A stretch of DNA of 64,000 nt from contig NC_092349.1 in the NCBI RefSeq assembly GCF_963676685.1, forward strand, positions 63,438,924-63,502,923. The letters run 5' to 3'. The position numbers were made by a program, and so were the translations under genes. The DNA comes from Mytilus edulis. Lineage: Eukaryota. Of the stretch, positions 1-64,000 are shown piece by piece. Numbering within the stretch: position 1 is the first letter of the stretch; every line of letters starts with the position of its first letter. The notes beneath the pieces are model-generated. The model saw only the letters and a program-made list of their open reading frames with translations. It made no database searches and was not told where the DNA came from.

Positions 1-577
1 AAAAAACTTCATTAGCAACATTTTATATTGGCAAATTTCCAATGAAGTTATTTACATAAAGTTATAGGCAAATAAAAATAGAAAATGACATCATAGTCAT
101 GTCTGGCAAATGTCCAACATACATTATCTAAAAACATTTTAGATAAGATAAGGAAAAAAAGCTTCATCAGCAACATTTTATATTGGCAAATTTCCAATGA
201 AGTTATTTACATAAAGTTATTGGCAAATTTCCAACATATATTATCAACTACTACTCTATACAAAGAAAGATAACTCCAATTGAAAATTAATTGCTATTAC
301 ACAATATTGTGCAATTAGATATTTCTTGCTATTGTGCAATACTGTGCAATTGAAAATTTCTTGCTATTGCACAATACTTGATATGGAATCCTGATTTGGA
401 CCAACTTGAAAACTGGACCCATAATCAAAAATCAAAGTACATGTTTAGATAAAGCATATCAAATAAGCCAAAGAATTTAATTTTTGTTAAAATCAAACTT
501 AGTTTAATTTTGGACCCCCATTTGGACCAACTTGAAAACTAGGCCAATAATTAACCAGATGCTCCGCAGGGCGTAGC

Positions 578-2305
578 TTTATACGACCGCAGAGGTTGAA
601 CCCTGAACGGTTGGGGCAAGTATGGACACAACATTCAAGCTGGATTCAGCTCTAAATTTGGATTGTGATTAAATAGTTGACACAGCATAGGTTTCTGACA
701 CAGAATGAATGTGTTCTAATGAACTTAAAATTTTTGTTTTCTCTTAGAGCAATTCACTATGCTGTTGAATATTAATCCTCTCAAAAAAATGTTTGAAGAA
801 ATTTTCTTTTTTATTTATGAAATTTCAAATGAGAAAAATTGAACCCAATTTTTTTAATCACATCCCCCTTTCCTTTATTCCAAAACTAATCTCAATTAAA
901 ATTTCTAATGGAGTTTGCAACAATAACTACTCATTTAAATACATCATAAAATATTAAGATGTAAAAAAACTGCTTGTTATCACTGAATGGTAAAGATTAT
1001 TTTAATTTATCAGTTGGTAGTAAAAAGTGAATATACATTGTATATTGTATATAACAAAGATTTAAGTTGATTCTGGACAAAGAAAGATAACTCCAATTAA
1101 AAAAAATCTTGCTATTGCACAATATTTTGCAATTAGATATTTCTTGCTTACTATTCTGGACAAAGAAAGATAACTCTAATTAAAAAAAAAATTTGCTATT
1201 TCACAATATTGTGCAATTAAATATTTCTTGCCATTGCGCAATACTGTGCAATTGAAAAGACTTGCTATTGCACAATACTTAATATAATAATTTTAGATCC
1301 TGATTTGGACCAACTTGAAAAGTGGGCCCATAATAAAAAATCTAAGAACATTTTTGGATTCAGCATATCAAAGAACCCCAAGATTTCAATTTTTGTTAAA
1401 ATCAGACTAAGTTTAATTTTGGACCCTTTGGACTTGATGGTAGACCAATTTGAAAACAGCACCAAAAATGAAGAATCTACATACACAGTAAGATTTGGTA
1501 TATCAAAGAACCCCATTTATTCAATTTTTGATGAAATCAAACAAAGTTTAATTTTGGACCCCGATTTGGACCAACTTGAAAACTGGGCCAATAATCAAGA
1601 ATCTAAGTACATTTTTAGATTCAGCATATCAAAGAACCTAACTGATTCATTTTTTGTCAAAATCAAACTAAGTTTAATTTTGGACCCTTTGGACCTTAAT
1701 GTAGACCAATTTGAAAACGGGACCAAAAGTTAAGAATCTACATACACAGTCATGACAGTTAGATTCGGCATATCAAAGAACCCCAATTATTCAATTTTGA
1801 TGAAATCAAACAAAGTTTAATTTTGGACCCTTTGGGCCCCTTATTCTGTTGGGACCAAAACTCCCAAAATCAATACAAACCTTCCTTTTATGGTCATAAA
1901 CCTTGTGTTTAAATTTCATAGATTTCTATTTACTTAAACTAAAGTTATTGTGCGAAAACCATGAATAATGCTTATTTGGGCCCTTTTTTGGCCCCTAATT
2001 CCTAAACTGTTGAAACCAAAACTCCCAAAATCAATCCCAACCGTTCTTTTGTGGTCATAAACCTTGTGTCAAAATTTCATAGATTTCTATTAACTTAAAC
2101 TAAAGTTATAGTGCGAAAACAAAGAAAATGCTTATTTGGGCCCTTTTTGGCCCCTAATTCCTAAAATGTTGGGACCAAAACTCCCAAAATCAATACCAAC
2201 CTTCCTTTTGTGGTCATAAACCTTGTGTTAAAATTTCATAGATTTCCATTCACTTTTACTAAAGTTAGAGTGCGAAAAGTTTTTCAAATTTTGCGGTCGT
2301 ATAAA
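578..2305. mobile_element. Composite non-autonomous repeat element bounded by inverted 13-mers TTTATACGACCGC (578-590) / GCGGTCGTATAAA (2293-2305); ~170-bp head (553-720) plus internal satellite arrays
   Basis: The head cagatgctccgcagggcgtagctttatacgaccgcagaggttgaaccctgaac...gtttctgacacagaatgaatgtg recurs at 4312-4480 (~90% identity). The GCGGTCGTATAAA motif recurs at 2677-2689 and 5226-5238. Confidence 0.5.
1297..1830. repeat. Tandem array of ~130-bp unit (two alternating variants forming a ~260-bp higher-order repeat: ...gatttggaccaacttgaaaactgggcc.ataatcaa.aatctaagtacatttttagattcagcatatcaaagaacc...gtttaattttggaccc)
   Basis: Direct reading shows the periodicity. Further arrays of the same unit are at 378-545, 2304-2530, 2686-2913 and 4530-5190. 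The 142-aa ORF 1305-1733 is an artefact of the repeat. Confidence 0.85.
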
Positions 2306-3210
2306 AATCTAAGTACATTTTTAAATTCAGCATATCAAAGAACCCCAAGGATTCAATTTTTGTTAAAATCAAACTAAGTTTAATTTTGGACCCTTTGGAC
2401 CTTAATGTAGACCAATTTGAAAACGGGACCAAAAATTAAGAATCTACATACATAGTTAGATTCGGCATATCAAAGAACCCCAATTATTCAATTTTTGATG
2501 AAATCACACAAAGTTCAATTTTGGACCCTTTGGGCCCCTTATTCCTAAACTGTTGGAACCAAAACTCCCAAAATCAAACCCAACCTTCCTTTTGTGGTCA
2601 TAAACCTTGTGTTAAAATTTCATAGATTTCCATTCACTTTTACTAAAGTTAGAGTGCGAAAAGTTTTTCAAATTTTGCGGTCGTATAAAAATCTAAGTAC
2701 ATTTTTAAATTCAGCATATCAAAGAACCCCAAGGATTCAATTTTTGTTAAAATCAAACTAAGTTTAATTTTGGACCCTTTGGACCTTAATGTAGACCAAT
2801 TTGAAAACGGGACCAAAAATTAAGAATCTACATACATAGTTAGATTCGGCATATCAAAGAACCCCAATTATTCAATTTTTGATGAAATCACACAAAGTTC
2901 AATTTTGGACCCTTTGGGCCCCTTATTCCTAAACTGTTGGAACCAAAACTCCCAAAATCAAACCCAACCTTCCTTTTATGGTCATAAACCTTGTGTTTAA
3001 ATTTCATAGATTTCTATTTACTTATACTAAAGTTATGGTGCCAAAAATAATGCTTATTTGGGCCCCTTTTTGGCCCCTAATTCATAAACTGTTGTGACCT
3101 CAACTCCAAAAATCAATCCCAAGATTTTGGGAGTTTTGGTCCCAACATTTTAGGAATTTGGGGCCATATTCATTGATTTCTATTCACTTTTACTAAAGTT
3201 AGAGTGCGAA
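1831..3210. repeat. Interleaved arrays of a second ~150-bp unit (gggccc.ttttggcccctaattcctaaactgttg..accaaaactcccaaaatcaa.cc.aacc.tcctttt.tggtcataaaccttgtgt.aaatttcatagatttc.att.actt.aactaaagtta.agtgcgaaaa) alternating with the 130-bp unit; junctions contain ttttgcggtcgtataaaa
   Basis: Copies lie at 1831-2283 (x3), 2531-2665 and 2914-3210. An internal hairpin actccaaaaatcaatcccaagattttgggagtt is at ~3100-3135. Confidence 0.8.
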
Positions 3211-3224
3211 AACTAAAAGTATTC

Positions 3225-3258
3225 GGACGACGACGACGCAGGACGACGACGACGACGC
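3225..3258. repeat. (GACGAC)n microsatellite
   Basis: Sequence ggacgacgacgacgcaggacgacgacgacgacgcc. Confidence 0.9.
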
Positions 3259-3445
3259 CAACGTGATAGCAGTATACGACCAAAAAATTAAAATTTTTGC
3301 GGTCGTATAAAAAGCATAGGCCATTTTCTGTGTTAACTTAAAATAATTTTGTTGAACAGTTTTGATATAGATACAGACATCCAATCATAAAACAAAAAGA
3401 AAACACGTGATATAAATACTTAATAGTGTTCACAGTTCAACTTAC

Positions 3446-3571
3446 AGCATCTTTATCAATGAATGATTCTGTTGCTCGTAGAATAACACCTTCATCTTCT
3501 CCCAGTACATAGACATTCTGGATTCCTCTCTCAAATCGTTCTCCGGGTAACAAAAAGAAGGAACACTCACC
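3446..3571 (-). CDS. MVP: Major vault protein, coding exon 6; gene continues 3' beyond window start
   Basis: Translation [42 protein letters not shown] (cf. human [33 protein letters not shown]). The acceptor is ttttatag. The donor GTAAGT is the revcomp of 3440-3445. No further MVP exon was recognised in 1-3445, which is occupied by repeat arrays. Confidence 0.8.
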
Positions 3572-4173
3572 CTATAAAAATACAATTATATAAAATGAGA
3601 ATAATTATATACTCGGGGAATAAGAAAGATGCCTTCAATGAAAACGTTAAAGTTAAGTTAAAGATCAGCTTTCAGCTGTTGAGTTGTATTGACATTGAGA
3701 GAAAAAAGAATGTTTTCTGTAAAATACACAATGTAAAGAATTCTGATCCGAACGCCGACTTATTAATTGACATTTCACCGTTTCAGAATCTAATGCACCC
3801 TGAGTAATATTTTCCAAAGTGTACGCCAGAAACGTCGTGATTGGTTAAAAATGTCATTAACAATGGAAATTCAACCAATGACGTGACGCTATTTTCATTT
3901 TGGGTACGAACAATGAAATTACCCATGATTCTTTAGATTTTGAAACGGCCAATTACTAAGTACTCTTTTAGAGATGGTGCAATAGGAAATACACCGTACA
4001 TATGACATAATAACAGGGCGTTTTCGTCACTGTTCAAAATACTTTATTCACATAAGCTTGTTGCATGCCAATTTATTAATATAAACTTGGTATATACTAT
4101 GCAACAGCATACATTGATGAAACTTAGTTATACAGAATATTATCTATGCTAATTCATCTAACATTGTATTTAC

Positions 4174-4284
4174 CTTAACTAATTTCTTTCTACCCAGCTG
4201 AAGTCTGCCATGTTCATCGGAAGGGTCAAGAATGATACAATATTGTCTTGAGGTAAGTGTGGTGATGTTGATGACTCCAACAAC
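4174..4284 (-). CDS. MVP: Major vault protein, coding exon 5
   Basis: Translation [37 protein letters not shown] (cf. human [37 protein letters not shown]). The acceptor is tttgatttcag and the donor GTAAAT. Intron 4 (4285-5614) is filled by a composite repeat element. Confidence 0.85.
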
Positions 4285-4336
4285 CTGAAATCAAACCGTA
4301 AGTATATTACAAACCAGATGCTCCGCAGGCCGCAGC

Positions 4337-5238
4337 TTTATACGACCGCAGAGTTTGAACCCTGAACATTTGGGCAAGTATGGACACAACATTCAAACTT
4401 GATACAGCTCTGAATTTGGATTGTGATTAAAAAGTTAACACAACACAGGTTTCTGACACATAATGAATGTGGTTTAAGAACTTAAACTTAAAAACTTTAA
4501 ATTTTAAATTGTACATTACCTATTATGGTCCAATATCCAAATTCTAAATACATGGTTAGATTAAGCATATCAAAGAACCCCAAGAATTCAATTTTTGATG
4601 AAATCAAATAAAGTTCAATTTTGGACCCTTTACACCTCAATGTGGACCAATTTGATAACCGGACCAAAACATCAAAAATCTAAACATGGTTAGATTAAGC
4701 ATATATCAAAGAACCCTAATATAGACAATTTTTGTTGAAATCAAACAAAGTTTAATTTTGGACCCCAATTTGGACCAACCTGAAAACTGGGCCTATAATC
4801 AAAAATCTAAATACATGTTTAGATTCAGCATATCAAAGAACCCCAAGGATTCAAAATCTAAATACATGTTTAGATTCAGCATATCAAAGAACCCCAAGGA
4901 TTCATTTTTTGTTGATATCAAACAAAGTTTAATTTTGGACCCCGATTTGGTCCAACTTGAAAAATTGGGCCAATAGTAAAAAATATACGTAAATGTTTAG
5001 ATTCAGCACATCAAAGAACCCCAAGGATTCAATTTTTGTTAAAATCAAACTTAGTTTAATTTTGGACCCTTTGGACCTTAATGTAGACCAATTTGAAAAC
5101 GGGACCAAAAATTAATAATCTACATACACAGTTAGATTCGGCATATCAAAGAACCCCAATTATTAAATTTTTGAAGAAATCAAACAGCTTGATACCAATA
5201 TACGACCAAAACATTTTCAATTTTAGCGGTCGTATAAA
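4337..5238. mobile_element. Second copy of the composite element (head 4312-4480, ~130-bp array 4530-5190, terminal hairpin 5209-5237) inside MVP intron 4
   Basis: TTTATACGACCGC lies at 4337-4349. The terminal hairpin is tatacgacc(20 nt)ggtcgtata with GCGGTCGTATAAA at 5226-5238. A solo hairpin of the same type sits at 3273-3309. Confidence 0.5.
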
Positions 5239-5614
5239 AATTGGAAACTGTTTTTCAACCACCGCAACATTAACATTTCTTTTCAGTAGGCGTTAAGTTT
5301 CAAAAACAATGGCAATTACTTAAGTATTGGTCCATTGCTGCATTGTTTGAACAGAACTTAAGCGAATCTGAGCTGTACTCAAATTGAATATTATCATAAC
5401 TTGTAAAATGAAACTCGGAAGAGTGCATGAGTATGAACTGCACTGAGTCAGAATCATATTTTGTTGATTAAAAGTGAAATAGAAAGGAAGTAAGGAAAGG
5501 ATTTGAAGAAATCAAAGTGAAGATGTGTTCCCCAGACACGTTTTTCTTTTATTCATAAAAGGAAAACAATAAGTGTTTATTCCATATTTCATTCCCTGTT
5601 ACATCAGTACATAC

Positions 5615-5740
5615 CTCTTCATACACATTAGGTATGTGTGTTTCTGTGTCTGTCATTTTGATCAACCATTCCTCTCCATTCTTTCTTGTTACACCAAAGT
5701 CGTCTTTAAATGTTCTCAATGATATCATATGGAGGGCTTT
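5615..5740 (-). CDS. MVP: Major vault protein, coding exon 4
   Basis: Translation KALHMISLRTFKDDFGVTRKNGEEWLIKMTDTETHIPNVYEE (cf. human [42 protein letters not shown]). The acceptor tcttgcag is the revcomp of 5741-5748. The donor GTATGT is the revcomp of 5609-5614. Confidence 0.85.
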
Positions 5741-6130
5741 CTGCAAGATAACAAATTAGATTGATTGTTGGTTGCTTAACGTCCAGTGGCAAATGAACAA
5801 ATAAGATGATAATGTCTTGTCTAATTACGTTGTACATTACTAGTATTTGAAAGGTGAATAATATGACCAGATAACTCTAAGAAATATTTTTAAAATTGTT
5901 TGTTCCTATTATGCTACGTTTTCTTTCTCTATTTTATATAACGTTTTTATGGTGTACTAGTTTATCATCTATTTATTCCTCCGCAAATTTAAATAAACAT
6001 GCAAAATATTTTTTAAATACGAAAATTCAAACGATCGCATCAACAAAAGAAACACGAAACATGCACCAATAGATCAACGATCAATTTATCTTCTTTTTAT
6101 CGTCATTCCACTGATTGGAACTATATTTAC

Positions 6131-6481
6131 CTTATCTGTTAGAACATAGGCGTTGACAACATCTACAACTTCTTCATAGGCTCCTGGGAGATAAGCTCCG
6201 GTCTTCTTCACCAGCCATTCCTCACCGGTTACCCTAGCAACACCTTGTCTATCAATAGTCTCCTTCCTAGCCCTCAATCTAATGGCCTGGTTAGGTCTAA
6301 TGACTGTGGCTCTGACAGTCTCCTCAATAACAACCTCTTTCCTTGGGATATATGTTCCTGGTCCTTCAAATAGCCACTCATCCCCAGCTGTTCTCTTTTC
6401 TTCATCATCGTCTTCAAAGTCTAGAATAGCTCTGAGCCGAAGAGCGGAGTTGGCTGCTACCACCTTCAGGGAGGTTACAAC
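6131..6481 (-). CDS. MVP: Major vault protein, coding exon 3 (vault repeat domains)
   Basis: Translation [117 protein letters not shown] contains the hallmark MVP repeat motifs ([31 protein letters not shown]). The exon is 351 nt, phase 0. The acceptor is cgtag and the donor GTAAAT (revcomp of 6125-6130). Confidence 0.9.
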
Positions 6482-7392
6482 CTACGAACAAATGAGAAAT
6501 TCAAATCGGCTGCTACCTAATATCAAGGGTTTCCACCTTTAATCCACAATGGTGAAAATCAAATAAAATGCTACCATTTTAAATGGTGGTATACTTATCA
6601 TCAATTAAATTAGCTCCTAATACTTTTTACTACCAATAAACAACAAAGAAGATGCCGAAACCAGCTGCAACTACAGTCATGGCAGGGCTACAACAAATAA
6701 GTGAGATAACTCAAACTCAGGTGCTACTACAGTTTAGGGAGGGTTACAACCAATTAACAACACTTGGAAGGTCAAATCAAATCAGTTGCGTATAGAACAG
6801 CTTCAACCTTCAAGCAACGAGGGAGGAAATCAAATATGTAGCTACCACTGTCAGGGGACGGTTGAAACCAATAAACAACAATTAAATGAAAAAAAAAATC
6901 AACTGCTTTTAAGTAAGCTACAACCTCTAAACAACAAGGGAGGGAATCAAATTATCTGCTACCACTGACAGAAGGGATGGTTAAGACCAGTAACCAACAC
7001 TTAAAAGGAGAAAAAGCAAATCGGTCACTGCCACTTATGGGTTACAACGAATAAGTCATCCGTGGATGTTATATCATTGAAAGTCAATAAGTGATCAATA
7101 TAACATTTTTTCCTTAACTTCATTATGTATTATTGAAAAAATTAGATTATTTCATGCAATCGATAAGTCGTAAATCTGTAGGTAATAACGCATACAATCC
7201 CTGATTACTTATACATTACTGGATTTACTGGCTAGATGCTCAAAATAATTGTTTACTGGGAAATCGTGCCTAGAAGCTGAAATCAAAACAACTCATATAT
7301 TTTTGACAAGTAATAATGAATTAAATATTGTAACTACTTTGTTCTGTTCATTGTTATATCAAAACTTGAACCTATAGCCACGAATATCATAC

Positions 7393-7588
7393 CTGTTTCA
7401 GTATTTCCCCAGGGTACAGTGGGAAAGGATCCTGTGCCAATCTAATCTCCTGGTCAGCATGTACAAGTTTGGCCTGTCCACTTTCGTCAAAGACAACTTT
7501 ACATTCTTTGTCCTTTAGTACAGGGTTTTCTACGATACAATAATGCCTTGGGGGCACTGTGATCATACGCTCTGGTCCATATACCACT
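7393..7588 (-). CDS. MVP: Major vault protein, coding exon 2
   Basis: The exon joins exon 1 in phase 2 (aa+a = K) and reads [65 protein letters not shown] (cf. human [11 protein letters not shown]...[18 protein letters not shown]). The acceptor tttacag is the revcomp of 7589-7595. The donor GTATGA is the revcomp of 7387-7392. Confidence 0.85.
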
Positions 7589-7981
7589 CTGTAAATATCA
7601 ATGCGCAATATTTGTATCCAGCTTATTACGGTATTGACTTTTAAGAATATATCCTGTCAGATTAATATCTGGTTGAACATGGTCTGGCCTATCTGACAAA
7701 TGAAATGCAAGAAAATCTTGTCATTCCAAAACTTGTTACTAACTAGTATATTTAGTTGTCAGTTCTATGATATTCTAAAAATAAATAGTTTCATATAACA
7801 TTGGGTAATTTTCACTTCAAGTGTACTCTGCCTTTTGGTGTAAACAAAAATCCATAATACTTTTTTCTTTTCTTTTTAAGGTTGTTCTTCTGATGGAATA
7901 GTGTGGGGATTATATGCACCAGAAAATTTATCTAGGCAGACATTCTACTCACGGGAATAAAAAGGCTATAGTTATACTTAC

Positions 7982-8112
7982 TTTTCATTGTCTTGTCTGA
8001 CAAATGTCTGTGGACCAATCTCAAGTCTTGTTACATTGAGGTTCTGGTCTAGAACATGGAGGTAAAAATAAGGAGGGATTCTGTATAGTGATTCGTCTCC
8101 CCGTCTTGACAT
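7982..8112 (-). CDS. MVP: Major vault protein, first coding exon (ATG = revcomp of 8110-8112)
   Basis: Minus-strand translation [43 protein letters not shown] aligns with the N-terminus of vertebrate MVP as I recall it (..[34 protein letters not shown]). The donor GTAAGT is the revcomp of 7976-7981. An acceptor-like tattatttcag lies ~20 nt 5' of the ATG (around 8135), suggesting a separate upstream 5'UTR exon. Confidence 0.85.
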
Positions 8113-8269
8113 GGTGGATGAGGGTCTGTTTAGCTCTGAAATAATAAAAGTTCATTTTAAATTATTGATTTAAAATTCTCGAAGTCTTGTTAACTTCTGA
8201 GCAGAAATTAATAATTTCATAAAGTTTATTTTTAAAAAGTAAAATCACAAAAATACTGAACTTAGAGGA

Positions 8270-8460
8270 AAATCAATTCGGAAAGTCCATAATCACATCA
8301 AAATCATATAACAATACACATCAAAAACGAATGGACAAGAACTGTCATATTCCTGACTTGGTACAGACATTTTCACATTTAGAAAATGGTGGATTAAACC
8401 TGGTTTTATAGCGATAACCCTCTCACTTTGATGACAGTCTCATCAAATTCCGTTATATAT
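8270..8460. repeat. Dispersed repeat family copy (other copies 25330-25650 in opposite orientation, 43115-43270) within 350 bp upstream of MVP ATG
   Basis: aactgtcatattcctgacttggtacagacattttcacatttagaaaatggtggatt (8340-) is the revcomp of ...aatccaccattttctacatttgaaaatgcctgtaccaagtcaggaatatgacagtt (25480-25540). The 25xxx copy ends in a nested hairpin gtcgagcctgcaacttttgttgcaggaagctcgac (25617-25650). Confidence 0.6.
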
Positions 8461-11400
8461 TACATTGATGCGTTAACTAAACAGACACAAAAAATAAAAT
8501 GGTCAGAATATGGGTACATTATTCATCATCGTATAACAATTTTAAAAGGAACAATTTAACACAACACAAAAACATCTATCTACAAACACATTCATTGATT
8601 TGTGTGTCTGACGTCAGAAAATTTTATACGTTGCATAGATTTGTCGTTCAATGTGCATACAAACAATTTTAAAATTTACATAGGCAATGTTAGCATACAG
8701 GGTTAAAAAATCAAAAGTATGTAAGAATAAATTTCAGAAATAGACCGAGATTTAAAATAGTTCAAAAGTTATATAATAGAATTTATAAGAATCCACAAAT
8801 AGTTCATTCCACTACGCGATTGAATGATTTTGACGTTTGTGGTTCAACGTATTTTGAAATTCATAATAGAAATATATCATATTAATGACATAAAATAGAA
8901 CACTATCAGACTTGACGGGATCTCTTAAAGTACAGAGTCACGTTATAAGAACCAAAGAAATACATATGCAATTTTTTTTATAATTAATTTTTTTTGGGGG
9001 GGGGGGGGGGATTGGTAAAAACGACAAACCGTAAGATGCATAGTAAGGTATGACAACTTTGGAAAAGCCAGTTTTCCAAGCACAAAATATGTTACTAGAT
9101 AGACCCCCCCCCCCTTGAAACCATCCACCTACCAATGGAGCAATCTCGTATACAACCATCCGGTATCAAGAAAATGTATTAACCTGTTAAGCCTCAATTG
9201 CAATTAGTGATATTTTCCCTCAAATCCACAATTATGATTTTCAGCAAAGTAAATCCACATCCCGTTAAGATTGATGGATTGCTCTTTACGTATCGTCCAG
9301 TGACAGATAGTTCATGCATGTTTGTGCAAAATCACATTTGGAGGAAGTGATTTAAAATATTGGATTTGTGAAATTGAAGGTTTCTTAGGAATTCTCACTG
9401 TTACATGTATGTGCATTGATTGGTTGTCGGATATGAGGAAATTAAATATTCAATTGAAGGAAGGAAGACGTGTCTTTAGAACCCATTTAGTAAGGATGAC
9501 TTAATATGAGTGGCGTGTTGAAAAGTGCATTTATCAAAATGTGAGATTTTCAATAAAATTAAAAGTTATTGCACAACACAAAATGTCGTCTCATCGATAG
9601 TGTGTGTCGTAACAAGTTGGTTGAATATTACATTCAGCAAAAATTAAGTAAATACAAAGACAAGTCGCAAATCTACAATAATACGGTTTATACTTGTCTT
9701 ATGTACGTATTTAAATCTGTATAATATCGTACCTGAATAAATCTTTACCTACATCTTCATTTATCATGTTTATAATATTTTACTTACCTTATTTATTCAA
9801 TTTACTGCTTGAAACTTAAAAACAAGATCTAAATATAGGAATGACCGACAAATATTCTTACCTGGATAAAAAAAATGCTGACGGTATTGGCTATACCCTA
9901 GCTATGTTGGCTGGATACAAGCCAAACAATTAGATCAATATAAATGTATTAATATACGTGTTCATAACCACTCAGGTGTTTAATTGTTTACATTTAAAGT
10001 ACTTTCAAATTTAACATTTTTCACATTGTTTAAACGAGGAAGTTGCGTTGGTTCTGCATTGATTTAAAAGATACATTGCACGCCCCTGTTTAACATAAAT
10101 TGAAAGTAAATAGTAGATGTATAGTAAATAAGATTACGATAACTGAATAGCATATGTTGTTTTTACCTTATTTAGACAGACATGTGTACCCGGTCATGAC
10201 CAGGCATGACCAAAGACTTTAAGTAATGTTCTAATGTTTCATTCCTTTAATTTTCTGCACATTTTTTTCAATCAGCATTTTAATTTTACTCTGTACATTT
10301 TTAGCAAACCCATTCATTGCAAACCACTCTGGGCCCTTACATTATATACATATATACCCAACAATTACACCCATTACAATATCGAAACACGTTATAAGGG
10401 TTTTATTGAAGAAAAAATTACAGCGAACATGTACATTTCAATTACATACTATATAACTTTTCAATCAACTATAGAGTGTGCTAATCTTCAATGAATATTT
10501 TATCTAGTATCGGTAGGTTATTTAACTCTCGATTTATCTAATAATGTATACTTGTGTATATATATATTTAATCAATAAGATGAGAAATAAGCAAAAATCC
10601 ATAGGATATATTATAGTTACTAAACCTTACCTTTTCAATCAGAGCTGCACGAAGAATAGTCTTATCAAAATAGAAATCTCGAATTAAGTAAATGTTGATT
10701 GAGATTTGCTGACTGTTAGAGTGGTGCAATCGAAAGAAATAGAGTAAAGGCTAAAAATAGAAACTGGGGATTTCACAACCGGATACAAATAATATATATG
10801 CGTCACAATGTTTATTTCAAATGTGAGTTTTACAGTGCTTTTTGTCTCGCCTGGGACGAAATTCTCAGTGTCACTGTGAGATACAAGTGGAATTTACTAT
10901 TTATTTCCTGCGGTGCCGTCTTCACAGCCTGAACTATGTGTTTCAAGCTTAACTTGTTTCAAATGATGTGCTTCAATTATAAATTAAGTGAGGGCTATTC
11001 GCCTCAAAATTTTACTATCCAAATTGAATTTTTCTCATGTTTAAGAAAATCAAAAACTTTATTTAAAAAACGACAATGAAGGTTTATACAATATATTTGG
11101 GAAAACTCTCTGATGAGAATTATATCAATATTATAAATACGGATTTAAGTTAAAAACTAACAGAAAATACATTAATTTTGATCGCCTATTTCACCCTGCT
11201 CATAAGAGGGAGGAGGGCATTTTTACATTTGTTGTTAACTGTTCAACGGACCCTCTATTGCCTCCCCTCTTATATCAGCGATGTGTGAGGGAACGTATTC
11301 AAATTTATTTACTTTTATCAAGTATAAAACTGTCTAATGGGAGGGTGAAATACTAGTAATAATAGACCAATAAACAGATAATAGGGTTTTCATCATGATA

Positions 11401-11799
11401 TGTACCGTAAAATAGTAGCTGTGAAGTTCAATCACCAAATATAAACCAAAATAAAAAGATTTTCCTTTATGCAATATAGAGGCGGAAGATTAATTCCATT
11501 TTGTCATAATGTGTGCACAACTCAGAACGAAAAAGTTTATAGATATTTCTTATACTCTAGTTTTAATTCAATAGTGTCAAGCTATCCAGCAATTCTCATC
11601 CAGATATTCTCTTTATAAAAAGTTATCCTGCAATTGTGTTTGGAATACTACTTGAACGACAATTTTTTTTCCCTTCATAACTCATAGTTTTTGACTATTT
11701 TTGTTGAAAGAACGAATAATAAAGACTAGTTTCTCAATTGTTTGTAAAACAATTGAAAGGTCTTTCCTGTAAAAGTGATGTTTTCTTATTGTACTTTGT

Positions 11800-12330
11800 A
11801 CGACCTTTCGTTTGATATACGACAAGCATACCTTCTGAAACTTTTACACTTAATGACCTCATCCGCCTACATTTTTGAGATCGGAATTATGATGTATGGA
11901 ACAGAGTAGATGAGCTTTCATTTGATAGGTGACAACACCATGTTCTAGAAAGTTTGATTTTTGCACTTAATTACCCTATCCAACTAATTTTTGGAGGTCG
12001 GGAATTTGATATTTCAAATGTACACATCATGACCTATCATTTGATATACAACCCTATCTTAAAAGAACATTTATTTTTTGCACTCAATGACCCCATCCAA
12101 CCCATTTTTGGAAGACGTCAATTTGAAATTTGAAATGTACGCTTTATGTTCTTTCATTTGATATGCGACAACCTTACTATCTGAGAAATTTGAATGTTTT
12201 GCACTAAATGACCCCACCCGTCCCCCTGGGATGAAAAGGGGGTTTAAAATTTTCATTTTTAAGTAGAGTTTATTAAGACCTTCAATTTGATATATCAGAT
12301 GACCCCATTTGACAAAGTGCAAATAATGAT
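11800..12330. repeat. ~125-bp tandem repeat x ~4 (..tttgcact.aatgacc.catcc...tttgatat.cgaca...)
   Basis: Direct reading shows four successive similar units. Confidence 0.7.
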
Positions 12331-12456
12331 GCAATATCAACTATATAAATAGAAGTTATGAAACTTACAAAGTCTATGCAAAACTTGAAAATTTCAAATT
12401 GATTTTTTGATGTTTTTTTTCCATGGAATGTTTTTGGTATTTGGTAAAACATATAA

Positions 12457-12735
12457 GGGAGCTACCATTTGATTTTTATGGGGGCTAGGATGAAAAATGT
12501 TGTCCTGCATTTTTTTTTAGCTGTAATCTCTGTCCTGCCTTTTTATTTTTCACTGTGTTCGGTCCTGTCTTTTTTTTTTTTTAGTTTATCCTGACTTTTT
12601 TTTACCCAAATTGTCGTCCTGACTTTTTTTTTTGCAAGTGTCTCATCCTGCCTTTTTTTTTACTCAAAACTCCTGTCCTGCCTATTTTTTCAAATTTCAT
12701 CCTAGCCCCCCCATAAAAATCAAATGGTAGCTCCC
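12457..12735. mobile_element. PIF/Harbinger-like (Tourist-type) MITE, 279 bp, 39-bp perfect TIRs, TAA target-site duplication (12454-12456 / 12736-12738)
   Basis: The TIR GGGAGCTACCATTTGATTTTTATGGGGGCTAGGATGAAA pairs with TTTCATCCTAGCCCCCCCATAAAAATCAAATGGTAGCTCCC. The interior has ~7 repeats of TCCTG(A/C/T)C + T9-13. The 3-bp TAA TSD is characteristic of PIF/Harbinger (established knowledge). Confidence 0.7.
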
Positions 12736-13630
12736 TAACTATGTTAACCTCTTCAATTTCTAAAACATTTTAAGTTGTAAGCTCTTGTTGATTCAGAAAC
12801 ACATGCCTCCGCTCGCAAAACTTCAAACTGCATTATCTCTAAAACGACAATAGATACCTCAAATCTGTTAAATGATAAATGATCTACAGTTGAAGGACAT
12901 CATTATAGAAAAGGAAATGGGACAATTTCAAAGTTGACCAAGGTCACAATTAATCATCAAATATATGATGCAATACCAAACTTAAGAACCGGAAGTCGTA
13001 GAAACATGGGACTATCACCATTCAACTCAGGACCACTTGACCTTTCAAATATCACAAGGTCAAAATCAAGGTGAAATTTCATCATGACCAGACATTGACC
13101 TCAAATTGAAGGTCTTGAATAACTGATCATCTTTGCAGTTTATAGTAGGTTGATATCTGTTACCTTTTAAAAGATATACACATGTCACTATAGTGTTAAG
13201 AGTTATGTTGACGTAACTATTGAACAGACGGTCGGGCATTTTTTTAGCTTCTATACTATTAAACGAGAAGACCTCATTTTGGGTGTCGCTTCTCCTCCTT
13301 CCACAATAAATTAATCATCATGCCTCTGTGTCCTATAGGTAACATGTATAGTCGCATTTGTCATCCATTCTTATGATCGTTATTTTGGGATAAAAACGAA
13401 AAAGAATGCGTCCGGATATTTTCCCGTCATTGGACAAAACTTTAAGTCAGATTAGACTTCCGGTTTGTGTTTTTCTGTACTTTGAACATACAAAGACTAT
13501 GAATAAAGTATATAAATTTGCTTTCTGCTGTCATTTTGAGTTCTAGCATGTATCATCGTGTTTCAGTTTGGGTTATTGTGGGAGGAAAACGAAAATGAAT
13601 AATATTTGCTATTTACTATCAATTAGTTTA

Positions 13631-13791
13631 CAGTGGCGGATCCAGAACTTTTCATCATGAATGAGAGGGCACTGACTGACCTAAAAGGGAGGGGGGGCGT
13701 TCCTCTCATGCTTCAGTGATTCCCCATATAATCAACATTTTTTTTCAACGAAAACGGGGGCAGGGCCTCCAGGCCCCCAATGGGATCCGCC
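13631..13791. mobile_element. MITE, GGCGGATCC-TIR family (cagtggcggatccag ... tgggatccgcc), internal poly-G/C tract
   Basis: The terminal inverted motif CAGTGGCGGATCC/GGATCCGCC is present. Family members are at 14070-14201 (with C22 tract), 38423-38535, 58690-59345 (interrupted) and possibly 33705-34978. Confidence 0.6.
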
Positions 13792-14069
13792 TATGGTTTA
13801 TAATCAACGGCGGTCACTGCGGATATATTTCTGTACATACTTACATACATTTACTATGAATAACTGTATTTGTTATAATTTATTACTATAAAAAATTCCT
13901 TTTCTGTACCTTGAACATACAAAGACTATGAATAAAGTATATAAATTTGCTTTCTGCTATCATTTTGAGTTCTAACATTTATCATACTTGCTTAACGTGT
14001 TTCAGTTTGGGTTATTTTGGGAGGAAAACGAAAATGAATAATATTTGTTATTTACTATCAGTTAGTTTA

Positions 14070-14201
14070 CAGTGGCCGATTCAGAACTTTTCATAAGGGG
14101 GTGGACGTGGGCGTTCCTCTCATGCTTCAGTGATTCCCCATATAATCAACAAAATTTTTTTCAACGCCCCCCCCCCCCCCCCCCCCACCTTGGGATCCGC
14201 C
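14070..14201. mobile_element. MITE, GGCGGATCC-TIR family copy with 22-nt poly-C tract (14166-14187)
   Basis: cagtggccgattcagaacttttcat...caacg(c)22accttgggatccgcc is the tandem-duplicated partner of 13631-13791, where the tract is ggggg/ccccc only. Confidence 0.6.
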
Positions 14202-14346
14202 TATGGTTTACTATCAACGGCGGTCACTGCGGATATATTTCTGTATCCATACATTTACTATGAATAACGGTATTTGTTATAATTTACTATAAATTCCAAT
14301 GGTTATCTTGGGGGAGGGGGGGCTCTTTACTATTCATGGCGTTCAC

Positions 14347-14351
<5 letters not shown>

Positions 14352-14382
<31 letters not shown>
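14352..14382. repeat. (TA)15 microsatellite
   Basis: Sequence gtatatatatatatatatatatatatatatatatg. Confidence 0.95.
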
Positions 14383-14385
<3 letters not shown>

Positions 14386-17300
14386 AGTACCTTTGACTTT
14401 TGATACCTCTCCTGAAATTCTCTGTATAGTAATTAAAGTATATATGCATGTTCATAGAGTACATAGAGTACAGATAAACAGAAGGTATAAAAATCGGTAT
14501 TTGGAAAATAGGGGGAGTGCAAAAAAATGTGCCCAATCCCAAAGTACCTTTGACTTTTGATATCTCTCCTGAAATTCTCCAGTCAGTATATTTTTTTTAC
14601 AGTTTACGTACGCTCTATTTCCCCGCGATTTCGCGGGTGTGTTCTAGTAATGTATAAAATGTAGAGCTCGTCAAGAGAAACATTTCATACACAGTATGTA
14701 TGCATCAAACTCTTATCGTTTTCTTAATATGCAAGCTTGAAATTGCAGCGTAATTTGATTTTGCACTCGGTGACCTTTGACCTTGGGTGCATATTGAAGG
14801 TCACGCGAACATAAGATTACTGGTGTAGGTCCCAAGTCTCTATGACTTACGGTTCTCGAAATACAATTTTTCAAAAATTGTGTACAATATTTCAAGGGGA
14901 ATAACTCCTTATAAGGGTTGATAACAAAATGATTGTATACGTTCATTAACATTGCCATATGTTCCTGTACATTTTGCCGTTTTTAAATCGATTCTATCTC
15001 TAATACTTTTTGAGAAAAATGCAAAGGAAAGAAATTGTTTCAAGGGGATATAAATCTCATAGGGGACGATGAAATCCTATTCAGTCTCATATGGTAATAC
15101 ATCATGATGAGATCTACCTATGGTCCAAATAAGGTCATGATATCTTTAAAAAAAAAACGAGGGGGGGGGTCATGTTGAAAAAAGTCAATAAAAGGGAGAT
15201 AACTTCTTAAGGGAATGATGAAATCCTTAACCGGGTCATCTGGTAATACTTCATGATGAGGTCTATCAATGGTCCATATTTGGTCTTCATAGCTTCAACA
15301 GAAACAAGAGGCGGGCATGTCAAACAAATGTTGGAAGAAAAAAAAGAAAAAGAAAAAAAAACATTAGAAAATCAATAAGGTCTTTCCTGGCGTAGAGGAA
15401 AGACAAGGTCTTTCCTCGCGGAGAGGAAAGACCTTAAAAACCAAAGATTTGTATATCTCATTACCAAATTTCTAACTTTAGTTTACAGATTGCTATCTCA
15501 TGTTTTCGGTTTTGTAACTAGCAATTAAAAAAAATCATTTTGGCGATTCAAATATGATAGTATTATCTGTTAAGGTAGCACAATACACAGATTTTATAAC
15601 TCCAACTCCCAAGTTTTAAAATGCTGTAACTTTCTTAATAATGCTTGGAAATTTATAAAAGTGGTAGTTATGGATAGCTAACAGATTACTCTTTCCAATT
15701 AATGCAATGTTAGTTTTATGCAACACATATGTAACCAATTATAATGTTTACTGTGTCTAAAATATTTTTCACCAAATTTCCACTTTCAATTGAAATTAGC
15801 ATAGGTATTCCTAGAGGGTTGATTTTATTATATGTTGTTCCTATGGCCATTATCTACAAAAGGGTGTCTCAGATTTCAGATAGAATGTATAGAACAAATT
15901 TTACACCTAATTGAACATTTACTTCTTTTATGTGTTAAGGATGTTTACACTAATTAGAGATTTATGAGAGAATGGAATACCATAGGGACAATTTGAGACA
16001 CCCTTTTGAAGCCCATGATGTGTTGATTAAGATTTCGTTAAATTTTTCTGTATAGATAAAGAGATGATAGAGCTAAATTCATTCAAGTGAACTGACCGAG
16101 ATTTTGCCACTAATTACGTAATAATTGATTACATAATAATTTCATAATAAAAATATTGCATCCATTTAAAAGATTAATCTTTTATCTATCTATATATACC
16201 TCTTTTATTATTTTGTATGCATTCATAAGAAAGTTACACCATTTTAAAGGTTAGTGATTGGAAGTAAAAAAATCTTTGTATTGTGCTACCTTAAATCATC
16301 ATTTTTATTTGATTCGTATATTATTAACGCCTATTTAACTACATTTGCGATTTTTCAACTCACAAAACGACTAAAACATGTCGAATTTTGATGCAATTGT
16401 TTTTCTCTTGAAATACCAACGTTTGTTAATGTGGTTCATAAATGTTTCTAGTTTCTTGTTTTTTTTATATATAGATTAGACCGCTGGTTTCCCCGTTTGA
16501 ATGGTTTTATATTAATTTTAGAGGCCCTTTAGCTTACTGTTCTGTGTGAGACAAGGCTCCGTGTTGAAAACCGTATAATGGTTTTTCTTTAAAAAAATAC
16601 AAATTGTGACTTGGATGGAGAGTTTTCTCATTGGCACTCATACTACATCTTCTTATATCTAATAAATCATAAAAATGATTTGACTGTTCAGGAAGACGAA
16701 CTAAACACCCGAATAAACCTAGTGCATGTATAGTGAACTGTTCATATGCCCATCAGCCTGAGGGCGTTCCATTTATGTGCATTTTAATTCAAACACAATA
16801 TAAAGTACAAGAAATCGTCAAAATATAAGATATTTTTTGGTTAGTGTTCTTTCTAAATCCTTCTGCAAAAGCTTTCTCTTACACCTTCGTATCTCATCAA
16901 CCTCGTCTTTCATGGTTTTCCAAATTGGAATTTCTGTTTGGATACAATAAGCATTGATGTCAGTCTTTGATTGTCCGTACAAACGATTAACAAGTTAACT
17001 TCTTTCCCCAATACCTCAGACACATACATAAGTCCATATGTTAATTTTTTACATAGTTACCTGTTGAGAAGCGTCATCAACATAGTACTTAATTATGTAA
17101 CACATGTAAAGACGGCGTGCACAAAGTTGACGGCAACGGTTAAATGCGGTTTTAAAAATAGCTTTATACATCCGTGGTAAACATATATTTTAAATGGGAA
17201 GTTTTTTTTATGATAAAATGATTAAAGCTAGCCATTAAAATCCACACAATTAAAAAGGTTATCAAAATTAAACCTATAAAGTATGAAACGAACATGGAGA

Positions 17301-18269
17301 AAACGGCAAAAATGTATGAAACTTGTAACACTAAATAAGCATAAAATAATTTTTTTTGGACCTGAAATTTGTACAAATTAAATTTATTGTCCTGCATTTT
17401 CGTACAATAGAATTTTTGGTTTCGGACTATGGCGTCATATGAACTTCACCAAAAACAAAATAAAAAACCGGCTATGGTTGATGCATTTTGAATGTAGTTC
17501 GTTATGTGTAAGAAATAGTAATTTGGAAGGATTAATATCAGAAAATAGAAGAATCGTTAAAAGGTAGCAACTTTTTTTACTACAAAACAACGCCATAGAA
17601 GGTGCTCCGGGATCATGTGCAATTATGTTTGTGATAGAAATGTGGAACCAAAGCATGTTGTGGTTTCAAGGTCCATTTTTCAGAATTTTTCCAAGAACCT
17701 ATCGTGCCTTTCATTGTATTCGGTGTTGGCCACAATATCATCGACTATATCATCCATGTCACGCGCATAAATTACAGCTAATGTACCTTCGCTGTTTTTG
17801 TAGTGTGTCTGTAATACTTCATTTAAAAGAAACATCCTGACATCCTTATCCACCACACCAGTTTCCATAACAGTGCCTCCCAAAACCAACAGTAAACAAG
17901 ACAGTAACTATCAGAACTTGTTGTTTGGAGTTAATTCCCGATTAAACATCATTACATGTTCCTCAGTATGATCGTGTCGAGGCCAGTCCTCGAAATATCA
18001 TTGGCGTAGTTGTTGAATCTGGAGATTTTAGGTACCAAATTGGAAAAAAATTGTGTAAATTTTAACAAGATACATTTGTATTTATGTCTTAAAGTTGGAT
18101 TGAAGCTCTGAAAGGCACATATTTATTCATATCAACGGTTCTTGAGCTTCAACTTTTGCTACCTGAAACAGTTAAACAGCCTTTAAAAACAGATTGTTCG
18201 GGTTTTTCTGTATGTAAATGCCTAGGTAGGTACAGCACTGAAAATGTAAATGTGATTGTCAGAAGATGT

Positions 18270-18560
18270 TATGCAATTCCCGATGCCATAATCCACTCAC
18301 CTGCTAAAACGAATAATAGAGAATTACTTTATTATTTGATAGTGAACTGTGTGGCCAATTAACAGCAATTCTGTAGTGTGTACCAATGCTTTTTCAGCAA
18401 AATACTTGTTATAAATTATAGTACAAGTTAAAAGTGAATTTTCGTCAAATTTTGTACAAATTGTAATTAATTTTGTACAGGCACTGTTTGCACAAATTAC
18501 AATTGGTACAAAATCAAAATATAAATTAGAATTTGTACAATTTTTTTGTAATATCAGTAT
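18270..18560. repeat. Dispersed ~300-bp repeat (second copy 27100-27430, same orientation)
   Basis: gccataatccactcacctgct.aaac.aat.ata...ttttcgtcaaat.ttgtacaaattgta...tacaggcact.tt... is shared by both loci. Confidence 0.55.
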
Positions 18561-18818
18561 TCTTTAATATTTATTTAAATAATAAAAAATATATAGTAAA
18601 GATTCAGGATGAAATGAAGAGAAAAGAAACATAAAATGTTCAGTGTGGAACGAGGAAAAACACTGAAACCACAGGCATCGACAATGAAAGGGAAGACAAA
18701 AAGACGAATAGCAAATCAAAGACTCACAAAAAAGGAACCGAACAAAGACATTAAAATGAAAGCAAATGGCAATGAAAAGAAAGTATAATAATGCACATAA
18801 TGCTAAGTCAAAATACTA

Positions 18819-19957
18819 CGTTTACTATGGCAAGCCGTTCTCGTCAAAACTATGAATAAACCATTTTTCGAAAAATTTACACACTGAGAATTAAATACTT
18901 CAAAACACACACTGAGAATTAAAAAATACACACTGAGAATTAAAAATTACACACTGAGAATTAAAAATTACACACAGAAAATTAAAATTACACACTAAGA
19001 TTATACAAAAATGAAAAACACACACTGATAATTGAAAATTACACACTGAGATTTCAAAAAGACACACTGAGAATAATATAAATAAACTGAAAACACACAC
19101 TGAGAATTTGAAATTACACACTGAGATTTGTGCGCACTTTTTATGCGCACATATCTAATTAGCATACTTAATCTGAATCTATTACAAGCTTAAAACAACT
19201 AGGGGACAGCACTCAAAAAATGTTTATAAAAAAACTTTAGAAATACAAGAACAAGAAAAATACCCACTTATTCTTAATACAAAATATAACCAAATGGTGA
19301 AAAACTTTATTAAAATTATAAGAAAACATTGGAACAATCTGTAAAAAAACAAAGAATGCAAAATTTTTATTCAAGTGTCTCAATAGCATATAAACGTAAC
19401 AAAAATATAAAAGATTAACTTGCGAAATCAGGGTAACAGTTGGAAGACTTTTCAAAAGGGACCCATGCTTAAACGGTTTAAAGTAGAAAAAAATCCCGAT
19501 ACACTGGTAGTAATGATCTGAATTATAGGCAACAAACTTATGAATATGAGCGATGTTAAGTCTTGAAATTTATTACGACTGTTGGTTGAAGGAATCGCAT
19601 TTCATTATAATGACAAGAGTTCTTGAGATCAAGATATTAATCTGTTGAATTATTCATTTCATGAATATTCATTAGTAATTTGCATATTAATCTCAGTGTG
19701 TATTTTTGAAATCTCAGTGTGTAATTAAGAATTCTCAGTGTGTGTTTTTCAATTTATTTCATCTCAGTGTGTCTTTTTAAAATCTCAGTGTGCAATTTTG
19801 AATTATCAGTGTGTATTTTTTATTCTTTTAAATCTCAGTGTGTAATTTCGATTTATCAGTGTGTTATTTTAGGTTTTAAAATCTCAGTGTGTATTTTTTT
19901 TTCGAAAAAAGGGTTTAAGCATAGTTTTGACGAGAACGGCTTGCCATAGTTTACTAT
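18819..19957. mobile_element. Foldback-like element: ~310-bp inverted arms (18819-19129 / 19688-19957) made of ~20-bp sub-repeats (acacactgagaattaaaaatt)n, ~560-bp unique middle
   Basis: The left arm gtttactatggcaagccgttctcgtcaaaactatg...(cacactgagaatt..)x11 is the revcomp of the right arm (aatctcagtgtgt..)x9...catagttttgacgagaacggcttgccatagtttactat. Confidence 0.7.
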
Positions 19958-21751
19958 CGGAGGGTCACAATTTCAGCAGATAAGACACAGAACTGTTGAG
20001 ACAAGATATCAATTTTTTTAACCAAACAATCTATATCCTCATCTATGAAAGAACAAATGACTTATTGTTTTAGACAAAACCCATCTGGTATCAAGGACTT
20101 TTTGGTTTGACTTCTATCCAAGTACTTTTAACATGCGACTTCAATGATTTTACAGAAGTCCATGATGTTGTTACCACCTGACATAACAAACTGGTACACA
20201 CTATACTTATATATGGCAAAAATATATCAAACACTATTTTACAATTGCCGATCGCCCACAAAACCAGATAGACACTGGATTTTATTATAATCTATCATTA
20301 ATACACATAATATTTACACATAATATTTTATGCAAATAGTATCTATGAATTGAAAAAAAATTACTCTGTCATAAACGAATCCGCCGGCCAGGAAAAATCA
20401 ACAACCAAGTTCACTGGTGTCAACGTGATAATCGTAACTGCAATAACGATCATCCCAATATGGCGGACACAAATTTAGGAAGTTACCTTAGTCGATATGG
20501 AAACCTGTGTTCAAACCCAAATGCTCGGAAGATCGTCTCGAGAGGTGAACATTGGACAGTACTGAAAAATAGCTTATGTTTACATAAACAAAATGTCAAC
20601 AAAATGTGTACTAGTAAACAAAATACCAATATATACATGTAGTACAAAACAAGAAAAATCAAACAATAATGAACCAACATTAAACTGAACTTAACCAGTT
20701 CGAAGTTGGCGAAATAATGGTTTAATAGGGAAATTAACCCGCTAAAATGACCACTCACGTGATACTACAATTGATATCATGTGTCCATACATATACATTT
20801 TGTATTTGAAAGACCCGTTAGTACCATAATTTTCCTCTATACTTCGAAACGCGGAAAATTATAAGAACAATTTGGTTGAATCACAGACGTCATACATGTG
20901 TTTTATGTAGGGCGAACTTGCAACCAAACAGGCAAATACATTGGCCACACATTACTGGTGATGAACTTCTCAGGATAATATAATAATACTTTTTAAATTT
21001 CAAAATATCGTTCAATTAATGTCAACAAGGCAGGGACACGTCGCTTTCAGTGATTATTTGTAATGGGAATCTTAATTATTTCTTTATGCCAGCATAATGG
21101 TTCCGGTCAAATTGGCGTTAACCCGATAGAGAGTAACATGTTTTAGTTTGACAAAGAGCTTGTCTTGATACCTGTGAATACTGTAAATCACTGGTTATTG
21201 TTGGTGGTACAAGTACAAAAAATGAGTAATTTTGTATCTGCATCCTTTGTGTCATTCTGTAGTAGTAGAGACGGTTTAGTTTTAGGCACCCCAAAAACGC
21301 AGGGCGAGAGGGCGCAGCCAAATATGGCCAACACCCGCCCCTTTATCGAAACGTCCCCTCCGGCTGACCAAATATGGTCAGCTGACTAGGACGACACAAT
21401 ATGACTCATAAGTCCATCGTTCGTAATTACGCTCAGTTGGAATGACTCATATCCACAAATAAGGTAAGAACGTTACAATATGACTGGTCAGACGTGACTC
21501 ATGTTGATCGGGGATAATTCAAAAACGGAAGGGTGATATCCATATACGGACATGTATCGAATCAACCAATGGCAAAGACGGAACGAAAGTATTGTTTTAT
21601 GCAACCACAAAAACGCAAGGCGCTAAGACGCTGACGTCATATGAACAGTATGACTCACGTAGATCTTTGCCAATTCTAGTATGAAGGGCTATATATCAAA
21701 ACGGAAGCACCAGATGTCGGATTATGACTCTTGGACCACCATATGATGAAT

Positions 21752-22078
21752 TCCATATATGGAAAGCGACCACAATACCCTATGACCATATATGGAAATT
21801 ATGACCAAATTTGGTAAGAACCTTATTTTCACTCAAAATAAACATACATGACCATATATGGAAATCGACAAAACAACCTATGACCATATATGGAAATCAT
21901 GACCAAATTTGGTAAAAACCTTATTTCCGTTGAAAAATCAAAATAAAATACATGACCATATATGGAAACCGACCAGATACCCTATGATCATATATGGAAA
22001 TGATGACCAAATTTGGAAAAAAACTTTTATTTTCACTCCAAAATCAAAATAAACATATATGACCATATATGGACAGCA
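21752..22078. repeat. ~110-bp tandem repeat x3 carrying perfect CArG boxes (CCATATATGG), left arm; followed by two CACGTG-containing 98-bp repeats (22079-22200)
   Basis: The unit catgaccatatatggaaatcgac..ccctatgaccatatatggaaatcatgaccaaatttggtaa.aaccttatttt.c is repeated. CCATATATGG occurs ~7 times. aggtcacgtgatcgtatcgaggaac occurs twice. Confidence 0.8.
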
Positions 22079-22325
22079 GGTCACGTGATCGTATCGAGGA
22101 ACGTTAACTCTGGTACAAAACAAGGGAAGCAACTCTGTATATATATCTCTCGTGGAGTGACAATTCAACGAGGCAAGGTCACGTGATCGTATCGAGGAAC
22201 TCTGATACAAAAAAGGATAGCAACTCTTCATGATGTGAGCATCAATCACCGATTAATCGTATCGTGTTCGGGGCAAATAGAAAAAATACCAACACAGATG
22301 TCAGTTTCATATATATTTATTACAT

Positions 22326-22766
22326 TCATTCGTACAATGCAAGCAGTTTGTCGTCGTTACTCATCGAGTCTCTAGACGAAAAATCTTTCACAATGTCTTC
22401 CATGCTAATGTTTCTATATCTCATCTTCACGAAATGTACACAATAGAGTCCGCATGTATCGGATGATCCCTGTTGCACTTGAGTCGTACTGAATCTGTAT
22501 TGAGGTCCATTGGCGATGAGCACGTTCCTGAAGCGACGAAGGTAATACTCCGGAGAACGTCCGAACGAATCGAAAAATTCGACGGGTCCCTCTCGCGGGA
22601 AGTGGAACGCCACCCAGTGAATGCGCTTGTCGTCGCAGTCGTCCGTGTTGACGACGAAACTGCGGGGCCTGTTCGAGACTTCATCCGGCAGTTCATCGAC
22701 ACAACACACGGTCGCCGGCAGGTCTTCGAGATAACACTCCAGTTCGTATCCGAAGGTTCCCTCCAC
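22326..22766 (-). CDS. Adenain-like (peptidase C5, adenovirus/Polinton-type) cysteine protease domain ORF, left palindrome arm
   Basis: The 146-aa ORF MEGTFGYELECYLEDLPATVCCVDELPDEVSNRPRSFVVNTDDCDDKRIHWVAFHFPREGPVEFFDSFGRSPEYYLRRFRNVLIANGPQYRFSTTQVQQGSSDTCGLYCVHFVKM... matches adenovirus protease motifs recalled from memory. These are the catalytic His (GGVHWMAFAW ~ RIHWVAFHF), the Asp/Glu region (LFEPFG ~ FFDSFG) and the Gln...Cys region (QSVQGPNSAACGLFCCMFL ~ TQVQQGSSDTCGLYCVHFV). The ORF is GC-rich and intronless, in an AT-rich setting. Confidence 0.75.
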   Translation of the reverse strand: MEGTFGYELECYLEDLPATVCCVDELPDEVSNRPRSFVVNTDDCDDKRIHWVAFHFPREGPVEFFDSFGRSPEYYLRRFRNVLIANGPQYRFSTTQVQQGSSDTCGLYCVHFVKMRYRNISMEDIVKDFSSRDSMSNDDKLLALYE

Positions 22767-23005
22767 GCCGTCGTCTTCCGTTCTGCATCGTTTGGCGGAT
22801 GGTTCTTCGCCACAGTCCCTATCTTGATGGATCTCAAGTCAATGACTTGTTCACGGAAGGATCGCATCATCGGAACCTGTCGGTGTTGGCTGTGAATCAG
22901 AACCTGTATTTCGGGAAGGATCCGACTCAGAGAAGAAACTGTCACTACCTGGTCCTCTTCGACAATCCAGTCGATCGCCAGCCCGTCGCCACGCTAGGTA
23001 GACAG

Positions 23006-23774
23006 ATGTATCCGAGTCAGAGACACCTCTTGATGCAAACGTTCCGAGAGGCCACGAGGAGACCCTTCGGATACCTTGTGGTGGATCTGAAGGCCGCTAC
23101 ACCCGAACACTTGAGATTACGTAGCGACGTCTTGGGCGGAGGCGAGGACGACGCCGAAGCCGAGGACGAAGACGTCGATTCCACCGGAAGCGAATCGAAC
23201 ACCATGGAATTCGAGGAAGAAGACGTCGGAAGCGAATCGGACCTGATGGCTTGCCGCGCATGCGGACTGGTATTTGCGCACGTCCGGGGACTTGAGATCC
23301 ATCAAGAGAGGGACTGTGGCGAAGAACCATCCGCCAAACGATGCAGAACGGAAGACGACGGCCTGGAGGGAACCTTCGGATACGAACTGGAGTGTTGTGT
23401 CGATGAACTGCCGGATGAAGTCTCGAACAGGCCCCCGCAGTTTCGTCGTCAACACGGACGACTGCGACGGCAAGGGCATTCACTGGGTGGCGTTCCACTT
23501 CCCGCGAGAGGGACCCGTCGAATTTTTCGATTCGTTCGGACGTTCTCCGGAGTATTACCTTCGTCGCTTCAGGAACGTGCTCATCGCCAATGGACCTCAA
23601 TACAGATTCAGTACGACTCAAGTACAACCGGGATCATCCGATACATGCGGACTCTATTGTGTACATTTTGTGAAGATGAGATATAGAAACATTAGCATGG
23701 AAGACATTGTGAAAGATTTTTCGTCTAGAGACTCGATGAGTAACGACGACAAACTGCTTGCATTGTACGAATGA
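23006..23774 (+). pseudogene. Second copy of the adenain-like protease gene (right arm), with acidic N-terminus and C2HC finger; frame broken by +1 C in a C-run (23432-23436)
   Basis: Frame A from ATG 23006 reads MYPSQ...GGGEDDAEAEDEDVDSTGSESNTMEFEEEDVGSESDLMACRACGLVFAHVRGLEIHQERDCGEEPSAKRCRTEDDGLEGTFGYELECCVDELPDEVSNRP. The protease domain RSFVVNTDDCDGKGIHWVAFHF...CGLYCVHFVKM...LALYE then continues in the +1 frame to the stop at 23774. The left copy has gcccc where the right has gccccc. Confidence 0.6.
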
Positions 23775-24034
23775 ATGTAATAAATATAAATGAAACTGAC
23801 ATCTGCGTTGGTATTTTTTCTATTTGCCCCGAACACGATACGATTAATCGGTGATTGATGTTCACATCATGAAGAGTGGCTTCCCTTTTTTGTATCACAG
23901 TTCCTCGATACGATCACGTGACCTTGCCTCGTTGAATTGTCACTCCACGAGAGATATATATACAGAGTTGCTTCCCTTGTTTTGTACCAGAGTTAACGTT
24001 CCTCGATACGATCACGTGACCTGCTGTCCATGAC

Positions 24035-24360
24035 CCATATATGGTCATATATGTTTATTTTGATTTTGGAGTGAAAATTAATGTTTTTTTTCCAAATTTG
24101 GTCATCATTTCCATATATGATCATAGGGTATCTGGTCGGTTTCCATATATGGTTATGTATTTTATTTTGATTTTTCAACGGAAATAAGGTTTTTACCAAA
24201 TTTGGTCATGATTTCCATATATGGTCATAGGTTGTTTTGTCGATTTCCATATATGGTCATGTATGTTTATTTTGAGTGAAAATAAGGTTCTTAACAAATT
24301 TGGTCATAATTTCCATATATGGTCATAGGGTATTGTGGTCGTTTTCCATATATGGAATTC
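24035..24360. repeat. Mirror copy of the CArG-box tandem repeats (right arm)
   Basis: This is the reverse complement of 21752-22078 (tttccatatatggtcat... units). Confidence 0.8.
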
Positions 24361-25769
24361 ATCATATGGTGGTCCAAGAGTCATAATCCGACATCTGGTG
24401 CTTCCGTTTTGATATATAGCCCTTCATACTAGAATTGGTAAAGATCTACGTGAGTCATACTGTTCATATGACGTCAGCGCCTTAGCGCCTTGCGTTTTTT
24501 GCGGTTGCATAAAACAATACTTTCGTTCCGTCCTTGTCATTGGTTGATTCGATACATGTCCGTATATGGATATCACCCTTCCGTTTTTGAATCATCCCCG
24601 ATCAACATGAGTCACGTCTGACCAGTCATATTGTAACGTTCTTACCTTATTTGTGGATATGAGTCCTTCCAACTGAGCGTAATTACGAACGATGGACTTA
24701 TGAGTCATATTGTGTCGTCCTAGTCAGCTGACCATATTTGGTCAACCGGAGGGGACGTTTCGATAAAGGGGCGGGGCTTGGCCATATTTGGCTGCGCCCT
24801 CTCGCCCTGCGTTTTTGGGGTGCCTAAAACTGAACCGTCTCTACTACTGTTCGGTCTAATATCGTAAAACGTCTATGCAATTTTTACACTCTTTCAGTGT
24901 TTAATTGAAACAAAGAAATGTCCAAACAAAACCCGGAATGTTCTAGCCCTAATGAAGAGTGGCAATTTTCCTAAGCAGAAAGATTTCTTTTCTTGTGGTG
25001 CAATGATTTGCCTATACAGCAAAATTGGTAAGATATTAGTCTTGTATCTATTGTCCACACAACGCACGATTCCTAGCAAGAATGATCAATGTTTCAATGT
25101 CAGTGTCATGCTCTGAGTCAATTTAACTTTTAACCCAATTTGCTTGTCCTTGGTGTGCACATGATTTTTTTTTCGGTTTATAATTCCCTGCTAGGTTCAG
25201 CCTCGTTTTGGATAAAATTATCCGTCTGATCAACAATGTCGTGAAATGTTTACACTATTTACTGGCTTTGTAATAACACGAGCAACACGACAGGTGCTAC
25301 ATGAGGAGTAGGATATGCTTACCTTTCTGATCACCTGAAATCACTCCTAGTTTTGGATGGGGTTCGTGTTCTTGTACCCCTATTTGTGACATTTTGTCCA
25401 CCCATCATTGTCAATAAAATGGAATTTGATGCAACTGTCGTACAAGTGAGAAGTTTACCGCTATAAAACTATATGTTCAATCCACCATTTTCTACATTTG
25501 AAAATGCCTGTACCAAGTCAGGAATATGACAGTTGTTGATCACTCGTTTGATGTGTTTTATCATTTGATTTTGCCATTTGATTAGGGACTTTCCGTTTTG
25601 AATTTTCCTCAGAGTTCAGTATTTGATTTTTGTCGAGCCTGCAACTTTTGTTGCAGGAAGCTCGACATAGGGATTGTGATCCGGCGACGGCGGCGTTAGC
25701 TAACTTCTTGAATGCTTCATACTTAGTATATGGATGCCTCATGTTACGAAGTTTCCTTCAGTCACATGT

Positions 25770-26870
25770 CCAATGTCCTTGACCTCATTTTCATGGTTCA
25801 GTGACTACTTGAAAAAAGGTTAAGATTTTTTTGTAATGTTAAATTCTCTCTTATTATGAGTAATAGGATAACTATATTTGGTATGTGCGTACCTTGCAAG
25901 TTCCTCATGCCCGTCAAACAGTTTTCACTTGACCTCGACCTCATTTTATGGGTCAGTGAACAAGGTTAAGTTTTGGTGGTCAAGTCCATATCTCAGATAC
26001 TATAAGGACTGTAAGGTGTTCATGTCCAACTGGCAGGTGTCATCTAAATTAATCTTGACCTCATTTTCATTGTTCAGTGATTATAGTTAAGTGTGTTTTG
26101 TTTTGATCTGTTTTTCTTATACTGTATGCAATAGGTCTACTATATTTGGTGTATGGAATGATTGAAAGGTGTACATGTTTAGCTGGCAGGTGTCAGCTGA
26201 CCTTGACCTCATTTTTATGGTTCAGTTGTCTTTGAGTTTGGATCTTTTTCTCTAATACTTATTGCAATAGGTCAACTATATTTGGTGTATGGAAATATTT
26301 TATGATCTATTTGTCAGCCGCATAGGTTTTATTTGACCTTGACCTCATTTTCACGGTTCATTGCTCAGTGTTAAGTTTTAGTGTTTTGGTCTGTTTTTCT
26401 TAAACTATATGCAATAGGTCAACTATATTTGTTTTATGGAAGAATTGTTAGCTGTACATGTCTGCCTCATATGTAAATATAAAAAAGAAGATGTGGTATG
26501 ATTGCCAATGAGACAACTATCCACAAAAGATCAAAATGACACATGGTTCATCTGATAACAACATCATGGACTTCTGTTAAATCATTGAAGTCGCATGTTG
26601 GACGTTAAAAGCACTTTGATAGAAGTTAAACCAAAGCGTTCCTTGAAACCAGATGGTTTTGTTCAAAACAATAAAGTTTTATTTGACCTTGACCTCATTT
26701 TCACGGTTCATTGCTCAGCGTTAAAGTTTAGTGTTTTGGTTTGTTTTTCTTAAACTATATGCAATAGGTCAACTATATTTGTTTTATGGAAGAATTGTTA
26801 GCTGTACATGCCTGCCTGATATGGTTCTTCTGACCTTGACCTCATTTTTATGGTACATTGGTCAATATTT
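25770..26870. repeat. Satellite-like family, ~150-bp units (..gaccttgacctcattttcacggttcattgctcagtgttaagttt...tatgcaataggtcaactatatttg..), x ~7; two near-identical copies at 26330-26470 and 26680-26820
   Basis: Direct reading. An inverted partial array of the same family is at 57940-58320. A SINE-like insertion sits at 26465-26660. Confidence 0.75.
26465..26660. mobile_element. SINE-like dispersed repeat (~190 bp; tail ...tgtgtcattttgatcttttgtggatagttgtctcattggcaatcataccacatcttctt in revcomp)
   Basis: The same tail is at 16560-16640(+), 40600-40700(+), 48990-49080(+) and 44575-44640(-). The head is shared with 20040-20190. Confidence 0.55.
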
Positions 26871-28905
26871 AGTTTTCTTGGTTAAGTTTATGTGACAGTT
26901 GTTATAAAGCTATAAATTTAGGACTATCAAAATAATATCAATGATTGTAAAGAAGGCAAGACATTTCAGCAACTGAGGAATTGACTAAAATTGTGTAAAT
27001 AATAATAACCAGGATATATAGCTTGGACAACTTATTAAAGCAATTGAACTCAAAGTAATTAGCCGTTGCAAAGTGTTGAAGAAGAGATAAATGTGAAAGA
27101 CAAAAATTGCAATTGCCGATGCCATAATACACTCACCTGCTCAAACAAATGATAAACTATTTTTGTATTTTGTAAATAATATGTAATGTATGGTCATTGA
27201 ATAACAATTCTATGGTGGTGTGTATCACTGCTTTTTAAAAACCAAAATCCATATATTATAAATTATTGTACAAGTTATTATAAGTTAATTTTCGTCAAAT
27301 ATTGTACAAATTGTATTTTTTACAGGCACTTTTTCAATTTGTGCAACTTACAACTTGTACATAGTCAAAATACAAATTATAATTTGTACATTTTTTTTGG
27401 TACAATATTTGACAATTTTAATTTGCACAAAATGATAAACTTGAATACAACATATATAAACGTTAACAATTAAATCTTCATGAAATAGTTATCAAAGAAA
27501 ATTATGCTTCGTTAGAATTTAACAATGACTTTTAGCATGTATTCTTTTTTTCTGTATCATCCAGATAACAAGACAAGAATAAAGAAATCAAAACATTGAC
27601 ATATCTAAAACGTTTGAGTAAACGACAATGCACTTAGGACATTTTGTTCATTTCTGTTGAGCAGCAGTTTTATTTCAGCTTTGATCAATCTTTTTTCAAT
27701 TAAATTGTAGCATGAAATTTTAGTACTTAATAGGAACATGATGTTGTTGATGTGTAGAACTAAATCATGCGCATTAACAATGTGTCAGATACGATATATT
27801 TAAGCACCCTAATATAAAAATAAGGGGATGGCGTATTATTGTCAACAATCCATCAGAGGTCAAATCAGGAATATATAGGCGTATAAATGCTGTACCCTTG
27901 AACCAGGAGAAAACAGTCATACCACACGAGACGAAAATCAGACACCAACGGTTTAATAGATAACAATACAATATACGAAAACAAATATGATGGACATGAC
28001 CATATGACAACCACTGAATCACAGGCTCCTAGCATGGACTAGACACATGAAGAATGAGGCAGAGCTTTCTTAATTCTTAGTTACTAGATCTCCAGCAAGG
28101 ATGCAATGAAAAATATATAAAAAAAAATCACATGATAGTCTTAACAAAATATGATGATTGGATATAATTGTTGATGAAACAACTATCTTAGTAACAAGCA
28201 ACAAATCTGTGATAATAAATTAATACATTCTTGAAATTATACACATCTACCATTGCAATCTTAACGCATTTCCACCAGGGCTGTCCAACACTTTGATTAA
28301 AATTTACCCTTTCGTGAATGATGTACGTGCATATGTGGGATTCACAGTTTTGCTGTGAATTCTGAGTATTTTAGTAGACTCTGCATATAAAACAATATAT
28401 AATTAGAGGCTTTTGATGCTGGAACATCAACATATTATCGATAAAGAAATGACAACTCATCAACAAACTCGGGCTTTTAGAAAAGTTAAGAAATCCGATT
28501 GTTCATTGCACGTTGTATATGTTTGATTACAGGACAGAATAAATCAGATCCATACAGATAAAGAGGACAGTTTGGTCAATCTGTCTCGTGCTTTATCCAT
28601 TTTCCTGCATTTTCCTCAGTAACCTACCACAGGCACTTGTTTCTGTCAATGTGGGGTTTACTATCCATACCAGTACAAAAAAACACAAGGTAGCTAACGG
28701 AAACTTTCAATGTGTTCGCTTCAACCAATATTTTTTTAATTTCCCTTGATTTTTTCACAAATAAAAGTACACCAGTCTGTCGGTAATTGATTTATCTTTA
28801 CAATGAAACAACTTTCACGTACCTTGAGAATACCCCTCAAACAGAATAACACACTTCAGATGAAAATTATTGACCTTTTTCCAGACCATTGAATTTGTAA
28901 GGACT

Positions 28906-29038
28906 TAACTTCCGGTTAACTAGGAAGTTAATATAACTGTGTAATCCCATTGGTCACATTTTTCTGGTTACTGGTAACTAGTATAAATAAACAGGTAACC
29001 AGATGAATTAAACCAATGGGATTGCACAGTTATATTAA
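28906..29038. mobile_element. Small hairpin/MITE-like element: 37-bp inverted repeat (2 mismatches) around a 57-bp core with its own palindrome ggttactggtaactag
   Basis: ttaactaggaagttaatataactgtgtaatcccattggt (28906-28944) pairs with accaatgggattgcacagttatattaacttcctaagtt (29002-29038). Confidence 0.5.
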
Positions 29039-31334
29039 CTTCCTAAGTTGGTCATTGTTCACGATGCCAATGTCTCCAGTAATACTATAAACAGCCGTCT
29101 GTATGTGTGCATGTATGGGACAACGAACAAAGAGCAATCGAGATATTTGGATTTTATCTCCTTCAGCTGACGGTTAATGCTCCTAAGCCCGATTGTGGTT
29201 CAATAGTAATCAAACTATTTTATATCTAAACTTCTGTTTATACACTCTTTGGATAAAAAAAAAAAGACATGCATATATGTGTATTTAATTATATTTTAGT
29301 CTGGCAGAACAGTGTCATGATCATACATGAATTAATTGGCTGTAATTTGAACTTAATATAACTTAGGTCAGGATCAGGTGATTCAGTTTTTGTTGTTGCA
29401 TGCTTGCTGTCTGTAATGCATGTTTTTCGTTCATTGTTTTGCTATAGATCATGTCATTGTTTATCTCAGTCTTCCTTTGAATTGTTTTAAATCAAATTTT
29501 GCCATGTACATGTAGTTGCTTTTCATACCCGACTATAATACGACTATTGTCTACCAATGTAGACTTACTTATCCGTCGAAATAGTACCCTCTCGTATCCC
29601 CACCACCTAAACAAAAAGGGGGCCTTCATAAACAACAATTGTTTTATTCAAAAGTCTACCTGTTTTTTGTTTTAATTTCGTTGACATTTATGTTAAGCTG
29701 AGATGATTATTGTGCGGGGGCTTATCACTAGTGAGATGATAAAAACAAAAACAAAAAACTAGTGGGAACATGTCTTTTAACTGATATTCATTCGTCAATA
29801 GGTTATATTCATATGATTCAGTGCCCGTAAATATACCAGAATGAATAGATTTAAAAACAGGAAATGTAATTACTGTCTAGTCAATTAAGTTTGATGCTTA
29901 ATGTCACAGATAACCAGTCATTTCCTAGAATGTGAAATATTTCAGTCAAGACTAGGTCTTTCCATTTTTTATGTAGGTGTTTGATGTGTCTTTTTTATGT
30001 CTAGACCTTTTACTCACACTTTGTAATATGATTAAGTCATGTATATACCTCAAACAAGCTTCAAAGTATCCTTTCGATCTCTATTTCTCTGTATTCACTT
30101 TCGTGAAACAAAAATGCAAGACTATATCTTTTTGGAAAAATGCATTTAATATATTAATATATATATTTCGCTTTTGCAGACAGGTTATACTAAAAACATA
30201 TGAATAAATTAATTTGATCGTGAAATAGTCATAAATTCTCGACCTGGTCATCGTTAATATATATAAATTAGTGACAAAATAATCATTATGATATATCAAT
30301 GAGGTATTTATTGTGTTAAATTAACATATGAAGGCAACACGATCTGACCAATTTTTACGGTTAACTGAACGAGACATTATATTTCATTGTGCTAGTTTTC
30401 TTACTCTCCAAAAAGAAAACGCCACAATTCTTACTTGGAAATGTTAACCTTTTGAGTTTTTGTTAAAAGGAAAATTGATGATTATAATAATATTAAAAAC
30501 CTATTATTCTTCGAAAGGTAAGTGAAATGAAGACTTGTATTTTTTACATTTTACAGCTTTTTTTCTAAAAAAAAAAACCCACTTGCATGTACTTCTTTTT
30601 GCATTGAAACTTTGAATTAATTCGAATAAAATTCGATTAAATTGACACTATTTCATAGTGTATTAGGTGTAATTCTTGAAAGAATAAGTGTAATTTTAAA
30701 CCATTTAATTCTTCTCTGAAAGTCGGCATAATGTTTATAATTTTATTTAAATTAAATCATCAAAACTGAAATTTTTGGTACAAATACGTGTCCCAGAGAA
30801 CATGCGACTTTTAAAATTGAGAATGTTTCTGATCTACGGCATGGTCAAAATTATGAGTCAACAAATGTAACAAGACGAGATCAAAACCATAAAAATGCTT
30901 TTAACGTAACATAATGTCACAAATCTACATTTTATTGTCAGACAATACACAAATAAAAAAAAAACGTGTTGCAAATTAATTGTTTTATTGCCATATATGA
31001 GGGTCCGAATGGGGGTTCTTTCCTATCTGTATTCTTTAATTTCTCAAGTCATTGGTATATGTTCTTTAATTTGTTGGTGCATTTTCCTTATTAATCGACA
31101 TTTGAACACCCCATTATTCTTTATTCTCATATTTGTTTTTACTTATTTTATCAATTCATTACGTTTTAATTCTTCATTATTTATTTCTTGCTCATTTAGT
31201 CATTATTTACTTTTCTGAAAATCCCATCCAGACACTCATATATTTTGTCAAATCGAATCACTCTGACCACCTTAGATAACCTTTATAAATAATTTGTTTA
31301 TAACCGAAAAACTTTTTTTGTTTGCAGAGCCAAG

Positions 31335-31392
31335 ATGTTGTTTACTTTCTTATATATTGTCTCTTCTGTGGTTATATTCAACAAAGCACAAG
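31335..31392 (+). CDS. Secreted VWA + chitin-binding protein, exon 1 (signal peptide)
   Basis: ATG at 31335 opens the hydrophobic signal-peptide-like MLFTFLYIVSSVVIFNKAQ, followed by a consensus donor GTAAGT at 31393. Immediately 5' is tttgtttgcag|agccaag, so an upstream non-coding exon is possible. Confidence 0.7.
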
Positions 31393-32711
31393 GTAAGTTC
31401 TTTTTATTGGTTATCTTTAAACGTAATTGCTTACATAACAACCAAACATAATTAATAGAAAAAAATCAATATAGTGGTCTGAACAAACGTATTAGAAAAT
31501 TAACTTAGAAACCTGCAGAACGTTCTATTTTGCCGAGAGTCAAATTATAATTCTCCTCTTTGAATGTTTTATTATTTATTTTTTTTTACATTCAGTGAAA
31601 ATTCAAATTTACTGAAAAGTTTGAAAAACATATTAAATAAGAAGCATTTGTGTAATCTTTTACTACAATGTCATGAATAGTTGGTATATAATATTCATAT
31701 ACGAAAACTTTTAACGCCGCCCTAATCATGATGGCTCATGTACAAAATAAACCAGATAAATGCATGGACATTTGACGACAGTTTTGAAGGCAATTTTGAT
31801 TATAAATAATAGATATAAACAACTGGTCGGCATAATCATAAGTCAATCAAGAACATGATATCACAAAGAAAAAGTTTTCCATTGAGACAAAAACACAACA
31901 ACACGATGATGTCATTTAACAGAGTAAATAGAAGATGTATAATTAGATAACCCTGTCCTACGCCAATTCATTTTGTAACTGTATAGTACAATGCTCTATA
32001 GTATACTCAATATTGGATATTGGAATTTTTAAAGACTGGAGGAAAATACCAAAGGGATATTTAAACTCATAAGTCGAAAATGAACTATAGCAATGACGTA
32101 CATGGCAAGACAAAACGACTAAAAAAAATCAAAAAGAAAATCTACAAAACAAAACAGAGAAAACCAAAAACTGAGTCACACGGATCCAACTAAAAACCGG
32201 GATGATCTCAAGTGCTCCGGATGGGTAAGCAGATCCTGCTCCACATGTTGGTCATGCAAGTACGAACCCGGTTATAAGTCTTATTCAGCTGGTCACATTC
32301 AAGGAACAGAGGACGGGATTGACATTACGACATGTTTTAGAGCACACCCCTCGTCACTATTTTGGGTGATAAAGCATCAATGAGTTTAAAATTTCAAATT
32401 GTCAAAATTCGTCGTTTTAGTTCATGAACAGAAAAATACAATAAGAGAATATGCAAATTCATCAAAGGAAAATTTAGTATAAGTTTCTCAGTAAATCAAG
32501 GATGTATGCGATGAGCTGTTTGTAACCAAAAGGGACATTAAAAGATTATACAAGCCGACGTTTCTCAATCGTTTCAAAATTTATCTAAAGAAAATGTAAG
32601 ATATATAGGATTGTTAGGAATCATGTCAGTATCGAAGGTAAAAGTATCCTCTCTAGAAGTCTGTTTAATTTTCGTATTAATTAACATCTATACTGATATT
32701 TCTATTTTTAG

Positions 32712-33308
32712 GCGATTGTGGAGGGAAGTCAGATATAATATTTGCTATTCCTGGGAACGCAGACATTCCGGGGGAAGAATTCTTTCCGTTTGAACGATTT
32801 TTAACCATGCTTACAGATTATTTTCAAATCGACAGAGATAATGTAAATGTTGGTCTGATATTATACGGTAGAGAAGCTGTTGCAATCAGTTGGCCGCAAC
32901 CAATGAAGGACCAAACACAAACGAATACCAGAATAAGCCTTCTTGCGCAAAGAGAATTATACAATGGAAAACTAAAAGGAGCAGCAGATGTCAAAGCGGC
33001 ACTTTACTTAATGCGACAAATGTTCAGAAATCCATCCGGTTATCCTCTGGTACTACCTAGACCCGACACCAAACAAATTGGAGTAATGTTCACCTATGGC
33101 TCAGTTCAGGCAGATATGATCCCCGATGTCATTGCAGCTACAAAACAGTTTAAGGAAGCTGGAATCGACATGTATTCAGTTGGACGGATGCCAAATGGTG
33201 AATGGTTTCCTGAGATAGCCTCTCATAAATGTAATGTTTTCTCAATGGAAAGTTACTCGGAAGGTCTAAGAGGTCTTCTCCCTTATATCGGGAGCAGTAT
33301 ATGCACAG
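32712..33308 (+). CDS. Secreted VWA + chitin-binding protein, exon 2 (von Willebrand factor type A domain)
   Basis: The acceptor is ctatttttag. The exon joins exon 1 in phase 1 (g+gc = G). Translation GDCGGKSDIIFAIPGNADIPGEEFFPFERFLTMLTDYFQIDRDNVNVGLILYGREAVAISW...KQIGVMFTYGSVQADMIPDVIAATKQFKEAGIDMYSVGRMPNGEW has VWA-domain spacing (DIIF..G / VGLILYG / TYGS..D / GIDMYSVG). The donor is cag|GTTAGT at 33309. Confidence 0.75.
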
Positions 33309-33704
33309 GTTAGTTTATTTTTGCATGTATTTTAAATCGATTTTTTATATTAAAAAAAAAATAGACACACATCCTTGTTTTTGTTTTTTGCTATGAATCG
33401 GTACTGTTAATTTTGTTTCGTTGATCATCATCGGAACTTCAATCTGATTTATACATTTTGTGTTTCTTGTTTTCTTTTGTATCCAAATACTTCTTGTAGA
33501 ATTGTATATTTTATAATTGTTTCAAAAAGAAAATTCAGAATAAACAAACAAACTGATATTTGTTCAAAATTTTATATTTTATTTATATACCATGTGTCAT
33601 ATACAAATAGAAAATATGATAAAAAGTAAATCAATAGTCTACAAGACACTACAGACACCCAAAGACATAGCAAGACGAACTCCACCAAAAACTGAGACTG
33701 ACAG

Positions 33705-34978
33705 GGGCGGATCCAGAACCTTGATGTCTGGGGGGGGGGGGGGGGCACCATGAAACCAAAATTTTAGATTTTTTAGAGATGTTTATAAATACGGTATATG
33801 CGAGTGTGAGTGTTTTGTTTTTTGGTTGTTGTTTTTTAAAGGGGGGGGGGGGGGGGGGGTCAGATCATCGTTTCTATATTTTTATTTTTCTAGATTTTTT
33901 TTATTGTTTTTACTATTTCACTTTATACTTTCTTTTCCTGCCAATTGATCGGTTATTATATTTGTCCTCAACATGCATCAAATATTTGCCACTGGACGTT
34001 AAACAACATACAATCAATCAATATTTTCTTCATCACCTCTATATTTTTTTTTGGCCTTGCTTCCAGACTTACTTTTTTGTACATTATTCTAATATCTGTA
34101 AAACACTTTCATATCCTTACAAATGGTGACCTTTTTAGCCTCATACATGTACATGGCAATTGAAACAATAAAAATAAACAAATATAAATGTATGCTCGGG
34201 CATTTAAAGAAATGATTAAGTCCCAGATTCAGTTACAAAATAGATCTTAGGAAAATAATTTAGCATTTTATTAATGATTTTTTTATAAGAAAATGTCAAT
34301 TAATCATGTTTTTTCCTAGACCGGTGAACAAAAGGGGGTTTGACAAATTGTCGATTTCCCTTGAAAATAAGAGGGAAGTAAATAGGACATTCCATTCCAT
34401 TTAAAAAACAAAAGTGTATGGTATTAAAAAAAATGATTTGATTTGTTGCTGAATAAATTCACAAAAAGACCGTTTTGAAGAGAGAAAAAACATAAATTCT
34501 AAATAGAATGGTAATGTGAGTACTGTATTTTGGAATGGAGAGAAACTAAGAACCTAAATATAGATGTATACCAACATTATCGACATAAACATATAATTTG
34601 TACCTATTCTTTAAAAACACAGATCAGAAGTTTCACCTGGTATTCGATTTTAATCTGTATTGTATTATAAACCAATAAAAATTCGTACAATTCCAATCAA
34701 CATGGAAATGTATTTTCCATAATTTAAGCTTGCAAAGAGAAATTAAAAACACACAAAGGTGTCAATATTTACACACCCATCGATAAGTTGTCATAAATCA
34801 CGCATGTGGACGCTGGCATTAATTAACGGCCAGTATAAGAAGTCAAATCAAGCTGTGAATCATTTCCGCTCTAGATATTAAGAAGATTCAGTAGCAATGA
34901 AATTATGTTAAAAACAAAATTTGGTGACCTGAACTGGGGGGGCACATGCCCCCTGTGCCCCCCCGGTAGATCCGCCAC
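33705..34978. mobile_element. Possible long (1.27-kb) member of the GGCGGATCC-TIR family: left end caggggcggatccagaacc...(G)20, right end ...ccccccc ggtagatccgccactgg; internal poly-G tracts at 33727-33746 and 33838-33860
   Basis: Both termini resemble the MITE-family ends in inverted orientation. The interior has no recognisable ORF (ORF 33779-34129 is low-complexity). Confidence 0.35.
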
Positions 34979-35227
34979 TGGACTGATCTCCGTAAGGATA
35001 GACAGTACCTGCTTAACATATGGCACCAGTCGTTTTGCTCAAAGTAAATTAACGAAACACATACATATCTAGAGTAAGCGTTCTTTACATAGGACAAGTA
35101 CTCTCCTATGTGTCAGATTGTAAAAAAAAAAAGAAGACTGAATTGCATACTAGTACATGTATGATTTAAATTGTTAAATGTGTCTTAATTTGAGTACATT
35201 TATTAACATAAATTGTTTTCTTTTCAG

Positions 35228-35272
35228 CAATAGAAGATGTTGTAAATGTCACAGCTGATAATTGTTTTCCAA
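35228..35272 (+). CDS. Secreted VWA + chitin-binding protein, exon 3 (45-nt linker exon)
   Basis: The acceptor is tttcttttcag and the donor GTAAGT (35273-35278). In-frame translation (g+ca) is AIEDVVNVTADNCFP, keeping phase into exon 4. Support is splice consensus and frame compatibility only. Confidence 0.55.
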
Positions 35273-36956
35273 GTAAGTAAAGCATGGTACATATTAACCG
35301 TCAGATATATACCTGGATATGAAAGTGCCTCTCTTAAATTACATTGAAAAAGAAAAAGATAAAAAAAAATATTTTGAAAACGAGTAAAGATATTTCACAT
35401 AATTAAAATCATTTGTCTAGGTACAAGTTACATATATATAAACTATATATATAAAGACAATCGACCATATTTATTGCACAAACACAAACACATTTACATT
35501 AAATGTTTATGGATATACAAATACATGTCTTTTATAAACTTGAATATGTACGCTTTTGTAACGCTTGTATGAAAGATCGTTCAGGGCTAACCTCAACATG
35601 ACCGGAAGGAAACCATCCCATATCTAGTGTTTCCATGTTTTAAATTTATTGTCAATATTTATGGCTTAATATCCGGGTTGTTTGCGCATCTTTTTTTTAC
35701 GTTATATAAATGAAGAGTTACGTTATGGTACATAAACGGTTGATCCCAATATTGGTAAAGCGTGCTTCATAGAGAGTTTCTTTGGTCAAACAATGGTCCC
35801 TGCAATTTATGTTTGTTTCGCATTTTGTATGTCATGTGAAGCGTTTTAAATAAATTATTTCTTTTCTTGTAAAAGAGGTTAGTTAAACATACTTGAATGA
35901 TCACTTTGATGGTCGAACATCCAAAAATCTGACCGTAAGTTTTTTAGAAGCGATGTCGTCTGCAAACTACGATGTTACTAGGTTTGTATAAATTAATCTA
36001 ATATACTTACAAGTTTTAGCTTTCTAAAAAGCTATGGACTGCTTCGCTACACCCTAATTCAAGGTAATATGTGTGCATGTGGTTGTTGAATTAGTATTGG
36101 AAATGTGGTATTTATAGATATTGATTGATATAAAATGGATGTACTTTAAAAGTGTGCGTTACATACCCATGTTTAAAAAAAAAATCTTTTTTAAAATAAA
36201 ATCAATTATAAATAGACACGACTTTTGATGTGTGCCTTTTTGGAGGTGTGCCTTAAGTTAGATTGTCAGAAAAATACAGATAATACATTTTTGTAAACAT
36301 TGTACTGATAGGAACATTGTTTAGCAAAGCAAATAGTGCAAATTGCAGAGTAACAAAGAAAATAAACACGTATTTAAAATAATTGATATTTCAATATTGA
36401 ATTTGTCTGTAAAATGTATGCATAATAAAATGAACATGAATTAATAACAGTTGATTGGAACTGAAATACACATAGTTAATTTTCCGTCATTTGATGTCTT
36501 ATCCTGGGCAAGAAAAGTCTGTATTTCCTTATCTCATTTAAGCCAATAGCTGTTGGTATATCTCAGCCTCATCATAACGCAACCAATCAGAATCTATACG
36601 TGATAAGTAATTTATTCAAGATGGCCTGTATTTTGACTAAACACTTTGAATTCGTCCTGTCAATGATGTTGGACTGATCTTCGTACATGTGTAGCGCGTG
36701 CAACACACACTTTTCGTTAATATGTCATTTAATACTAAGAAACGTAGAAAAAAAAATCATATATCTGTAATTAATCCTATTTTGCTGGACATTGAGAAAA
36801 CGGAAACAGCGGCTTTTCATTTATTTATGTAAACTAAAGGAGAACAAAAGCAACGTTTTTCTTTATTTATACAGAAAATAAATGAATTATAGTATTTCAA
36901 TGGCATACATCTTTACCATAATATGATATATGACAATTCTTTTATTTTATTTTCAG

Positions 36957-37324
36957 AATTTTGGAAGCCAAGTCCAAACCCGCCAGTTATTTGTCCGTCC
37001 TTGAATGCAATATTTCAGGATCCTTATAATTGTGCTTATCTATTCAAATGCGATTTGAATATTCCTGCGCGTGAAAGATGCCCAACAGGGATGCTCTTTG
37101 ATAACTCAATTAAAGCTTGCAATCACAAAGATGCAGTTCCATGTTACTCAATGATCACGTGTCCAAGTCACATGGGTTTGTTTCCGCATCCAGAAACATG
37201 CAAAAAATTCTTGAATTGTTTCGACAATATTCCATATGTGCAAAAGTGTCCACGTGACCTGTATTTTAACAATGAAACCAAAATCTGCGAAGAAGAGTAT
37301 AAAGTTAATTGCATATTTCACTGA
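36957..37324 (+). CDS. Secreted VWA + chitin-binding protein, terminal exon (two peritrophin-A / ChtBD2 domains), stop TGA 37322-37324
   Basis: The acceptor is ttttattttcag. Translation KFWKPSPNPPVICPSLNAIFQDPYNCAYLFKCDLNIPARERCPTGMLFDNSIKACNHKDAVPCYSMITCPSHMGLFPHPETCKKFLNCFDNIPYVQKCPRDLYFNNETKICEEEYKVNCIFH gives two 6-Cys modules with CBM14/peritrophin-A spacing. AATAAA lies at ~37547. Confidence 0.8.
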
Positions 37325-38422
37325 GATTCAGAAGTAGAATAACGTCCGTTAAATGACCTTTCAAAGGATAATGTGTAACAAACTGAAGATATTGAAATCC
37401 TGAATATATGAAGTTTCAAATTTGCCTTGAACACCAAAAACTGAGTTAGTTTGGTGACTATTGTGGTAAATAGAAGAGAAATTTCAGAAAACTTTGTATG
37501 AGGAGAACATATGGTGAGATGTGGTCAGCCTAGTGCTAAATAAATTGTAGAATACCAATAGTTAATTATATGCAAAAGTATGAAAAAAACATCTGGAATT
37601 ATATTAATGATATATGTAGCTTGTGGCTGCTCATAAGCATAAGGCAGAAATATGTTTTAACCATATCGCAAATGTTACGGTAATAATATTGCGTTGCATG
37701 ACTGTTAAAAATTATCTCCCCTGAAGAGTGTCTGTAATCTTGAATTTGACGTTTTAATCCAATGCATATGGCTTTTTTTTTTATCTGTTCAAAATAGTTT
37801 TGCTTATCAACAAAATTTAGGTTTGTTTATCAGCAATTAGTAGTTATGTTTATCTGATAATCAGCGGTATGTTGCTTTCTTTATCAACAAGTTATATATT
37901 ATAAGGAGATGTAGTATGTTCTACATCCAAACAAGTTAAACAACCATCAAACAGAGTCCAAATATTATGCATTTAAGAACTAAAAAGTCATGGCACGGCC
38001 TTCATCCATGAGCCAAACCAATAATGTACAGTCAGTCATATTACTCCTCGACATGATATCATGAATACAGCATTTAATAATGATAAAAAAAAAAAAAAAA
38101 ACGAAAAAAAAAAACGGGCTGAACAATAATAGATCTAAAACAAACAACCAGCACATGTATACAACAGTCAGCAATAAACAACAACCACTGAATATGTATA
38201 GCAATGCTATGATCCTTATTCCATTACTGAAAAAAACAAACTCTGAAAAAAACCCATCAATATTAGTAAAATAAAGTTTCGTCTTATTCCTAGCGATGTT
38301 AATCATACAGCAAACAAGATTGCATGATCATACTGAACATAATCAACTATAGACACTTGAATTATATGAAAATTACATACTTCGCCCTCTCAAGTATCAA
38401 AAAAGGTTTCTGTATATATACC

Positions 38423-38535
38423 CAGTGGCGGAAGGGGGGTCTGGGTGTTTGAATCCCCTTTTTGGCCGATCAATGCATTTGAATGGGGACATATAGTTGG
38501 AACCCCCCTTTTTAAAATTGCTGGATCCGCCCCTG
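38423..38535. mobile_element. MITE, GGCGGATCC-TIR family, 113 bp, flanked by 6-bp direct repeat TATACC (38417-38422 / 38536-38541)
   Basis: cagtggcggaaggggggtctgggtgtttgaatcccctttttggccgatcaatgcatttgaatggggacatatagttggaacccccctttttaaaattgctggatccgcccctg. Confidence 0.6.
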
Positions 38536-40236
38536 TATACCCGCAAAGGAATAACAATTATAAATGCCATATTAAATGTACATTTTTATACTAGTAAACC
38601 TTGTATATATTGGCGTATCTACGACTTGAACTGGACTGGTCAATTTGATGGTAAATATTGACAATATTATTGCTCAGATAATTTGTTCCTCAATAAAATC
38701 AATGAATAACGGCTATAAAATCATTTTTTTTGTCACAATGACAGCTAGCTATCGTGATTTTTTATAGACAGGAAAGGCATCAATGACAAATCCCAAGTTT
38801 ACACGGAAGTTACACATCGTTTAAGCAATCACTCGCATAGATAGATCACTTTCGGACAAACCAAATGACAGAAAGTATACATGTTAGACATGAATTATCT
38901 CCCTTTACATATGGAAAAAAAAAGAATTATCATAATATACTTAGATAGTCTCGATTACCCAGACGCATATTTAAATATAGCTCTACTTTGAAAAATAAAG
39001 CGGCTGTATGATCGAGACTAATACTTAGACAAAATAACATGAATTTTTACAGTATAATAAAAGCATTAAATTTTCGTAAATTCCATGTTTTTCGAATTGG
39101 TCCTTAGCGGGATGATATGAAAAGTTTATCACATGCTTTGATTATTATCACATGCCTTTCCATAACGTTATCGCACATGGCATGATTCCTGTGATACTCG
39201 GCAAATTCCGGAAAATACACCTCAATGGTACGTTTTCAGTGAAAAAATTTACAAATTATAGGGTACAAAAGAATTATTTGGATAATGGAGAGTATATTGT
39301 GTAAAATGAAAAAAAAAAAAACAAGATTTCATTTTCTGAACTTCTATTTGAGAACTTCGTAAAAGGATCCTTATTTTAATCTGTTATTTTTCTCCATTGT
39401 TGAAGCATATGATAAAAAGATCACAACATGGCATTTTTCATATCGCATGTATTATCATCCCTCGGTCAATTTCAGCCCTCGAGCCATGCGGCTCTTGTGC
39501 TGATATTGAACCTAGGGCTGATAATACATGCTATATGAAAAATGCCATGTACTAATCTGGTATTATCAGATCATTAAATATCAATGTTCGCATAAAATCT
39601 TTACTCTTAGAAGTCCAAAATATACTCAATGTACATGTATATGTTTTTCTTCGGTTTTGATGGGGTTCGTAGCTCCTTCTTTATAGTTTTCTATTATTTT
39701 GTTTTACGTTTTACCAATTAAGCCATTGTCATTTTGTTTTCGACCTAAGAGTTTGAATATGCATTTGGTAATGTAATACGAACCACACACATGTTTATCT
39801 CCCTTTTTCATCTTCGTCAATAGTCAAACATTTATTCTGTTGAATGGTCCCTAATTCGAAAAAAAATCCGATGTTATGATAAAAAAAAAATTATGAGTGA
39901 CAATCAGGAAAGTGAAAATGGCACAAATGCAGTTATAATTTTAGATGTATAATTTCAAATTGTTTCGATTAATTATTGACGCATAATTAGAAACATGCTT
40001 GGTTGCTTTTAAGAAATAAAAACATTTTTATAGCGGTTTTTTTTCCAAATGAATAAGCATACACAAAGACATTCTTTACGTTATTAGCATAATTCATATG
40101 AATTGAAAAATACGAAAAGATACATTTTACTTAATCATCCAAAACATGATTTAAGAGATCAATCATACATCATACAAAATACAGATTAAAATAGTTCATC
40201 ATAAACATACTTGGTTCATATGTACTTAGTTAAAAA

Positions 40237-40410
40237 GTATGAAGGAAAAGTATGTGCATATATAGAAAAAGTATAAAGAAAAAGGATGTGCATATATATA
40301 TATAGAAAAAGTATGTGCATATATAGACAAAGTATGTGCTTCTATAGACAAGTATGTGCATATATAGAAATAAGTATGTGCATATATAGACAAGTATGTG
40401 CATATAACGA
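40237..40410. repeat. Minisatellite (AAGTATGTGCATATATAGAMA)n x ~8
   Basis: Direct reading. ORFs 40226-40444 and 40230-40421 are repeat artefacts. Confidence 0.85.
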
Positions 40411-40789
40411 AATAAGTACAAATAAGGCAGCTATGGCGTTCCATACAGTTTAGTTTAATTTACAACGATGTTCCTAGATGTCACAGAAAGTCATTGTAGA
40501 CTAACTTAGCCAAACCCTTATTCAGAAAACTAAAGTTTTATAGCTGACTATGCGGTGTAGGCTTTGTTCAATGTTGAAGGCCGTACGGTGACCTATAGTT
40601 GTTAATTTCTGTGTCATTTTGGTCTCTTGTGGACAGTTTTCTCATTGGCAATCATACCACATCTTCTTTTTTATATTGTCTCGCAATGAACACTTACATC
40701 TCCTGTTCTTATCAAAGTAATGAAGAATCGTATCTCAGTCAGATGATTCATTAGAAAATATGTACATTATTATATTGTTATGTGTTTCT

Positions 40790-41100
40790 TTATTCTACAT
40801 TGGCTAGGGTAGTAGGGGGAGGGTTGGGATCTCACAAAATATGTTTTACCTCGCCGCATTTTTGCGCCTGTCCCAAGTTAGGAGCCTCGGGCCTTTGTAA
40901 GTTAATTTTAGTTCATTTATATATTTTGTATTTAATTAATTAAGTGTGACGTCCATTTTCACTGAACTAGTACACAATTTTATTTAGGGTCCAGCTGAGG
41001 ACAATATCCGGGTGTGGGATTATCTCGCTGCGGTGAAGACGCATAAGTGGCCTCCGACTGTTTGCTCTTTTGTCGGGTTGTTGTCTTTTTGATATATTCC
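40790..41100. repeat. Dispersed repeat; second copy 58530-58690 + 59340-59520 (split by the MITE/LINE insertions)
   Basis: gtgacgtccattttcactgaactagtacaca ~ atgacgtccattatcactcaactagtatacat. gggtgtgggattatctcgctgcggtgaagac ~ gggttgtgggattttctcgttgcattgaagac. tgatatattcccatttccatttctattt ~ tgatacattccccatttacatttcgatttt. Confidence 0.55.
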
Positions 41101-41169
41101 CATTTCCATTTCTATTTTTAAGATTGAAATCATCACGTTGAATCACATTTATCGTCGTCTTGTCTGCTT

Positions 41170-41400
41170 TGAGTTGTCGGAGGCTTGTTTGGTATTTTAA
41201 GTTGTCTGAATCTTCTTGAGTGCTTGAAGTTGTCATAGTTTTTCTGAGTGCTTTAAGATGTCGTAGTCTTCTTGAGTGTTTCGAGTTGTTGGATTCTACT
41301 AGAGTGTTTTGAGTTGTCTGAGTCTTCTTGAGTTTTTCAAGATGTCAGAGTCTTCTTGAGTGGTTTAAGTTGTCGGTGTCTTCTTGAGTGTTTTGAGTGA
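41170..41400. repeat. 21-bp minisatellite (gtcttcttgagtgtttyragttgtc) x ~10
   Basis: Direct reading. Confidence 0.85.
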
Positions 41401-43342
41401 AATCTTTCTTTTGTTGGATTGCTGTCCAAACACGTTTTTCTTCATATATCACGAAACGTGTTTCTGTAATAATATTCATCAGATATCAGAGGGTATTAAA
41501 AAGATTACTTTCACAGTGAAATTTAGTAATTTTAGGGAGACCATCCAAAAAAAAAATAAGAGAACTTGGAAATGCAAGATTGTCTTCTTGTGGCATTTCA
41601 GTATGTTCTGGAGTTTTCTTTAAATGTTATTGAACAAGGCATTATATTGAGTCGAAGGTAAATTTATTTTACCTTTGTGATGCAAAAGTGAATAGGATTT
41701 CCATGCGAATAACACCTGTTATTGTGAAAAAGATACATTCGTTTAAAAGATACCATGAGCCTGGAATGTGAATGCTTTCTTTTTTTACGAAAACGAATTA
41801 ATGCTAAGTAATTGTCTATTTGTCTTAAAATATTATTGTGAAGTGTTTTTCTAATTTAGTTATTTTCTTATCATATCTTGTTATTATTCGTGAACTTAAA
41901 AACTACTTAATTCTTTTGGATCATGCATTAACAATTTTAACCATCAATTAAGAGAATATCGTCACGTTGTTGGTTTAAATCGTGGATTATGGTGACATCT
42001 TAGGTTAATAAATGGATTCAGAAATGTGTCCGATATAAGCAAAATAAAACGACGGACGCAAAGTAATCAGATGGCAGCAGATAGAGATCGACACTATTTT
42101 AGTCCCAACTTTAATGCAGCATTTCGCCCCATTACAAATAACGACTTATACAGGGTATACAAACGATCGCACTACAGTTAAGACGAAAGCACCATGTTCG
42201 CAAATGCAACGATGAACAGTCACACATTATAGACTTCAAGGAAAGAGTTTAATTTCCAGTGACGCGGAAAGGAAATTTCAAAGATCAAACAAAGGTAAGA
42301 AAAATCACTAAATTATTCCGGTAAAATCTAATTAGATTTGGCGAATATAATTAGTGAAACTAATTAGTCAATTATATATTACTGTGACTGATTTAAGAAG
42401 AGCTGATGCTATAAAACAAGACACCACAGTTATTGAATAGACTGGTGTCATCATATTAAGACAGGCGCAGACATAAGACATGCTTAAAGTGTTATTTAGA
42501 GTCGGTATAAGCAATAAAATTACAAACATAAGCGCTGAAGAACTTATTAAACCGTCATCATGAATGCTCAAGACTTTACTTTGGAAAGCAAAAATGTAAA
42601 ACGTTTTCTAACTTTAGTAAAGACACAGATTGGCCACCAAAATCTTCAATAAAAATGCAATCACGTTTAATATTTAAAAAAAACTGTACAAATTGCAAGA
42701 AAATCACTAGACATCTTTTTGTAAAGATATTAATGCTTAGAATAATGACATTAATTTTCGGGTCAAAATACTAACTAAAGATATATCGGAGGCCAAAATT
42801 TAAACTGAAACTGCATGGATATTGTGATAGATATGTGTTATCTTTGGTTGCACAGGCTTACTAGTAAATTGTTTACTGTTCTCTTTTAAAATAAAGCATA
42901 TTAAAAAAAGAAAGTATAATTTGTAAAAATAAAAGCATAGGATTTTAAAAGTACTTATCCCCTGTTTAAATACACAAAAATAACATGAGGAGTTTCACAA
43001 TTAAAGATGGAATTACTTATTCTAATTCTCAATTACAGTGTTCATCCACAGCGATTTATAGTGAGAGGTTTAGCTAGTATAAAACCAGATTGAATCCACC
43101 ATTTATATTAAGACAAGGAAATGCCTGTATCAAGTAAGGAATTTAACAGTAGTTTTCCATTCGTATGATGTGTTTGAGTTTTTTATTTTGTCATTTGATA
43201 AAGGATTTCCCTTTTTGAATTTTCCATGGAGTTCGGTCTTTTTTGTTATTCTATTGTTTAAGTTCCCCTGTTTTCAGTTATTGTGATTTATTGAATTTCG
43301 AAATGTCTTCGGGATTGACATGATATTTTAACAAATCTTCTA

Positions 43343-43788
43343 TTAGAATGAAATTCAAAACAGTGTGGCTGTGGCCATCGATTGACACATTAAATTCATC
43401 CATTGACTGGGACAATTTAGGTGAACGTTTGTTTGTAACGACCACTGCTCACTATGTACTTTTTAAAGACACTTAAACTATGGGGTCACCAAAGGTTCTC
43501 AACATCTTAATAAAGTAATTCGAAAAATTAATCAGAAATAACACGATGTTTGATTTATACCAATTATATAAATTAAAACATAAAGGTTATTCCTGATTAA
43601 TTTTTCGAATTATTTTATAATTAAAGCCTTAAAAAACCTTTGGTGACCCCACAGTTTAAATGTCTATCGTAGGTACGTCGTTAACAGTGGTCGTTACAGA
43701 CAAACGTTCACGTAAATTGTCACAGTCAATGGATGAATTTGATGTGTCAATCAATGGCCACAGCCACACTGTTTTGAATTTCATTCTA
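43343..43788. mobile_element. Palindromic MITE (~446 bp): ~200-bp inverted arms around a ~43-bp loop, candidate TA target-site duplication (Tc1/mariner-like)
   Basis: The left end ta|GAATGAAATTCAAAACAGTGTGGCTGTGGCCATCGATTGACAC... is the revcomp of the right end ...GTGTCAATCAATGGCCACAGCCACACTGTTTTGAATTTCATTC|ta. The arms stay co-linear to 43542/43586. Confidence 0.55.
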
Positions 43789-45051
43789 TTTGATGTTTGT
43801 CTTTCCAGTAACTAAATAATCAATGACTTGTGTAAGGTCAATGACCTCTCTCATAAGTAACCCGTACTGTTTATCTTTCCGGAGAATCTTCAATAATTTT
43901 GGCAAACAGGAGAAACTGAGTGACTTCCGAATTAATAATGACTAAAATATTTTACTGATACAATTTCTTCTGTTGAAACTCATCTTAGCAAAATGAATAA
44001 TAAAAAACCCAATGTAAACAACACTAAGATAAGAATTTCAGAAAATTGCCAAGCATTTGAATTTAAATAAAAACATGATAAGAGTCAAATTGACACACAC
44101 CGATGTATAGTATGCCGGACTTATTTTCCTTTTTGGGACAAGTATGTTTGTCCGGCGCCAGAAATTATTATATATCCAAACTCGGTCTATAGTCACTGTG
44201 ACGTTTCGAACATAATCTATGCATTACTGGTAAATTATTAAGGCAAGAAGAGAAAGTACAAATGTCTTAAAACCTTTGATAAATTATTTCAAAAGTACAC
44301 AGGTTTGGTTTGGACGTTTGGTACTACCTATAGAAAAATTATTATAACGGCATAGCACATACTTTAATTATACGGTGATATTGTTTACCGAGTACATAAA
44401 CTTAGATACAATCTTGGTAAACTTATTGAACATTTCAATAAACTTATTTTAAAAAGTTACAAAATTCAACACTGTAATTATATCTTTGAATATTATTTTC
44501 ATCGGTATGAGTGTTAATTTTGTTATCAATAAATTAAAACCTACCTAAATTTTAATGTTATACACATATGTAAAAATATGGAGATGTGGTATGTTTGCGC
44601 CAATGAGACAACTACCCATCAAAGTTCAAATAGAGTGAGAGAAGTAATAATGGGGAACTGTACGGCCTTCAACAATAAGAAAAAAAAACCATACAGTATA
44701 GTTGGCTGTAAACGTCCTGACAAGAAAAAAATGAAATAATTCAATTGCGAAAACTAAGAGCCAGGACCCGTATGCATAAAACTACTTAAGTTTAGAAATC
44801 CATCGTAGTACCTGATTTACAACCAAAATTTGTTTAGGATTTGCAAATATCACAGACAAGAAGCAAGGACAACCACTGATATACAGGTTCGTGATATTGG
44901 ACAGGTACAAAATGTATATAAAGGGTCGGGGACGTTTGTGCTTTTTAACCTGTTACACGAAAGGACATTTGCGCTCCAAACACTATGGGCATATGCCTTT
45001 TAATCTTTTAAGTTGTTTGGACGGTTGCGCTTTTTATATGACAGTTTACCC

Positions 45052-46783
45052 GTAATCGTACGGAAGCGTATTAGGGACATAGAAAAAATAAAATTGGCAT
45101 TGAACTTTTTTTTCAAAGTCAAAATTTTGACTTTTCAAATCTCGAAATTTTGACTTTAACTTGAAATTTTGACTTTTAAAATCCCGAAATTTTGACTTTA
45201 AATTGAAATTTTGACTTTCTAAAGTCTTAAAATTTCTACTTTTTGAAAAGTCGAAATTTTGACTTTTTTGAAACTCGAAATTTCGAATTACAAAAAGTCG
45301 AAATTTCCACTTTAAACTCGAAATTTCGAGTTTTTTGAAACTCGAAATTTTGACTTATTTAAAACTCGAAATTTTGACTTATTCAAAACTCAAAATTTCG
45401 ATTAATTTAAAACTCGAAATTTCAACTTATTTTAAACTCAAAATTTCGACTTTTTTAAAACTCGAAATTTCGACTTATTTTAAACCCGAAATTTCAACTT
45501 ATTTTAAACTCAAAATTTCGACTTTTTGTAAACTCAAAATTTCGAATGTTGAAATCGCGAAATTTTGAATTTTTTTAAATAATTTTAAAACTTTGATGTT
45601 AGTATTCAAACACAGTTATTACAATTTTAGAAGGAGTAGACATGGACGCAAATTATTAAAGCGTCTTCCACACATTTTGTCAATTTATATTCAAAAATTT
45701 GTTTTGTTCTTAAATTAAGATATGGATCAGCATTTAATATTGAAGAAATCATTCGTAAAAAGAACATGCATGTTGACAGAATCCCCCCCCCCCCCCATAT
45801 TTCATTTTTTAGTTTCCACGACACTGTCATAGGATCGTCAGATCTGAGGACATTTAGCATCACAGTTTCAAAGGCTTGTTTGGTATCCCAATAGCAAGTC
45901 ACTGACTTTGCCTTGTTTAAACAAAATGCCATTCATATTCAGGACGACCAATGAGTTGCTCAGTTTTCTAGTTTTGGAAGTTTGCATTCTTATAACACAA
46001 CTATTAACCCTTGTCTTTATATATTAGACTGTTGAATAAAAGTATATCGTAATATAGGTGTGTCGGAATAGCGGGGGTGTCTTGATACACATATCTGAAG
46101 TTCAGACTTGAAGTATGTATTCGAACGTGAAACATATTTTATTTATTCTTCGCCAAAACAAGATTTTCTATCTAAAATAACCTCTCTAACATGGTTTAGT
46201 TTATTAAAATATGCTTATGAAGTTTGTGATGTATATGACTCTCCGCCTTGCTGATATAAATGACTGTGAATGTGGTAATCGCAAACGTATAAATACTGAG
46301 GAAAAGTCGAAATTTTAAGTTTAAAGAAAGTTGAAATTTTGAGTTTAAAAGAAGTCGAAATTTCGAGTTTAAAAGAAGTCGAAATTTCGAGTTTAAAAGA
46401 AGTCGAAATTTCGAGTTTAAAAAAAGTCGAAATTTCGAGTTTAAAAAAAGTCGAAATTTCGAGTTTAAAAAAAGTAGAAATTTCGAGTTTAAAGTCGAAA
46501 TATTGAGTTTAAAAGAAGTTGAAATTTCGAGTTAAGAAAAAGTCGAAATTTCGAGTTTGGAGAAGGCGAAATTTCGAGTTTAGAAAAAGTCGAAATTTCG
46601 AGTTTTAAAAGAGTTGAAATTTCAAGATTTTAGAAAGTCAAAATTTTAAGATAAGAAAAGTTAAAATTTCGAGTTAAAGTCGAAATTTTGAGATTTGAAA
46701 TGCCAAAATTTTGACTTTGAAAAAAAATGTCACTACCAATTTTATTTTTTTTCTATGTCCCTAATACGCTTCCGTATAATCGT
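45052..46783. mobile_element. Foldback-like element (1.73 kb): arms 45052-45590 / 46296-46783 built of ~25-bp sub-repeats whose core TCGAAATTTCGA is itself palindromic; ~700-bp unique middle
   Basis: The outer ends gtaatcgtacggaagcgtattagggacatagaaaaaataaaattgg and ccaattttattttttttctatgtccctaatacgcttccgtataatcgtaac are inverted. Inside are (aactcgaaatttcgacttatttta)n and (agtcgaaatttcgagtttaaaagaa)n. The 77-aa ORF 45335-45568 is a repeat artefact. Confidence 0.7.
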
Positions 46784-49700
46784 AACTAAATTTAATTTGG
46801 CTCGTTTAATTTTCTTAAAATGTTGACAAAGTATTTATACTTTGACCATTTGACAAAAATATTTTAAAAACATGAACCACACATTTTGTCTGAAAAAAAT
46901 TCATTTGGGTATATAATAGTTTGGCGAACATTTTTTTTTATCATCGAGATCTTAATATTTCATAAACAATAGAACGTGTTGAAAACGTTCAGGCGATTTT
47001 ATAGAGTTATCTCCATGTAGTGTTTTGTACCACATTAAATTAAGTAAAGCTGTTCACATATTCTTTGGCAGGTCCACTATACAAACCACAAAATCGGGAA
47101 AAAATATTCGGTAAACGATAGAGATTTGTTTTCTTGGATAGAATTTAAAAATCTGTGCCTTAAATTCTTAAAGCAGCTTGATACAATTCGTGTATTTTTA
47201 TAAAAGGAAACTATCAGACTATATCATCATAGTTAAACTTTATTATCAATTTGTGATGACCGAAAGATAAGTGTTTAACTCAACTGCTGTTCATGTTGAC
47301 TTTAAAGAAAGAAACATTGTTGTTATAAGACATTTACTTCCATCCGCCCTCTTGTAGTGTTGTCGTTTTTAGGTTTGACACAAGCATGATGGCGGAAGGT
47401 TTTAAGTACATAAATTGACACAGCATTATATAATGAGCAAAATCCATACTTATAATGAAATGAATGTTGAACAAAACAAATGACCTTATGTTGATCTTGC
47501 CAGAATGTATGAATGTTTATGGTATCTTTACATAGAATGTTGACTGCTCTCAGTTATTTTATCTTGGATAAAAGTTGGTGTTGAGGTCATAATATTGATA
47601 CAAATTGTCAAATTGCATAATAAAATATCAAAATCTCGAGGTAAATATAAGAACGGAGCAAATTAAAAGCGACGTACCTAGCAAGAAAATATGTATTTGA
47701 ACATCCAATACTTAAAATGAAGCTTTGGGCAAATAAAAATAAATAAAAATAAGACTATATTAAAAAAAAAAAATATTTTTGATATTAGAAAAAAAGATCT
47801 AAAATGATATTATGAAATATAAAAATTAGTATCCAATAAATCATAACAAATAAGGTTACACCATATAAAATCTGACCTTATAATTTCAAGGTGTTCGCTT
47901 GCTAAAAGGCATAAAATCTTTGACATGTAATGTTTATTCATATTATGTTACGATTCCGCAGTAAATAATGACAGATTTGTCTCCCGTTAAGTCAGATTTA
48001 CACATTTATACTCTCGGTACATATATTTTATTTCACAATGTGCACATCTACCTGCATATACAGTAGTATAATGCGGTAATAACATTGTCTTCCCTCAAAC
48101 ATGACAAGAGTTGACAGTTACATATCAAGACAATCATTGTCACGCATAGTCAGACTATCTATTATTACTTACTAGGAGTATCTGTCATTCACCAAAAAAA
48201 ATATATTGATCATTTTCTATATGTATTGGGATTTTACTAAATAATCAGGTAAAGATATTATTTAACTTTTTGTCATTTTTTGGTGATGGTTTTATATTAA
48301 TATGCAGTCGCAGGGTAAAGATTTGAAATAAAGAAAAAATAAACATTTCGGAAAGCATTTTATTTTTAGATGTTTACATGCATTAATTAGACGATGCACT
48401 AAATATATATGCACGAGAACTCGGAAATTGCCTTTCTATCTGAGGTGACTTCTTTTTTAAATTGCGTTCCATTCTAATAATCTACACATATTGACGCTAA
48501 ATAAGTTAGTCTTTTTAATTTGTTTCTTTGCGTTACGCGGTGAAAACATATCCGCAGTTGAAAACGAGTTCGAAATATTTCAATTTTTTTTTCGGTAAAA
48601 AAAGACGACATCTTATGTTACGCAATAAAACAAAAAAATATAAAAAGGCGTCTGACATTTGGTACGGCAGGTCGCTATCAAACAAATTAATTTCAAATGC
48701 TAATACTTGTCAACTTTATATACTGTTGTTACTTTTGTTTTAATACACGATTAAGACGTCAATGCCATATAGATGCAATTATGAACATCATGATATTCAA
48801 ATTTTATGTTTATATTAATATTCTAATTTAGCTTAACCTTGCCAAATATATTTCATATCATTCGCTTGCGTCAGTAACGAATCGAAAATATATAATTTAA
48901 ATTTGTCTTTGGTGAAATTGATACTCTTTATGACTTCATAAGAATATATGATGTTCGGTGCAAGCTAAGACTCCGTGCCGAAGACCGTACTTTGACCTAT
49001 AATGGTTTACTTTTACAAATTGTGACTTGGATAGAGAGTTGTCTTATTGGCATTTATACCACATCTTCTTGTATCCATATAGCATGATGCCGATAACAGT
49101 TATAATTTTTTTTTATATAAAATTGTTCGTGTAATTGCATTTTATGAAGGTCTAGTTAGTGGTTCAACATTTTCTTATTTTTTACTTTGTTTTTGCCATT
49201 TCCTTATCTAATTCTGTAAATTAACATGTAAAATATTTTACTATTAAATTTATCTGTATTTGCACTATTTTTCAATTATGTACATCGTTTATTTCGTATA
49301 ATTTCGTTCTGTTTCATTTTTAATTCCTTAACACCATCGAACTATGTATATATTTTGCTTTTTTTATTACCTAAAAATATTGCATTGTACATGTACATAA
49401 TAAGTAACTGTAATGATTGCATTTTGTTTTATTTATAATTCTGAAAAGATAGTCTTTGCTCAATTTGTTTTAAATTTTTCAGTATGTTGAAAACCCTTCT
49501 TTTAACATTCAAATGTCTGTATTACGCAATAAATAACGAAAAGGATTAAAAATGTAAGGTAATGTTTTAAGATTAATTAATGTTAAATGTACATGTCTTA
49601 TACGAGATTATTCATTTGTATAAGTATTGAAATTCGTAGACACTCATTCAGAAAAACCACACCGAACAACATGCTGTTTGTTTTCTTCAATTTGACTGAT

Positions 49701-52700
49701 AACGTCCACCACAGGAAAATAATAACCTTTTTTAATACATTTTTTTGTATATACATAAACATGACATCATTAAGCGGTTACTGTAAATTCTTTTGGTATA
49801 ATTTTTAGCTCAACTTGTCCATGTTTTTTTCTTCTTTAAGACACACTTTTGTGGTTCATTCACAAGGACGATTAATATACGCCATAGATAGAATATATAT
49901 AATCTAAAATACCACAACCAATTTGTTCAGTATTTGATATTAGCCATTCACTCTTTCCTCCGTTTATTCGAATCGAATTTTTCCGTAACATATTACATTG
50001 TTCAATCTGTACGCTAGCTCTTGCTAGCTAACAAATGTTTCAAAACACCTTTTCTTAAGAATTCTTTCTGATAAATTATATTTCTAAATCGCACATGTCA
50101 ATTATTGAATCAATTATTGAGATTGAAACTTTAACTAAATAATAATTTATTGGTTTTTGTCAAATTTTGACAAACTTTTATTGAAAATCATATGCCATTG
50201 CTTTAATTAAATGACCAGTGATTCCAGTTTTATTTGACGTAAAATTATATGGACGCTGAGTCTCTACAGAGAAGGGACAATTTGGAAAACTACGCTTGTC
50301 ATTTTAAGCAACCTCATGTTTTAATTTACTTAACCTCTTTACAGAATACTGAGAAATTGATATATTAAATTTCTAAATTATAAATGGATGGATGTGACAA
50401 CGAAAAATATAAATCTGTCAAAATTTGATATTTGGGTCAAAGTTAATTGATCTTTTCAAATCTATTTTAACGTATATAAAGAGATGAGCGCCTAATTCTA
50501 GTCGTAAATAATAATGACTGTATGTCGTTTTGACAGCCTTTAAACTGTCGTAACAAATTATAAAATGTATGTCTCAACCGATCTGTTATCTGACGAAAGG
50601 GGTAGTTAACAGACCTCTAACTTGTGCTTCAATTTTGCACTATGGGAATCAATTTGTATTAGACACTCGAACTCCCTATATAATATACTTGACAGTGTTT
50701 TGATGACCATAATAACGTACATAGCATTACAAAAAAAATTATAAAAAATCATAAAGATAAAAAAAGTGGGACTTTTGTGGAATTTAACGAGCATAACTAT
50801 CCCCATTAGAAATGCTAGCAAATATTATTGTTATTCATACACACTAATTACACATTCATCTATTCGACCATAGAACAAGGAAGAGATTTGATTATACTAT
50901 TTTTATATCATACTTGTAGTATATTTTGTGAAAGGTAAATGGATAAGCAATCAATGATTTATTGTTTGATGTTTTTTTCTCGTCATTATTTTTATGATCA
51001 GAAATATTCTGTATATAATTATGTGGCACTTGTAGCTGTAACAATATGAACATAAATATGTTGTATTGTACTCGACGCCTATACATGTCATTTTTATATT
51101 TTGACATTTGTAATATAACATGTTATAGTCAACATTAGGTAAACTTTACAAACAATACACCTTCTTAGCGAATAAATGTTTCATTTCATACCACACAAAG
51201 ATGTTAAAAGTATTTTTTGTAGTGTAGCATGTTATTGTCAACATGAGGTAAATTTTACAAACACTACACCTTCTTGGCGAATAAAGGTTTCATACCACAC
51301 AAAGATGTTATAAGTATTTTTTGTTTGATTGAGTGATTGAATACCGTTAAACGATAAATTTAGTATGTCGAAATCCAGATATCGTAACAAGACCTGCTAC
51401 CACCATCCACGTCATGTGGTCTTTGGTAGAAACTTGTCTTATTACCAATACGTCTATTATTTATACTTATACATATAAATAAACTAATATATGTCATGTA
51501 AATACTAATCTTCAAGAATACGGTAATTTTACAGAAATATTGTACACACCATCTTGTAAACAATAAAGTACAAATGTAAGTTATCAACAACATGTTAGAA
51601 TTATAAATTATTCGTAATTTGATATATACCTAAATATAAAAAGCTTTTGCCTTGAATCAAATATTACGTCCATGTAATTAATTCCTATTAATGCTATTGA
51701 AGTCCTTTGGACCAATAGATAGACGAGGAAAGGGACAGCCCTGTTGTATTACTATCCGTATATTTTCCCATCTACTATATGTAAGTTATACGGATGGTGA
51801 TACCACAGGGTTGTCCATTTCTCCGACTATTATACACATGTAACTAATGTGTTCAAATGTATAATATTGAATAGCCATATCATCAATAGTGATAAAACTA
51901 AAACTATAGAAACGTCAAAAGAAAAAAAAACCCACTTAATTATTGATGATATATATTTTTTACTCCATGTTTACACTATTTTTTCAGTCTTCTGATAACA
52001 GTAGTGGTGTTTTATATTGTTTTAAAATATTTGTTGTTACTTTGCTCATGACGTTATTGATATAATATAAGTTTCTGAGAATATAAACCACGTCTATTCA
52101 AAGTGGGATCGTATGTTTTATCAATGTAATTTCTATCTCAAATTTGCATCTCTTGATCCGAGGACACAGTTATCGGCCTTTGATAAACGTTTACATTTTT
52201 TTTATACATCTAAAAATTTACTTCGTTATATTCTATGCTTGAAAAATGAAGGAATGAAATAACATGCTATAAAACTTTGGGTGATGAATGGTAAGGTAAC
52301 TTTAAGAGTGCGATTTTTTATAATTTGAATTTATTTGTAAAATAAATGCACGTCGACACAACCATGTTCTTAGGCCAACTGGTACCTATTTATGTTTGTT
52401 TTTGTAACTGAAAGTAATAAAACATTTGTTGAGGTTTAGTGTAATCCCCGTTGACTTACACCTCGTACCTTGAACAACAGGCTGAAAAACGAAAAATGTA
52501 CCATTCATCAATTATGTAATATCTAATTTGCATATTTTATTAATACCTTTTGTGTATAATTATGCAAGTTGTTCTTATTTATGCATTTACCGTACTTTAA
52601 GAAGTCATTTTGAATTATATAATAAAAAACTACATTCATTCGTGAATTTTATAAATTACAATATAAATTCACATTCACAAATCGGATTCAGAAACAACAT

Positions 52701-53560
52701 TCTTGTGTTCTTGAAAGAATTTAACAAGGAAAAATGGCTTAGGATGGGTTCCCATATACAGTCTTCACAATAATATCCTGCTATCTTACTAAGTATTTGA
52801 TGAAATATAATAAAAAAACCCAACACGTATCGATTGATTTAAACGTTAATTTACAATGTACGAAGTCATGTGTATCAGAATGTACCATTTTCTCGTAAAT
52901 CAGATGTTAAAACTGTTAGTTATTTATAGTCCGAAGATCAATATAAATCGAAAGGCAAAAAACTTTCATTCAAAGATTTATTTGATAGGATAAAACGAAA
53001 CACCTGTGTGATTGTCTGGATTCATCACCCTAAAACAAAACCGCACCTCTGGCAACGACCTCAATGCATATGAGTACGCTATTAATAGGTCAATACACAT
53101 CATTGAGTCACTTTAGTGTACTGGAAACGGTATTTCTCCAACCGGTAGTTTACAGTCAGCATACATAAACATGATATTTTTTTTTCAATTGGTCAGCAAA
53201 AGTTGATAAAAAAGACATATTTTTGCAAAGTGACGTCCTAAAAATAAAAGCTTTTGTTTTCCTGTTGTATCGGCAGTATGAATAGCGGTAAATTTTCCAA
53301 TATGAAGGCCTCTACAAGAAGAAGTTATGAATTTCATATAAGATACCAGTTTACAATTATATATACAGGATGACGTATATTTATAAACACTGTGCGGGAC
53401 AAATTTGCCATTCCGGTATCGGCAAATCTGACTTTGTCGGTTTACAAGATATCCAAAAAAAAATTTGCCCAGTGATAGATTATTGAAAAATTAAAAAAAT
53501 GCCATATGTCCCAACTTGTCACTGTTGTCACTCTTGTCACTGCAGCTGATTAAAAGTACA

Positions 53561-53892
53561 TTTCCCATGGGAAATTTGATAATTCCCATGGGAATATTAG
53601 AATTTCCCATGGGAACATTGGAAGTTCCCATGGGAAAAATTACTTTTCCCATGGGAAGTTTAGAGTTCCCATAGGAACTTTAAAGTTCCCATGGGAAAAG
53701 ATGAATACAAAAAGTTCCCATGGGAATTAATTCTTCCCATGGGAACAAATTTTCTTCCCATGGGAACAATTTTTCTTCCCATGGGAACAATATTTCTTCC
53801 CATGGGAACAAATCTTCTTCCCATGGGAACAATTTTTCTTCCCATGGGAACAATTTTTTTCACATAGGAACAATTTTTCTTCCCATGGGAAC
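53561..53892. repeat. Array of ~16 units (~20-22 bp) each containing the perfect 12-bp palindrome TTCCCATGGGAA (COE/EBF-type TCCCnnGGGA core)
   Basis: Counted at 53562, 53584, 53605, 53625, 53647, 53688, 53715, 53735, 53757, 53779, 53801, 53823, 53845 and 53882, with degenerate units at 53668 and 53866. ORFs 53660-53920(-) and 53720-53938(+) are artefacts. Confidence 0.85.
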
Positions 53893-54261
53893 ATACTATA
53901 TTACAACATGTACAATACAAACATTATTTTCCATTTGAATTTTTTTCTTCAGAAAAATTACAATTTGTTGCAAATACTGGATATATATGAGAATAAAAGA
54001 GAATATACTTCTGCCTTAGCTGGATGGAAAGCTGTAGGGGATAACACATTTTTGGAACCTTGTAAAACATCTCAGAAAAGCAGATTTGTCTCCGGTACAA
54101 GTTTGCAATTCCGCTGAGTGCAAAAGTTGTTCACCTTAATTTTTGGAGTTAAGTCAAAATGAAGTTGATAACTTGGTTGGTATTGGTTCCCTGATATTTG
54201 TCCTAAAATTGTTTGGCTCTAGCACCACTGTTGAAAAAGTTATGCCCCTTTTTTCAACAAT

Positions 54262-54470
54262 TTCCTTAGAGGAATAGTTGTTTTCCTCAAGGGAAATCAA
54301 ATTTCCCTAAAGGAAAAAGATTTTTCCTCAAAGGGAAATTGTTTTTTCCTCAAGGGAAATTGTTTTTTCAAGAGAAAAAGATTATCTTCAAGACAACAAA
54401 TTTCCTCTAATGAAATCATTGTTCTTCAAATTTCCTCTAAAGAAATTTCTGAACATCAAATTTCCCTTAT
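54262..54470. repeat. Second array (~10 x ~22 bp) of TTCC...GGAA-type units, including gggaaatcaaatttccc palindrome
   Basis: ttcctcaagggaaatcaaatttccctaaaggaaaaagatttttcctcaaagggaaattgttttttcctcaagggaaattg... lies 370 bp downstream of the TTCCCATGGGAA array. Confidence 0.75.
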
Positions 54471-56827
54471 TTGTTCTTGTTAAACATTTCTTCGCTATAC
54501 CATGTATACAAACAGTATGAATATAATTATTACAAGACTGTATAGTTGATGCAAATGATATTCAAAACTTTCATAAATGTTTGACTCAACATTTTAATGA
54601 CATTGAAAATTGATAAAGTCTGACTGTTTAGATCTAGGTATTGTTCATACTTTTTATAAAATTTAACTATGATTTATAACAAAAATTTGTAGCAAATGAT
54701 TCTGTTTTCTTTGTAATTCATGTAATTGTTTCAATGCAATACATTAATAAGCAACCAATTTGAATGTCATACCATTTGTGGTGTTCTAAAGAATTTGTTT
54801 ATATATTTGCAGATTAAATAATAAAATATACACTTTTCGTGTTATTTTAAATTAAAATTTTCTTCTGTTTCAGCTTGTGTACAGTTTTCAATCCACTACG
54901 TAAGAATTCAGTGAATACATTATTCCATTCACTTAACATTTTCCTTCAATTCTAAGAGAAAACATTTTTGCAAATTGTTCTTCAATGATCTTCTTCCGTA
55001 TATTTGATATGAGGGAGCGATGTAAATGAGTGGATAAAACTGGTGTTCCTTTTTTCAACAACAAAATAGTATTTGTTCTGCATTCTCCTTTCTTTCGAAT
55101 AATATATATAATATGTTGTTGCTTTTATGCAATAGTGTTTTTGTGTATCTATGATAGAACTCCATTTTGTTTATTGGCATTATCATGTGATAATGATGAA
55201 ATTTCCTGTTTCTTTTTTGCAGGAAAGCACACATTCCAGTTCAAATTAATCCAATTATGCACTTTGTAAATAAATTTCAACTTTAAGTTTCCTCTTCAGT
55301 AATGACCTATTGATCGTGAAAACCAAGATGTCTGATCACCTATAAATACACAAAATAAACAAATAAAATGTTATAAATGGAGAGAGAAACAGCAATAAAT
55401 GTTTTTCATATGTAGCTTTCTTTATTAAAATTCATTAAGTAAACTTGAACCTTGCGAAAAATAATTAGCTGTGATGTAGACTAGAAAGTATAAAACGCAA
55501 AATAAAGTAGTCGCGAAAAATTAGTTGATTTACATTAGTCCAGTCTGTGTTTGCAGGAAATTTACATCATAGGTTGCCATATTCCTATTGTGCCTGTCCA
55601 AAGTTCAGAGCCTGTAGTTTTTGTAAGTTTAGTCTGACACTAAAATTTAGTGGTTGTTGTTGTTGTTGTTTCATACCGGTTATATTTATTTTTTGTAATT
55701 TATTTTGTAATAAACTAGGCAATTAGTTTTACAGTTTGAACATGTTGGATTGTTTCAATTTTTCATCTTTGGGTCTTTTATAGCTGCCTACTTTGACTAT
55801 AGGGTATGGATTTTCTCATTATTGAAGGTCGTCACAGGCCTACAATTGCTTTCTTAAAGCCATGATAGTTTTCATATTTAATATACCACATCTTTTAATT
55901 TTTATAGTAATCATGATTATCATCTTTCAAGTTCAACAACTTTAAAAAATAAATAAAAGTGGCCTTACCATTTAGGTTTAGTTTGCTTCTGCAAATTTTA
56001 AATTGCCTATCATTTCTGCTGTTTATAATTTCTCTGTATCTTCTATAGTTCTTGTCCTATACATAAAAGAGTAAAAGTTATTATTGAATGGCATCTTGCA
56101 TCAATATTATTTTTTGCTGTTTAATGTACATGATGTATATTAATGTGTGTTTAATAAGAAGAGTGCACATGCTGAAATGTCTCGCCTTCTTTTACTAATC
56201 ATTGATAATATGTTGATAGTCCTAAGTATAAAGCTTTATCACAACTGTCACATAAACTTAACATTAACCAAGATAAATAAATAAAGACTAATGAACCATG
56301 AGAATGAGGTCAGGCCTAAATTAAAATATTGTTTGTTTGCCCTTTTCCGACCCTATTTTTTGAAACAAGGTAGGTAGGTAGGTAAAATATTTTATTTTTC
56401 TTTCCCATAAAATAACTTGGCTCGGTACATTTTTTGTCATGGGTAGGCAGGTAGGTATAATATTTTATTTTATAGATACAATATCTGAATGATATCATTT
56501 TTGTCTGTATTTGCTCTTGTTTTAAGAATGATCGATTTTACTAATCTTTACTTTTATTAAAGTTTCTGAATAGTCCCAGGAAGTTATGAAAAAAATTTAT
56601 CATGTATAATGTGAAGTTAATTTATATGCACTTCTATTTGTTTTTAAATATCAAAATATAGGGCTCGAGCATATTTTCAACAATTATATGCCTGGAACTT
56701 TTAAAGAGTTTTAACTTGCACTGATATTCTGTACTACGTACATGAACCTTGTACGCTTAACTTGACCGAAAGATTTATTAATATCATATATATCTCCCTA
56801 GCATGGTTTGTGAAACAGCTTTACTAT

Positions 56828-57012
56828 GTGCAATCTATTAGGGGGTAGGACCTTTATCGGGACTTCGGGATTGGGTGTTTTTAAGCTCAGGATTTCAGGA
56901 TTTCCAGGAATTGTTTTTTTTTTTAATTTTTGGGATGCAGAATTTAAATTTATTTAAATTCGGGAGCTCAGGATTTCATGTTTTAAAGCCCGGGATTTCA
57001 GGATCCGGACCC
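56828..57012. mobile_element. Candidate MITE (~185 bp) with imperfect TIRs gggggtaggacc... / ...ggaccctccaacccc and internal (ggatttcagg)-type repeats
   Basis: ttagggggtaggacctttatcgggacttcgggattggg pairs with cccgggatttcaggatccggaccctccaacccctat. Confidence 0.4.
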
Positions 57013-57939
57013 TCCAACCCCTATCTATAGTATGTGTCATTCCGACATTTTACCAATTTTATCAAAATTTGAACTGAAATTATCAGAGATGATATCTGTG
57101 AAATAAAAAAAAAATATTTGACTAGAATATAAAGCCACTGCCCAGCAGTGCATTTCCCACCATCGTCATCATGCAACAAGTTAAAAGAGCTAAAACTAAG
57201 CATTTATCTTACTTTATTTACAACCCTAGAGACTGAGTGTGTCCGGGTGTTATAAAAAAAAAGCTAAAAGACTTGAAACTCAAATGTCACATATTTTACA
57301 TCGCATTTATAAATGGTCTGCAAGGAAAACTTGGCGATTTTACTGCCAATTATTCTCCAATTTACAGGACTTCGGTTCATTTCAGATATAAATAAAATGT
57401 CAAAGCTGGTAATAGGCAGCAATAACATAATCATCCGGATATACGAATCACTAAACGTCATCCTTATACATGTTATATAGGATACAACATCCGTTAACAA
57501 AATATTTTGTACACACGTTGATAATTTTGTATTGGACAAACTTTTTTGAATGAACCCTGCTCTTCAAGTATAAAGGGCAACGTTGGTTATACTTTCAACA
57601 TCGACTTCAATCAAAAGCTTTGAATCTCTAAATGCAAGTGTTCATGCCAAACGCTGACGTGATACCAAATGGACTTAACCTTATACGGGGAAGATAAAAC
57701 CTGTGGATTCCGGTAAAAAAGTTTTGAGCAGGAAATACAAATATAAGATTTTCGGGAGGAACAAAAAATAATTAAAACAAAATATTGCTGGTAAATACAA
57801 ATAAAAGATTTTCAGTCGGAACGAATTTATAGAGTCGGTCGGTAAAGGGCAAACAAATAATATTTTAATTTAAGCCTCAATGTCAGATGAACCATGCCAG
57901 GCAGACATATACAGCTAACAAGGCTTCAATGCAACAATT

Positions 57940-58320
57940 ATAGTTGACCTATTACTTATAGTTTAAGAAAAATAGACCAAATCACAAAAACACTGATCAA
58001 TGAACCGTGAAAATGAGATCAAGGTCAAATAAAACCTGTGCCACTGACATATAGATCATAAAATATTTCTATACACCAAATACAGTTGACCTATGGCTTA
58101 TAGTATTTAATAGATAAAGACCAAAACTCAAAAACTTAATTTTGACCACTGAACCATGAAAATGAGGTCAAGGTCAGTTGACATCATCCCACTAGACATG
58201 TTCACCTTACAATCATTTCATACAACAAATATAGTAGACCTATTGCATAAAGTATGAGAAAAACAGACCAAAACACAAAAACTTAACTATAACCACTGAA
58301 CCATGAAAATTGTCATAAAT
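57940..58320. repeat. Reverse-orientation copies (x ~2.5) of the 25770-26870 satellite family
   Basis: ccactgaaccatgaaaatgaggtcaaggtcag is the revcomp of ctgaccttgacctcatttttatggttcagtg. Confidence 0.7.
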
Positions 58321-58795
58321 AGCATAGACACCTCTTAGTTTTGAGAACAACATGCGTTAATTGTGCAAGTATAATCATTGATAAATCATGCACAAGATTG
58401 ACTTTTTTTAAAAAGCCTATATATTGAAATTTTCTGAAAATATTGCATGCATTTATTAATATGACCAATTTCAAGAAATGCGCAAAGATGTGAGATGATT
58501 TATATAATTGTAATTTCAGGAATTTACAGTAAAGGCTTTCATCCCCACTGCATTTTGCACTTTTCCCACGTCAGGAGCCAGATTATGGCCTTTGTGACCT
58601 TTGTATGATTTTTATTTTATTTTCTTTTTTAATATCAAAGAGTTTAATATGACGTCCATTATCACTCAACTAGTATACATTAATGGCAAGCTAAAGCATG
58701 CCTCACAGGCAGGGATCCAGGAGGGTCTGAGGGTTGGACATGTTGGAACCCCCCTTTCTACATTGTTCTTTATTGGACGATCAATGCATTTGAAT

Positions 58796-59300
58796 TTTAA
58801 AATTAACACCATTCGAACGTAAATATATTTCAAAATTAAGATGCTGCAATGTAAAATCCCAGTAGACAATGGTAGAGCTGGGAAGATGGTATAAGTCATT
58901 CCAAAAGAAGAAAGGACATGCAATCTGTGTTTAACTGCAATTGGCAATGAATTCCATTATTTATTTGAATGCAATTCTTTATTAGTTAAAAAATATCAGA
59001 AATCAGCATATTCCAGAGTACTATGTGAAATATCAGAATTAAGCAAAAATGAAAGGACTAACTGTCATTGACAAATATTAACTTATTATTTAAAAATGTG
59101 TCTATATTCATTTCAAAGTTAACTAAAATATTATAATGTTAAAATATTATAATATAAAGTAATTTTCCATATATTTTATTTCTAAGTTGTTTTATTTTTT
59201 TTTTTAATTGTATGTGATTGTATTTTGTAATTTACCTCTTGTTTCACATGTCAATGTGACGGAGTGTTTTTCAAATAAAGCATATTGTATTGTATTGTAT
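58796..59300 (+). mobile_element. 5'-truncated non-LTR retrotransposon (LINE) 3' fragment, ending in (ATTGT)3 microsatellite tail, nested inside a GGCGGATCC-family MITE; 5-bp TSD TGAAT (58791-58795 / 59301-59305)
   Basis: The fragment contains the C..LC...EFHYLFEC motif (CNLCLTAIGNEFHYLFECNSL, 58918-58980), typical of the extreme C-terminus of many LINE ORF2 proteins (zf-RVT-like; established knowledge). The interrupted MITE catttgaa|...|tgaatggggacatgtagttgg matches the uninterrupted copy 38470-38500 (catttgaatggggacatatagttgg). Confidence 0.6.
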
Positions 59301-61311
59301 TGAATGGGGACATGTAGTTGGACCCCCCCCCCCCCCCCATTTGTCTTTGGTTAGGAACCCCTTCTCGGGTTGTGGGATTTTCTCGTTGCATTGAAGACCC
59401 ATTGGTGCCCTTTGGCTGCTATCTGCTCTTTGGTCTTTTGATACATTCCCCATTTACATTTCGATTTTATATTCAGTTCTATTATAGATGTTAGACTTCT
59501 TGTTGATTTGGTTTCACATTTCGGCTTCGTCAGAGGAAAGCGTTCCAGAAATAAAATAGCCTTGCAAGACGTAATAATTATTTGGACTAGATTTTCACCA
59601 CCATCAACATTGTAAAGCTTGTCTCACTGTGGAATAAATGAGTTTGGCGCGTTTACAAAAATATAATTGTCTGTGCTGACAGGGGAGTGTGTGTGTGCAT
59701 ACCATTATTTAAATTTTCTAAACCTTCTTTTTCAATATTTTGTGCATTTCTTGGTAATATACTGTCAAATCTCGAGTGCTACTTTACAAAAACGATCAAC
59801 TTACAAGTAATGTAGGGGAAGGAAACTAGCTAAAAAGACCAAAAATAAGCCACAACTAATGGGGTCTCATTTGGGGGTTCTGTTCACGGATCTCGCTTTA
59901 TAGTTACTATTTATTTTTTTTAGATTCCCGCATCCCGCTTACACTATGTAAGTAAACAATTCTAATATTTTTGTAATTTCCTATGTCCCGCTAAACTTCA
60001 TTTCCAGTTTTCACGGCACAATATTTTGACTATTAGTGACACTAACACTGTGGTATTTTCACGTGGGTATTTTACCAATAAGGCCATATATTTCGGTGTG
60101 TAGAAATACCGCAAAGGAATTCTTAAAGGCGCTGACTAAGAAGAAAGTTTTTGCATTAAGGACACTAAAACGATGTTTTAAGATCACAGAGAATATGGAT
60201 ATATAGGAGGATATGATTAAATACCTCATATCTGTAAAGTTAGGTATCAATAGATATTGTAATTTTGAAGTTAAATGACTTTTTAATCAACGCGTGCCAC
60301 TCGGCACGTGACCAACGGCTTATTGCAAATTCAATAATCATCATGTTCAATCAACCTAATCCAATACACAATTGTCTTTTTATCGTTACTTATTGATTAA
60401 TTAATGGTTGTTGTTGAATAAACTAAACGGTTTAGCGTGGTAAATTTTCAAGTTTATGAAAGAAAAATAAAAAAAAAATGAATTTTGTGTTTTAAAACTT
60501 TGCCTTTGTTATATTTTGTTTTTAAGGAAATTGCTATGCAAGCTTTTTTTTAAATTAAAGAACCCTATTTTGAGATACAAATTGAGACAAAAATGCTTTT
60601 GAGATTTCGTTTCCTTGTTAACAACACAAGAGTTTACATATATTATCATTATGCCTTGAATGAGTGACATATGCATGAGAGTATGTGGTGTCCGTGGGGT
60701 TCTTCAAAATCCGATTACAGAAGTAATGTCGAAAAACTCCAAGAGGTAAAATTATATTACGTTTTAAAAAGAGACTATAAATCATAACTGTCTCCTATGA
60801 ACAATAACTTTAAAACTGATGTCAATGCTTTTTTTTAACAATTCATCTTTATTTCAACAATTGAAGATGAATACCATTTTATTTTATAATGTAATAAGCA
60901 TCGTGATGTAAGAAATATAATTTACAATGTGCAGGCGCGAATCTAGAGCTTGAAGCGGAGGTTTGGGGGAGGGGGTACGTGATAAATGTTTAGAATACTA
61001 GAGAAGTTTTCTTGTTATATAAAACCATATGTTTTTCAATAAATGGCAAACTTTTTGTTCATCCGGCATATGGTTACTCTAAATAAACTTTTGATTAGTT
61101 TAATTATTTGATTACAGATCGTATCTACCCGTTTTGCAATTGCTGTATCACCCTAAATGAGGCTAATAAAGATATGTATAATAAAATATAGAGGTAGCAG
61201 TCTTGGATTGTCTTAATTAAATCCTTTGATCCTCTAATTATCAAGTTACCCTCTGGCCAATGTAATTATGACTTGTGTATATTTAAAGAAGTTACTTATA
61301 TATCTTTATTC

Positions 61312-62091
61312 TCATAAAGCAAATGCATTACATCGGTACAGAGATAACAAATACAACAATAAATATTTACGATATGTACAAAACAAGCGAGAGAGGTTAC
61401 AAAAGTTACAAGCCAGGAGTACAAGCACGGGCCGACAAACACAAGTATTTATATTTTCTATAAAAAAAAAACAAAGCTTCTTCGGAACTGGTTTTCTTGT
61501 ACTTGACATAACTTCAGAGAATTTAACTGTATTTTGCCGTTTTGTAAAATATGCAGTTAAAAACTCTTTTCGTTTTTGATTGAAAAATTTGCATTCAAAT
61601 ATAAAATGATATTCGTCACCTATTTGTCGATTGTTACATAGACTGCAAAAGCGGTTTTCTCTGATTACGTTTTGCCATCTTCCTGTTTCAATCGGCAACT
61701 TAGTATTAGTCGTTTGAAATCGACAAAAAACAAAAGCGTCTTTGTATTTAAAATTTATACTATGTTAATTTATTTGTATATGTCTCTGTACCATTGTACT
61801 TTGGTTTATGAGAATAAAGATATATATATATATATTGAAGTCCAAAATATTAAAATATTTTCAATTTCAAGTTGTTTTTTTTTAATTTTTGTAGTTTATA
61901 CCTTTTGACAAATTTTGAATGAGGGAATTCCAGTTCTGAATATATTGATATAGCAATCTCTGCTTTATGACAGTTTTTAACCATTCTTTATTAACAAAAT
62001 TTTGTGACTCCCATATGTTTGAGAAACCACAATCTTGAAAGATTTTTTGTATAAACAAGATCCATTTTATCTGGTTATTATGTAGCGACAA
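61312..62091 (-). mobile_element. Degenerate LINE ORF2 C-terminal fragment (minus strand)
   Basis: ORF 61882-62091(-) reads ..KIFQDCGFSNIWESQNFVNKEWLKTVIKQRLLYQYIQNWNSLI.. (the conserved post-RT tail). ORF 61312-61698(-) reads ..RFCSLCNNRQIGDEYHFIFECKFFNQKRKEFL (C..LC...DE.HF.FEC motif). An (AT)n stretch and frame breaks separate them. Confidence 0.6.
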
Positions 62092-64000
62092 CGTGTCACC
62101 CTATTCAATATATATATATATAGTAAAGATAACATTAAAAAATATTTTAAGATTTTCAAGTGGTGTGGTTGGGTGTCATGTTGACAGGGGGGGGGGGGGG
62201 GGGGGGGGGGGGGGTTCACCTTAATTATGATTAAAACATGTTTTTTGTACTGCCTCTAATCAACAGAAACTAAAATCTCATTAAAAATGAAAAATCAGAA
62301 TATATTTTAATATAAAATTTGTAGAACAGAAGTTAAGTATCCCATAAAACATAATGAATCATTATACATGCAGAACCCAAAGCAGCAAAGATATAGTCAA
62401 TAGAATCTATTTGCATTTGCCTATGTTCTATCCTTATAAAACCTTGCTGTGAGGCATGGTCCCTGACATCAGAAAAATGAATGAAGTATTGGCAACTGGA
62501 CGTTAAGCAACCAAATATAAATCCTCACTTTTCCGTGAATAGAAGTGTTCACAATTATTTGTCTTTTTAAAATTAAAAGGATTAAAATTCCCAAACTGAA
62601 AAGAGTTGAAAATACTTTATTACTTTAGAAGTAAAAATTATAACAGACAGAATAAATACGACAGAAACAAACAAATGGGAAAAAAATAAAGAACAATTTG
62701 AAATACCATATATACATGTTTAAACAGTTTACTAGCAGATTATGAACGGGTCAAGGTTGAGCGAACGTGAATTTCTACCTATTACACTAAAAAGGTGACA
62801 ATCAATTTTTTGAGGCACGTGTCGAATACACATTAGATAACTTTCTAATATAAAAAGGTTTAATTGTAAAATTTAAAATAATGAATTTTTTACAAAGTCT
62901 ATTTTTATATGCCATGTCCTTTGTAACAGTTGTATCATTCCATCAGGTCCTTAGTGCACATTTTTGTTCGTAGTGCACTAAGGAGGTCCTTTGCGGTATT
63001 ACTACGACCCCATATATTTGAAGCTGTTCAAAATACTGTACATTATAGGTACGTGTATCAGATTAAACAATAATTGTCATATATATAAAAAGAATAAGTA
63101 ATCTGGTATGAAATATGTCCACTGGAACGACCGTGCAAGTGCTATATATATATTATAGCCAGTCAAGGTCGTTAAAAACTTCCATTTGTTGTTGTCCACT
63201 GAAAATAAGCTCTTGAATACACGAATCCTCGTTTTATTAATGCCAAATTTATTTGTTAGTATTTCTTATTCTTTTTCTTATGATTTTATCATATTTTTTG
63301 TGTGAAATTTTCTGTGTGGTTGAACATGAAATTGCCTCCGATGCTACAAAGAAAATTTGTTTAATGTCAAATGTTGCAATATATGCTAAGTATTACACGT
63401 GGACAGGATGTTCCCCAAAAAATAAGTTATACACACCCCGAGGGTACACGCTAGTGTCATATGGAAAATTACTGGGTCACCTGTAAGATGGTAATCAGCC
63501 ATGCAACTAATCAGGTTACTTAACTGACCATGTCACTTCAATTTAAAGTTTATCGGTAGATCAAAATGATAAATTCGTTTTAATTAAACATTTCAGATCT
63601 AAAGGATTTATCATTATAATGAAGTGAAATAATTAAACCATATCGTATTATTTTCAAAAGATTATTTATTTTCATTTTTTTTTTATCTAATCCGGGAAAG
63701 AATTGAAAACTGTATTTATAATTTTTAAATTTATTTTATAAAAAATCCGTGTAGGTCTCATGAAATGGAACCCACGCATTCCTACTTAAGATTTATAAAG
63801 GAGTAGGTTCAGTAAGACCCCTTTTCGGCCCCAAAATATAGCAGTTTTACCAAATTGTATAGTACTAGAACCGAACACCTGTTTTGGGATATATATACAT
63901 ATAGTTAATTTACCGTAAATAACTGCGAGAAAATGAATAATACACAAGTTGATAATTGTCTCTTCTCTGCTTATTAACTTGCATGCAATATTTTCTCTGA

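What the first reader, a model, noticed from the sequence alone, without database searches (positions are those of the whole stretch)
3273..5238. Composite satellite-bearing elements bounded by inverted TTTATACGACCGC / GCGGTCGTATAAA motifs, plus solo 9-bp-stem hairpins
Two larger units (578-2305 and 4337-5238) share a ~170-bp head and end in arrays of 130/150-bp repeats. The 13-mer occurs in inverted orientation at their two ends and at internal array junctions. Two minimal versions consist only of a hairpin tatacgacc-(20 nt)-ggtcgtata (3273-3309, 5209-5237). This looks like a non-autonomous element family whose termini can fold into a hairpin and whose interior amplifies tandemly, reminiscent of Helitron-like or foldback dynamics, but the superfamily is unclear. 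The copies occupy MVP introns.
Basis: seen in the sequence. Interest (0 to 1): 0.5.

Follow-up and report, generated by a model that had tools for sequence, protein, structure and literature searches.

The report
Helentron-type non-autonomous transposons carrying satellites
The repeats are three copies, one inserted inside another, of a well-known kind of non-coding rolling-circle transposon (HINE / DINE-1 / "pearl" type) that carries short satellite arrays; it is a clean but ordinary example.

Summary
The 13-mer TTTATACGACCGC occurs 6 times (0.05 expected), always at module boundaries. The shared ~180-bp "head", the 135- and 159-bp arrays and the two 9-bp-stem hairpins are all present.

Read on the minus strand, the anatomy is that of a HINE (Helentron-associated interspersed element: DINE-1, pearl, DTC84, Cg_HINE):
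- 5'-TTTTT, then a 13-bp subterminal inverted repeat (subTIR)
- a (GTC)n microsatellite
- tandem arrays in a fixed order and orientation
- the 3' subTIR, a weak palindrome, and ...CATCTGGTT-3'

There are three elements:
- Z is 4312-5240.
- X is 553-2307 and is inserted in the 135-bp array of Y. Its flanks rejoin into one monomer.
- Y is 2308-3313 plus 249-552.

The internal 13-mers are X's 5' end, duplicated by a recent 384-bp unequal crossover. The "solo hairpins" are the 5' ends of Y and Z, not minimal elements.

Nine further elements, most of them incomplete, on eight contigs from other assemblies share the module order. Their intact termini match the window's, with unrelated flanks.

I found no autonomous partner and could not compare with Repbase or Dfam. 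Verdict: a new or possibly already catalogued member of a known kind; low interest.

The parts
4312..5240 (-). Element Z, a complete HINE of 929 bp lying in an MVP intron in the same orientation as MVP
   Evidence: 5' end N|TTTTTATACGACCGC at 5240 and 3' end CATCTGGTT|N at 4312. Both boundaries coincide with those of copies elsewhere.
5226..5240 (-). Z 5' terminus: T5 run plus the 13-bp 5' subTIR
5199..5207 (-).
   Evidence: DNA fold -9.8 kcal/mol, z = -3.7
4526..5185 (-). Z central array of about five 126-135-bp monomers, including a 51-bp internal duplication at 4802-4904
4312..4489 (-).
   Evidence: 89% identical to 553-732; alignment of 3' ends
553..2307 (-). Element X, a complete 1755-bp HINE nested inside the 135-bp array of element Y
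   Evidence: The flanks 478-552 and 2308-2400 rejoin into one uninterrupted 135-bp monomer, apart from about 5 nt of an A-run.
553..732 (-). X right flank: terminal ATCTGGTT 553-560, palindrome 561-577, 3' subTIR 578-590
733..1290 (-). X spacer (733-1069, unique in the window) and a 35/84-bp repeat module (1070-1290). Y has the same repeat module at 249-384.
1288..1835 (-). X array of about four 126/135-bp monomers
1816..2292 (-). X array of three 159-bp monomers
2293..2307 (-). X 5' terminus (T5 plus subTIR). The IR and microsatellite are deleted, as in an independent copy, L126a.
2308..3313 (-). Element Y, 5' part: left flank, two 159-bp monomers, 135-bp monomers. Its continuation is 249-552. 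Its 3' end is not in the window.
   Evidence: Same module order as X and as the copies in other contigs.
249..552 (-). Element Y, continuation on the far side of the X insertion: 135-bp monomers (390-552) and the 35-bp repeat module (249-384)
   Evidence: 87.7% identical to 1149-1285 of X; flank rejoining
3213..3313 (-).
   Evidence: Fold -11.1 kcal/mol, z = -3.8. The left-flank alignment shows the same order in 6 other copies.
2134..3046 (-). 384-bp higher-order unit, 2.4 copies: part of a 159-bp monomer, then X's 5' terminus, then 1.7 monomers of Y's 135-bp array. It contains the duplicate 13-mer at 2677-2689.
   Evidence: TRF gives 96% matches. Units 1 and 2 are 97.7% identical. All 9 differences lie in 2138-2195 and the remaining 322 nt are identical.
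3440..3585 (-). MVP exon (context)
   Evidence: PF01505 below its cut-off (25.3 bits vs 27); aligned to the MVP locus L001
4171..4284 (-). MVP exon (context). Z ends about 27 nt upstream of its putative AG acceptor (4286-4285).
   Evidence: Aligned to L001. No Pfam hit. The splice site is read from the sequence and is inferred.
5613..5746 (-). MVP exon (context)
   Evidence: PF01505, E = 1e-11

Best explanation
These are copies of one family of HINEs: non-autonomous, non-coding derivatives of Helentrons. Helentrons are the endonuclease-encoding branch of the eukaryotic rolling-circle (Helitron-like) transposons. In bivalves such elements were first called pearl, MgE or DTC84 'MITE-like' elements, and in Drosophila DINE-1.

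All three elements lie on the minus strand, each with this layout:
- 5'-TTTTT, then the subTIR TATACGACCGC
- a 17-18-nt spacer
- an IR, GGTCGTATA
- TTGSTATCACGTTG, then a (GTC)n microsatellite
- 159-bp repeats, then 126/135-bp repeats
- sometimes a spacer
- an RF of about 180 bp that ends GCGGTCGTATAAA-GCTGCGCCCTGCGGAGC-ATCTGGTT-3'

Inferred mechanism, from the published biology of the class. A Helentron Rep/helicase supplied in trans recognises the 5' end and the 3' subTIR-plus-palindrome end. It moves the element through a single-stranded intermediate and inserts it into a T-run without a target-site duplication.

History read from the sequence. X inserted into a T-run of a 135-bp monomer of Y. 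An unequal crossover between a 159-bp monomer of X and one of Y then duplicated a 384-bp segment that contains X's 5' end. That is why the 13-mer appears 'inside' the array. Array copy number varies between copies, which I attribute to ordinary unequal exchange or slippage.
For: Shown here:
- The 13-mer is hugely over-represented and lies only at module boundaries.
- Every intact 5' end examined is N|TTTTTATACGACCGC: the 3 independent ones in the window, plus L058, L126a, L126b and L132. L127 and L125 are decayed versions. The flanks are unrelated right up to the T-run.
- Five 3' ends stop exactly at CATCTGGTT and two (L125, L131) at a variant, GAGCATTTT. Again the flanks are unrelated.
- The order LF, 159-bp repeats, 135-bp repeats, RF and the repeat orientation are the same in every element that carries at least two modules (X, Y, Z; L125, L126a, L127, L128 x2, L129, L131, L132). 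Two other pieces are too short to tell: in L126b only the left flank was matched, and the first copy in L128 is cut by the contig end and shows only its 3' flank.
- The 5' subTIR/IR hairpin is significant (z about -3.8). The IR plus (GTC)n microsatellite recur in other copies.
- X's flanks rebuild one 135-bp monomer, so X is an insertion, at an A/T homopolymer, with no duplication beyond that run.
- No tRNA or Rfam signal was found and the elements have no coding capacity.

From the literature:
- The defining HINE/DINE-1 anatomy is 12-15-bp subTIRs about 2-4 nt from the 5' end, an IR 3-22 bp from the 5' subTIR, a microsatellite, central repeats, a 3' stem-loop 8-35 bp from the 3' end, a T-rich target and no target-site modification (PMC4067079).
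- Cg_HINE in oyster has the same anatomy, including GTCY-type microsatellites and elements with two consecutive arrays (PMC7492417).
- Pearl, DTC84 and MgE share the modular structure, with the inverted motif subterminal at one end and terminal at the other and 'AA' at both ends (PMC3879986). That is exactly what the plus strand shows here.
Against: - No autonomous Helentron with these termini was found. None is in the window, and the source genome could not be searched.
- The 3' palindrome is weak: a 7-bp stem with a central mismatch, z = -1.3 and -1.5, and no compensatory changes among 7 copies.
- The 3' subTIR lies 25 nt from the end, closer than the 38-60 nt reported for the mite families.
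- My data cannot separate 'insertion between two Ts, no TSD' from 'a TT duplication', because both element ends and the one reconstructed target are T-runs.
- The extra copies come almost entirely from one environmental assembly (ERZ6864376) of unknown organism. They are a sample, not a census.
Confidence: 0.88

Rival explanations
1. It is a cut-and-paste MITE, as pearl and DTC84 were originally classified. On this view the short inverted repeats are transposase binding sites and the flanking TT/AA is a 2-bp target-site duplication.
For: The inverted 13-mers and the TT (AA on the plus strand) at both ends fit the older description in PMC3879986. My one reconstructed target lies in a T-run, so it cannot exclude a TT duplication.
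Against: - The ends are strongly asymmetric. The repeat is 2 nt from one end and 25 nt from the other, behind a conserved tail.
- X and L126a lack the IR, yet sit at different loci.
- The same architecture has been tied to Helentron partners that are >95% identical at the ends, with empty sites showing no target modification (PMC4067079; PMC7492417).
Confidence: 0.06
2. It is a canonical non-autonomous Helitron (Helitron1 type), not a Helentron derivative.
For: It is a rolling-circle-like, non-coding element with a hairpin near one end. Repbase files the oyster equivalents as Helitron-N.
Against: By general knowledge of the family, canonical Helitrons start 5'-TC, end CTRR-3', lack inverted repeats and insert between A and T. 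These elements start TTTTTATA, end CTGGTT, carry 13-bp subTIRs and sit in T-runs.
Confidence: 0.04
3. It is not mobile. On this view it is a local satellite whose monomer happens to contain the motif, and local duplication explains all copies in the window.
For: All window copies lie within 5.2 kb, and part of the structure (the 384-bp unit) is indeed a local duplication.
Against: - The 13-mer is absent from ordinary monomers.
- The left and right flanks recur, with unrelated surroundings, on eight other contigs.
- X interrupts a monomer cleanly.
Confidence: 0.01

Closest known systems
Cg_HINE elements of Crassostrea gigas (Vojvoda Zeljko et al. 2020, PMC7492417; filed as Helitron-N*_CGi in Repbase)
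   Same: The layout matches: a left flank with an 11-12-bp subTIR, a complementary IR and a GTC-based microsatellite; central satellite-like arrays of fixed orientation, sometimes two consecutive arrays; a right flank of about 60 bp with the 3' subTIR followed by a palindrome; a T-rich target; no TSD; frequent insertion into other repeats.
   Different: No sequence comparison was possible, because the paper's Table S2 is illegible in the held copy. Here the subTIR-to-IR spacing is 17-18 nt (1-12 in Cg_HINE), the microsatellite is a trinucleotide, the monomers are 126/135 and 159 bp, and the conserved right flank is about 180 bp.
DINE-1 / INE-1 of Drosophila and the mite and mosquito HINEs (Thomas et al. 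2014, PMC4067079)
   Same: 13-bp subTIRs, an IR 3-22 bp from the 5' subTIR, a microsatellite, central repeats, a 3' stem-loop, runs of T at the boundaries, and no coding capacity.
   Different: There is no sequence similarity expected or tested. The 3' subTIR is 25 nt from the end (38-60 nt in the mite families). The 3' palindrome here is weak. For DINE-1 the autonomous partner is known; here it is not.
pearl (C. virginica), DTC84 (Donax trunculus) and MgE (Mytilus galloprovincialis HSP70 introns)
   Same: On the plus strand the module order is L flank, core repeats, microsatellite, R flank. The inverted motif is subterminal in L and terminal in R, with AA at both ends. MgE lacks the microsatellite, as Z and X do, and also sits in introns (PMC3879986).
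   Different: Those core repeats are about 160 bp in a single array of up to 5-6 copies. Here a 159-bp array is followed by a 126/135-bp array.

Membership tests
HINE (Helentron-associated interspersed element) | A subterminal inverted repeat of about 11-15 bp, within a few nt of the 5' terminus, with its inverse copy near the 3' end | tested here: met
   The 13/13-bp TTTATACGACCGC lies 2 nt from the 5' end and, inverted, 25 nt from the 3' end in both X and Z. It is conserved in copies elsewhere.
HINE (Helentron-associated interspersed element) | A short IR complementary to the 5' subTIR, a few nt downstream (DINE-1 / Cg_HINE type) | tested here: met
   GGTCGTATA lies 17-18 nt after the subTIR in Y and Z, with z about -3.8. 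It is also present in L126b, L132 and L125 and decayed in L127. It is deleted in X and L126a and degenerate in L058.
HINE (Helentron-associated interspersed element) | A microsatellite in the left flank | tested here: met
   (GTC)n is present in Y, L058, L126b, L127, L132 and L125. It is absent in Z, X and L126a.
HINE (Helentron-associated interspersed element) | Central tandem repeats in a fixed orientation relative to the flanks | tested here: met
   The order is 159-bp then 135-bp arrays, always co-oriented, in all 11 elements that carry at least two modules.
HINE (Helentron-associated interspersed element) | A palindrome or stem-loop between the 3' subTIR and the 3' terminus | tested here: inconclusive
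   GCTnCGC-cct-GCGnAGC ends 8 nt from the terminus and is present in most copies. It has a central mismatch, z is only -1.3 and -1.5, and there are no compensatory changes.
HINE (Helentron-associated interspersed element) | Insertion into a T-rich (TT) target without target-site duplication | tested here: inconclusive
   The nested insertion of X lies in a 5-nt A/T run of a monomer, with no duplication beyond the run. No shared flank bases are seen among the copies. A TT duplication cannot be excluded from a homopolymer target.
HINE (Helentron-associated interspersed element) | An autonomous Helentron (Rep-helicase-endonuclease) in the same genome that shares the subTIRs and the last ~60 bp | not testable with these tools
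   There is no such ORF in the window, and the source genome is not searchable.
Canonical Helitron, non-autonomous | 5'-TC and CTRR-3' ends, no inverted repeats, insertion between A and T | tested here: not met
   The ends are TTTTTATACG... and ...CATCTGGTT, with 13-bp subTIRs.
Cut-and-paste MITE | Symmetrical terminal inverted repeats flanked by a fixed-length TSD | tested here: not met
   The repeat is terminal at one end and 25 nt internal at the other. The only possible TSD is the TT of the T-runs.
Foldback element | Long inverted arms, usually built of repeats, that make up most of the element | tested here: not met
   All arrays are direct. Apart from the 13-mers, the only inverted match of 25 nt or more is a 44-nt local inversion at 3123-3166.
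SINE | A tRNA-, 5S- or 7SL-derived pol III head | tested here: not met
   ARAGORN found 0 genes and Rfam gave 0 matches at E <= 0.1 over 1-6000.

The most novel reading that the evidence does not exclude
The X/Y composite now carries three co-oriented, intact 5' ends (3313, 2691, 2307) upstream of a single 3' end (553). If a Helentron Rep can start at any of them, this locus would launch elements of 1.75, 2.1 and 2.8 kb. The 384-bp unit would then be a young satellite in which every repeat contains a transposase recognition site. That would be a direct route by which rolling-circle transposons seed and spread new composite satellites. A second point concerns the IR and microsatellite. X in the window and L126a in another assembly sit at different loci, and both lack these two modules. 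This suggests the modules may be dispensable for mobility.
Probability: 0.1. Interest if true: 0.35.

Novelty: new member of a known kind. Interest (0 to 1): 0.15.

Why it matters
It mainly matters for annotation. These 5 kb should be masked as HINE/Helentron-derived repeats in the minus orientation, not reported as a new element class or as solo hairpin elements.

The locus is also a neat small illustration of three known points:
- HINEs insert into each other's arrays.
- Recombination between nested copies can create a higher-order repeat that contains a transposon end.
- Such elements sit in introns in the sense orientation. One ends about 27 nt from a putative splice acceptor.

None of this changes current understanding.

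Tried and rejected
- Metagenome scan with the 14-mer TTTATACGACCGCA. Only L058 proved related, and it is a chimeric low-coverage contig.
- Viral-contig scan for the hairpin pattern and a GTDB genome scan for a 20-mer of the right flank: no hits in either.
- Orthologous empty site for Z. MVP-exon relatives were fetched, but they are only 73-85% identical in the exons and their introns do not align. They come from other species. In L001 the corresponding intron is 745 bp against 1323 bp here, which suggests Z is absent there but is not a clean empty site. An exact look-up of the window's own exon ORF found nothing.
- Taxon of the window.
- A literature string search for the subTIR found only unrelated primers. 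The Cg_HINE Table S2 is illegible in the held copy. The MgE paper is not in the library.
- tRNA and Rfam searches were negative.
- I considered rolling-circle read-through as the origin of the 384-bp unit and rejected it. The units are not head-to-tail whole elements. The 5' end abuts Y's 135-bp monomer, not a 3' end. The differences between units 1 and 2 are confined to one end, as expected of a crossover.

Full report
**Observation**

The 13-mer TTTATACGACCGC occurs six times in the 64-kb window: twice on the plus strand (578, 4337) and four times on the minus strand (2293, 2677, 3299, 5226). Only 0.05 matches are expected by chance, and no shuffle reaches six.

The two plus-strand copies lie inside a shared segment, 553-732 vs 4312-4489, that is 89% identical over 180 bp. 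Between the motifs lie tandem arrays with periods of 126/135 bp and 159 bp, and a 384-bp higher-order unit.

The two hairpins fold significantly better than shuffled sequence (z = -3.8 and -3.7). The second is at 5199-5236, not 5209-5237. No further copy of any module exists beyond position 5240.

**Anatomy**

Read on the minus strand, every unit has the same layout:
- 5'-TTTTT, then the subterminal inverted repeat (subTIR) TATACGACCGC
- a 17-18-nt A/T-rich spacer
- TTGSTATCACGTTG, then a (GTC)n microsatellite
- 159-bp repeats, then 126/135-bp repeats
- in some copies, a spacer
- a conserved right flank (RF) of about 180 bp that ends GCGGTCGTATAAA (3' subTIR), GCTGCGCCCTGCGGAGC (imperfect palindrome), ATCTGGTT-3'

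The window holds three elements:
- Z is 4312-5240. It is complete and has no microsatellite.
- X is 553-2307. It is complete, but its IR and microsatellite are deleted.
- Y is 2308-3313 plus 249-552. It has a full left flank (LF). Its 3' end is not in the window.

The "solo hairpins" are the 5' ends of Y and Z.

**Nested insertion and the internal 13-mers**

Joining 478-552 to 2308-2400 rebuilds one uninterrupted 135-bp monomer. The rebuilt monomer aligns along its whole length with the five other monomers compared. Only about 5 nt of an A-run are unaccounted for, at the point where X begins and ends with its own A/T runs.

X is thus an insertion into Y's array, at a homopolymer, without any duplication beyond that run. 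This works as a paralogous empty site, the approach used in the HINE literature.

The 384-bp unit (2134-3046, 2.4 copies) consists of part of a 159-bp monomer, X's 5' end, and 1.7 monomers of Y's 135-bp array. Units 1 and 2 differ at 9 positions, all within 2138-2195, and the remaining 322 nt are identical. This is the signature of a recent unequal crossover between a 159-bp monomer of X and one of Y. It explains the 13-mers "at internal array junctions" (2293 and 2677).

The alternative is a rolling-circle multimer. That would place a 5' end next to a 3' end, which is not what is seen.

**Copies elsewhere**

No DNA search of the source genome was possible. Instead I translated an ORF that runs through the 135-bp array and searched the protein collection. 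This gave 33 relatives, nearly all from ENA assemblies. I then fetched seven contigs of sample ERZ6864376. One more copy came from the otherwise wasted metagenome scan (L058).

These contigs contain nine further elements, most of them incomplete. Seven of them show the same module order and orientation. In L126b only the left flank was matched, and the first copy in L128 is cut by the contig end and shows only its 3' flank.

At the 5' end, the intact copies (Y, Z, X, L058, L126a, L126b, L132) all read N|TTTTTATACGACCGC, with unrelated sequence up to the T-run. L127 and L125 are decayed versions. L126a has the same deletion of IR and microsatellite as X but sits at a different locus, so this short-LF form appears to have spread.

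At the 3' end, five copies stop exactly at CATCTGGTT and two at a variant, GAGCATTTT. Again the flanks are unrelated.

**What it is**

The anatomy matches, feature by feature, the published definition of HINEs, the non-autonomous derivatives of Helentrons:
- 12-15-bp subTIRs a few nt from the 5' end
- an IR 3-22 bp from the 5' subTIR
- a microsatellite and central tandem repeats
- a 3' stem-loop 8-35 bp from the end
- T-runs at the boundaries, a T-rich target and no target-site modification

These features are given in PMC4067079. The oyster Cg_HINE elements add GTC-type microsatellites, fixed repeat orientation, elements with two consecutive arrays, and frequent insertion into repeats (PMC7492417).

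Read on the plus strand, the same sequence fits the older description of pearl, DTC84 and MgE "MITE-like" elements. That description has an L flank, core repeats, a microsatellite and an R flank, with the inverted motif subterminal in L and terminal in R and AA at both ends. MgE lacks the microsatellite and lies in introns (PMC3879986).

Other classifications fail:
- Canonical Helitron features (TC...CTRR, no inverted repeats) are not met.
- There is no tRNA or Rfam signal, so a SINE reading has no support.
- All arrays are direct, so nothing is foldback-like.

**Weak points**

- The 3' palindrome is marginal (z = -1.3 and -1.5, a central mismatch, no covariation).
- A TT duplication cannot be told apart from insertion between Ts when the target is a homopolymer.
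- No autonomous partner was found. There is none in the window.
- Repbase, Dfam and the MgE sequence could not be consulted, so I cannot say whether this exact family is already named.
- The organism could not be identified with the tools.

**Mechanism**

Shown here: sharp conserved ends, insertion at a T-run, a nested insertion, and array-length variation with a crossover-generated higher-order repeat.

Inferred from the family's established biology: mobilisation in trans by a Helentron Rep/helicase(-endonuclease) through a single-stranded, rolling-circle-type intermediate. In this model the 5' subTIR region acts as the start signal, and the 3' subTIR plus palindrome acts as the stop signal.

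**Context**

Vault-repeat exons of a major vault protein (MVP) gene lie on the minus strand. Z lies between the exons at 5613-5746 and 4171-4284, in the sense orientation. It ends about 27 nt before the putative acceptor, which I read from the sequence. X and Y lie downstream of the exon at 3440-3585. That this is an intron is inferred, because the next exon would lie beyond the start of the window.

**Verdict**

This is a textbook HINE family with an instructive nested copy. It is either a new or an already catalogued member of a known kind, and of low interest.

Noticed in passing
window 21753-22073 and 24035-24355: Two arrays of a 104-bp tandem repeat (3.1 copies each) lie in inverted orientation. 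They flank an ORF-dense 1.5-kb segment (22326-23774, longest ORF 295 aa) with no Pfam match. It looks like a different, foldback-like or TIR-array transposon.
   Followed up: partly
window 45108-45579 vs 46302-46726; 18902-19130 vs 19685-19897: Two more pairs of short-period arrays (24 bp and 21 bp) face each other in inverted orientation. They may be further foldback-type structures.
   Followed up: no
window 3123-3166: A 44-nt segment inside the last 159-bp monomer of element Y is inverted relative to the other monomers (98% complementary to 2148-2191). It lies about 60 nt from the microsatellite.
   Followed up: no
window 249-384 and 1070-1290: A 35/84-bp repeat module with a palindromic core, TTGCACAATATTGTGCAA, lies between the 135-bp array and the 3' flank in X and Y. 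It is absent from Z and from the copies in other contigs. It may be a captured or inserted sequence that marks a subfamily.
   Followed up: partly
window 1-248: A 155-bp direct repeat (1-73 vs 156-228, 96% identical) sits where Y's spacer and 3' flank would be expected. It is unrelated to X's spacer (733-1069).
   Followed up: no
window 4285-4312: Element Z ends about 27 nt upstream of the putative AG acceptor of an MVP exon and lies in the same orientation as the gene. A possible effect on the branch point or polypyrimidine tract was not tested.
   Followed up: no
window 32807-33313 and 36923-37324: Plus-strand ORFs with a von Willebrand factor A domain (E = 2e-9) and a chitin-binding peritrophin-A domain (E = 4e-20). 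They are probably exons of neighbouring genes.
   Followed up: no
L058 1-130: A low-coverage marine metagenome contig joins a HINE 5' end and a 135-bp-like monomer to bacterial genes. It is probably an assembly chimera. The junction with the monomer is at a different monomer position than in the window, which suggests another nested insertion.
   Followed up: partly
L125 about 1330 and L131 about 2350: Two copies end in GAGCATTTT instead of GAGCATCTGGTT. This may be a subfamily with a different 3' terminus.
   Followed up: no

Follow-up and report, generated by a model that had tools for sequence, protein, structure and literature searches.

A 3.6-kb palindrome in the Mytilus edulis genome: a probable dead Maverick/Polinton derivative with an inverted end duplication

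What kind of DNA forms a near-perfect palindrome of 3.6 kb in Mytilus edulis, and how did its two arms arise? In the 64-kb stretch analysed here (the window), repeat search and gapped alignment showed that the arms are 98.06% identical (30 mismatches in 1550 aligned positions), in agreement with the original prediction, which had described reverse complements of ~96-98% identity. An inverted repeat of 1.58 kb at 98% identity excludes chance by far. The arms make up 88% of the 3.6-kb element, and the GC content of the palindrome region is 39-50% compared with ~31% in the remaining window. The outer start at 21261 and the inner position 23289 given earlier were retained, while the other arm ends were corrected to 22840 and 24848; the unique centre was also recovered, with a length of 448 nt instead of 447. 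The palindrome is laid out as follows:

21261-22840, minus strand: left (short) arm, aligned to the reverse complement of 23289-24848; read on this strand from the inner breakpoint towards the outside, it comprises a protease part truncated at its 5' end, 3' non-coding DNA and the element terminus
22841-23288, plus strand: unique centre, the inward continuation of the right (long) copy, with the C-terminal part of an ATPase, an acidic linker and the first half of a C2H2-like zinc-finger motif
23289-24848, plus strand: right arm, which together with the centre forms the long copy 22841-24848

Five indels separate the arms: the right arm has extras of 1, 1, 7 and 1 nt, and the left arm contains a segment (22703-22732) that is absent from the right. 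The latter is the large indel noted before, although its size is 30 nt and not 27. The earlier peptide difference, DDCDDKRIHW (left) versus DDCDGKGIHW (right), is present in the translations. When both arms were compared with five sister arms over 1084 common columns, 19 arm-to-arm differences could be placed; the left arm has the derived state in 9 of them and the right arm in 10, and only 6 changes were common to both arms. This balanced split of private changes, with so few common ones, indicates a single duplication followed by independent decay, and it supports the earlier view of an old inverted duplication. An assembly or sequencing artefact is hardly credible here, whether from a missed SMRTbell adapter, a long read that is a palindromic chimera, or two haplotypes joined by mistake. 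Long-read data are known to contain palindromic chimeras, and a +1 frameshift found in a C homopolymer might stem from sequencing error. However, artefactual arms are identical and usually run into the flanks, whereas these arms differ by 30 substitutions and 5 indels with derived changes evenly distributed relative to five outgroup copies, the centre is defined and asymmetric, the outer ends fall on transposon termini, and similar palindromes occur in an independent assembly.

The coding content of the palindrome comprises three pieces:

22841-23134, plus strand: A32/IVa2-type (FtsK-HerA) packaging ATPase, C-terminal ~98 residues (NDLFTEGSHHRNLSV...LRSDVL), Walker A half absent
23204-23774, plus strand: right protease part (MEFEEED..., adenain domain), with the C2H2-like motif at 23252-23317
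22326-22838, minus strand: left protease copy (LEIHQDRDC...LALYE*), frame open from the breakpoint

The ATPase fragment is 74% identical to residues 145-243 of P0036 (tblastn), a protein that scores above the Pox_A32 gathering score and also matches Adeno_IVa2, and it corresponds to the C-terminal third of a poxvirus-A32/adenovirus-IVa2-type protein. Altogether, 271 ATPase homologues were recovered. The centre had been described as the N-terminal coding region of the right copy; most of it is the ATPase C-terminal part, and beyond this lie the acidic linker and the beginning of the protease part. Neither the packaging-ATPase fragment nor the Maverick/Polinton identity appeared in that description. 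Scans of IMG/VR with one ATPase and with the ATPase alignment returned no relatives, so a free virus finds no support in that collection.

Both protease copies match Pfam Peptidase_C5 (27.9 and 29.4 bits against a cut-off of 21.3) and align to adenain 1avp and ASFV S273R with visible His, Asp, Gln and Cys motifs, as expected from the earlier report of outward-pointing, adenain-like proteases. With the 489-aa ORF of locus L011 as the intact reference, the right protease has lost 30 nt (10 codons) in frame after ~23396 and is shifted by +1 in a C-run near 23436. The left copy has intact catalytic His/Asp/Gln/Cys motifs, lacks an ATG and the N-terminal part, and is preceded by a stop codon directly upstream of the junction. 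Since one copy is frameshifted with a 10-codon deletion and the other is without start and N-terminal part, neither can yield a full protein, and on sequence grounds neither looks functional. Genome annotators should mask the region as Maverick/Polinton-derived repeat DNA and not call its two 'protease genes' as host genes.

The outer ends of the palindrome bear on its class:

21261-21274, plus strand: left terminus AGTAGTAGAGACGG, matching the (AGT)2 Maverick end motif
24835-24848, minus strand: right terminus ...CCGTCTCTACTACT, (ACT)2 on the plus strand

[quoted passage not shown] Both arms stop exactly at AGTAGTAG..., with flanks that are unrelated to each other; the left terminus starts at 21261, its reverse complement ends at 24848, and the same motif ends loci L001, L002, L004 and L011. 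Among the Maverick hallmarks, the adenovirus-type cysteine protease and TIR ends of the type (AGT)2...(ACT)2 (or (AG)3/(CT)3) are present, and the ATPase is present as its C-terminal ~98 residues only. In the 64-kb window, neither pPolB (tblastn with mussel pPolB P0138) nor an rve integrase was matched. Major and minor jelly-roll capsid proteins are absent from the 3.6 kb, which leaves no room for them, as the entire sequence is accounted for by the ATPase fragment, the two protease parts and non-coding repeats. The Maverick TSD of 6 bp (5-8 bp) is also absent at this copy (TTCTGT versus GTTCGG), and the flanks quoted earlier, tctgt before and gttcgg after the element, indeed contain no direct repeat of 5-6 bp. 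Because polymerase and integrase are lacking, Maverick membership is based on two hallmark genes and the termini, and we assign the region to a Maverick-derived palindromic derivative with high confidence. It is an odd-looking representative of a known transposon class, not a new kind of element.

Compared with full Maverick/Polinton elements, e.g. vertebrate Mavericks (Barreat & Katzourakis 2021, PMC8097293), the likeness lies in the (AGT)2//(ACT)2 termini, the TIRs, the adenain-type protease and the A32/FtsK-type ATPase, as well as in the 6-bp TSD of a sister copy and the linkage of ATPase relatives to pPolB and rve integrase. In contrast, the window copy measures 3.6 kb instead of 13-25 kb, has no polymerase, integrase, capsid genes or TSD, and its TIRs occupy 88% of the element compared with a published range of 46-1447 bp. 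In the mussel lineage, ATPase and protease also form one ORF (L011), while they are normally separate genes. This fusion is a small curiosity.

The genes and termini fit the mobile element or virus-like replicon fragment that had been among the first suggestions, while the hairpin telomere offered beside them is rejected on the terminus evidence. A Foldback element had been proposed as well, which calls for a look at the repeats within the arms:

21753-22073, no strand assigned: 104-nt tandem repeat, 3.1 copies, left arm, each unit with CCATATATGG / CCAAATTTGG (CArG-like) motifs
24035-24355, no strand assigned: the same 104-nt tandem repeat, 3.1 copies, right arm

Drosophila Foldback (FB) elements resemble the palindrome in that very long inverted repeats with internal tandem sub-repeats form most of the element. 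However, FB arms are nearly all short tandem repeats, with other termini and TSDs and no viral genes, whereas each 1.58-kb arm of the palindrome has only 321 nt of tandem repeat, together with a protease gene and a Maverick terminus. The Foldback assignment was therefore dropped.

A host origin was weighed next to the terminus data. Here, a single integrated Maverick end would have been duplicated in situ by double-strand-break fold-back or a replication-fork U-turn. Eukaryotic genomes commonly contain fold-back inversions that show short microhomology and an asymmetric spacer, and both the 2-nt junction microhomology within a small palindrome and the lack of a TSD are compatible with such an event. 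A chromosomal fold-back would nevertheless also copy adjacent host DNA, while the two arms stop at the same terminus base and the flanks share nothing; moreover, sister palindromes elsewhere possess both termini, one with a 6-bp TSD, which demonstrates insertion as a palindromic unit. We consider this host origin highly improbable, and the inverted segmental duplication of host DNA put forward earlier was discarded, as both arms end at the canonical terminus (AGTAGT...ACTACT) between unrelated flanks.

These sister palindromes were found at other loci of the independent M. galloprovincialis assembly GCA_900618805.1, in answer to the earlier suggestion to look for further palindromic copies. 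L002 and L004, both palindromic, share their termini with the window copy but not their flanks; they have one centre in common, which differs from that of the window copy. L002 is flanked by a perfect 6-bp TSD (ATTGAT/ATTGAT), which shows that such palindromes integrate as units; L004 has no TSD (AACAAT versus AAGAAC). Together with the broken copy L001, they form a sister family (family A) at several loci. Only four annotated proteins of >80% identity were found, all within palindromic copies. It had also been suggested to search for an empty site joining 21260 to 24851; when the 1-kb flanks were compared by BLAST with the window and all loci, only distant repeats >400 bp away were obtained.

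The sister copies contain a small ORF upstream of the ATPase, geneX, that the window copy lacks. Its AlphaFold model is predicted to be all-beta at a mean pLDDT of 55, a quality too low for a fold search or capsid classification. Locus L011 is an intact unit of geneX and the 489-aa ATPase-protease ORF; it may be a truncated palindrome or a mis-join, because the non-palindromic relatives L008, L006 and L035 have no (GGC)n tract. The idea that a (GGC)n tract upstream of geneX was the pre-existing inverted partner of the ATPase poly-Pro (CCG)n and drove the sister-family fold-back was rejected, as the tract is absent from these three relatives.

The subterminal DNA distinguishes the window copy from the sister family:

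21261-21592, no strand assigned: copy-specific subterminal segment, left, with TGACTCA and CCAAATATGG motifs
24517-24848, no strand assigned: mirror copy-specific subterminal segment, right arm

Likeness to the sister family in this segment is limited to the outermost ~60 nt, and a 27-nt subterminal motif had no match in a metagenome scan. That both arms share the same copy-specific 332-bp segment, absent in the sister family, speaks against two independent head-to-head insertions of truncated Maverick copies of one family. Transposons do nest and cluster, and such a composite would be expected without a TSD. Yet the arms also have 6 derived substitutions in common and abut with no host DNA between them, and one-ended truncated insertions are not expected because integrase-mediated insertion needs two ends, which makes this alternative very unlikely.

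The inversion junction was then located at base level:

22833-22847, no strand assigned: inversion junction between 22840 and 22841, with 2-nt microhomology (TC) between the parental breakpoints, within a 7+1+7-nt palindrome CAAGTCA-A-TGACTTG

Relative to the 489 codons of the parental ATPase-protease ORF, the break of the long copy lies at codon ~170 (22841) and that of the other copy at codon ~319 (22840). The 6-nt GACTTG found at both parental breakpoints was tried as a pairing site; as a direct repeat, it cannot alone pair into an inverted junction, and thus the true junction microhomology is 2 nt only. Exact-protein look-up of the 295-aa junction-spanning ORF in public assemblies gave no match, and no second copy of this centre junction is known.

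The element consists of two inverted copies of the same parental end, in the order ATPase-protease ORF, ~1.07 kb of regulatory-looking non-coding DNA and terminus, each arm running from the protease domain through this repeat-rich DNA to the end. A long copy (22841-24848), a short copy (21261-22840), a 448-nt loop and identical ends make up the layout of a copy-back molecule, and a template switch is compatible with the asymmetric loop and the 2-nt microhomology. Our best overall explanation, with a probability of roughly 0.55, is a dead non-autonomous Maverick/Polinton derivative with an inverted end duplication, for which copy-back is the preferred origin. The formation route is inferred, and we give copy-back as the specific origin about even chances. 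The parent would have been an extrachromosomal linear genome with protein-primed strand-displacement replication, whose polymerase would have copied inward from one terminus as far as the ATPase, switched onto the nascent strand ~450 nt behind via the 2-nt microhomology and run back out to the terminus. The resulting molecule would possess two identical replication/integration ends and could have been inserted by an integrase supplied in trans. Since the insertion, the arms have diverged by 1.9% and both protease copies have been disabled.

Snap-back and copy-back defective viral genomes are defined in PMC13506859. As in the palindrome, one end of the genome is present twice, as inverted copies separated by an asymmetric loop; both replication ends survive, while essential genes are lost and a helper becomes necessary. 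In contrast, they are extrachromosomal and seen in infected cells, while the window copy is chromosomal, millions of years old and of inferred replicative origin. Adenovirus incomplete-particle DNA with long inverted repeats was reportedly described by Daniell in 1976 and by Daniell and Mullenbach in 1978.

The main competing origin is a full-length Maverick with multi-kilobase TIRs that carry the protease (and ATPase). A single deletion, in situ or prior to transposition, would have joined left-TIR position 22840 to right-copy position 22841 and eliminated the polymerase, integrase and capsid core. Non-autonomous DNA transposons usually arise as deletion derivatives, and the 2-nt microhomology is equally compatible with end joining and template switching. 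Relatives with long TIRs exist: scallop (Argopecten) locus L007 has 2.45-kb TIRs with the integrase (Pfam rve, 7.8e-15) and part of the ATPase, the inner TIR boundary cutting the ATPase gene, and pPolB in the centre. The scallop polymerase ORFs had no match in Pfam or PDB sequence searches and were identified via homologues annotated PF03175 or named DNA-directed DNA polymerase. Butterfly polintons likewise carry ~2-kb TIRs with hexon and adenain (preprint 10.1101/2025.02.07.637071). Such kilobase TIRs give two protease copies per insertion, as in the window copy, yet these elements retain their full length and an intact core, and the genes that they duplicate, hexon and adenain, are complete, while the window copy is coreless and one of its arms ends within a gene. 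Against a long-TIR origin, no such parent was found for the window family, nor was an autonomous partner with the termini of the window copy. In addition, each of the three palindrome types (window, family A, L007) has one arm that breaks off within the ATPase ORF and leaves a useless partial gene, a pattern more suggestive of repeated accidents than of TIR inheritance. A long-TIR parent would also leave unexplained how its TIRs arose, which again amounts to an inverted terminal duplication. We regard this deletion origin as possible but doubtful.

Relatives of the ATPase are accompanied by a protein-primed polymerase (pPolB) and an rve integrase. Among 80 ATPase-bearing metagenomic loci (tblastn), pPolB was found in 9, an rve integrase in 18 and a protease in 9, and the long contigs L085 and L067 combine all four genes. 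Members of this ATPase family have pPolB as a neighbour in L007, L010, L062, L063, L067 and L085. In terminal arm replacement or ITR expansion, as in poxvirus ITRs and Streptomyces linear chromosomes, an inverted copy of one end takes the place of the opposite end, and genes are thereby brought into the inverted repeat. The scallop element resembles the outcome of this process, although replication chemistry and scale differ, and almost the whole genome was lost through the replacement in the window copy.

Inverted duplication of one end is a recurrent event: Mytilus shows two centre types and Argopecten a third, and the ATPase ORF is cut in every case. Recurrent duplications of this kind are the expected trace of strand-switching in linear protein-primed replication and offer a modest lead. 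We tentatively suggest that the mussel palindromes and the scallop element with its gene-cutting 2.45-kb TIRs could be endogenised copy-back defective genomes. If so, they would be genomic footprints of Mavericks replicating outside the chromosome as linear protein-primed genomes, and defective-interfering-like palindromes would be able to re-integrate and spread (sister family at at least 3 loci). Ever since Mavericks were discovered, their mode of replication has been taken for granted and, to our knowledge, never demonstrated; the breakpoints of such palindromes in long-read bivalve genomes could test the linear protein-primed model. As a secondary possibility, transcription through the 1.58-kb inverted repeat might yield a long hairpin RNA and small-RNA silencing of related Mavericks. 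The arms are also dense in CArG/AP-1/CRE-like motifs, a minor curiosity of their sequence.

The palindrome noticed in the original prediction is real, since four collinear inverted blocks could be joined into two arms by gapped alignment. Its interpretation, which had ranged over a foldback-type element, a hairpin-telomere or virus-like replicon fragment and an inverted segmental duplication, found support in part. The region is composed as follows.

21261-22840: left (short) arm, from repeat search and gapped alignment
22841-23288: centre, 448 nt
22841-23134: packaging ATPase, C-terminal ~98 residues (NDLFTEGSHHRNLSV...), 74% identity to P0036
23289-24848: right arm, from repeat search and gapped alignment

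In the gapped alignment the arms share 98.06% identity, with 30 mismatches over 1550 aligned positions. The right arm carries four small insertions (1, 1, 7 and 1 nt), and a 30-nt segment (22703-22732) of the left arm is absent from the right. The GC content is 39-50% in the palindrome, compared with ~31% across the window. The loop of the inverted duplication is asymmetric, and the inversion junction at 22840|22841 (GGATCTCAAGTCAATGACTTGTTCACGG) shows a 2-nt microhomology (TC) and sits within a small 7+1+7 palindrome.

The polarity of the arm differences was assessed over 1084 alignment columns common to the window arms and five sister arms. Here, the window arms differ at 19 sites, 9 derived in the left arm and 10 in the right, while only 6 changes relative to the sister consensus are common to both. 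Such balanced private changes are the signature of a single duplication after which each arm decayed neutrally on its own. The 9:10 derived split and the 6 common changes are incompatible with chimeric reads and with assemblies that are collapsed or mis-joined. The arm divergence of 1.9% implies an old event; if substitution rates are typical for invertebrates, its age would, very roughly, be on a scale of millions of years.

Both arms encode an adenain-type protease domain, scoring 27.9 and 29.4 bits against Pfam Peptidase_C5 (cut-off 21.3 bits), with PDB matches to human adenovirus adenain and the ASFV S273R protease. The catalytic His (IHWVAF), Asp (FFDSFG), Gln and Cys (QxxSDTCG) motifs align with those of adenain and S273R. 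The centre had been read as the N-terminal coding region of the right protease. This reading is too simple, as 22841-23134 encodes the C-terminus of a packaging ATPase. P0036 scores above the Pox_A32 gathering threshold and also matches Adeno_IVa2. An acidic linker and the C2H2-like motif (CRACG...HQERDC, 23252-23317) lie between ATPase and protease in a single frame.

The intact reference arrangement is found at L011:505-1974 (a metagenome contig, ENA ERZ887849), which is homologous to window 22841-23774. Its 489-aa ORF contains, in order, a zinc finger, a poly-Pro tract, the P-loop ATPase, the acidic linker, a second zinc finger and adenain. ATPase and protease thus occupy one continuous ORF in this mussel lineage, a fusion also present in the gene models P0006 and P0017, while more distant relatives such as the metagenome contig L085 encode them as two genes with several kb in between. 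Relative to the L011 ORF, the long copy in the window (22841-24848) begins at codon ~170 and the short copy at codon ~319. In the right protease, a run of C near 23436 contains a +1 frameshift, and 10 codons are deleted; in the left one the catalytic domain is intact, there is no ATG, and a stop codon lies directly at the junction. A working protein from either copy is not likely.

Both ends of the palindrome carry the same outer sequence, AGTAGTAGAGACGG, beyond which the flanking DNA is unrelated from side to side. [quoted passage not shown] The window copy shares this end motif but lacks the TSD, its flanking hexamers being TTCTGT and GTTCGG.

The best protein matches of the window come from Mytilus galloprovincialis and M. 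coruscus. Gene models with >80% identity number four, all from M. galloprovincialis (P0001-P0004), and map to three loci in the independent assembly GCA_900618805.1, namely the sister copies L001, L002 and L004. L002 and L004 are likewise palindromic, with arms of ~2.2-2.6 kb that are 98.9% identical. They share the same termini, (T)AGTAGTAGGG..., and one common centre, unlike that of the window. The independent centre types therefore number two or more. Their long arm spans the protease, the entire ATPase and a small ORF designated geneX, and their short arm begins at the ATPase poly-Pro (CCG)n tract. L001 (2301-2489 and 9684-9956) has the same junction as L002 and L004; this copy is interrupted by ~7.2 kb of foreign DNA including a GTCGAGAC-rich satellite, and its second arm is largely missing. 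The outermost 332 bp of each window arm are unlike the sisters, save for the terminal ~60 nt. Since the L002 and L004 termini are the same, their flanks differ between loci and L002 has a perfect 6-bp TSD (ATTGAT), palindromic derivatives of this family therefore integrate as units. No TSD was found at L004; its lack there and at the window copy possibly means that the flanks were rearranged later, that copies exchanged sequence ectopically, or that linear DNA was captured by end joining.

Combined, we consider the region to be a palindromic Maverick/Polinton derivative, with a probability of about 0.85-0.9. The derivative in the window is dead and non-autonomous, and adds a member to a known element class. 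For annotation, the region should be masked as repeat, and neither protease copy should be annotated as a gene.

By tblastn, polymerase, integrase and geneX had no match elsewhere in the 64-kb window. The same ATPase family occurs within classic Polinton gene sets. Among 80 metagenomic loci recovered with the ATPase alignment, mostly on contigs of 1-5 kb, the partners were pPolB (9), rve integrase (18), protease (9) and geneX (8). L085 carries a compact same-strand array of pPolB, ATPase, integrase, geneX, a 133-aa ORF, a 471-aa ORF and protease. At the M. edulis locus L010, the polymerase is intact (1085 aa) and a zinc-finger/poly-Pro ATPase comes after it; this polymerase family is large, and its members carry either the PF03175 annotation or the name DNA-directed DNA polymerase. 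IMG/VR yielded no relatives. The geneX coordinates at four loci are as follows.

L002:9340-9760, minus strand: geneX
L011:114-548: geneX, 144 aa, preceding the 489-aa ORF
L008:9138-9569: geneX
L085:12829-13242: geneX, between integrase and the 133-aa and 471-aa ORF pair

This 137-144-aa ORF carries a G(S/T)WECALLE motif and is always upstream of the ATPase in the mussel copies. It has no Pfam match, and its word-level homologues are confined to Mytilus. It is predicted to be all-beta by a poor AlphaFold model (pLDDT 55), and may encode a small capsid protein or an accessory one.

The element consists of one Maverick end duplicated in inverted orientation around the asymmetric 448-nt loop, and we infer that duplication preceded integration. 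A chromosomal fold-back is disfavoured, because both arms stop precisely at the terminus and no flanking DNA is duplicated. The preferred route, to which we give about even odds, is copy-back during linear, protein-primed strand-displacement replication. Here, a nascent strand would be copied from the terminus inward as far as codon ~170, re-prime on itself ~450 nt behind, and then be copied back outward. The product, having two identical ends, could replicate and be integrated in trans. Long inverted repeats also occur in adenovirus defective DNA. The copy-back route follows the logic of snap-back defective genomes (as defined in PMC13506859).

The main rival, a central deletion in a parent already possessing multi-kilobase gene-bearing TIRs, seems to us somewhat improbable. 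Such TIRs are found in Argopecten irradians (L007:2351-12437, CM084267.1), where a Polinton-type element of ~10.1 kb has 2.45-kb TIRs that are 99.5% identical and contain an integrase (rve and chromo domains), a zinc-finger gene and an ATPase copy truncated to its C-terminal part. Its centre holds the polymerase and the ATPase N-terminus, and the repeat ends as identified showed no TSD. The ATPase ORF is interrupted by the inner TIR boundary, just as it is in both palindromes from mussel. Butterfly polintons have ~2-kb TIRs containing hexon and adenain (preprint 10.1101/2025.02.07.637071). Under copy-back or central deletion alike, the long TIRs trace ultimately to an inverted terminal duplication, and the palindrome offers a modest lead on Maverick replication. 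Two metagenome loci, L030:1-4221 and L037:403-6013, have inverted repeats of 200-340 nt, running into the contig ends, around just the ATPase plus a zinc-finger gene or protease, which suggests further short derivatives of this element group in other invertebrates.

The rest of each arm (~1.07 kb) is non-coding and includes a 104-nt tandem repeat of 3.1 copies. CC(A/T)6GG (CArG-like) sites number 31 in the whole window versus an expectation of 6.3, and 21 of the 31 fall in this arm DNA (21300-22080 and 24030-24800). Several TGACTCA (AP-1-like), TGACGTCA (CRE-like) and CACGTG motifs occur there as well. By motif density, this DNA resembles an enhancer or origin region of a virus.

ORFs are sparse in the window, which is eukaryotic. 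Coding fragments, of the host or other origin, lie at:

6086-6463 (-)
32807-33313 (+)
36923-37324 (+)
61312-61698 (-)

Among these are Major Vault Protein repeats (Pfam 2.8e-36; an exon), a VWA domain and two chitin-binding Peritrophin-A domains. A further ORF with a CxxC...GDEYHFIFEC motif, without a Pfam match, is possibly the tail of a retroelement ORF. A 52-nt inverted pair (20130-20181 and 26548-26599, 92% complementary, 6.4 kb apart) surrounds the whole region; it might be a small repeat present twice, with no sign of a larger element bounded by it. Arrays of a 21-nt repeat (ACACACTGAGA...) at 18902-19130 and 19685-19897, mutually inverted and ~550 bp apart, form a foldback- or MITE-like structure of their own, 1.4 kb left of the palindrome. 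On the right, ~0.9 kb away, tandem and dispersed repeats of 136-350 nt (families D2-D4, D7) occupy 25767-26883, and portions of 25250-25624 are found again at other places in the window and at other mussel loci; these repeats are probably another family.

Follow-up and report, generated by a model that had tools for sequence, protein, structure and literature searches.

The window, a 64,000-nucleotide stretch of the Mytilus edulis genome (contig NC_092349.1), contains an island with a GC content of 39–50%, compared with ~31% in its flanks, that is organized as a single large palindrome (Table 1). Its arms, at 21261–22840 and 23289–24848, form inverted repeats that are 97–98% complementary and enclose a unique centre. 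Each arm reads outward from a protease gene through a non-coding tail that spans the ~1.05 kb between protease stop codon and terminus and in which several families of short palindromic motifs are concentrated.

Table 1. Features of the palindromic island, in window coordinates.
Feature	Position	Strand	Basis
Whole island: 3.59-kb palindrome with two right ends	21261..24848	.	Inverted repeats, end motifs
Outer terminal module, left arm: (AGT)2AG terminus; CCAAATATGG at 21318, 21368; TGACTCA at 21402, 21443, 21495	21261..21592	+	Motif scan, end alignment
Degenerate internal copy of terminal ~50 nt (gttttatgcaaccacaaaaacgcaaggcg), then CRE TGACGTCA at 21632 and AP-1 TGACTCA at 21651	21593..21740	+	
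104-bp tandem array, 3.1 copies; per unit two CCATATATGG(AAA) and one CCAAATTTGG	21753..22073	+	TRF, unit alignment
98-bp repeat pair: two identical 25-mers with GTCACGTGAT around TATATATA stretch at 22138	22078..22200	+	
Adenain-type cysteine protease ORF, left-arm copy, plus end of C2HC finger; open frame, no ATG, outward	22326..22838	-	Pfam Peptidase_C5, E 3.8e-6
Unique centre (fold-back loop): C-terminal third of A32-type packaging ATPase, acidic linker, C2HC finger	22841..23288	+	Homology to P0001, P0002, P0005
Protease, right-arm copy, outward; disabled by 30-bp deletion and frameshift relative to upstream frame	23274..23774	+	Pfam Peptidase_C5, E 7.5e-7
Mirror of 98-bp CACGTG repeat pair, right arm	23900..24022	-	
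Mirror of 104-bp CArG array, right arm	24035..24355	-	TRF
Mirror of pseudo-terminus and outer module, right arm; terminus at 24848	24356..24848	-	

The protease ORFs score above the curated cut-off of PF00770 in both arms, and the His (HWVAF) and Cys (CGLYC) motifs of the enzyme are visible in them; an AATAAA signal at 23779–23784 lies 5 nt beyond the protease stop codon. The centre is in frame with the right-arm protease, and the part of the ATPase kept in the island extends from 22841 to ~23130. The window's central ORF by itself gave no match in Pfam, and the identity of the ATPase therefore rests on its homologues. Once reconstructed, the ATPase-zinc finger-protease ORF of the window aligns over 100% of its length, with 95% identity, with P0001, a protein of M. 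galloprovincialis. Six of the ten members of this family match Pox_A32 (best E 9.4e-7), and the family as a whole matches Pox_A32, zf-C2H2, and Peptidase_C5, with one C2H2 finger at the N-terminus of the ATPase and a C2HC finger inside it. A profile search of the PDB with the family alignment (A2) returned C2H2 zinc-finger matches only, and no ATPase or protease structures. An exact look-up of the 295-aa window ORF that spans the palindrome junction found it not to be on record, so that the window's own locus was not traced to another assembly.

The ends of the island, 5'-AGTAGTAG...CTACTACT-3' (in full, AGTAGTAGAG...CTCTACTACT), agree with the definition of Maverick ends by a 5'-(AGT)2 or (AG)3 motif, with (AGT)2//(ACT)2 as a pair (PMC8097293). 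In combination with the C5 protease of both arms, the ATPase fragment, and the 6-bp target-site duplications that bound related loci (ATTGAT at L002, AATTTT at L004, and CTAAAT at L006), this (AGT)2...(ACT)2 end motif identifies the island as derived from a Maverick/Polinton element of Mytilus, now dead and non-autonomous. The region 21320–22200, from which this work set out, is the non-coding right-end tail of such an endogenous, adintovirus-like element, as one of the two interpretations offered in the original prediction, a protein-binding end of a virus or mobile element, had anticipated. The pairing of an A32/FtsK-type ATPase with an adenain-type protease and, in close relatives, inverted repeats of a few hundred bp at the ends are further features shared with known Mavericks, from which the bivalve lineage differs in carrying ATPase, zinc fingers, and protease in a single ORF. 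The window copy departs further from the Maverick pattern, as it consists of one end present twice. No ORFs for a protein-primed DNA polymerase B or an rve integrase occur within the 3.6-kb island, which can thus be at most a non-autonomous derivative, and no further ORFs that could represent major or minor jelly-roll capsid proteins were found in it; among the loci recovered, none is a full-length element of this lineage. A target-site duplication is likewise absent at the window copy, where the flanks read TTCTGT and GTTCGG; shifting them by 1–2 bases gives TTCTG and TTCGG as the best, unconvincing pair.

In the left arm, the outer 160 bp have a GC content of 52%, and the first ~75 nt of the outer module are alignable with the ends of four relatives (L003, L004, L001, and L005), the remainder being private to the window copy; homology to the tails of L002, L003, L004, and the metagenome contig L022 starts at the degenerate copy of the terminus. 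The original prediction had described each arm as built from three ~110-bp repeats with two perfect CArG boxes apiece, about seven per arm, and two 98-bp repeats bearing a CACGTG E-box. The repeats are present, but the period of the first array is 104 bp, the inner ~510 bp of the arm is occupied by the protease ORF rather than by repeats, and six CArG boxes in the left arm are perfect copies of CCATATATGG (21753, 21786, 21852, 21884, 21956, and 22063; likewise six in the right arm), accompanied by one degenerate copy, TCATATATGG, at 21988. The E-box repeats are borne out in both arms, as identical 25-mers (AGGTCACGTGATCGTATCGAGGAAC) at 22078–22102 and 22176–22200 and as mirror copies at 23900–23924 and 23998–24022. 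Two CArG-like sites reported from the GC-rich outer 160 bp are also real, with cores that begin ~2 nt away from the ranges originally given (Table 1). Overlooked in that first reading were CCAAATTTGG, which occurs once per 104-bp unit (21805, 21903, and 22007; two to three per arm), and, in each arm, TGACTCA (AP-1) four times and TGACGTCA (CRE) once. The outer part of the right arm has its CRE at 24469, AP-1 sites at 24451, 24608, and 24701, a GC box (GGGGCGGGG) at ~24768–24776, and CCATATTTGG at 24732 and 24782.

As a background for these motif counts, the 1065-bp left tail was shuffled 1000 times with its dinucleotide composition preserved. CC[AT]6GG occurs 11 times against 0.09 expected, a count reached by none of the 1000 shuffles, and three times within one 104-bp unit against 0.02 expected (0/1000). 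TGA[CG]TCA is found four times against 0.14 expected (0/1000), CACGTG twice against 0.17 (8/1000), with both occurrences inside one duplicated 25-mer, and TGACGTCA once against 0.016 (16/1000). CArG boxes reach 10.3 per kb in the tail, as opposed to 0.17 per kb (10 matches) in the other ~60 kb of the window. When the units of the 104-bp array are aligned, 1 of 30 motif columns is variable as compared with 20 of 60 other columns (Fisher p=0.001), and the copy number and structure of the array are identical in five copies. The MEF2 consensus YTAWWWWTAR has no match in the window tail and one, identified by eye, in that of L006. That the motif merely belongs to a common genome-wide satellite, the case that would have undone the original prediction, looks improbable on the loci covered: across the window and seven loci (~210 kb), CCATATATGG is confined to these tails with the exception of one single site, and the sole related metagenome hit has the same context. 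This hit, L022, was the only related one among 35 returned by a metagenome scan with the 18-mer ATGACCATATATGGAAAT, the other 34 being chance matches.

In L002, L003, L004, and L022 the protease is likewise followed by this tail. All four keep the CACGTG repeats, which occur once in L001 and not at all in L005 and L006. The tandem array is absent from L001, L005, and L006. The ends of L001–L005 carry the end motif of the window and that of L006 reads AGTAGTATAG; across lineages the terminal ~40 nt are conserved, with invariant positions inside the first 36 nt (9 ends). In the window, L003, and L004, a CArG box occupies nt 58–67, counted from the terminus, with a near-match there in L001 and L005, and is followed by a GC box at ~73–81 and a CRE at ~89–96; the ends of L002 are without the nt-58 box. 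Identity of the ATPase-protease protein to the query is only 52% for L005 and 54% for L006, and the tails of these two loci are unalignable past the first ~75 nt. Both tails nonetheless keep CAAATATGG and ATGACTCA as well as CArG/MEF2-like boxes and TGAGTCA, and one of them, L005, also has TGACGTCA and a GC box. Outside the repeats, the 9-mer CAAATATGG is again found in the tail of all five lineages compared, and the 8-mers CAAATATG and AAATATGG are common to five of five tails, which none of 300 shuffles matches, although the window and L003 tails are partly homologous and the tail comparisons are thus not all independent. The bZIP half-site ATGAC is present 6–10 times per tail, with ~1 expected, in the window, L003, L004, and L001, three times in L005, and once in L006. 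A scan of IMG/VR viral contigs with P0005 and the family alignment A2 found no relatives.

Structurally, the palindrome consists of the element's right end, duplicated by fold-back. At the junction, 22840/22841, the arms abut the loop with a 2-nt microhomology and no host DNA between them. The arms are sisters that share six derived substitutions relative to the L002/L003/L022 group, together with the same private outer module, and their mutual divergence amounts to 22 of 1218 sites (1.8%) plus indels. A second, independent palindrome is found at L002 in M. galloprovincialis, where the loop is 586 nt long, the junction lies in a pre-existing (GGC)n/(GCC)n short inverted repeat, and the whole is bounded by its perfect 6-bp target-site duplication; this junction is present at a second locus, L003, too. 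Identical inverted ends, a unique loop, and a junction at microhomology or a short inverted repeat are thus observed both in the window and at L002. As to mechanism, an incomplete right-end fragment would have folded back at the 2-nt microhomology and been copied out again to its end, most likely on a linear replication intermediate. This would yield a 3.6-kb molecule that bears the right end twice, in identical form, around a 448-nt loop, and of which the window now contains a dead, non-autonomous genomic copy. Fold-back (snap-back or copy-back) defective linear virus genomes likewise have identical inverted ends around a unique loop (450–590 nt in the Mytilus palindromes), and, as in palindromes formed at short inverted repeats, the junctions lie at microhomology (window) or at a short inverted repeat (L002). 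Unlike such genomes, the Mytilus products are integrated in the germline; one of them has a 6-bp duplication, and one junction occurs at two loci.

It is highly improbable that the palindrome arose without fold-back, whether by internal deletion between ~1.6-kb protease-bearing inverted repeats, by two head-to-head truncated insertions, or as an assembly artefact: Maverick inverted repeats of up to 1.4 kb are on record (PMC8097293) and the window copy is without a target-site duplication, but the terminal repeat of the complete relative L004 measures 199 bp and that detected in L006 124 nt, each with a single protease gene, which dismisses a long natural inverted repeat; L022 and L001 have the ordinary one-way gene order; the arms and the loop are in direct contact, and the arms are sisters; and the divergence between the arms dismisses a read-hairpin or other assembly artefact.

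The motif arrays are, we infer from their composition and conservation, cis-acting protein-binding sites of the element, and most likely they would form a compact enhancer/promoter read by signal-responsive transcription factors of the host. CC(A/T)6GG is the consensus of SRF and other MADS-box factors, and CACGTG is the E-box of bHLH(-ZIP) proteins. The original assignment of the motifs to these two classes, which rests on consensus matches, is plausible and is strengthened by their conservation and by the AP-1, CRE, and GC-box sites that accompany them. SRF/MADS proteins would bind CC(A/T)6GG, AP-1 and CREB/ATF bZIP factors the ATGAC-type sites, USF/MITF/Myc-type bHLH-ZIP factors GTCACGTGAT, and Sp1 GGGGCGGGG, and transcription of the element, possibly also the activity of its origin, would thereby be coupled to mitogenic or stress signalling. 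In favour of such an enhancer, each of four canonical palindromic sites is enriched over shuffles, and in L004 the 199-bp terminal inverted repeat with these sites stands directly upstream of the first ORF. Against it, no ORF reads inward from the 104-bp array or the E-box repeats, both of which lie downstream of the protease. Taken as a whole, the explanation that combines a Maverick right-end tail, a fold-back palindrome, and an enhancer/promoter read by host factors is the best available, with a probability of roughly 55%.

Such an enhancer is distinct from the other interpretation originally offered, a bidirectional enhancer/promoter for divergently transcribed genes, which fails. The protease ORFs run outward toward the arrays, which accordingly lie 3' of the ORFs and past the AATAAA signal, and in L004 the arrays are one-ended; their mirror symmetry in the window is due to the fold-back duplication and not to regulatory design.

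The enhancer/promoter reading has a viral parallel in the immediate-early enhancer of HCMV, whose motifs include TGACGTCA, TGA(C/G)TCA, GCCCATATATGG, and GGGCGG (PMC13322095). The major immediate-early enhancer and c-fos-type promoters resemble the Mytilus tail in their dense sites for CREB (TGACGTCA), AP-1, SRF (CCATATATGG), and Sp1 (GC box), partly arranged in repeats and in our case recognized as consensus matches, and the HCMV enhancer, too, sits in the genome of a DNA virus or virus-like element. It differs in that no NF-kB sites were seen in the window tail, and in that the Mytilus array is placed at the end of the genome, downstream of the nearest ORF, in a molluscan host. The HCMV major immediate-early enhancer and the adenovirus ITR/E1A enhancer couple transcription to mitogenic or stress signalling in the way proposed here for the tail.

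The position of the sites, with a terminal CArG box at a fixed distance and an array at one end, fits a role in replication or packaging at least as well as one in transcription, and adenovirus, whose features used here for comparison are established knowledge, is the closest model for both. Its ends resemble those of the Mytilus element in having a reiterated trinucleotide terminus, ATF/CRE and Sp1 sites in the terminal repeat, candidate host-factor sites at fixed distances from the end, and a one-ended motif array just inside, along with a homologous protease and ATPase. The Mytilus ends differ in carrying CArG boxes instead of NFI and Oct-1 sites, in lacking TTTG-N8-CG A-repeats, and in belonging to an element that integrates with a target-site duplication. 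In adenovirus, a one-ended packaging domain of A-repeats adjoins the ITR, and the corresponding layout is found in L004, a single complete element, in which the CArG and E-box arrays occur at the right end only, just inside the 199-bp repeat and downstream of the protease. The right-end array of regularly spaced CCATATATGGAAA and CCAAATTTGG could accordingly be a packaging signal read by the zinc-finger-fused A32-type ATPase machinery, the double-right-end fold-backs then being packageable defective genomes. The array is adjacent to the ATPase gene, the ATPase bears both a C2H2 and a C2HC finger, and two independent fold-back derivatives keep the right end, one of them integrated as a unit. 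We nevertheless consider a packaging signal unlikely: because the query was the ATPase-protease protein, only right-end derivatives could be found, and their recovery is subject to this ascertainment bias; the divergent lineages L005, L006, and L001 are without the tandem array; neither capsid genes nor virions are known from the lineage; and it would have to be coincidental that CArG, AP-1, CRE, and E-box motifs are all canonical host-factor sites.

Protein-primed replication offers a second adenovirus parallel. Adenovirus uses a jumping-back mechanism at its reiterated terminus, and NFI and Oct-1 sites in its ITR stimulate initiation. The Mytilus terminus has a trinucleotide reiteration of this type (AGTAGTAG, compared with CATCATCA in adenovirus) next to the extreme-end core conserved in nine ends. 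The CArG box, GC box, and CRE near the end may act as an auxiliary replication origin or end-recognition element that stimulates protein-primed initiation or integration, bound either by host factors or by the terminal-protein/polymerase or integrase complex of the element; the inner arrays would then have arisen by amplification of such a site. The fixed spacing of the three sites and the preservation of the terminal ~40 nt speak for such a role. It is doubtful all the same, as an origin element would be needed at both ends but the 104-bp array lies 490–810 nt inside the terminus and, in L004, is confined to one end, and the ends of L002, without the nt-58 box, still show a perfect target-site duplication.

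A more elaborate proposal, and quite an unlikely one, joins these functions to the palindromes. Under it, the right-end CArG array would be a packaging and/or replication enhancer, read by the zinc-finger ATPase or by host SRF, and the double-right-end palindromes would be defective-interfering-type genomes, generated by fold-back during protein-primed extrachromosomal replication, propagated, and integrated by the integrase. Its basis is that two junctions are independent, that one palindrome has a perfect 6-bp duplication, and that one junction occurs at two loci. If true, this would be evidence, at the level of sequence, for mussel Mavericks that replicate as linear viral genomes and give rise to parasites of their own.

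Sub-terminal regions of transposons often contain tandem repeats, and the 104-bp and 98-bp repeats might be functionless products of slippage or unequal crossover in which an AT-rich palindromic unit happens to match the CArG and E-box motifs. The array is indeed specific to one lineage, and copying of one unit gives much of the motif count. Neutral expansion is very unlikely, however, given that one unit already holds far more sites than expected, that the cores are conserved as the spacers diverge, that the same array structure and copy number recur in five copies, and that CAAATATGG is found outside the repeats in five lineages.

Mavericks/Polintons are thought to be integrated viruses. With an enhancer/promoter read by host factors, the SRF, AP-1, CREB, Sp1, and E-box sites that are clustered and conserved near the end lead to the hypothesis that mussel Mavericks are activated by mitogenic or stress signalling, in the manner of herpesvirus immediate-early enhancers. 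Stress, neoplasia, and mass mortality in this host have practical importance. The literature searched, on Maverick/Polinton elements in bivalves and Mytilus, adintovirus ITRs, and CArG boxes in transposon ends, describes neither this vocabulary of CArG, AP-1, CRE, and E-box motifs in Maverick ends nor palindromic derivatives. The fold-back double-end derivatives are a structural trace of the copying of the element, one of them integrated with a target-site duplication, and they show that mini-elements with two identical ends can be mobilized in trans. For annotation, it follows that the "enhancer-like palindrome" of the window derives from a transposon and is not a host regulatory region. The motif set is specific to these lineages, as a scallop relative (L007) carries different repeats, of GAGGGA, in its inverted repeat and has no CArG box.

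The interval under study is the outer, non-coding portion of the left arm of a near-perfect palindromic island (21261-24848) that is richer in GC (39-50%) than the surrounding window, which at ∼31% is AT-rich animal DNA. The inner side of each arm carries an ORF matching the adenovirus endoprotease family (Pfam, above cut-off; E 3.8e-6 and 7.5e-7), both directed outward to the repeats, and the island centre extends the right-hand ORF upstream with an acidic linker, a C2HC finger, and the C-terminal third of an ATPase. As a protein query, this reconstructed ORF yielded 421 matches, the best of which (P0001, 413 aa, Mytilus galloprovincialis) is 95% identical at full coverage; in an alignment of bivalve homologues, Pox_A32 was present in 6/10, zf-C2H2 in 6/10, and Peptidase_C5 in 3/10. 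Mytilus sequences (P0001, P0005, P0012 and others; window 22841-23774) combine the ATPase, one or two zinc fingers, and adenain in one ORF of 413-474 aa, and matches from other bivalves (Pecten, Pinctada, Solemya) span the zinc finger-ATPase portion only. In Mavericks/Polintons and adintoviruses, an A32-type packaging ATPase and adenain together form the morphogenesis module. The island begins with 5′-AGTAGTAG and ends with CTACTACT-3′, and one of the two kinds of Maverick end motif is 5′-(AGT)2//(ACT)2-3′ (Barreat and Katzourakis, PMC8097293). Judged from its sequence, the island thus belongs to the Maverick/Polinton kind by end motif, adenain-type protease, and A32-type ATPase, which bears out the original prediction insofar as it saw a terminal repeat of a mobile element or virus.

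Maverick insertions duplicate 6 bp of the target site, and their inverted repeats span 46-1447 bp (Barreat and Katzourakis, PMC8097293). No target-site duplication was found at the window copy, whose left and right flanks read TTCTGT and GTTCGG. Because the island also contains no polymerase, integrase, or capsid gene, and both protease frames are defective (no ATG in the left; a frameshift and a 30-bp deletion in the right), it represents a non-autonomous, dead derivative.

Coordinates of features in the window and of related elements with perfect target-site duplications
Feature	Location	Strand or orientation	Details
Major vault protein repeats, host exon	window 6089-6481	(-)	PF01505, E 3.6e-37
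Island arms	window 21261-22840 and 23289-24848	inverted	97-98% complementary
104-bp tandem array	window 21753-22073, mirrored 24035-24355		3.1 copies
Unique island centre	window 22841-23288		between arms
VWA domain, host exon	window 32681-33310	(+)	E 3.8e-12
Chitin-binding peritrophin-A domains, host exon	window 36893-37321	(+)	E 5.8e-20
L002 element	L002 6581-12147		duplication ATTGAT
L004 element (M. galloprovincialis UYJE01005831.1)	L004 8269-12480		duplication AATTTT
L006 element	L006 1091-11550		duplication CTAAAT

Eight related sequences, found via one protein family, were compared: the genomic loci L001-L007 and a metagenome contig, L022. A full-length autonomous element of the window lineage was not among them. 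In L002, L003, L004, and L022, a window-type tail lies 3′ of the protease stop codon, with E-box repeats followed by the 104-bp array. Homology of the window tail with these four runs out to window 24516/21593, beyond which an outer ∼330-bp module differs between copies and the last ∼60 nt are alike. The terminal ∼50 nt recur in degenerate form ∼330 nt inward of the real end (AGACGG...GTTTTATGCAACCACAAAAACGCAAGGCG; window 21593-21640 and 24470-24516, L003 ∼11925-11975), at the very point where alignment between the tails of different copies breaks off, which suggests that the outer module was replaced or was added onto an older terminus.

At 4.2 kb and with a 199-bp inverted repeat, the mini-element L004 is complete. 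Its E-box repeats and CArG array occur solely at the right end, where they separate the protease from the right inverted repeat. The array thus belongs to the sub-terminal part of the right end, outside the inverted repeat proper, and its mirror copy in the window is a consequence of the palindrome. Every ORF of L004 is intact, with products that comprise a CARD-domain protein (PF00619, E 5e-11), a TBP-like protein (PF00352, E 4.7e-13), an uncharacterised 172-aa protein, and a zinc finger-ATPase-zinc finger-protease fusion. Polymerase, integrase, and capsid gene are all absent; it may therefore be a helper-dependent Maverick satellite, not a decayed copy. A conserved ORF of ∼140-196 aa with no Pfam match (L001:9206-9796, L004:9458-9976, L006:9138-9569; motif GGQF.VRLP....G.WECALLE..F.P) is always located 5′ of the ATPase gene and may encode a capsid, penton-type, or other core protein of the lineage.

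With L001 and L022 as the reference for normal gene order, the right copy in the window runs from mid-ATPase (L001 position 10275) to the terminus, and the left copy, in reverse complement, spans the stretch between the terminus and L001 position 10725; they are joined directly with a 2-nt microhomology. Relative to the L002/L003/L022 group, the arms have six derived substitutions in common (private, 9 and 13) and share an outer module present in no other copy, and hence both come from one molecule; they differ from each other at 22/1218 sites. L002 is a second, independent palindrome (arms ∼2.6 kb, centre 586 nt) whose junction falls in (GGC)n/(GCC)n, a short inverted repeat that the normal element already possesses with ∼590 nt between its halves. 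Such short pre-existing inverted repeats are the classic substrate for fold-back priming. The target-site duplication around the whole L002 palindrome indicates that it integrated as a unit, and the identical junction recurs at a different locus in L003. In the left arm of L002, a ∼450-bp insertion (L002:7064-7515) interrupts the CArG array at the position of the first CCATATATGG; the right arm is free of it.

These palindromes probably arose when an incomplete right-end strand folded back on itself, possibly in an extrachromosomal replication intermediate, and was copied back to the terminus, which restores two functional ends. An assembly artefact is rejected by the 1.8% arm divergence, two independent insertions by the direct junction, and internal deletion of a long natural inverted repeat by the shortness of the repeats in L004 and L006 (124 nt detected in the latter).

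The predicted CArG repeats are present, with a period of 104 bp in place of the proposed ∼110 bp, and comprise six perfect CCATATATGG sites and one degenerate TCATATATGG per arm; two or three CCAAATTTGG sites accompany them. The two further CArG-like sites placed in the GC-rich outer 160 bp proved to be CCAAATATGG, and the CACGTG repeats are two identical 25-mers carrying GTCACGTGAT at a spacing of 98 bp. In each arm four TGACTCA sites and one TGACGTCA site, and a GGGGCGGGG box adjoining the outermost CArG box of the right arm were absent from the earlier description. Set against a shuffled background, as had been proposed (here 1000 dinucleotide shuffles), the 1065-bp tail is enriched in CArG boxes, with 11 in the whole tail (0.09 expected) and 3 in one unit (0.02 expected), and in TGACTCA (four, 0.14 expected), counts reached in 0/1000 shuffles; CACGTG occurs 2 times (0.17 expected), a count reached in 8/1000.

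Several properties of these sites point to motif function. Across three diverged units, 1/30 CArG core columns is variable, vs. 20/60 of the other columns (Fisher p = 0.001), and the 3′ flank GGAAA is likewise kept. In three tails (window, L003, and L004), a CArG box occupies nt 58-67 counted from the terminus, and near that position are ACAAATATGG (nt 58, L001) and CCAATATATGG (nt 60, L005); a GC box and then a CRE usually come next. L005 (M. coruscus) and L006, whose ATPase-protease proteins are 52% and 54% identical to the search query, have tails that are unalignable past the first ∼75 nt, and their last ∼350 bp again contain TGAGTCA and several boxes resembling CArG or MEF2 sites, with TGACGTCA and GGGGCGGGG additionally in L005. 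The only 8-mers common to the tails of all five lineages are CAAATATG and AAATATGG (matched by 0/300 shuffle sets), and ATGACTCA is common to 4/5. In the tails of the window, L003, L004, and L001, the bZIP half-site ATGAC reaches 6-10 copies per ∼450 nt (∼1 expected), as against only three in L005 and one in L006. The left inverted repeat of L004, which bears sites of these kinds, sits immediately 5′ of the first ORF of that element.

The motifs are best read as a putative host-factor-driven enhancer/promoter in the end of the element, and their vocabulary appears to be that of signal-responsive host factors. The HCMV major immediate-early enhancer contains CREB TGACGTCA, AP-1 TGA(C/G)TCA, SRF GCCCATATATGG, and Sp1 GGGCGG motifs (PMC13322095), a list matched by the predicted sites of the element ends, and the ATGCCCATAT flank around several L003 and L005 sites is a further likeness. 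Two other functions are still live. An adenovirus-like auxiliary origin would fit the reiterated AGT terminus and a terminal CArG box at constant distance from the end, and a one-ended packaging signal would fit an array found at the right end only and adjoining a zinc-finger-fused packaging ATPase; retention of the right end in both fold-backs adds no weight to the latter because sampling was biased to right ends. Neither a conserved SRF/AP-1/CREB/Sp1(/E-box) vocabulary in the ends nor fold-back double-end derivatives integrated with a target-site duplication was found described in the searchable literature.

In the scallop Mizuhopecten yessoensis, an element of ∼8.3 kb (L007) encodes a zinc finger-ATPase and a 1274-aa protein, and its inverted repeats (L007:8459-8706 and 16527-16773) are made of GAGGGA(C/T) repeats and contain no CArG box. 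The motif set is therefore specific to the lineages compared above, and lineages differ in the words repeated at their ends.

Other repeats surround the island. Two inverted blocks of 21-bp tandem repeats (AATCTCAGTGTGT-type; window 19002-19129 and 19666-19899), ∼600 nt apart, form a foldback/MITE-like structure 1.3 kb to its left. A 52-nt inverted repeat (92% complementary; window 20130-20181 and 26548-26599, spacing 6.4 kb) encloses the whole island and could represent the ends of an older transposon hosting the Maverick derivative or a pair of interspersed repeat copies. Both the window (25630-26900) and L004 (12880-13180) carry, 0.4-0.8 kb past the right end of the element, a repeat family of dispersed or tandem type (…GCTCGACATAGG…TGACCTCATTTTCATGGTTCAGT…) that is probably abundant in Mytilus; the like placement may be coincidence.

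Follow-up and report, generated by a model that had tools for sequence, protein, structure and literature searches.

The window analysed here, a stretch of 64,000 nucleotides of Mytilus edulis DNA, contains a 3,588-bp palindrome at 21261-24848, which was defined by an inverted-repeat search and an arm-to-arm alignment (Table 1). Its core corresponds to the protease coordinates of the original prediction, which had recognised two copies of a protease gene. The two copies are present, in inverted orientation, but what is repeated is a 3.6-kb palindrome and not the gene alone. The 1.58-kb arms are 97-98% identical to each other and enclose a unique centre. From the outside inward, the left arm consists of the terminus, a non-coding subterminal region of ~1.06 kb, the protease domain and the second half of a zinc finger; the right arm is its mirror image. 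The loop between them contains the last third of an ATPase gene, followed by a linker and by the finger's first half. The arms differ at 2-3%, through substitutions and several indels, among them one of 30 bp and one of 7 bp. From 21593 inward, the left arm is also 97.5-98.5% identical to the arms of related loci in M. galloprovincialis (L004, L007 and L008). The GC content is 52% at 22326-23774 and 44.5% over the whole palindrome, compared with 31.7% in the rest of the window, consistent with the earlier observation that the coding GC content exceeds that of the surroundings.

Table 1. Coordinates of the palindromic element and of its parts in the window.
Feature	Position	Strand	Basis and remarks
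Whole element	21261..24848	.	four inverted repeats (I1-I4); sharp outer boundaries in the arm alignment
Left arm	21261..22840	-	inverted repeats, arm-to-arm alignment
Left terminus, AGTAGTAGAGACGG, (AGT)2 Maverick-type end motif	21261..21274	+	motif search of the window
104-bp tandem repeat, 3.1 copies, with ATGACCATATATGG motifs	21753..22073	.	left-arm subterminal region
Left protease pseudogene fragment	22326..22838	-	170 open codons and stop; PF00770, AlphaFold
30-bp segment encoding YLEDLPATVC	22708..22737	-	present in left copy and intact relatives, deleted from right copy
Loop, unique centre, 448 bp	22841..23288	+	inverted repeats, alignment
Pox_A32/FtsK-HerA-type packaging ATPase, C-terminal 97-98 aa	22841..23134	+	homologue comparison
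Acidic linker, GGGEDDAEAEDEDVDSTGSESNTMEFEEEDVGSESDLMA	23135..23251	+	frame continuous with ATPase; homologues compared
C2HC zinc finger, CRACGLVFAHVRGLEIHQERDC, C-x2-C-x12-H-x4-C	23252..23317	+	spacing; second half within right arm
Right arm	23289..24848	+	mirror image of left arm; inverted repeats, alignment
Right protease pseudogene	23318..23774	+	start approximate; stop 23772-23774; PF00770 match
104-bp tandem repeat, mirror copy	24035..24355	.	right arm
Right terminus, reverse complement of AGTAGTAGAGACGG	24835..24848	-	motif search of the window

The protease domain in the arms was identified by profile and structure comparisons. The Pfam profile PF00770 (Peptidase_C5, cut-off 21.3 bits) matched the left copy with 27.9 bits, the right copy with 29.4 bits and the M. 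galloprovincialis relative P0001 with 31.0 bits, whereas the C48/Ulp1 profile reached 14.8 bits at most, below its own cut-off. The motifs HWVAF, FFDSFG and Q-x6-CGLYC, predicted as the catalytic signature, are found in both copies. When the family profile was compared with the PDB, ASFV pS273R (5e-8) and adenain 1avp (1.5e-5) were matched with the His, acid, Gln and Cys positions aligned. In the 1avp alignment, HW corresponds to His54, the FFDS Asp to Glu71 and Q-x6-C to Gln115/Cys122. The His, Gln and Cys are invariant across 23 homologues; the acid position is mostly Asp and is replaced in a few copies, which are probably decayed. All four active-site residues are present in both window copies. 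The AlphaFold model of the left copy (pLDDT 82.1, pTM 0.80) was compared with the PDB by Foldseek, and ranks 1-6 are all adenovirus proteinases (probability 1.0, TMq 0.48-0.65). As had been predicted, this is a protease of the adenain type (clan CE, C5) that derives from a Polinton/Maverick, and its coding sequence lacks introns and is richer in GC than the host DNA. The closest of 8,847 protease relatives outside the Mytilus cluster are stand-alone proteins of 140-175 aa.

Both copies look non-functional and appear to be broken leftovers of a larger ATPase-zinc-finger-protease gene; a complete translatable gene is found in neither. The left copy has its catalytic His at 22617-22619, Asp at 22569-22571, oxyanion Gln at 22473-22475 and Cys at 22452-22454, and there is not a single ATG codon upstream of them. 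According to the prediction, it lacked the finger and began with an internal Met that immediately followed a stop. The supposed Met is GTG (Val), and the frame stays open for 24 codons beyond it, taking in the second finger half LEIHQDRDC. The right copy carries a 30-bp in-frame deletion at about 23391/23392. The deleted segment is conserved among homologues and is flanked by GTGTT direct repeats; its placement is ambiguous by ~5 bp. The right copy also carries a +1 C frameshift, with gccccc at 23431-23436 where the left copy and an intact relative have gcccc, and its catalytic motifs are intact in the shifted frame. Besides these two changes, the left and right copies differ by five non-synonymous and two synonymous substitutions. 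The homopolymer difference was thus noted correctly, but it is not the only defect, since the right copy is also 30 bp short and its reading frame begins within a 5'-truncated ATPase gene. Repair of the C-run would not restore an intact fusion of ~255 aa, because the product would still lack Walker A and B and 10 conserved residues, and would start from a fortuitous ATG that sits in the reverse strand of the left arm. The protease domains in the window probably do nothing as proteins; the palindrome could at most give rise to hairpin RNA or promote rearrangement.

The ORF that spans the loop (22799-23430) gave no Pfam family for the ATPase fragment alone, and the identity of the fragment was then derived from its homologues. 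It contains the motifs (N)DLFTEGSHHRNLSV..QNLYFGKDPTQRRNCHY..GYLVVDL..RLRSDVL and is 96% identical to P0001 and 47% identical to the Pinctada ATPase P0075. Both P0075 and P0074 pass Pfam PF04665 (Pox_A32). The Walker A and B motifs are missing because the ATPase gene is cut at the palindrome junction. The ATPase fragment, the acidic linker, the finger and the protease lie in one frame, with no stop upstream into the ATPase. The homologues have a linker at the equivalent place, although it varies in length and sequence. The spacing of the finger is conserved and its last ligand is Cys, not His; the zf-C2H2 profile gave 15.3 bits for P0001 and 24.9 bits for P0075 against a cut-off of 25.2. The acidic tract and the finger exist as predicted, but they had been taken as an additional N-terminal region of the protease. 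In Pecten, Pinctada, Mizuhopecten and Solemya, proteins without a protease carry the same finger after their ATPase domain. Therefore, the finger is a conserved appendage of the bivalve ATPase and not the N-terminus of the protease. An adenain-type cleavage consensus, L-x-G-G↓x, is located at the ATPase/linker boundary (SDVLGGG↓EDD in the window and in P0001). P0004 has LTGA↓G at this boundary, and the motif is not conserved in P0005-P0007. Judged from sequence, the consensus may be taken as a weak hint of self-processing.

Intact relatives provided insights into the gene from which these fragments are derived. P0001 (413 aa) aligns with the whole of the reconstructed window sequence (100%) at 96% identity, contains the Walker A motif GPTSCGKT and is encoded by a single uninterrupted ORF in L001. 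The source family gene is one intronless ORF that encodes the ATPase, the acidic linker, the C2HC finger and the adenain-type protease. Intact members are 404-474 aa long, and in P0004, P0006, P0007 and P0009 the ORF is still open at only 50-70% identity; other copies (P0003, P0010, P0017 and P0033) are frameshifted. The ATPase of relatives may be preceded by a C2H2 finger and a Pro-rich linker at the N-terminus, both of them optional, and in the intact relatives the fusion gene lies ~1 kb from one element terminus. The relatives also carry a small upstream gene, ORF140, which is absent from the window. Its 140-aa product is all-beta and jelly-roll-like; structurally, it is best matched (E 7.5e-9, TMq 0.68) by a protein of 161 aa, itself uncharacterised, from Drosophila-associated adintovirus 2. 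A PDB sequence search with ORF172 returned nothing; only the structure-based search was informative. The fusion of ATPase and protease at the family level is mildly novel: literature searches for it gave nothing specific, and a scan of IMG/VR viral contigs with P0004, using single-sequence patterns, revealed no close relative.

The termini of the palindrome are those of a Polinton-type element. AGTAGTAGAGACGG has two matches in the window, both at the ends of the palindrome, where 0.01 would be expected, and the termini read AGTAGTAG. The same end motif terminates L002, L003, L004, L008 and L009. [quoted passage not shown] No 6-bp TSD was found at the window termini, which are flanked by TTCTGT and GTTCGG, and with 1-bp shifts the best agreement is only 5/6 (TTCTGT and the offset TTCGGT). 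The missing TSD is a point against the palindrome having integrated at this site as one unit. BLAST of the window flanks revealed no empty-site paralogue; only unrelated dispersed or satellite repeats matched. The terminal ~330 bp of the window arms are unlike those of L002 and L004, so the window copy is not a simple deletion product of L002 or L004 themselves. Positions 21593/24516, where the homology to L002 and L004 stops, were considered as the element terminus. They were rejected because L002 and L004 continue with a terminal segment of their own, shared between them, and the true ends bear the terminal motif.

Related loci place the window element in a family. L002 is a canonical element of 4,212 bp with 199-bp terminal inverted repeats (TIRs) and the TSD AATTTT. 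L003, an element from Pinctada, spans 10.7 kb between AGTAGTA termini, has TIRs of ~520-680 bp and is flanked by the TSD TTTGCT; it encodes pPolB, an ATPase of the same family and an rve+chromo integrase. L004, L008 and L009 are head-to-head palindromes and L007 is a partial one, and one homologous central junction is common to all four. L004 has the perfect TSD ATTGAT, and no TSD was found in L008 or L009. The two ends of L009 have different kinds of terminal region. The structure in the window equals that of L004 minus positions 8570-10165 of L004.

The window was thought to contain no Polinton gene other than the protease. This holds for pPolB, which was not found by tblastn with the Pinctada pPolB, and for an rve integrase and a capsid gene, the latter sought by Pfam scan, but not for the C-terminal part of the ATPase. 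A Pfam scan of all 75 window ORFs of ≥75 aa outside the coding core (22329-23771) gave host domains only. A DJR major capsid gene was seen neither in the Mytilus mini-elements nor in the relatives examined. In none of the Mytilus loci examined was a pPolB, integrase or capsid gene found to accompany the fusion gene, so that an autonomous partner is an assumption. L010, the only autonomous-type Mytilus locus seen, has pPolB and an ATPase without the protease and is degraded. We also considered a full-length Mytilus Polinton whose very long TIRs contained the ATPase-protease gene and whose interior was lost. This idea is unsupported, because neither pPolB nor integrase lies beside the fusion gene in L001, L002 and L004-L009, and L010 lacks the protease.

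The window element is a non-autonomous Polinton/Maverick derivative that consists of two inverted copies of one element end and a unique centre. The predicted protease region is very likely the coding core of this palindromic element, which is dead and descends from a bivalve Polinton/Maverick. We infer the following order of events, mobilisation in trans and molecular mechanism. An inverted duplication would have converted a short-TIR element into a long-TIR palindrome, perhaps by fold-back or template switching, for which the CCG/GGC repeat in the Pro-rich linker is a possible site, in the course of protein-primed linear replication or repair. The palindromic form would then have spread to several sites, presumably driven by the integrase and polymerase of an autonomous element acting in trans. 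The window copy would subsequently have lost ~1.6 kb of its centre and gained point mutations, the 30-bp deletion and the 1-bp insertion. Literature searches for palindromic Polinton derivatives gave nothing specific.

The palindrome could instead have formed in place at the window locus, rather than being delivered as a ready-made palindromic element. It could have arisen through an inverted segmental duplication or a template switch in the chromosome, or when two members of the same subfamily inserted independently, head to head, and the DNA between them was deleted. However, both arms share derived changes relative to L001 (Leu for His, Arg for Met and Ser for Leu) as well as the unusual terminal 330 bp, and therefore are sister copies. 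In addition, at least four other loci are arranged head-to-head around a junction that they have in common, one of these loci is flanked by a perfect 6-bp TSD, and a single 1.6-kb internal deletion of the common palindromic form reproduces the window structure exactly. Formation in place is favoured by the lack of a TSD, by the 2-3% difference and several indels between the arms, and by the window junction (22840/22841), which differs from the one common to L004, L007, L008 and L009; the two kinds of terminal region in L009 fit chimerism or recombination. We consider such an origin improbable.

Another explanation, that of the original prediction, is an isolated or captured Polinton protease module whose right copy encodes an intact zinc-finger-protease if the extra C is an error. 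The match to Peptidase_C5 is real, neither copy has lost its catalytic motifs, and the frame breaks at a homopolymer, as this explanation would have it. It is nonetheless very unlikely. The frame runs upstream into the ATPase C-terminus without a stop, and the intact relatives are ATPase-finger-protease proteins. The right copy lacks conserved residues and both Walker motifs. The finger goes with the ATPase in protease-less bivalve homologues, and frameshifts occur in further copies of the family. Moreover, non-coding subterminal DNA and the element termini were duplicated together with the gene. The supposed module is the 3' part of an ATPase-zinc-finger-protease ORF in a TIR-bounded element that was mirror-duplicated. 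An assembly artefact, in which the inverted duplication was made by a mis-join or by a long read that was chimeric or folded back, is exceedingly unlikely: although palindromes and homopolymer errors are typical of long-read artefacts, the arms are 97-98% and not 100% identical, with substitutions and 30-bp and 7-bp indels between them, and an independent assembly, that of M. galloprovincialis, shows the same architecture at several loci. A palindromic form that was delivered to the locus and then lost part of its centre remains our preferred reading.

Comparison with known systems shows what this derivative has kept. Polinton/Maverick elements (Orthopolintovirales) were reportedly described by Kapitonov and Jurka in 2006 and by Pritham and colleagues in 2007. 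The window element shares with them (AGT)2 ends, TIRs and an adenain-type protease and, in its source family, an A32/FtsK-HerA-type ATPase, of which the window has a C-terminal fragment. The 6-bp TSDs are shared only by the related L002, L003 and L004, and the Pinctada relative with the same end motif has pPolB and an rve+chromo integrase. Unlike Polintons, the window element lacks a TSD as well as genes for pPolB, integrase and capsid, and its 1.58-kb TIRs enclose the protease gene. Typical Polintons are roughly 15-20 kb long, whereas the window element is 3.6 kb. In vertebrate Mavericks, the ATPase and the protease are separate genes located in different modules (PMC8097293), in contrast to the single ORF of the source family. 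The protease resembles adenain (MEROPS C5) and ASFV pS273R (C63), both of clan CE, in its fold and in the arrangement of His, acid, Gln and Cys. It differs from both in sequence (~25% identity or less) and in being fused downstream of an ATPase in intact relatives, and from adenain in having a ~130-aa core instead of 204 aa and Asp where adenain has Glu71.

The bivalve homologues of the ATPase pass PF04665 and touch PF02456, and the Walker A motif and the C-terminal block QNLY..GYLxxDL are conserved in them, as in ATPases of the Pox_A32/adenovirus IVa2 type. They differ from these in their N-terminal C2H2 finger, Pro-rich linker and C-terminal C2HC finger. In the Mytilus family the protease replaces the C-terminal acidic and helical tail of the ATPase, and all that the window retains of the ATPase domain is its last 97 aa. 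Adintoviruses, reportedly characterised as animal Polinton-like viruses by Starrett and colleagues in 2021, have a similar set of ATPase and adenain genes, and ORF140 of the family resembles an adintovirus protein, but the DJR major capsid gene, pPolB and integrase are not seen in the Mytilus mini-elements. Linear replicons with protein-primed replication yield long-TIR or foldback defectives, such as the inverted terminal duplications of adenovirus and the ITR extension of linear plasmids. As in these, one end of the Mytilus element was duplicated in inverted orientation, giving two identical functional termini and an asymmetric centre. The Mytilus product differs in being chromosomally integrated and amplified, and the parallel in mechanism is one that we infer. 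No publication describing foldback-type derivatives of Polintons was found.

Bivalves have the highest reported load of Polinton-type sequences (bioRxiv 10.1101/2025.04.19.649669), and the window locus itself is ordinary, a further decayed bivalve repeat of Polinton origin. It does carry a lesson for annotation. ORFs of this type in molluscs are annotated as ‘C2H2-type domain-containing protein’, ‘zinc finger homeobox protein 4-like’ or ‘Ubiquitin-like protease family profile domain-containing protein’, and should be masked as Polinton-derived. Of interest to specialists are the packaging ATPase and maturation protease joined in a single polypeptide by an acidic spacer and a zinc finger, and the fact that this fusion ORF remains open over about 50% sequence divergence. 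The same applies to the small TIR/TSD-bounded elements that keep morphogenesis genes without polymerase or integrase, and to the spread of the palindromic long-TIR form.

A bolder proposal, which we regard as doubtful, is that the 4-5.5-kb Mytilus elements are satellite-like descendants of Polintons and that the palindromes are fold-back or hairpin errors of episomal replication. The elements would have retained a morphogenesis set composed of the small jelly-roll protein and the single-chain packaging ATPase-zinc finger-maturation protease, with host-derived cargo in some of them (CARD and TBP-like ORFs in L002), while autonomous Polintons would supply replication and integration. The palindromes, the window copy included, would then record mistakes of extrachromosomal protein-primed replication, which folded back or formed hairpins at the CCG repeat. 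If true, this would indirectly suggest that bivalve Polintons are still replicating in the form of linear episomes or viruses.

At this site a Mytilus genome carries a palindromic Polinton/Maverick derivative that is degenerate and non-autonomous; as a locus it is ordinary. Two inverted protease-like ORF copies flank a GC-rich centre within 22326-23774, where GC content is 52%, compared with 31.7% in the remaining window. Inverted-repeat detection and direct alignment delimited two arms, and the repeated unit is far larger than the protease gene. The 14-nt terminal motif has two matches in the 64-kb window, both at the outer palindrome ends (0.01 expected). The original prediction was confirmed in part: the protease family and the Polinton origin stand, and the 'isolated module', the possibly intact fusion and the anatomy do not. 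The near-palindromic motif ATGACCATATATGG(A/T)(C/A)AT is found several times in the 104-bp subterminal tandem repeats; purely by inference, these copies are candidates for binding by the element's zinc-finger proteins or its integrase.

Coordinates of features in the window and in related M. galloprovincialis loci
Feature	Position (strand)	Description
Palindrome arms	21261-22840 / 23289-24848	97-98% identical
Arm, outermost		sharp terminus AGTAGTAGAGACGG
Arm, next inward		~1.06 kb non-coding DNA, including 104-bp tandem repeat, 3.1 copies
Arm, innermost		protease domain, then second half of zinc finger
104-bp subterminal tandem repeats	21753-22073, 24035-24355	
Unique palindrome centre	22841-23288	448 bp
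ATPase-coding segment of centre	22841-23134 (+)	(N)DLFTEGSHHRNLSV...QNLYFGKDPTQRRNCHY...GYLVVDL...RLRSDVL
ATPase/acidic-linker boundary	23123-23143	SDVLGGGEDD
Conserved 140-aa ORF, locus L001	9374-9796	upstream of ATPase-protease gene
Conserved 140-aa ORF, locus L002	9545-9973	upstream of ATPase-protease gene
Conserved 140-aa ORF, locus L004	9342-9761 (-)	upstream of ATPase-protease gene
Host-gene exons	6089-6481 (-), 32681-33310 (+), 36893-37321 (+)	
Second inverted-repeat structure	18824-19950	outer arms 18824-18875 / 19899-19950 (88%)
Bracketing inverted repeat	20062-20181 / 26548-26674	52-nt (92%) to ~120-nt (85%)
Repeat family, 70-87% identity	25709-26930, 57877-58310; L001 643-1062; L002 12878-13940	tandem/dispersed
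Cys/His-rich ORF	61315-61764 (-)	RFCSLCNNRQIGDEYHFIFECKFF
Related ORF pair	1221-1730 (+), 4725-4973 (+)	~60% mutual identity

Several lines of evidence bear out the protease call. The two copies score 27.9 and 29.4 bits against Pfam Peptidase_C5 (cut-off 21.3), and the Ulp1/C48 match falls below its own threshold. A 23-member family profile matched ASFV pS273R (5e-8) and the adenovirus proteinase 1avp (1.5e-5) in the PDB. In the alignment to 1avp, the HW histidine corresponds to His54, the FFDSFG Asp to Glu71, and Q-x6-C to Gln115/Cys122; the His, Gln and Cys are invariant across the family alignment. The AlphaFold model of the left copy (pLDDT 82, pTM 0.80) has adenovirus proteinases as its top six PDB structure matches, followed by other clan-CE enzymes. 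The protease call therefore stands.

The palindrome centre holds part of a second Polinton gene. It encodes an ATPase fragment whose frame continues into the acidic tract, finger and protease without any stop, so the protease is not an isolated module as proposed originally. The top database match is P0001, a 413-aa M. galloprovincialis protein with 96% identity across the whole reconstructed window sequence. P0001 begins with the Walker A motif MIVSGPTSCGKT and is one uninterrupted ORF within its own contig. Longer relatives, P0004 (474 aa) among them, have an extra C2H2 finger at the N-terminus plus a Pro-rich linker. The ATPase-finger-protease frame is still open in P0004, P0006, P0007 and P0009 at only 50-70% identity, which speaks for a fusion that is real and under selection rather than an artefact of gene prediction. 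Homologues from Pecten, Mizuhopecten, Pinctada and Solemya (500-535 aa) pass Pfam Pox_A32; in them the C-x2-C-x12-H-x4-C finger comes after the ATPase domain and leads into a tail that is acidic and helical, and the protease is absent. The finger is therefore a bivalve ATPase appendage and not, as had been assumed, a new protease N-terminus. An exhaustive representative search found 8,847 relatives of the protease domain, of which the closest outside the Mytilus cluster are stand-alone proteins of 140-175 aa; the ATPase-protease fusion is thus lineage-specific. The ATPase/acidic-linker boundary fits (M/L/I)-x-G-G|x, the consensus for adenain cleavage, and P0004 has LTGA|G at the equivalent position; more distantly related fusion proteins do not conserve the motif. 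The boundary is a possible self-processing site.

A functional protein is not expected from the window copies, be the C-run genuine or an error of sequencing. The left copy has 170 open codons and no ATG ahead of its catalytic residues; the 'Met' at which it was thought to start came from a bacterial-code ORF list and is GTG. The frame of the right copy, proposed to be a possibly intact zinc-finger-protease fusion, opens with a chance ATG supplied by the left arm's reverse strand and reads across an ATPase fragment lacking Walker motifs. This copy also lacks a 30-bp stretch that codes for the conserved YLEDLPATVC, with GTGTT repeats on either side of the deletion, and it carries the extra C. 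The copies differ by five non-synonymous and two synonymous changes, a pattern that neutral decay could produce, although the numbers are small. Frameshifts are common among family members (P0003, P0010, P0017, P0033).

The Polinton affinity is seen in the Pinctada homologue, which lies inside a 10.7-kb element (L003, 2966-13643) with TIRs of ~520-680 bp (98-100% identity). This element encodes pPolB, an ATPase of the window-centre family and an rve integrase with a chromodomain. Its AGTAGTA termini and perfect 6-bp TSD, TTTGCT, match the published Maverick signature of an (AGT)2//(ACT)2 end motif and 6-bp TSDs (PMC8097293). Mytilus edulis and M. trossulus have pPolB homologues of the L003 type, and at one M. 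edulis locus pPolB is followed by a protease-less ATPase, together with a chromodomain remnant. As originally noted, the window has no pPolB, integrase or capsid genes: tblastn found none, and a Pfam scan of the 75 ORFs of at least 75 aa outside the element's coding core returned host domains only (Vault, VWA, CBM_14). The host-gene exons encode Major Vault Protein repeats (Vault 3.6e-37, Vault_2 4.9e-26), VWA (3.8e-12) and chitin-binding peritrophin-A CBM_14 (5.8e-20) domains. These exons, taken with 96-98% DNA identity to M. galloprovincialis contigs, indicate a Mytilus source genome.

A canonical small element is found at L002 in M. galloprovincialis. It is 4,212 bp long; its TIRs measure 199 bp, its termini read AGTAGTAG and its TSD is AATTTT. 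It encodes a CARD-domain ORF, a TBP-like ORF, a 140-aa ORF and a C2H2-ATPase-finger-protease gene. The CARD and TBP-like ORFs (UYJE01005831, 8439-8774 and 8885-9292; Pfam 5e-11 and 5.9e-9) sit between the left TIR and the 140-aa ORF and look like cargo genes of host origin within a Polinton derivative that is bounded by TIRs and a TSD. The 140-aa ORF (MDEFYLFVNSGDS...DDHVFCLLHFRKK) is absent from the window. It shows ~55-75% identity across 19 homologues and has no Pfam match and no PDB sequence match. Its model is an all-beta sandwich (pLDDT 81.7). Drosophila-associated adintovirus 2 supplies the top structural match, an uncharacterised protein of 161 aa (E 7.5e-9, TMq 0.68); the other best match is a PBCV-1 capsid chain. 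The predicted fold is jelly-roll-like and close to small NCLDV capsid-associated proteins, which suggests a small jelly-roll virion protein.

Head-to-head palindromes of two protease-proximal ends occur at L004, L008 and L009, and a partial one is kept in L007. All four loci have a homologous central junction. One side of it is ~53-55 bp upstream of the 140-aa ORF; the other falls within the ATPase's CCG-repeat (Pro-rich linker) region. A perfect 6-bp TSD, ATTGAT, flanks L004, so its palindrome inserted in one piece. Between the protease and 21593/24516 the window arms match these copies at 96-98.5% identity, and the window structure equals that of L004 minus L004 8570-10165 (~1.6 kb across the centre). 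The outermost ~330 bp of the window arms are a different terminal variant with the same end motif. M. coruscus (L005, CACVKT020003478) has a different inverted arrangement, in which 140-aa ORF fragments lie in opposite orientation on both sides of the ATPase-protease gene (9070-9668 / 11232-12337); this second Mytilus species makes inverted rearrangements look recurrent in the family.

In the window, one end of the element is present twice as an inverted duplication, and both sides keep an intact Maverick terminus. Substitutions and indels separate the two arms, and the same architecture is seen in an independent assembly, which makes an assembly artefact unlikely. The palindrome could also have arisen in situ or by recombination. 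No TSD was found at the window copy, L008 or L009, as such an origin would have it, and this is the main unexplained point; the inverted-end design recurs at several loci with a common junction and, once, a TSD, and we give such an origin only a small chance. We favour a palindromic form that would have arisen once or a few times and been mobilised in trans by an autonomous element, the window copy later losing its central segment. Speculatively, the self-complementary CCG/GGC tract may have given rise to the inversion, by folding back or by a switch of template there while the linear element underwent protein-primed replication or repair; this would fit the junction position.

Other repeats were observed in the window. 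The bracketing inverted repeat lies ~1.1 kb and 1.7 kb from the palindrome ends and could represent TIRs of an older element hosting the nested palindrome, or chance repeats. Both in the window and in L002, the 70-87% repeat family is found downstream of the element, which may be coincidence or reflect an insertion preference for that satellite. The second inverted-repeat structure is unrelated; arrays of a ~35-40-nt unit with ACACACTGAGAATT fill its interior in mirror image, and it resembles a foldback or MITE-like element, or else a palindromic satellite. The Cys/His-rich motif is reminiscent of the C-terminal region in some retrotransposon ORF2 proteins, and its ORF has no Pfam match at E<=0.001. 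The related ORF pair is probably a dispersed or tandem repeat rather than a gene; 1305-1733 is internally repetitive (LSLILDPLDL...FENSTK units).

No description of the source family's ATPase-finger-protease fusion or of its long-TIR palindromic form was found in the searchable literature, and both are, modestly, new variants.

Follow-up and report, generated by a model that had tools for sequence, protein, structure and literature searches.

Array 1 (53562-53891, approximately 330 bases) is a tandem row of 16 units of approximately 21 bases, each centered on the palindrome TTCCCATGGGAA, and by analogy with known elements it would most closely resemble the repeated protein-docking sites of transposon arms. 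Our leading reading, to which we give a little less than an even chance, is that array 1 may be an orphan array of transposon type, its sites being those of a dimeric DNA-binding protein, and that part of it was amplified again in situ. From B-DNA geometry, a period of approximately 21 bp would correspond to two helical turns, so that neighboring palindromes would all face the same side of the helix. With its invariant palindromic core and free spacers at this two-turn period, the array appears to resemble consecutive binding sites of a homodimeric protein.

The locus had been presented in a preliminary description as sixteen perfect palindromes. The 16 tandem units are all there, but the palindrome is exact in 14 of them, starting at 53562, 53583, 53604, 53625, 53646, 53686, 53715, 53734, 53755, 53776, 53797, 53818, 53839 and 53880. 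The two imperfect units are TTCCCATAGGAA at 53666, with one mismatch, and TTCACATAGGAA at 53859, with two. The tandem period given earlier stands as well, but its range of 20-22 bp does not: the steps from start to start are 21, 21, 21, 21, 20, 20, 29, 19, 21, 21, 21, 21, 21, 20 and 21 bp, i.e., 19-21 bp with a single 29-bp step at 53686-53715 that is due to the junction spacer listed in Table 1. TRF divides the array into 53562-53698 (period 21, 78% matches) and 53715-53893 (period 21, 86%), and in the latter it also shows a 63-bp higher-order unit at 90%. We refer to the two parts as sub-arrays a and b.

Table 1. Coordinates of arrays 1 and 2 and of the segments that adjoin or separate them
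Feature	Position	Description
9-bp repeat	53516..53542	Unit TTGTCACTG, 3 tandem copies (TRF period 9, 3.0 copies), directly upstream of array 1
Sub-array a	53562..53697	7 units of 20-21 bp; 6 exact cores and 1 with 1 mismatch (53666)
Junction spacer	53698..53714	AAGATGAATACAAAAAG, 17 nt, between sub-arrays a and b
Sub-array b	53715..53891	9 units; 8 exact cores and 1 with 2 mismatches (53859); homogeneous spacer CAATTTTTC
Inter-array spacer	53892..54261	Unique, approximately 370 bp, separating arrays 1 and 2
Array 2, proximal part	54262..54358	Five units; pseudo-palindromic core TTCC-N5/6-GGAA (e.g., TTCCTCAAGGGAA); T-rich spacers
Array 2, decayed tail	54359..54470	Includes two 30-bp units (54397-54456)

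Cores and spacers differ sharply in conservation. In sub-array a, 1 of 84 core positions departs from the consensus as compared to 13 of 36 spacer positions (Fisher p = 3e-7), and the pairwise identity of the spacers is 39%, against 33% expected from composition, so that they are almost randomized. The corresponding figures for sub-array b are 0 of 84 and 14 of 63. This strong excess of conservation in the cores over the spacers lends support to the idea of an array bound by a protein. Sub-array a would be the older part, its cores having been protected by something. Sub-array b looks younger and locally amplified because it is homogeneous and has the 63-bp higher-order period; it may represent the recent local amplification of one unit type.

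A second palindromic array had been placed approximately 370 bp downstream, and it is indeed present. Its five TTCC-N5/6-GGAA units begin at 54262, 54283, 54303, 54324 and 54346 (spacing 20-22 bp) and are followed by degenerate 30-bp units to approximately 54465. The period of array 2, approximately 21 bp, is the same as that of array 1, and array 2 looks like a diverged or decayed sister of it.

These observations bear on whether array 1 could be a neutral, locally born minisatellite, i.e., a 21-bp unit expanded by slippage or unequal exchange with no protein involved, the palindrome being either incidental or a source of hairpins that merely promote slippage. We consider this unlikely. The homogeneity of sub-array b and its 63-bp period are typical of recent local amplification, the 21-bp unit is of minisatellite size (10-100 bp), and the array occupies one locus in the window (the whole 64-kb stretch of DNA analyzed here) with unique flanks. 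Single-stranded array 1 also folds very stably (-105 kcal/mol, z = -12.8), a trivial consequence of its palindromes. Short-period arrays are, in addition, common in this genome, as judged from at least seven loci with arrays of 20-28-bp period that TRF finds in the window. Neutral decay, however, should strike cores and spacers alike, which is not what the intact cores and near-random spacers of sub-array a display, and it leaves a sister array with the same period 370 bp away unexplained.

The second haplotype that we could compare points the same way, if weakly. The metagenome scan, which looked for two TTCCCATGGGAA cores 19-22 bp apart, returned one contig of the same species, L025 (ERZ887851). 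It is the same locus in reverse orientation, spans 53643-54793 of the window and differs from it at 11 of approximately 1,150 bases (approximately 99% identity). Its differences sit in the flanks and in array 2 (with SNPs at 54373, 54384 and 54385), and in the tail of array 2 it retains a more intact GGAAA...TTCCC unit. The 12 units of array 1 that it covers are the same in number, order and spacers, apart from one extra T in a T-run. Allelic length polymorphism, a minisatellite trait, is therefore not seen over these 12 units in a comparison of two haplotypes, which makes it a weak argument against a neutral minisatellite. L025 would fit a stable allele from the same species, and two haplotypes say little about constraint.

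Could array 1 instead be one copy of a genome-wide satellite family built on the 21-bp unit? Its head-to-tail tandem organization (TRF) is that of satellite DNA, related arrays exist in other organisms (see below), and the short-read contig L025 terminates within the array, as contigs often do at repeats. Fifteen matches to TTCCCATGGGAA with at most one mismatch occur in the 64-kb window, all of them inside array 1; dinucleotide shuffles predict 0.25 and give 3 at most. The array, at only 332 bp, is thus the sole occurrence of this unit in 64 kb, and the one same-species contig in the metagenome scan is this very locus. Both facts argue against a satellite family, which we regard as quite improbable. 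The translated frames of the array also matched nothing in a collection of 5.8 billion proteins; that search was of low sensitivity, and its null result is uninformative, probably because of composition-bias correction.

The description of the surroundings as a featureless, AT-rich stretch agrees with what we find. The setting is animal DNA rich in transposons, with no coding sequence detected around array 1. The GC content around array 1 is approximately 0.29-0.32, in a window of approximately 31% GC. No Pfam domain is detected in 47-64 kb (stop-to-stop segments of at least 45 amino acids), and no Rfam family or tRNA in 50-58 kb; by the Pfam scan of 47-64 kb there is no gene or domain within several kilobases on either side of the array. 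Exact-protein look-ups of the open reading frames (ORFs) in and near array 1, and of a 295-amino acid ORF elsewhere in the window, returned none on record. Neither flank, nor the 370-bp spacer between the arrays, has another copy in the window.

Other parts of the window hold features of their own. Exon-like ORFs encode a major vault protein repeat (6086-6463, minus strand), a VWA domain (32807-33313, plus strand) and a peritrophin-A chitin-binding domain (36923-37324, plus strand); the last two presumably belong to a gene of the mollusc shell-matrix type. Because a VWA domain combined with a chitin-binding domain is characteristic of such proteins, the source is probably a mollusc, and probably a bivalve. 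Relatives of the major vault protein sequence that could be looked up belonged to other species, at 84-86% nucleotide identity. A large, near-perfect inverted duplication lies at 21509-24600, with arms that are 96-98% complementary and at least 1.3 kb each. Its center has 48% GC against the background of 31%, and it contains 104-bp arrays with CCATATATGG. The 295-amino acid ORF (22799-23686) lies within this duplication and has no Pfam match even at E ≤ 10 and only a marginal C2H2-like match; a possible likeness to a Polinton-type packaging ATPase was unsupported by Pfam and PDB searches. Tandem units of 35 bp with an 18-bp perfect palindrome, TTGCACAATATTGTGCAA, occur at 277-378 and 1070-1279. 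Pure G or C homopolymer runs of 15-28 bases are found at 8996, 14167, 33730, 33841, 59323 and 62187, and these could be real or could be artefacts of assembly or sequencing. Two ORF fragments, 58895-59068 (plus strand) and 61315-61764 (minus strand), carry a Cys/His knuckle (CNLC...EFHYLFEC and CSLC...EYHFIFEC) and have no Pfam match; we take them to resemble the C-terminal tails of ORF2 of non-LTR retrotransposons. A 41-nt inverted repeat (56312-56352 and 57837-57877, 93% complementary, arms 1.5 kb apart) may mark the ends of a MITE-like element.

We now turn to the evidence for a transposon-type origin. The window contains two foldback-like elements whose arms are built in the same manner as array 1. 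Element A, bounded by terminal inverted repeats (TIRs), occupies 45083-46750 (region 45050-46810), and its outer termini, 45083-45199 and 46634-46750, match at 86%. Its arms are inverted arrays of 24-bp period (45108-45579 and 46302-46726) with approximately 36 units, the core of which is the perfect 12-bp palindrome TCGAAATTTCGA. The core mismatches of element A are located on CpG positions, which suggests methylation-driven decay. By eye, TAATCG is a possible target-site duplication of this element. Element B (18824-19950) has outer termini at 18824-18875 and 19899-19950 that are 88% complementary, and its arms are inverted arrays (18902-19130 and 19689-19897) of 21-bp units with the core ACACACTGAGA. 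In the arm arrays of both elements, the core is significantly better conserved than the spacer, as in array 1. A conserved core with free spacers at a period of 21-24 bp is therefore a property of transposon arm arrays in this genome.

Array 1 has the same foldback-arm trait, a conserved core motif in short repeats whose spacers vary, but the remainder of such an element is missing around it. At every scale tried, the surroundings of the array yielded no TIR, LTR, repeated flank, target-site duplication or long direct repeat. When the left flank was compared to the right by BLAST and Smith-Waterman in three nestings, with shuffles as the control, the alignments scored no better than the shuffles, and 40-53.5 kb against 54.5-64 kb gave no inverted or long direct repeats. 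Sub-arrays a and b show 73% inverted complementarity to each other vs. 67-71% direct identity. With a core identical to its reverse complement and spacers that give no hint of direction, the two cannot be oriented as inverted arms. Because outer termini, a defining feature, were tested and are absent, we do not file array 1 as a member of the foldback/TIR class. It would work like a transposon arm array, by analogy, and we assign it to no transposable element family.

Published elements offer several comparisons. In Galileo, the long foldback-like TIRs contain tandem repeats, and sites inside these repeats are bound by its THAP transposase (PMC3688188); the repeats of Tetris, a foldback element, have seeded free-standing arrays (PMC4079207). 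Foldback-like elements (Drosophila FB, Galileo, Tetris) have in common with array 1 short tandem repeats with a conserved motif, often in many copies over a few hundred base pairs, and elements A and B show that two of such build are present in the window. Array 1 differs from them in having no outer TIR, no target-site duplication and no demonstrable second inverted arm. Most of the published foldback repeats also exceed its unit in length (220 bp in Tetris, for example), and they lack a perfect palindrome as their basis. Since the foldback arms in the window share the design of array 1 and published foldback repeats bind transposase, a mobile-element origin is the most likely one.

The En/Spm (CACTA) transposon repeats a 12-bp TnpA motif subterminally, with variable spacers, over a few hundred base pairs and in both orientations, and TnpA binds paired inverted motifs best. 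Array 1 likewise repeats a 12-bp motif many times with variable spacers, but the En/Spm motifs adjoin CACTA termini, none of which is seen at array 1, and their sequence is unrelated. The gypsy Su(Hw) insulator and the family of repeats of EBV oriP consist of approximately 12-20 close copies of the site of one protein, over approximately 350-600 bp. Both act by multimeric occupancy, and the sites of oriP are palindromes bound by a dimer. In these two systems function and binding have been established experimentally, and the proteins, sequences and genomic contexts differ from those of array 1. In bivalves, short tandem arrays in euchromatin are cargo of the non-autonomous elements Helentron/HINE and MITE (PMC7492417, PMC3879986). 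Helentron/HINE monomers of 140-180 bp lie between an LF module (subTIR, inverted repeat, microsatellite) and an RF module (subTIR, 3' palindrome) (PMC7492417). Array 1 has a 21-bp unit and no recognizable modules of this kind, so it falls outside that definition; by eye, its flanks hold a 9-bp micro-repeat and a small hairpin, both on the same side.

Paired copies of the same 12-mer also turn up in other organisms. The metagenome scan gave a raw count of 27 contigs, and a scan of viral contigs for paired TTCCCATGGGAA cores gave 0 hits. [quoted passage not shown] L015 carries approximately 40 units of TTCCCATGGGAA(C/G)AAAATGA(C/T) with a 21-bp period, including an inverted segment. Directly adjoining them is a second 21-bp array (22-467 of the contig, 21 units) on the palindrome TTGCTAAGCAA, and the arrays abut a truncated rve-type integrase. 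Its layout of two neighboring arrays of equal period with different palindromic cores is that of arrays 1 and 2. No Folsomia genome copy of the integrase neighbor has been recorded, and the Logan contig is broken at the array. Six other contigs (L001, L006, L007, L011, L017 and L024, all JAAUYA01) belong to a dispersed foldback MITE family. Its arms are 135 nt long and 96% complementary (L017), with paired TTCCCATGGGAA sites 22 bp apart inside, and they also hold the half-site-like motif TCCCATGCA. Thus L015 and the JAAUYA01 family indicate that the 12-mer at such spacing recurs in mobile-element-like settings in other animals. A common right-hand boundary of array 1 and L015 was also considered (approximately 18 of 27 bases similar) and judged to be chance; we dropped it because it depends in part on a 9-bp insertion that the second haplotype lacks. 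In a search of the literature, the exact 12-mer came up only in an unrelated primer.

A different protein has been suggested for these sites. EBF/Olf-1/Collier factors bind as homodimers to variations of TTCCCNNGGGAAT / ATTCCCNNGGGAAT (PMC2394523, PMC4512700). The palindromic probe used for EBF is ATTCCCaaGGGAAT and the natural mb-1 site is AGACTCaaGGGAAT (PMC2394523); the fly factor Collier (Col) also recognizes the mb-1 site of the mouse, a single coe gene is present in the mollusc Lottia (PMC2394523), and Collier peaks in vivo contain CCCnnGGGA (PMC4512700). The resemblance of array 1 to this published consensus, pointed out in the preliminary description, holds up well. The TTCCCATGGGAA core fits TTCCCNNGGGAAT exactly at the first 12 of its 13 positions, and TTCCCNNGGGAA of the COE/EBF consensus is fitted exactly by 14 of the 16 units (PMC2394523, PMC4512700). 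The EBF motif scan proposed there, run over the window with TCCCNNGGGA, gives 14 matches, all 14 within array 1. Like the COE/EBF sites, the units have a palindromic core with two half-sites 2 bp apart, which suits the homodimer mode (PMC2394523, PMC4512700, PMC2923972). Array 2 in turn resembles the natural mb-1 site, its units (CCTCAAGGGAAAT) having CTCAAGGGAA in common with it. Given the fit of the core to the consensus, COE would probably bind the units of array 1 in vitro, and probably those of array 2 as well.

The fit does not extend to the outer bases. The full SELEX 14-mer ATTCCCNNGGGAAT, with A at -7 and T at +7, occurs in only 1 of the 16 units, the one at 53583 (one unit has the 5' A and two have the 3' T), so that the outer A/T is not kept in array 1 as it is in that site. 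The full 14-mer is not clearly enriched at the other metagenome loci, where the outer A...T is mostly a reflection of larger palindromes. Known COE/EBF sites occur singly or in small numbers, within promoters or enhancers, and we know of no phased 16-copy array of them. The consensus match is, moreover, cheap evidence, because the unrelated transposon cores of the window resemble classical transcription factor sites too: we take GAAnnTTC to be heat-shock-element-like, CCATATATGG, i.e., the CC(A/T)6GG type, to be CArG-like, and TTGCACAA to be C/EBP-like. The EBF match, with ten specified positions, is nevertheless the most stringent of the palindrome-consensus matches in the window, and an exact fit to the consensus of a conserved host transcription factor is not predicted by a transposon-type origin.

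Array 1 might accordingly be read as a cis-regulatory or architectural element of the host, in which phased, high-affinity sites for COE/EBF homodimers serve as an enhancer, an insulator or a factor sink. We think this rather improbable, and it could be compatible with a transposon origin. In its favor are the exact fit in 14 units to a consensus for which homodimer binding is published, the binding of Col to the mouse mb-1 site and the single coe gene of Lottia (PMC2394523, PMC4512700), the motif shared by array 2 and the mb-1 site, and the intact cores amid scrambled spacers. The same 12-mer and period in an arthropod-associated contig are as expected of a Metazoa-wide factor, and the copy number is identical over 12 units in the second haplotype. 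The rarity of the 14-mer and the lack of a gene or domain nearby count against it. The asymmetry of core and spacer is also found in real transposon arms with unrelated cores, and therefore it does not point to a host factor. The COE motif match in the preliminary description thus survives, but the specific interpretation as a COE or insulator array is weakened by the single 14-mer, the cheapness of the consensus and the absence of a gene.

We return to the transposon-type reading. Array 1 would have been derived from a mobile element, and selection on that element would have kept the cores intact, as in sub-array a and in array 2, its sister. Slippage or unequal exchange would later have amplified a single unit type in place to give sub-array b, and at present array 1 would have no demonstrated host role. 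We infer each of these parts, i.e., the transposon origin, the binding of a protein and the history of amplification, from the comparisons above.

What array 1 means for the genome depends on which reading is correct. As no more than a neutral repeat or one derived from a transposon, it would be ordinary, since 20-28-bp arrays occupy at least seven loci in the window. Even then it would show that the repeats of transposon arms consist of conserved palindromic cores and free spacers, and that such cores readily mimic transcription factor sites, which calls for caution in motif-based annotation. It is tempting to consider a further scenario, though to us a very unlikely one, in which array 1 is a selectively maintained, helically phased row of COE/EBF homodimer sites with drifting spacers and a neighboring row of the mb-1 type. 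Were this true, the recurrence of the 12-mer in the springtail-associated contig, with its 21-bp period, and in the foldback MITEs would mean that mobile elements in distant animal phyla repeatedly carry COE-binding repeat modules, and such modules could serve as enhancers, insulators or factor sinks. If a host factor is the reason why the cores persist, array 1 would offer a rare lophotrochozoan example, found in nature, of a COE platform with many phased sites, and a testable case of mobile elements spreading sites for an animal-wide factor.
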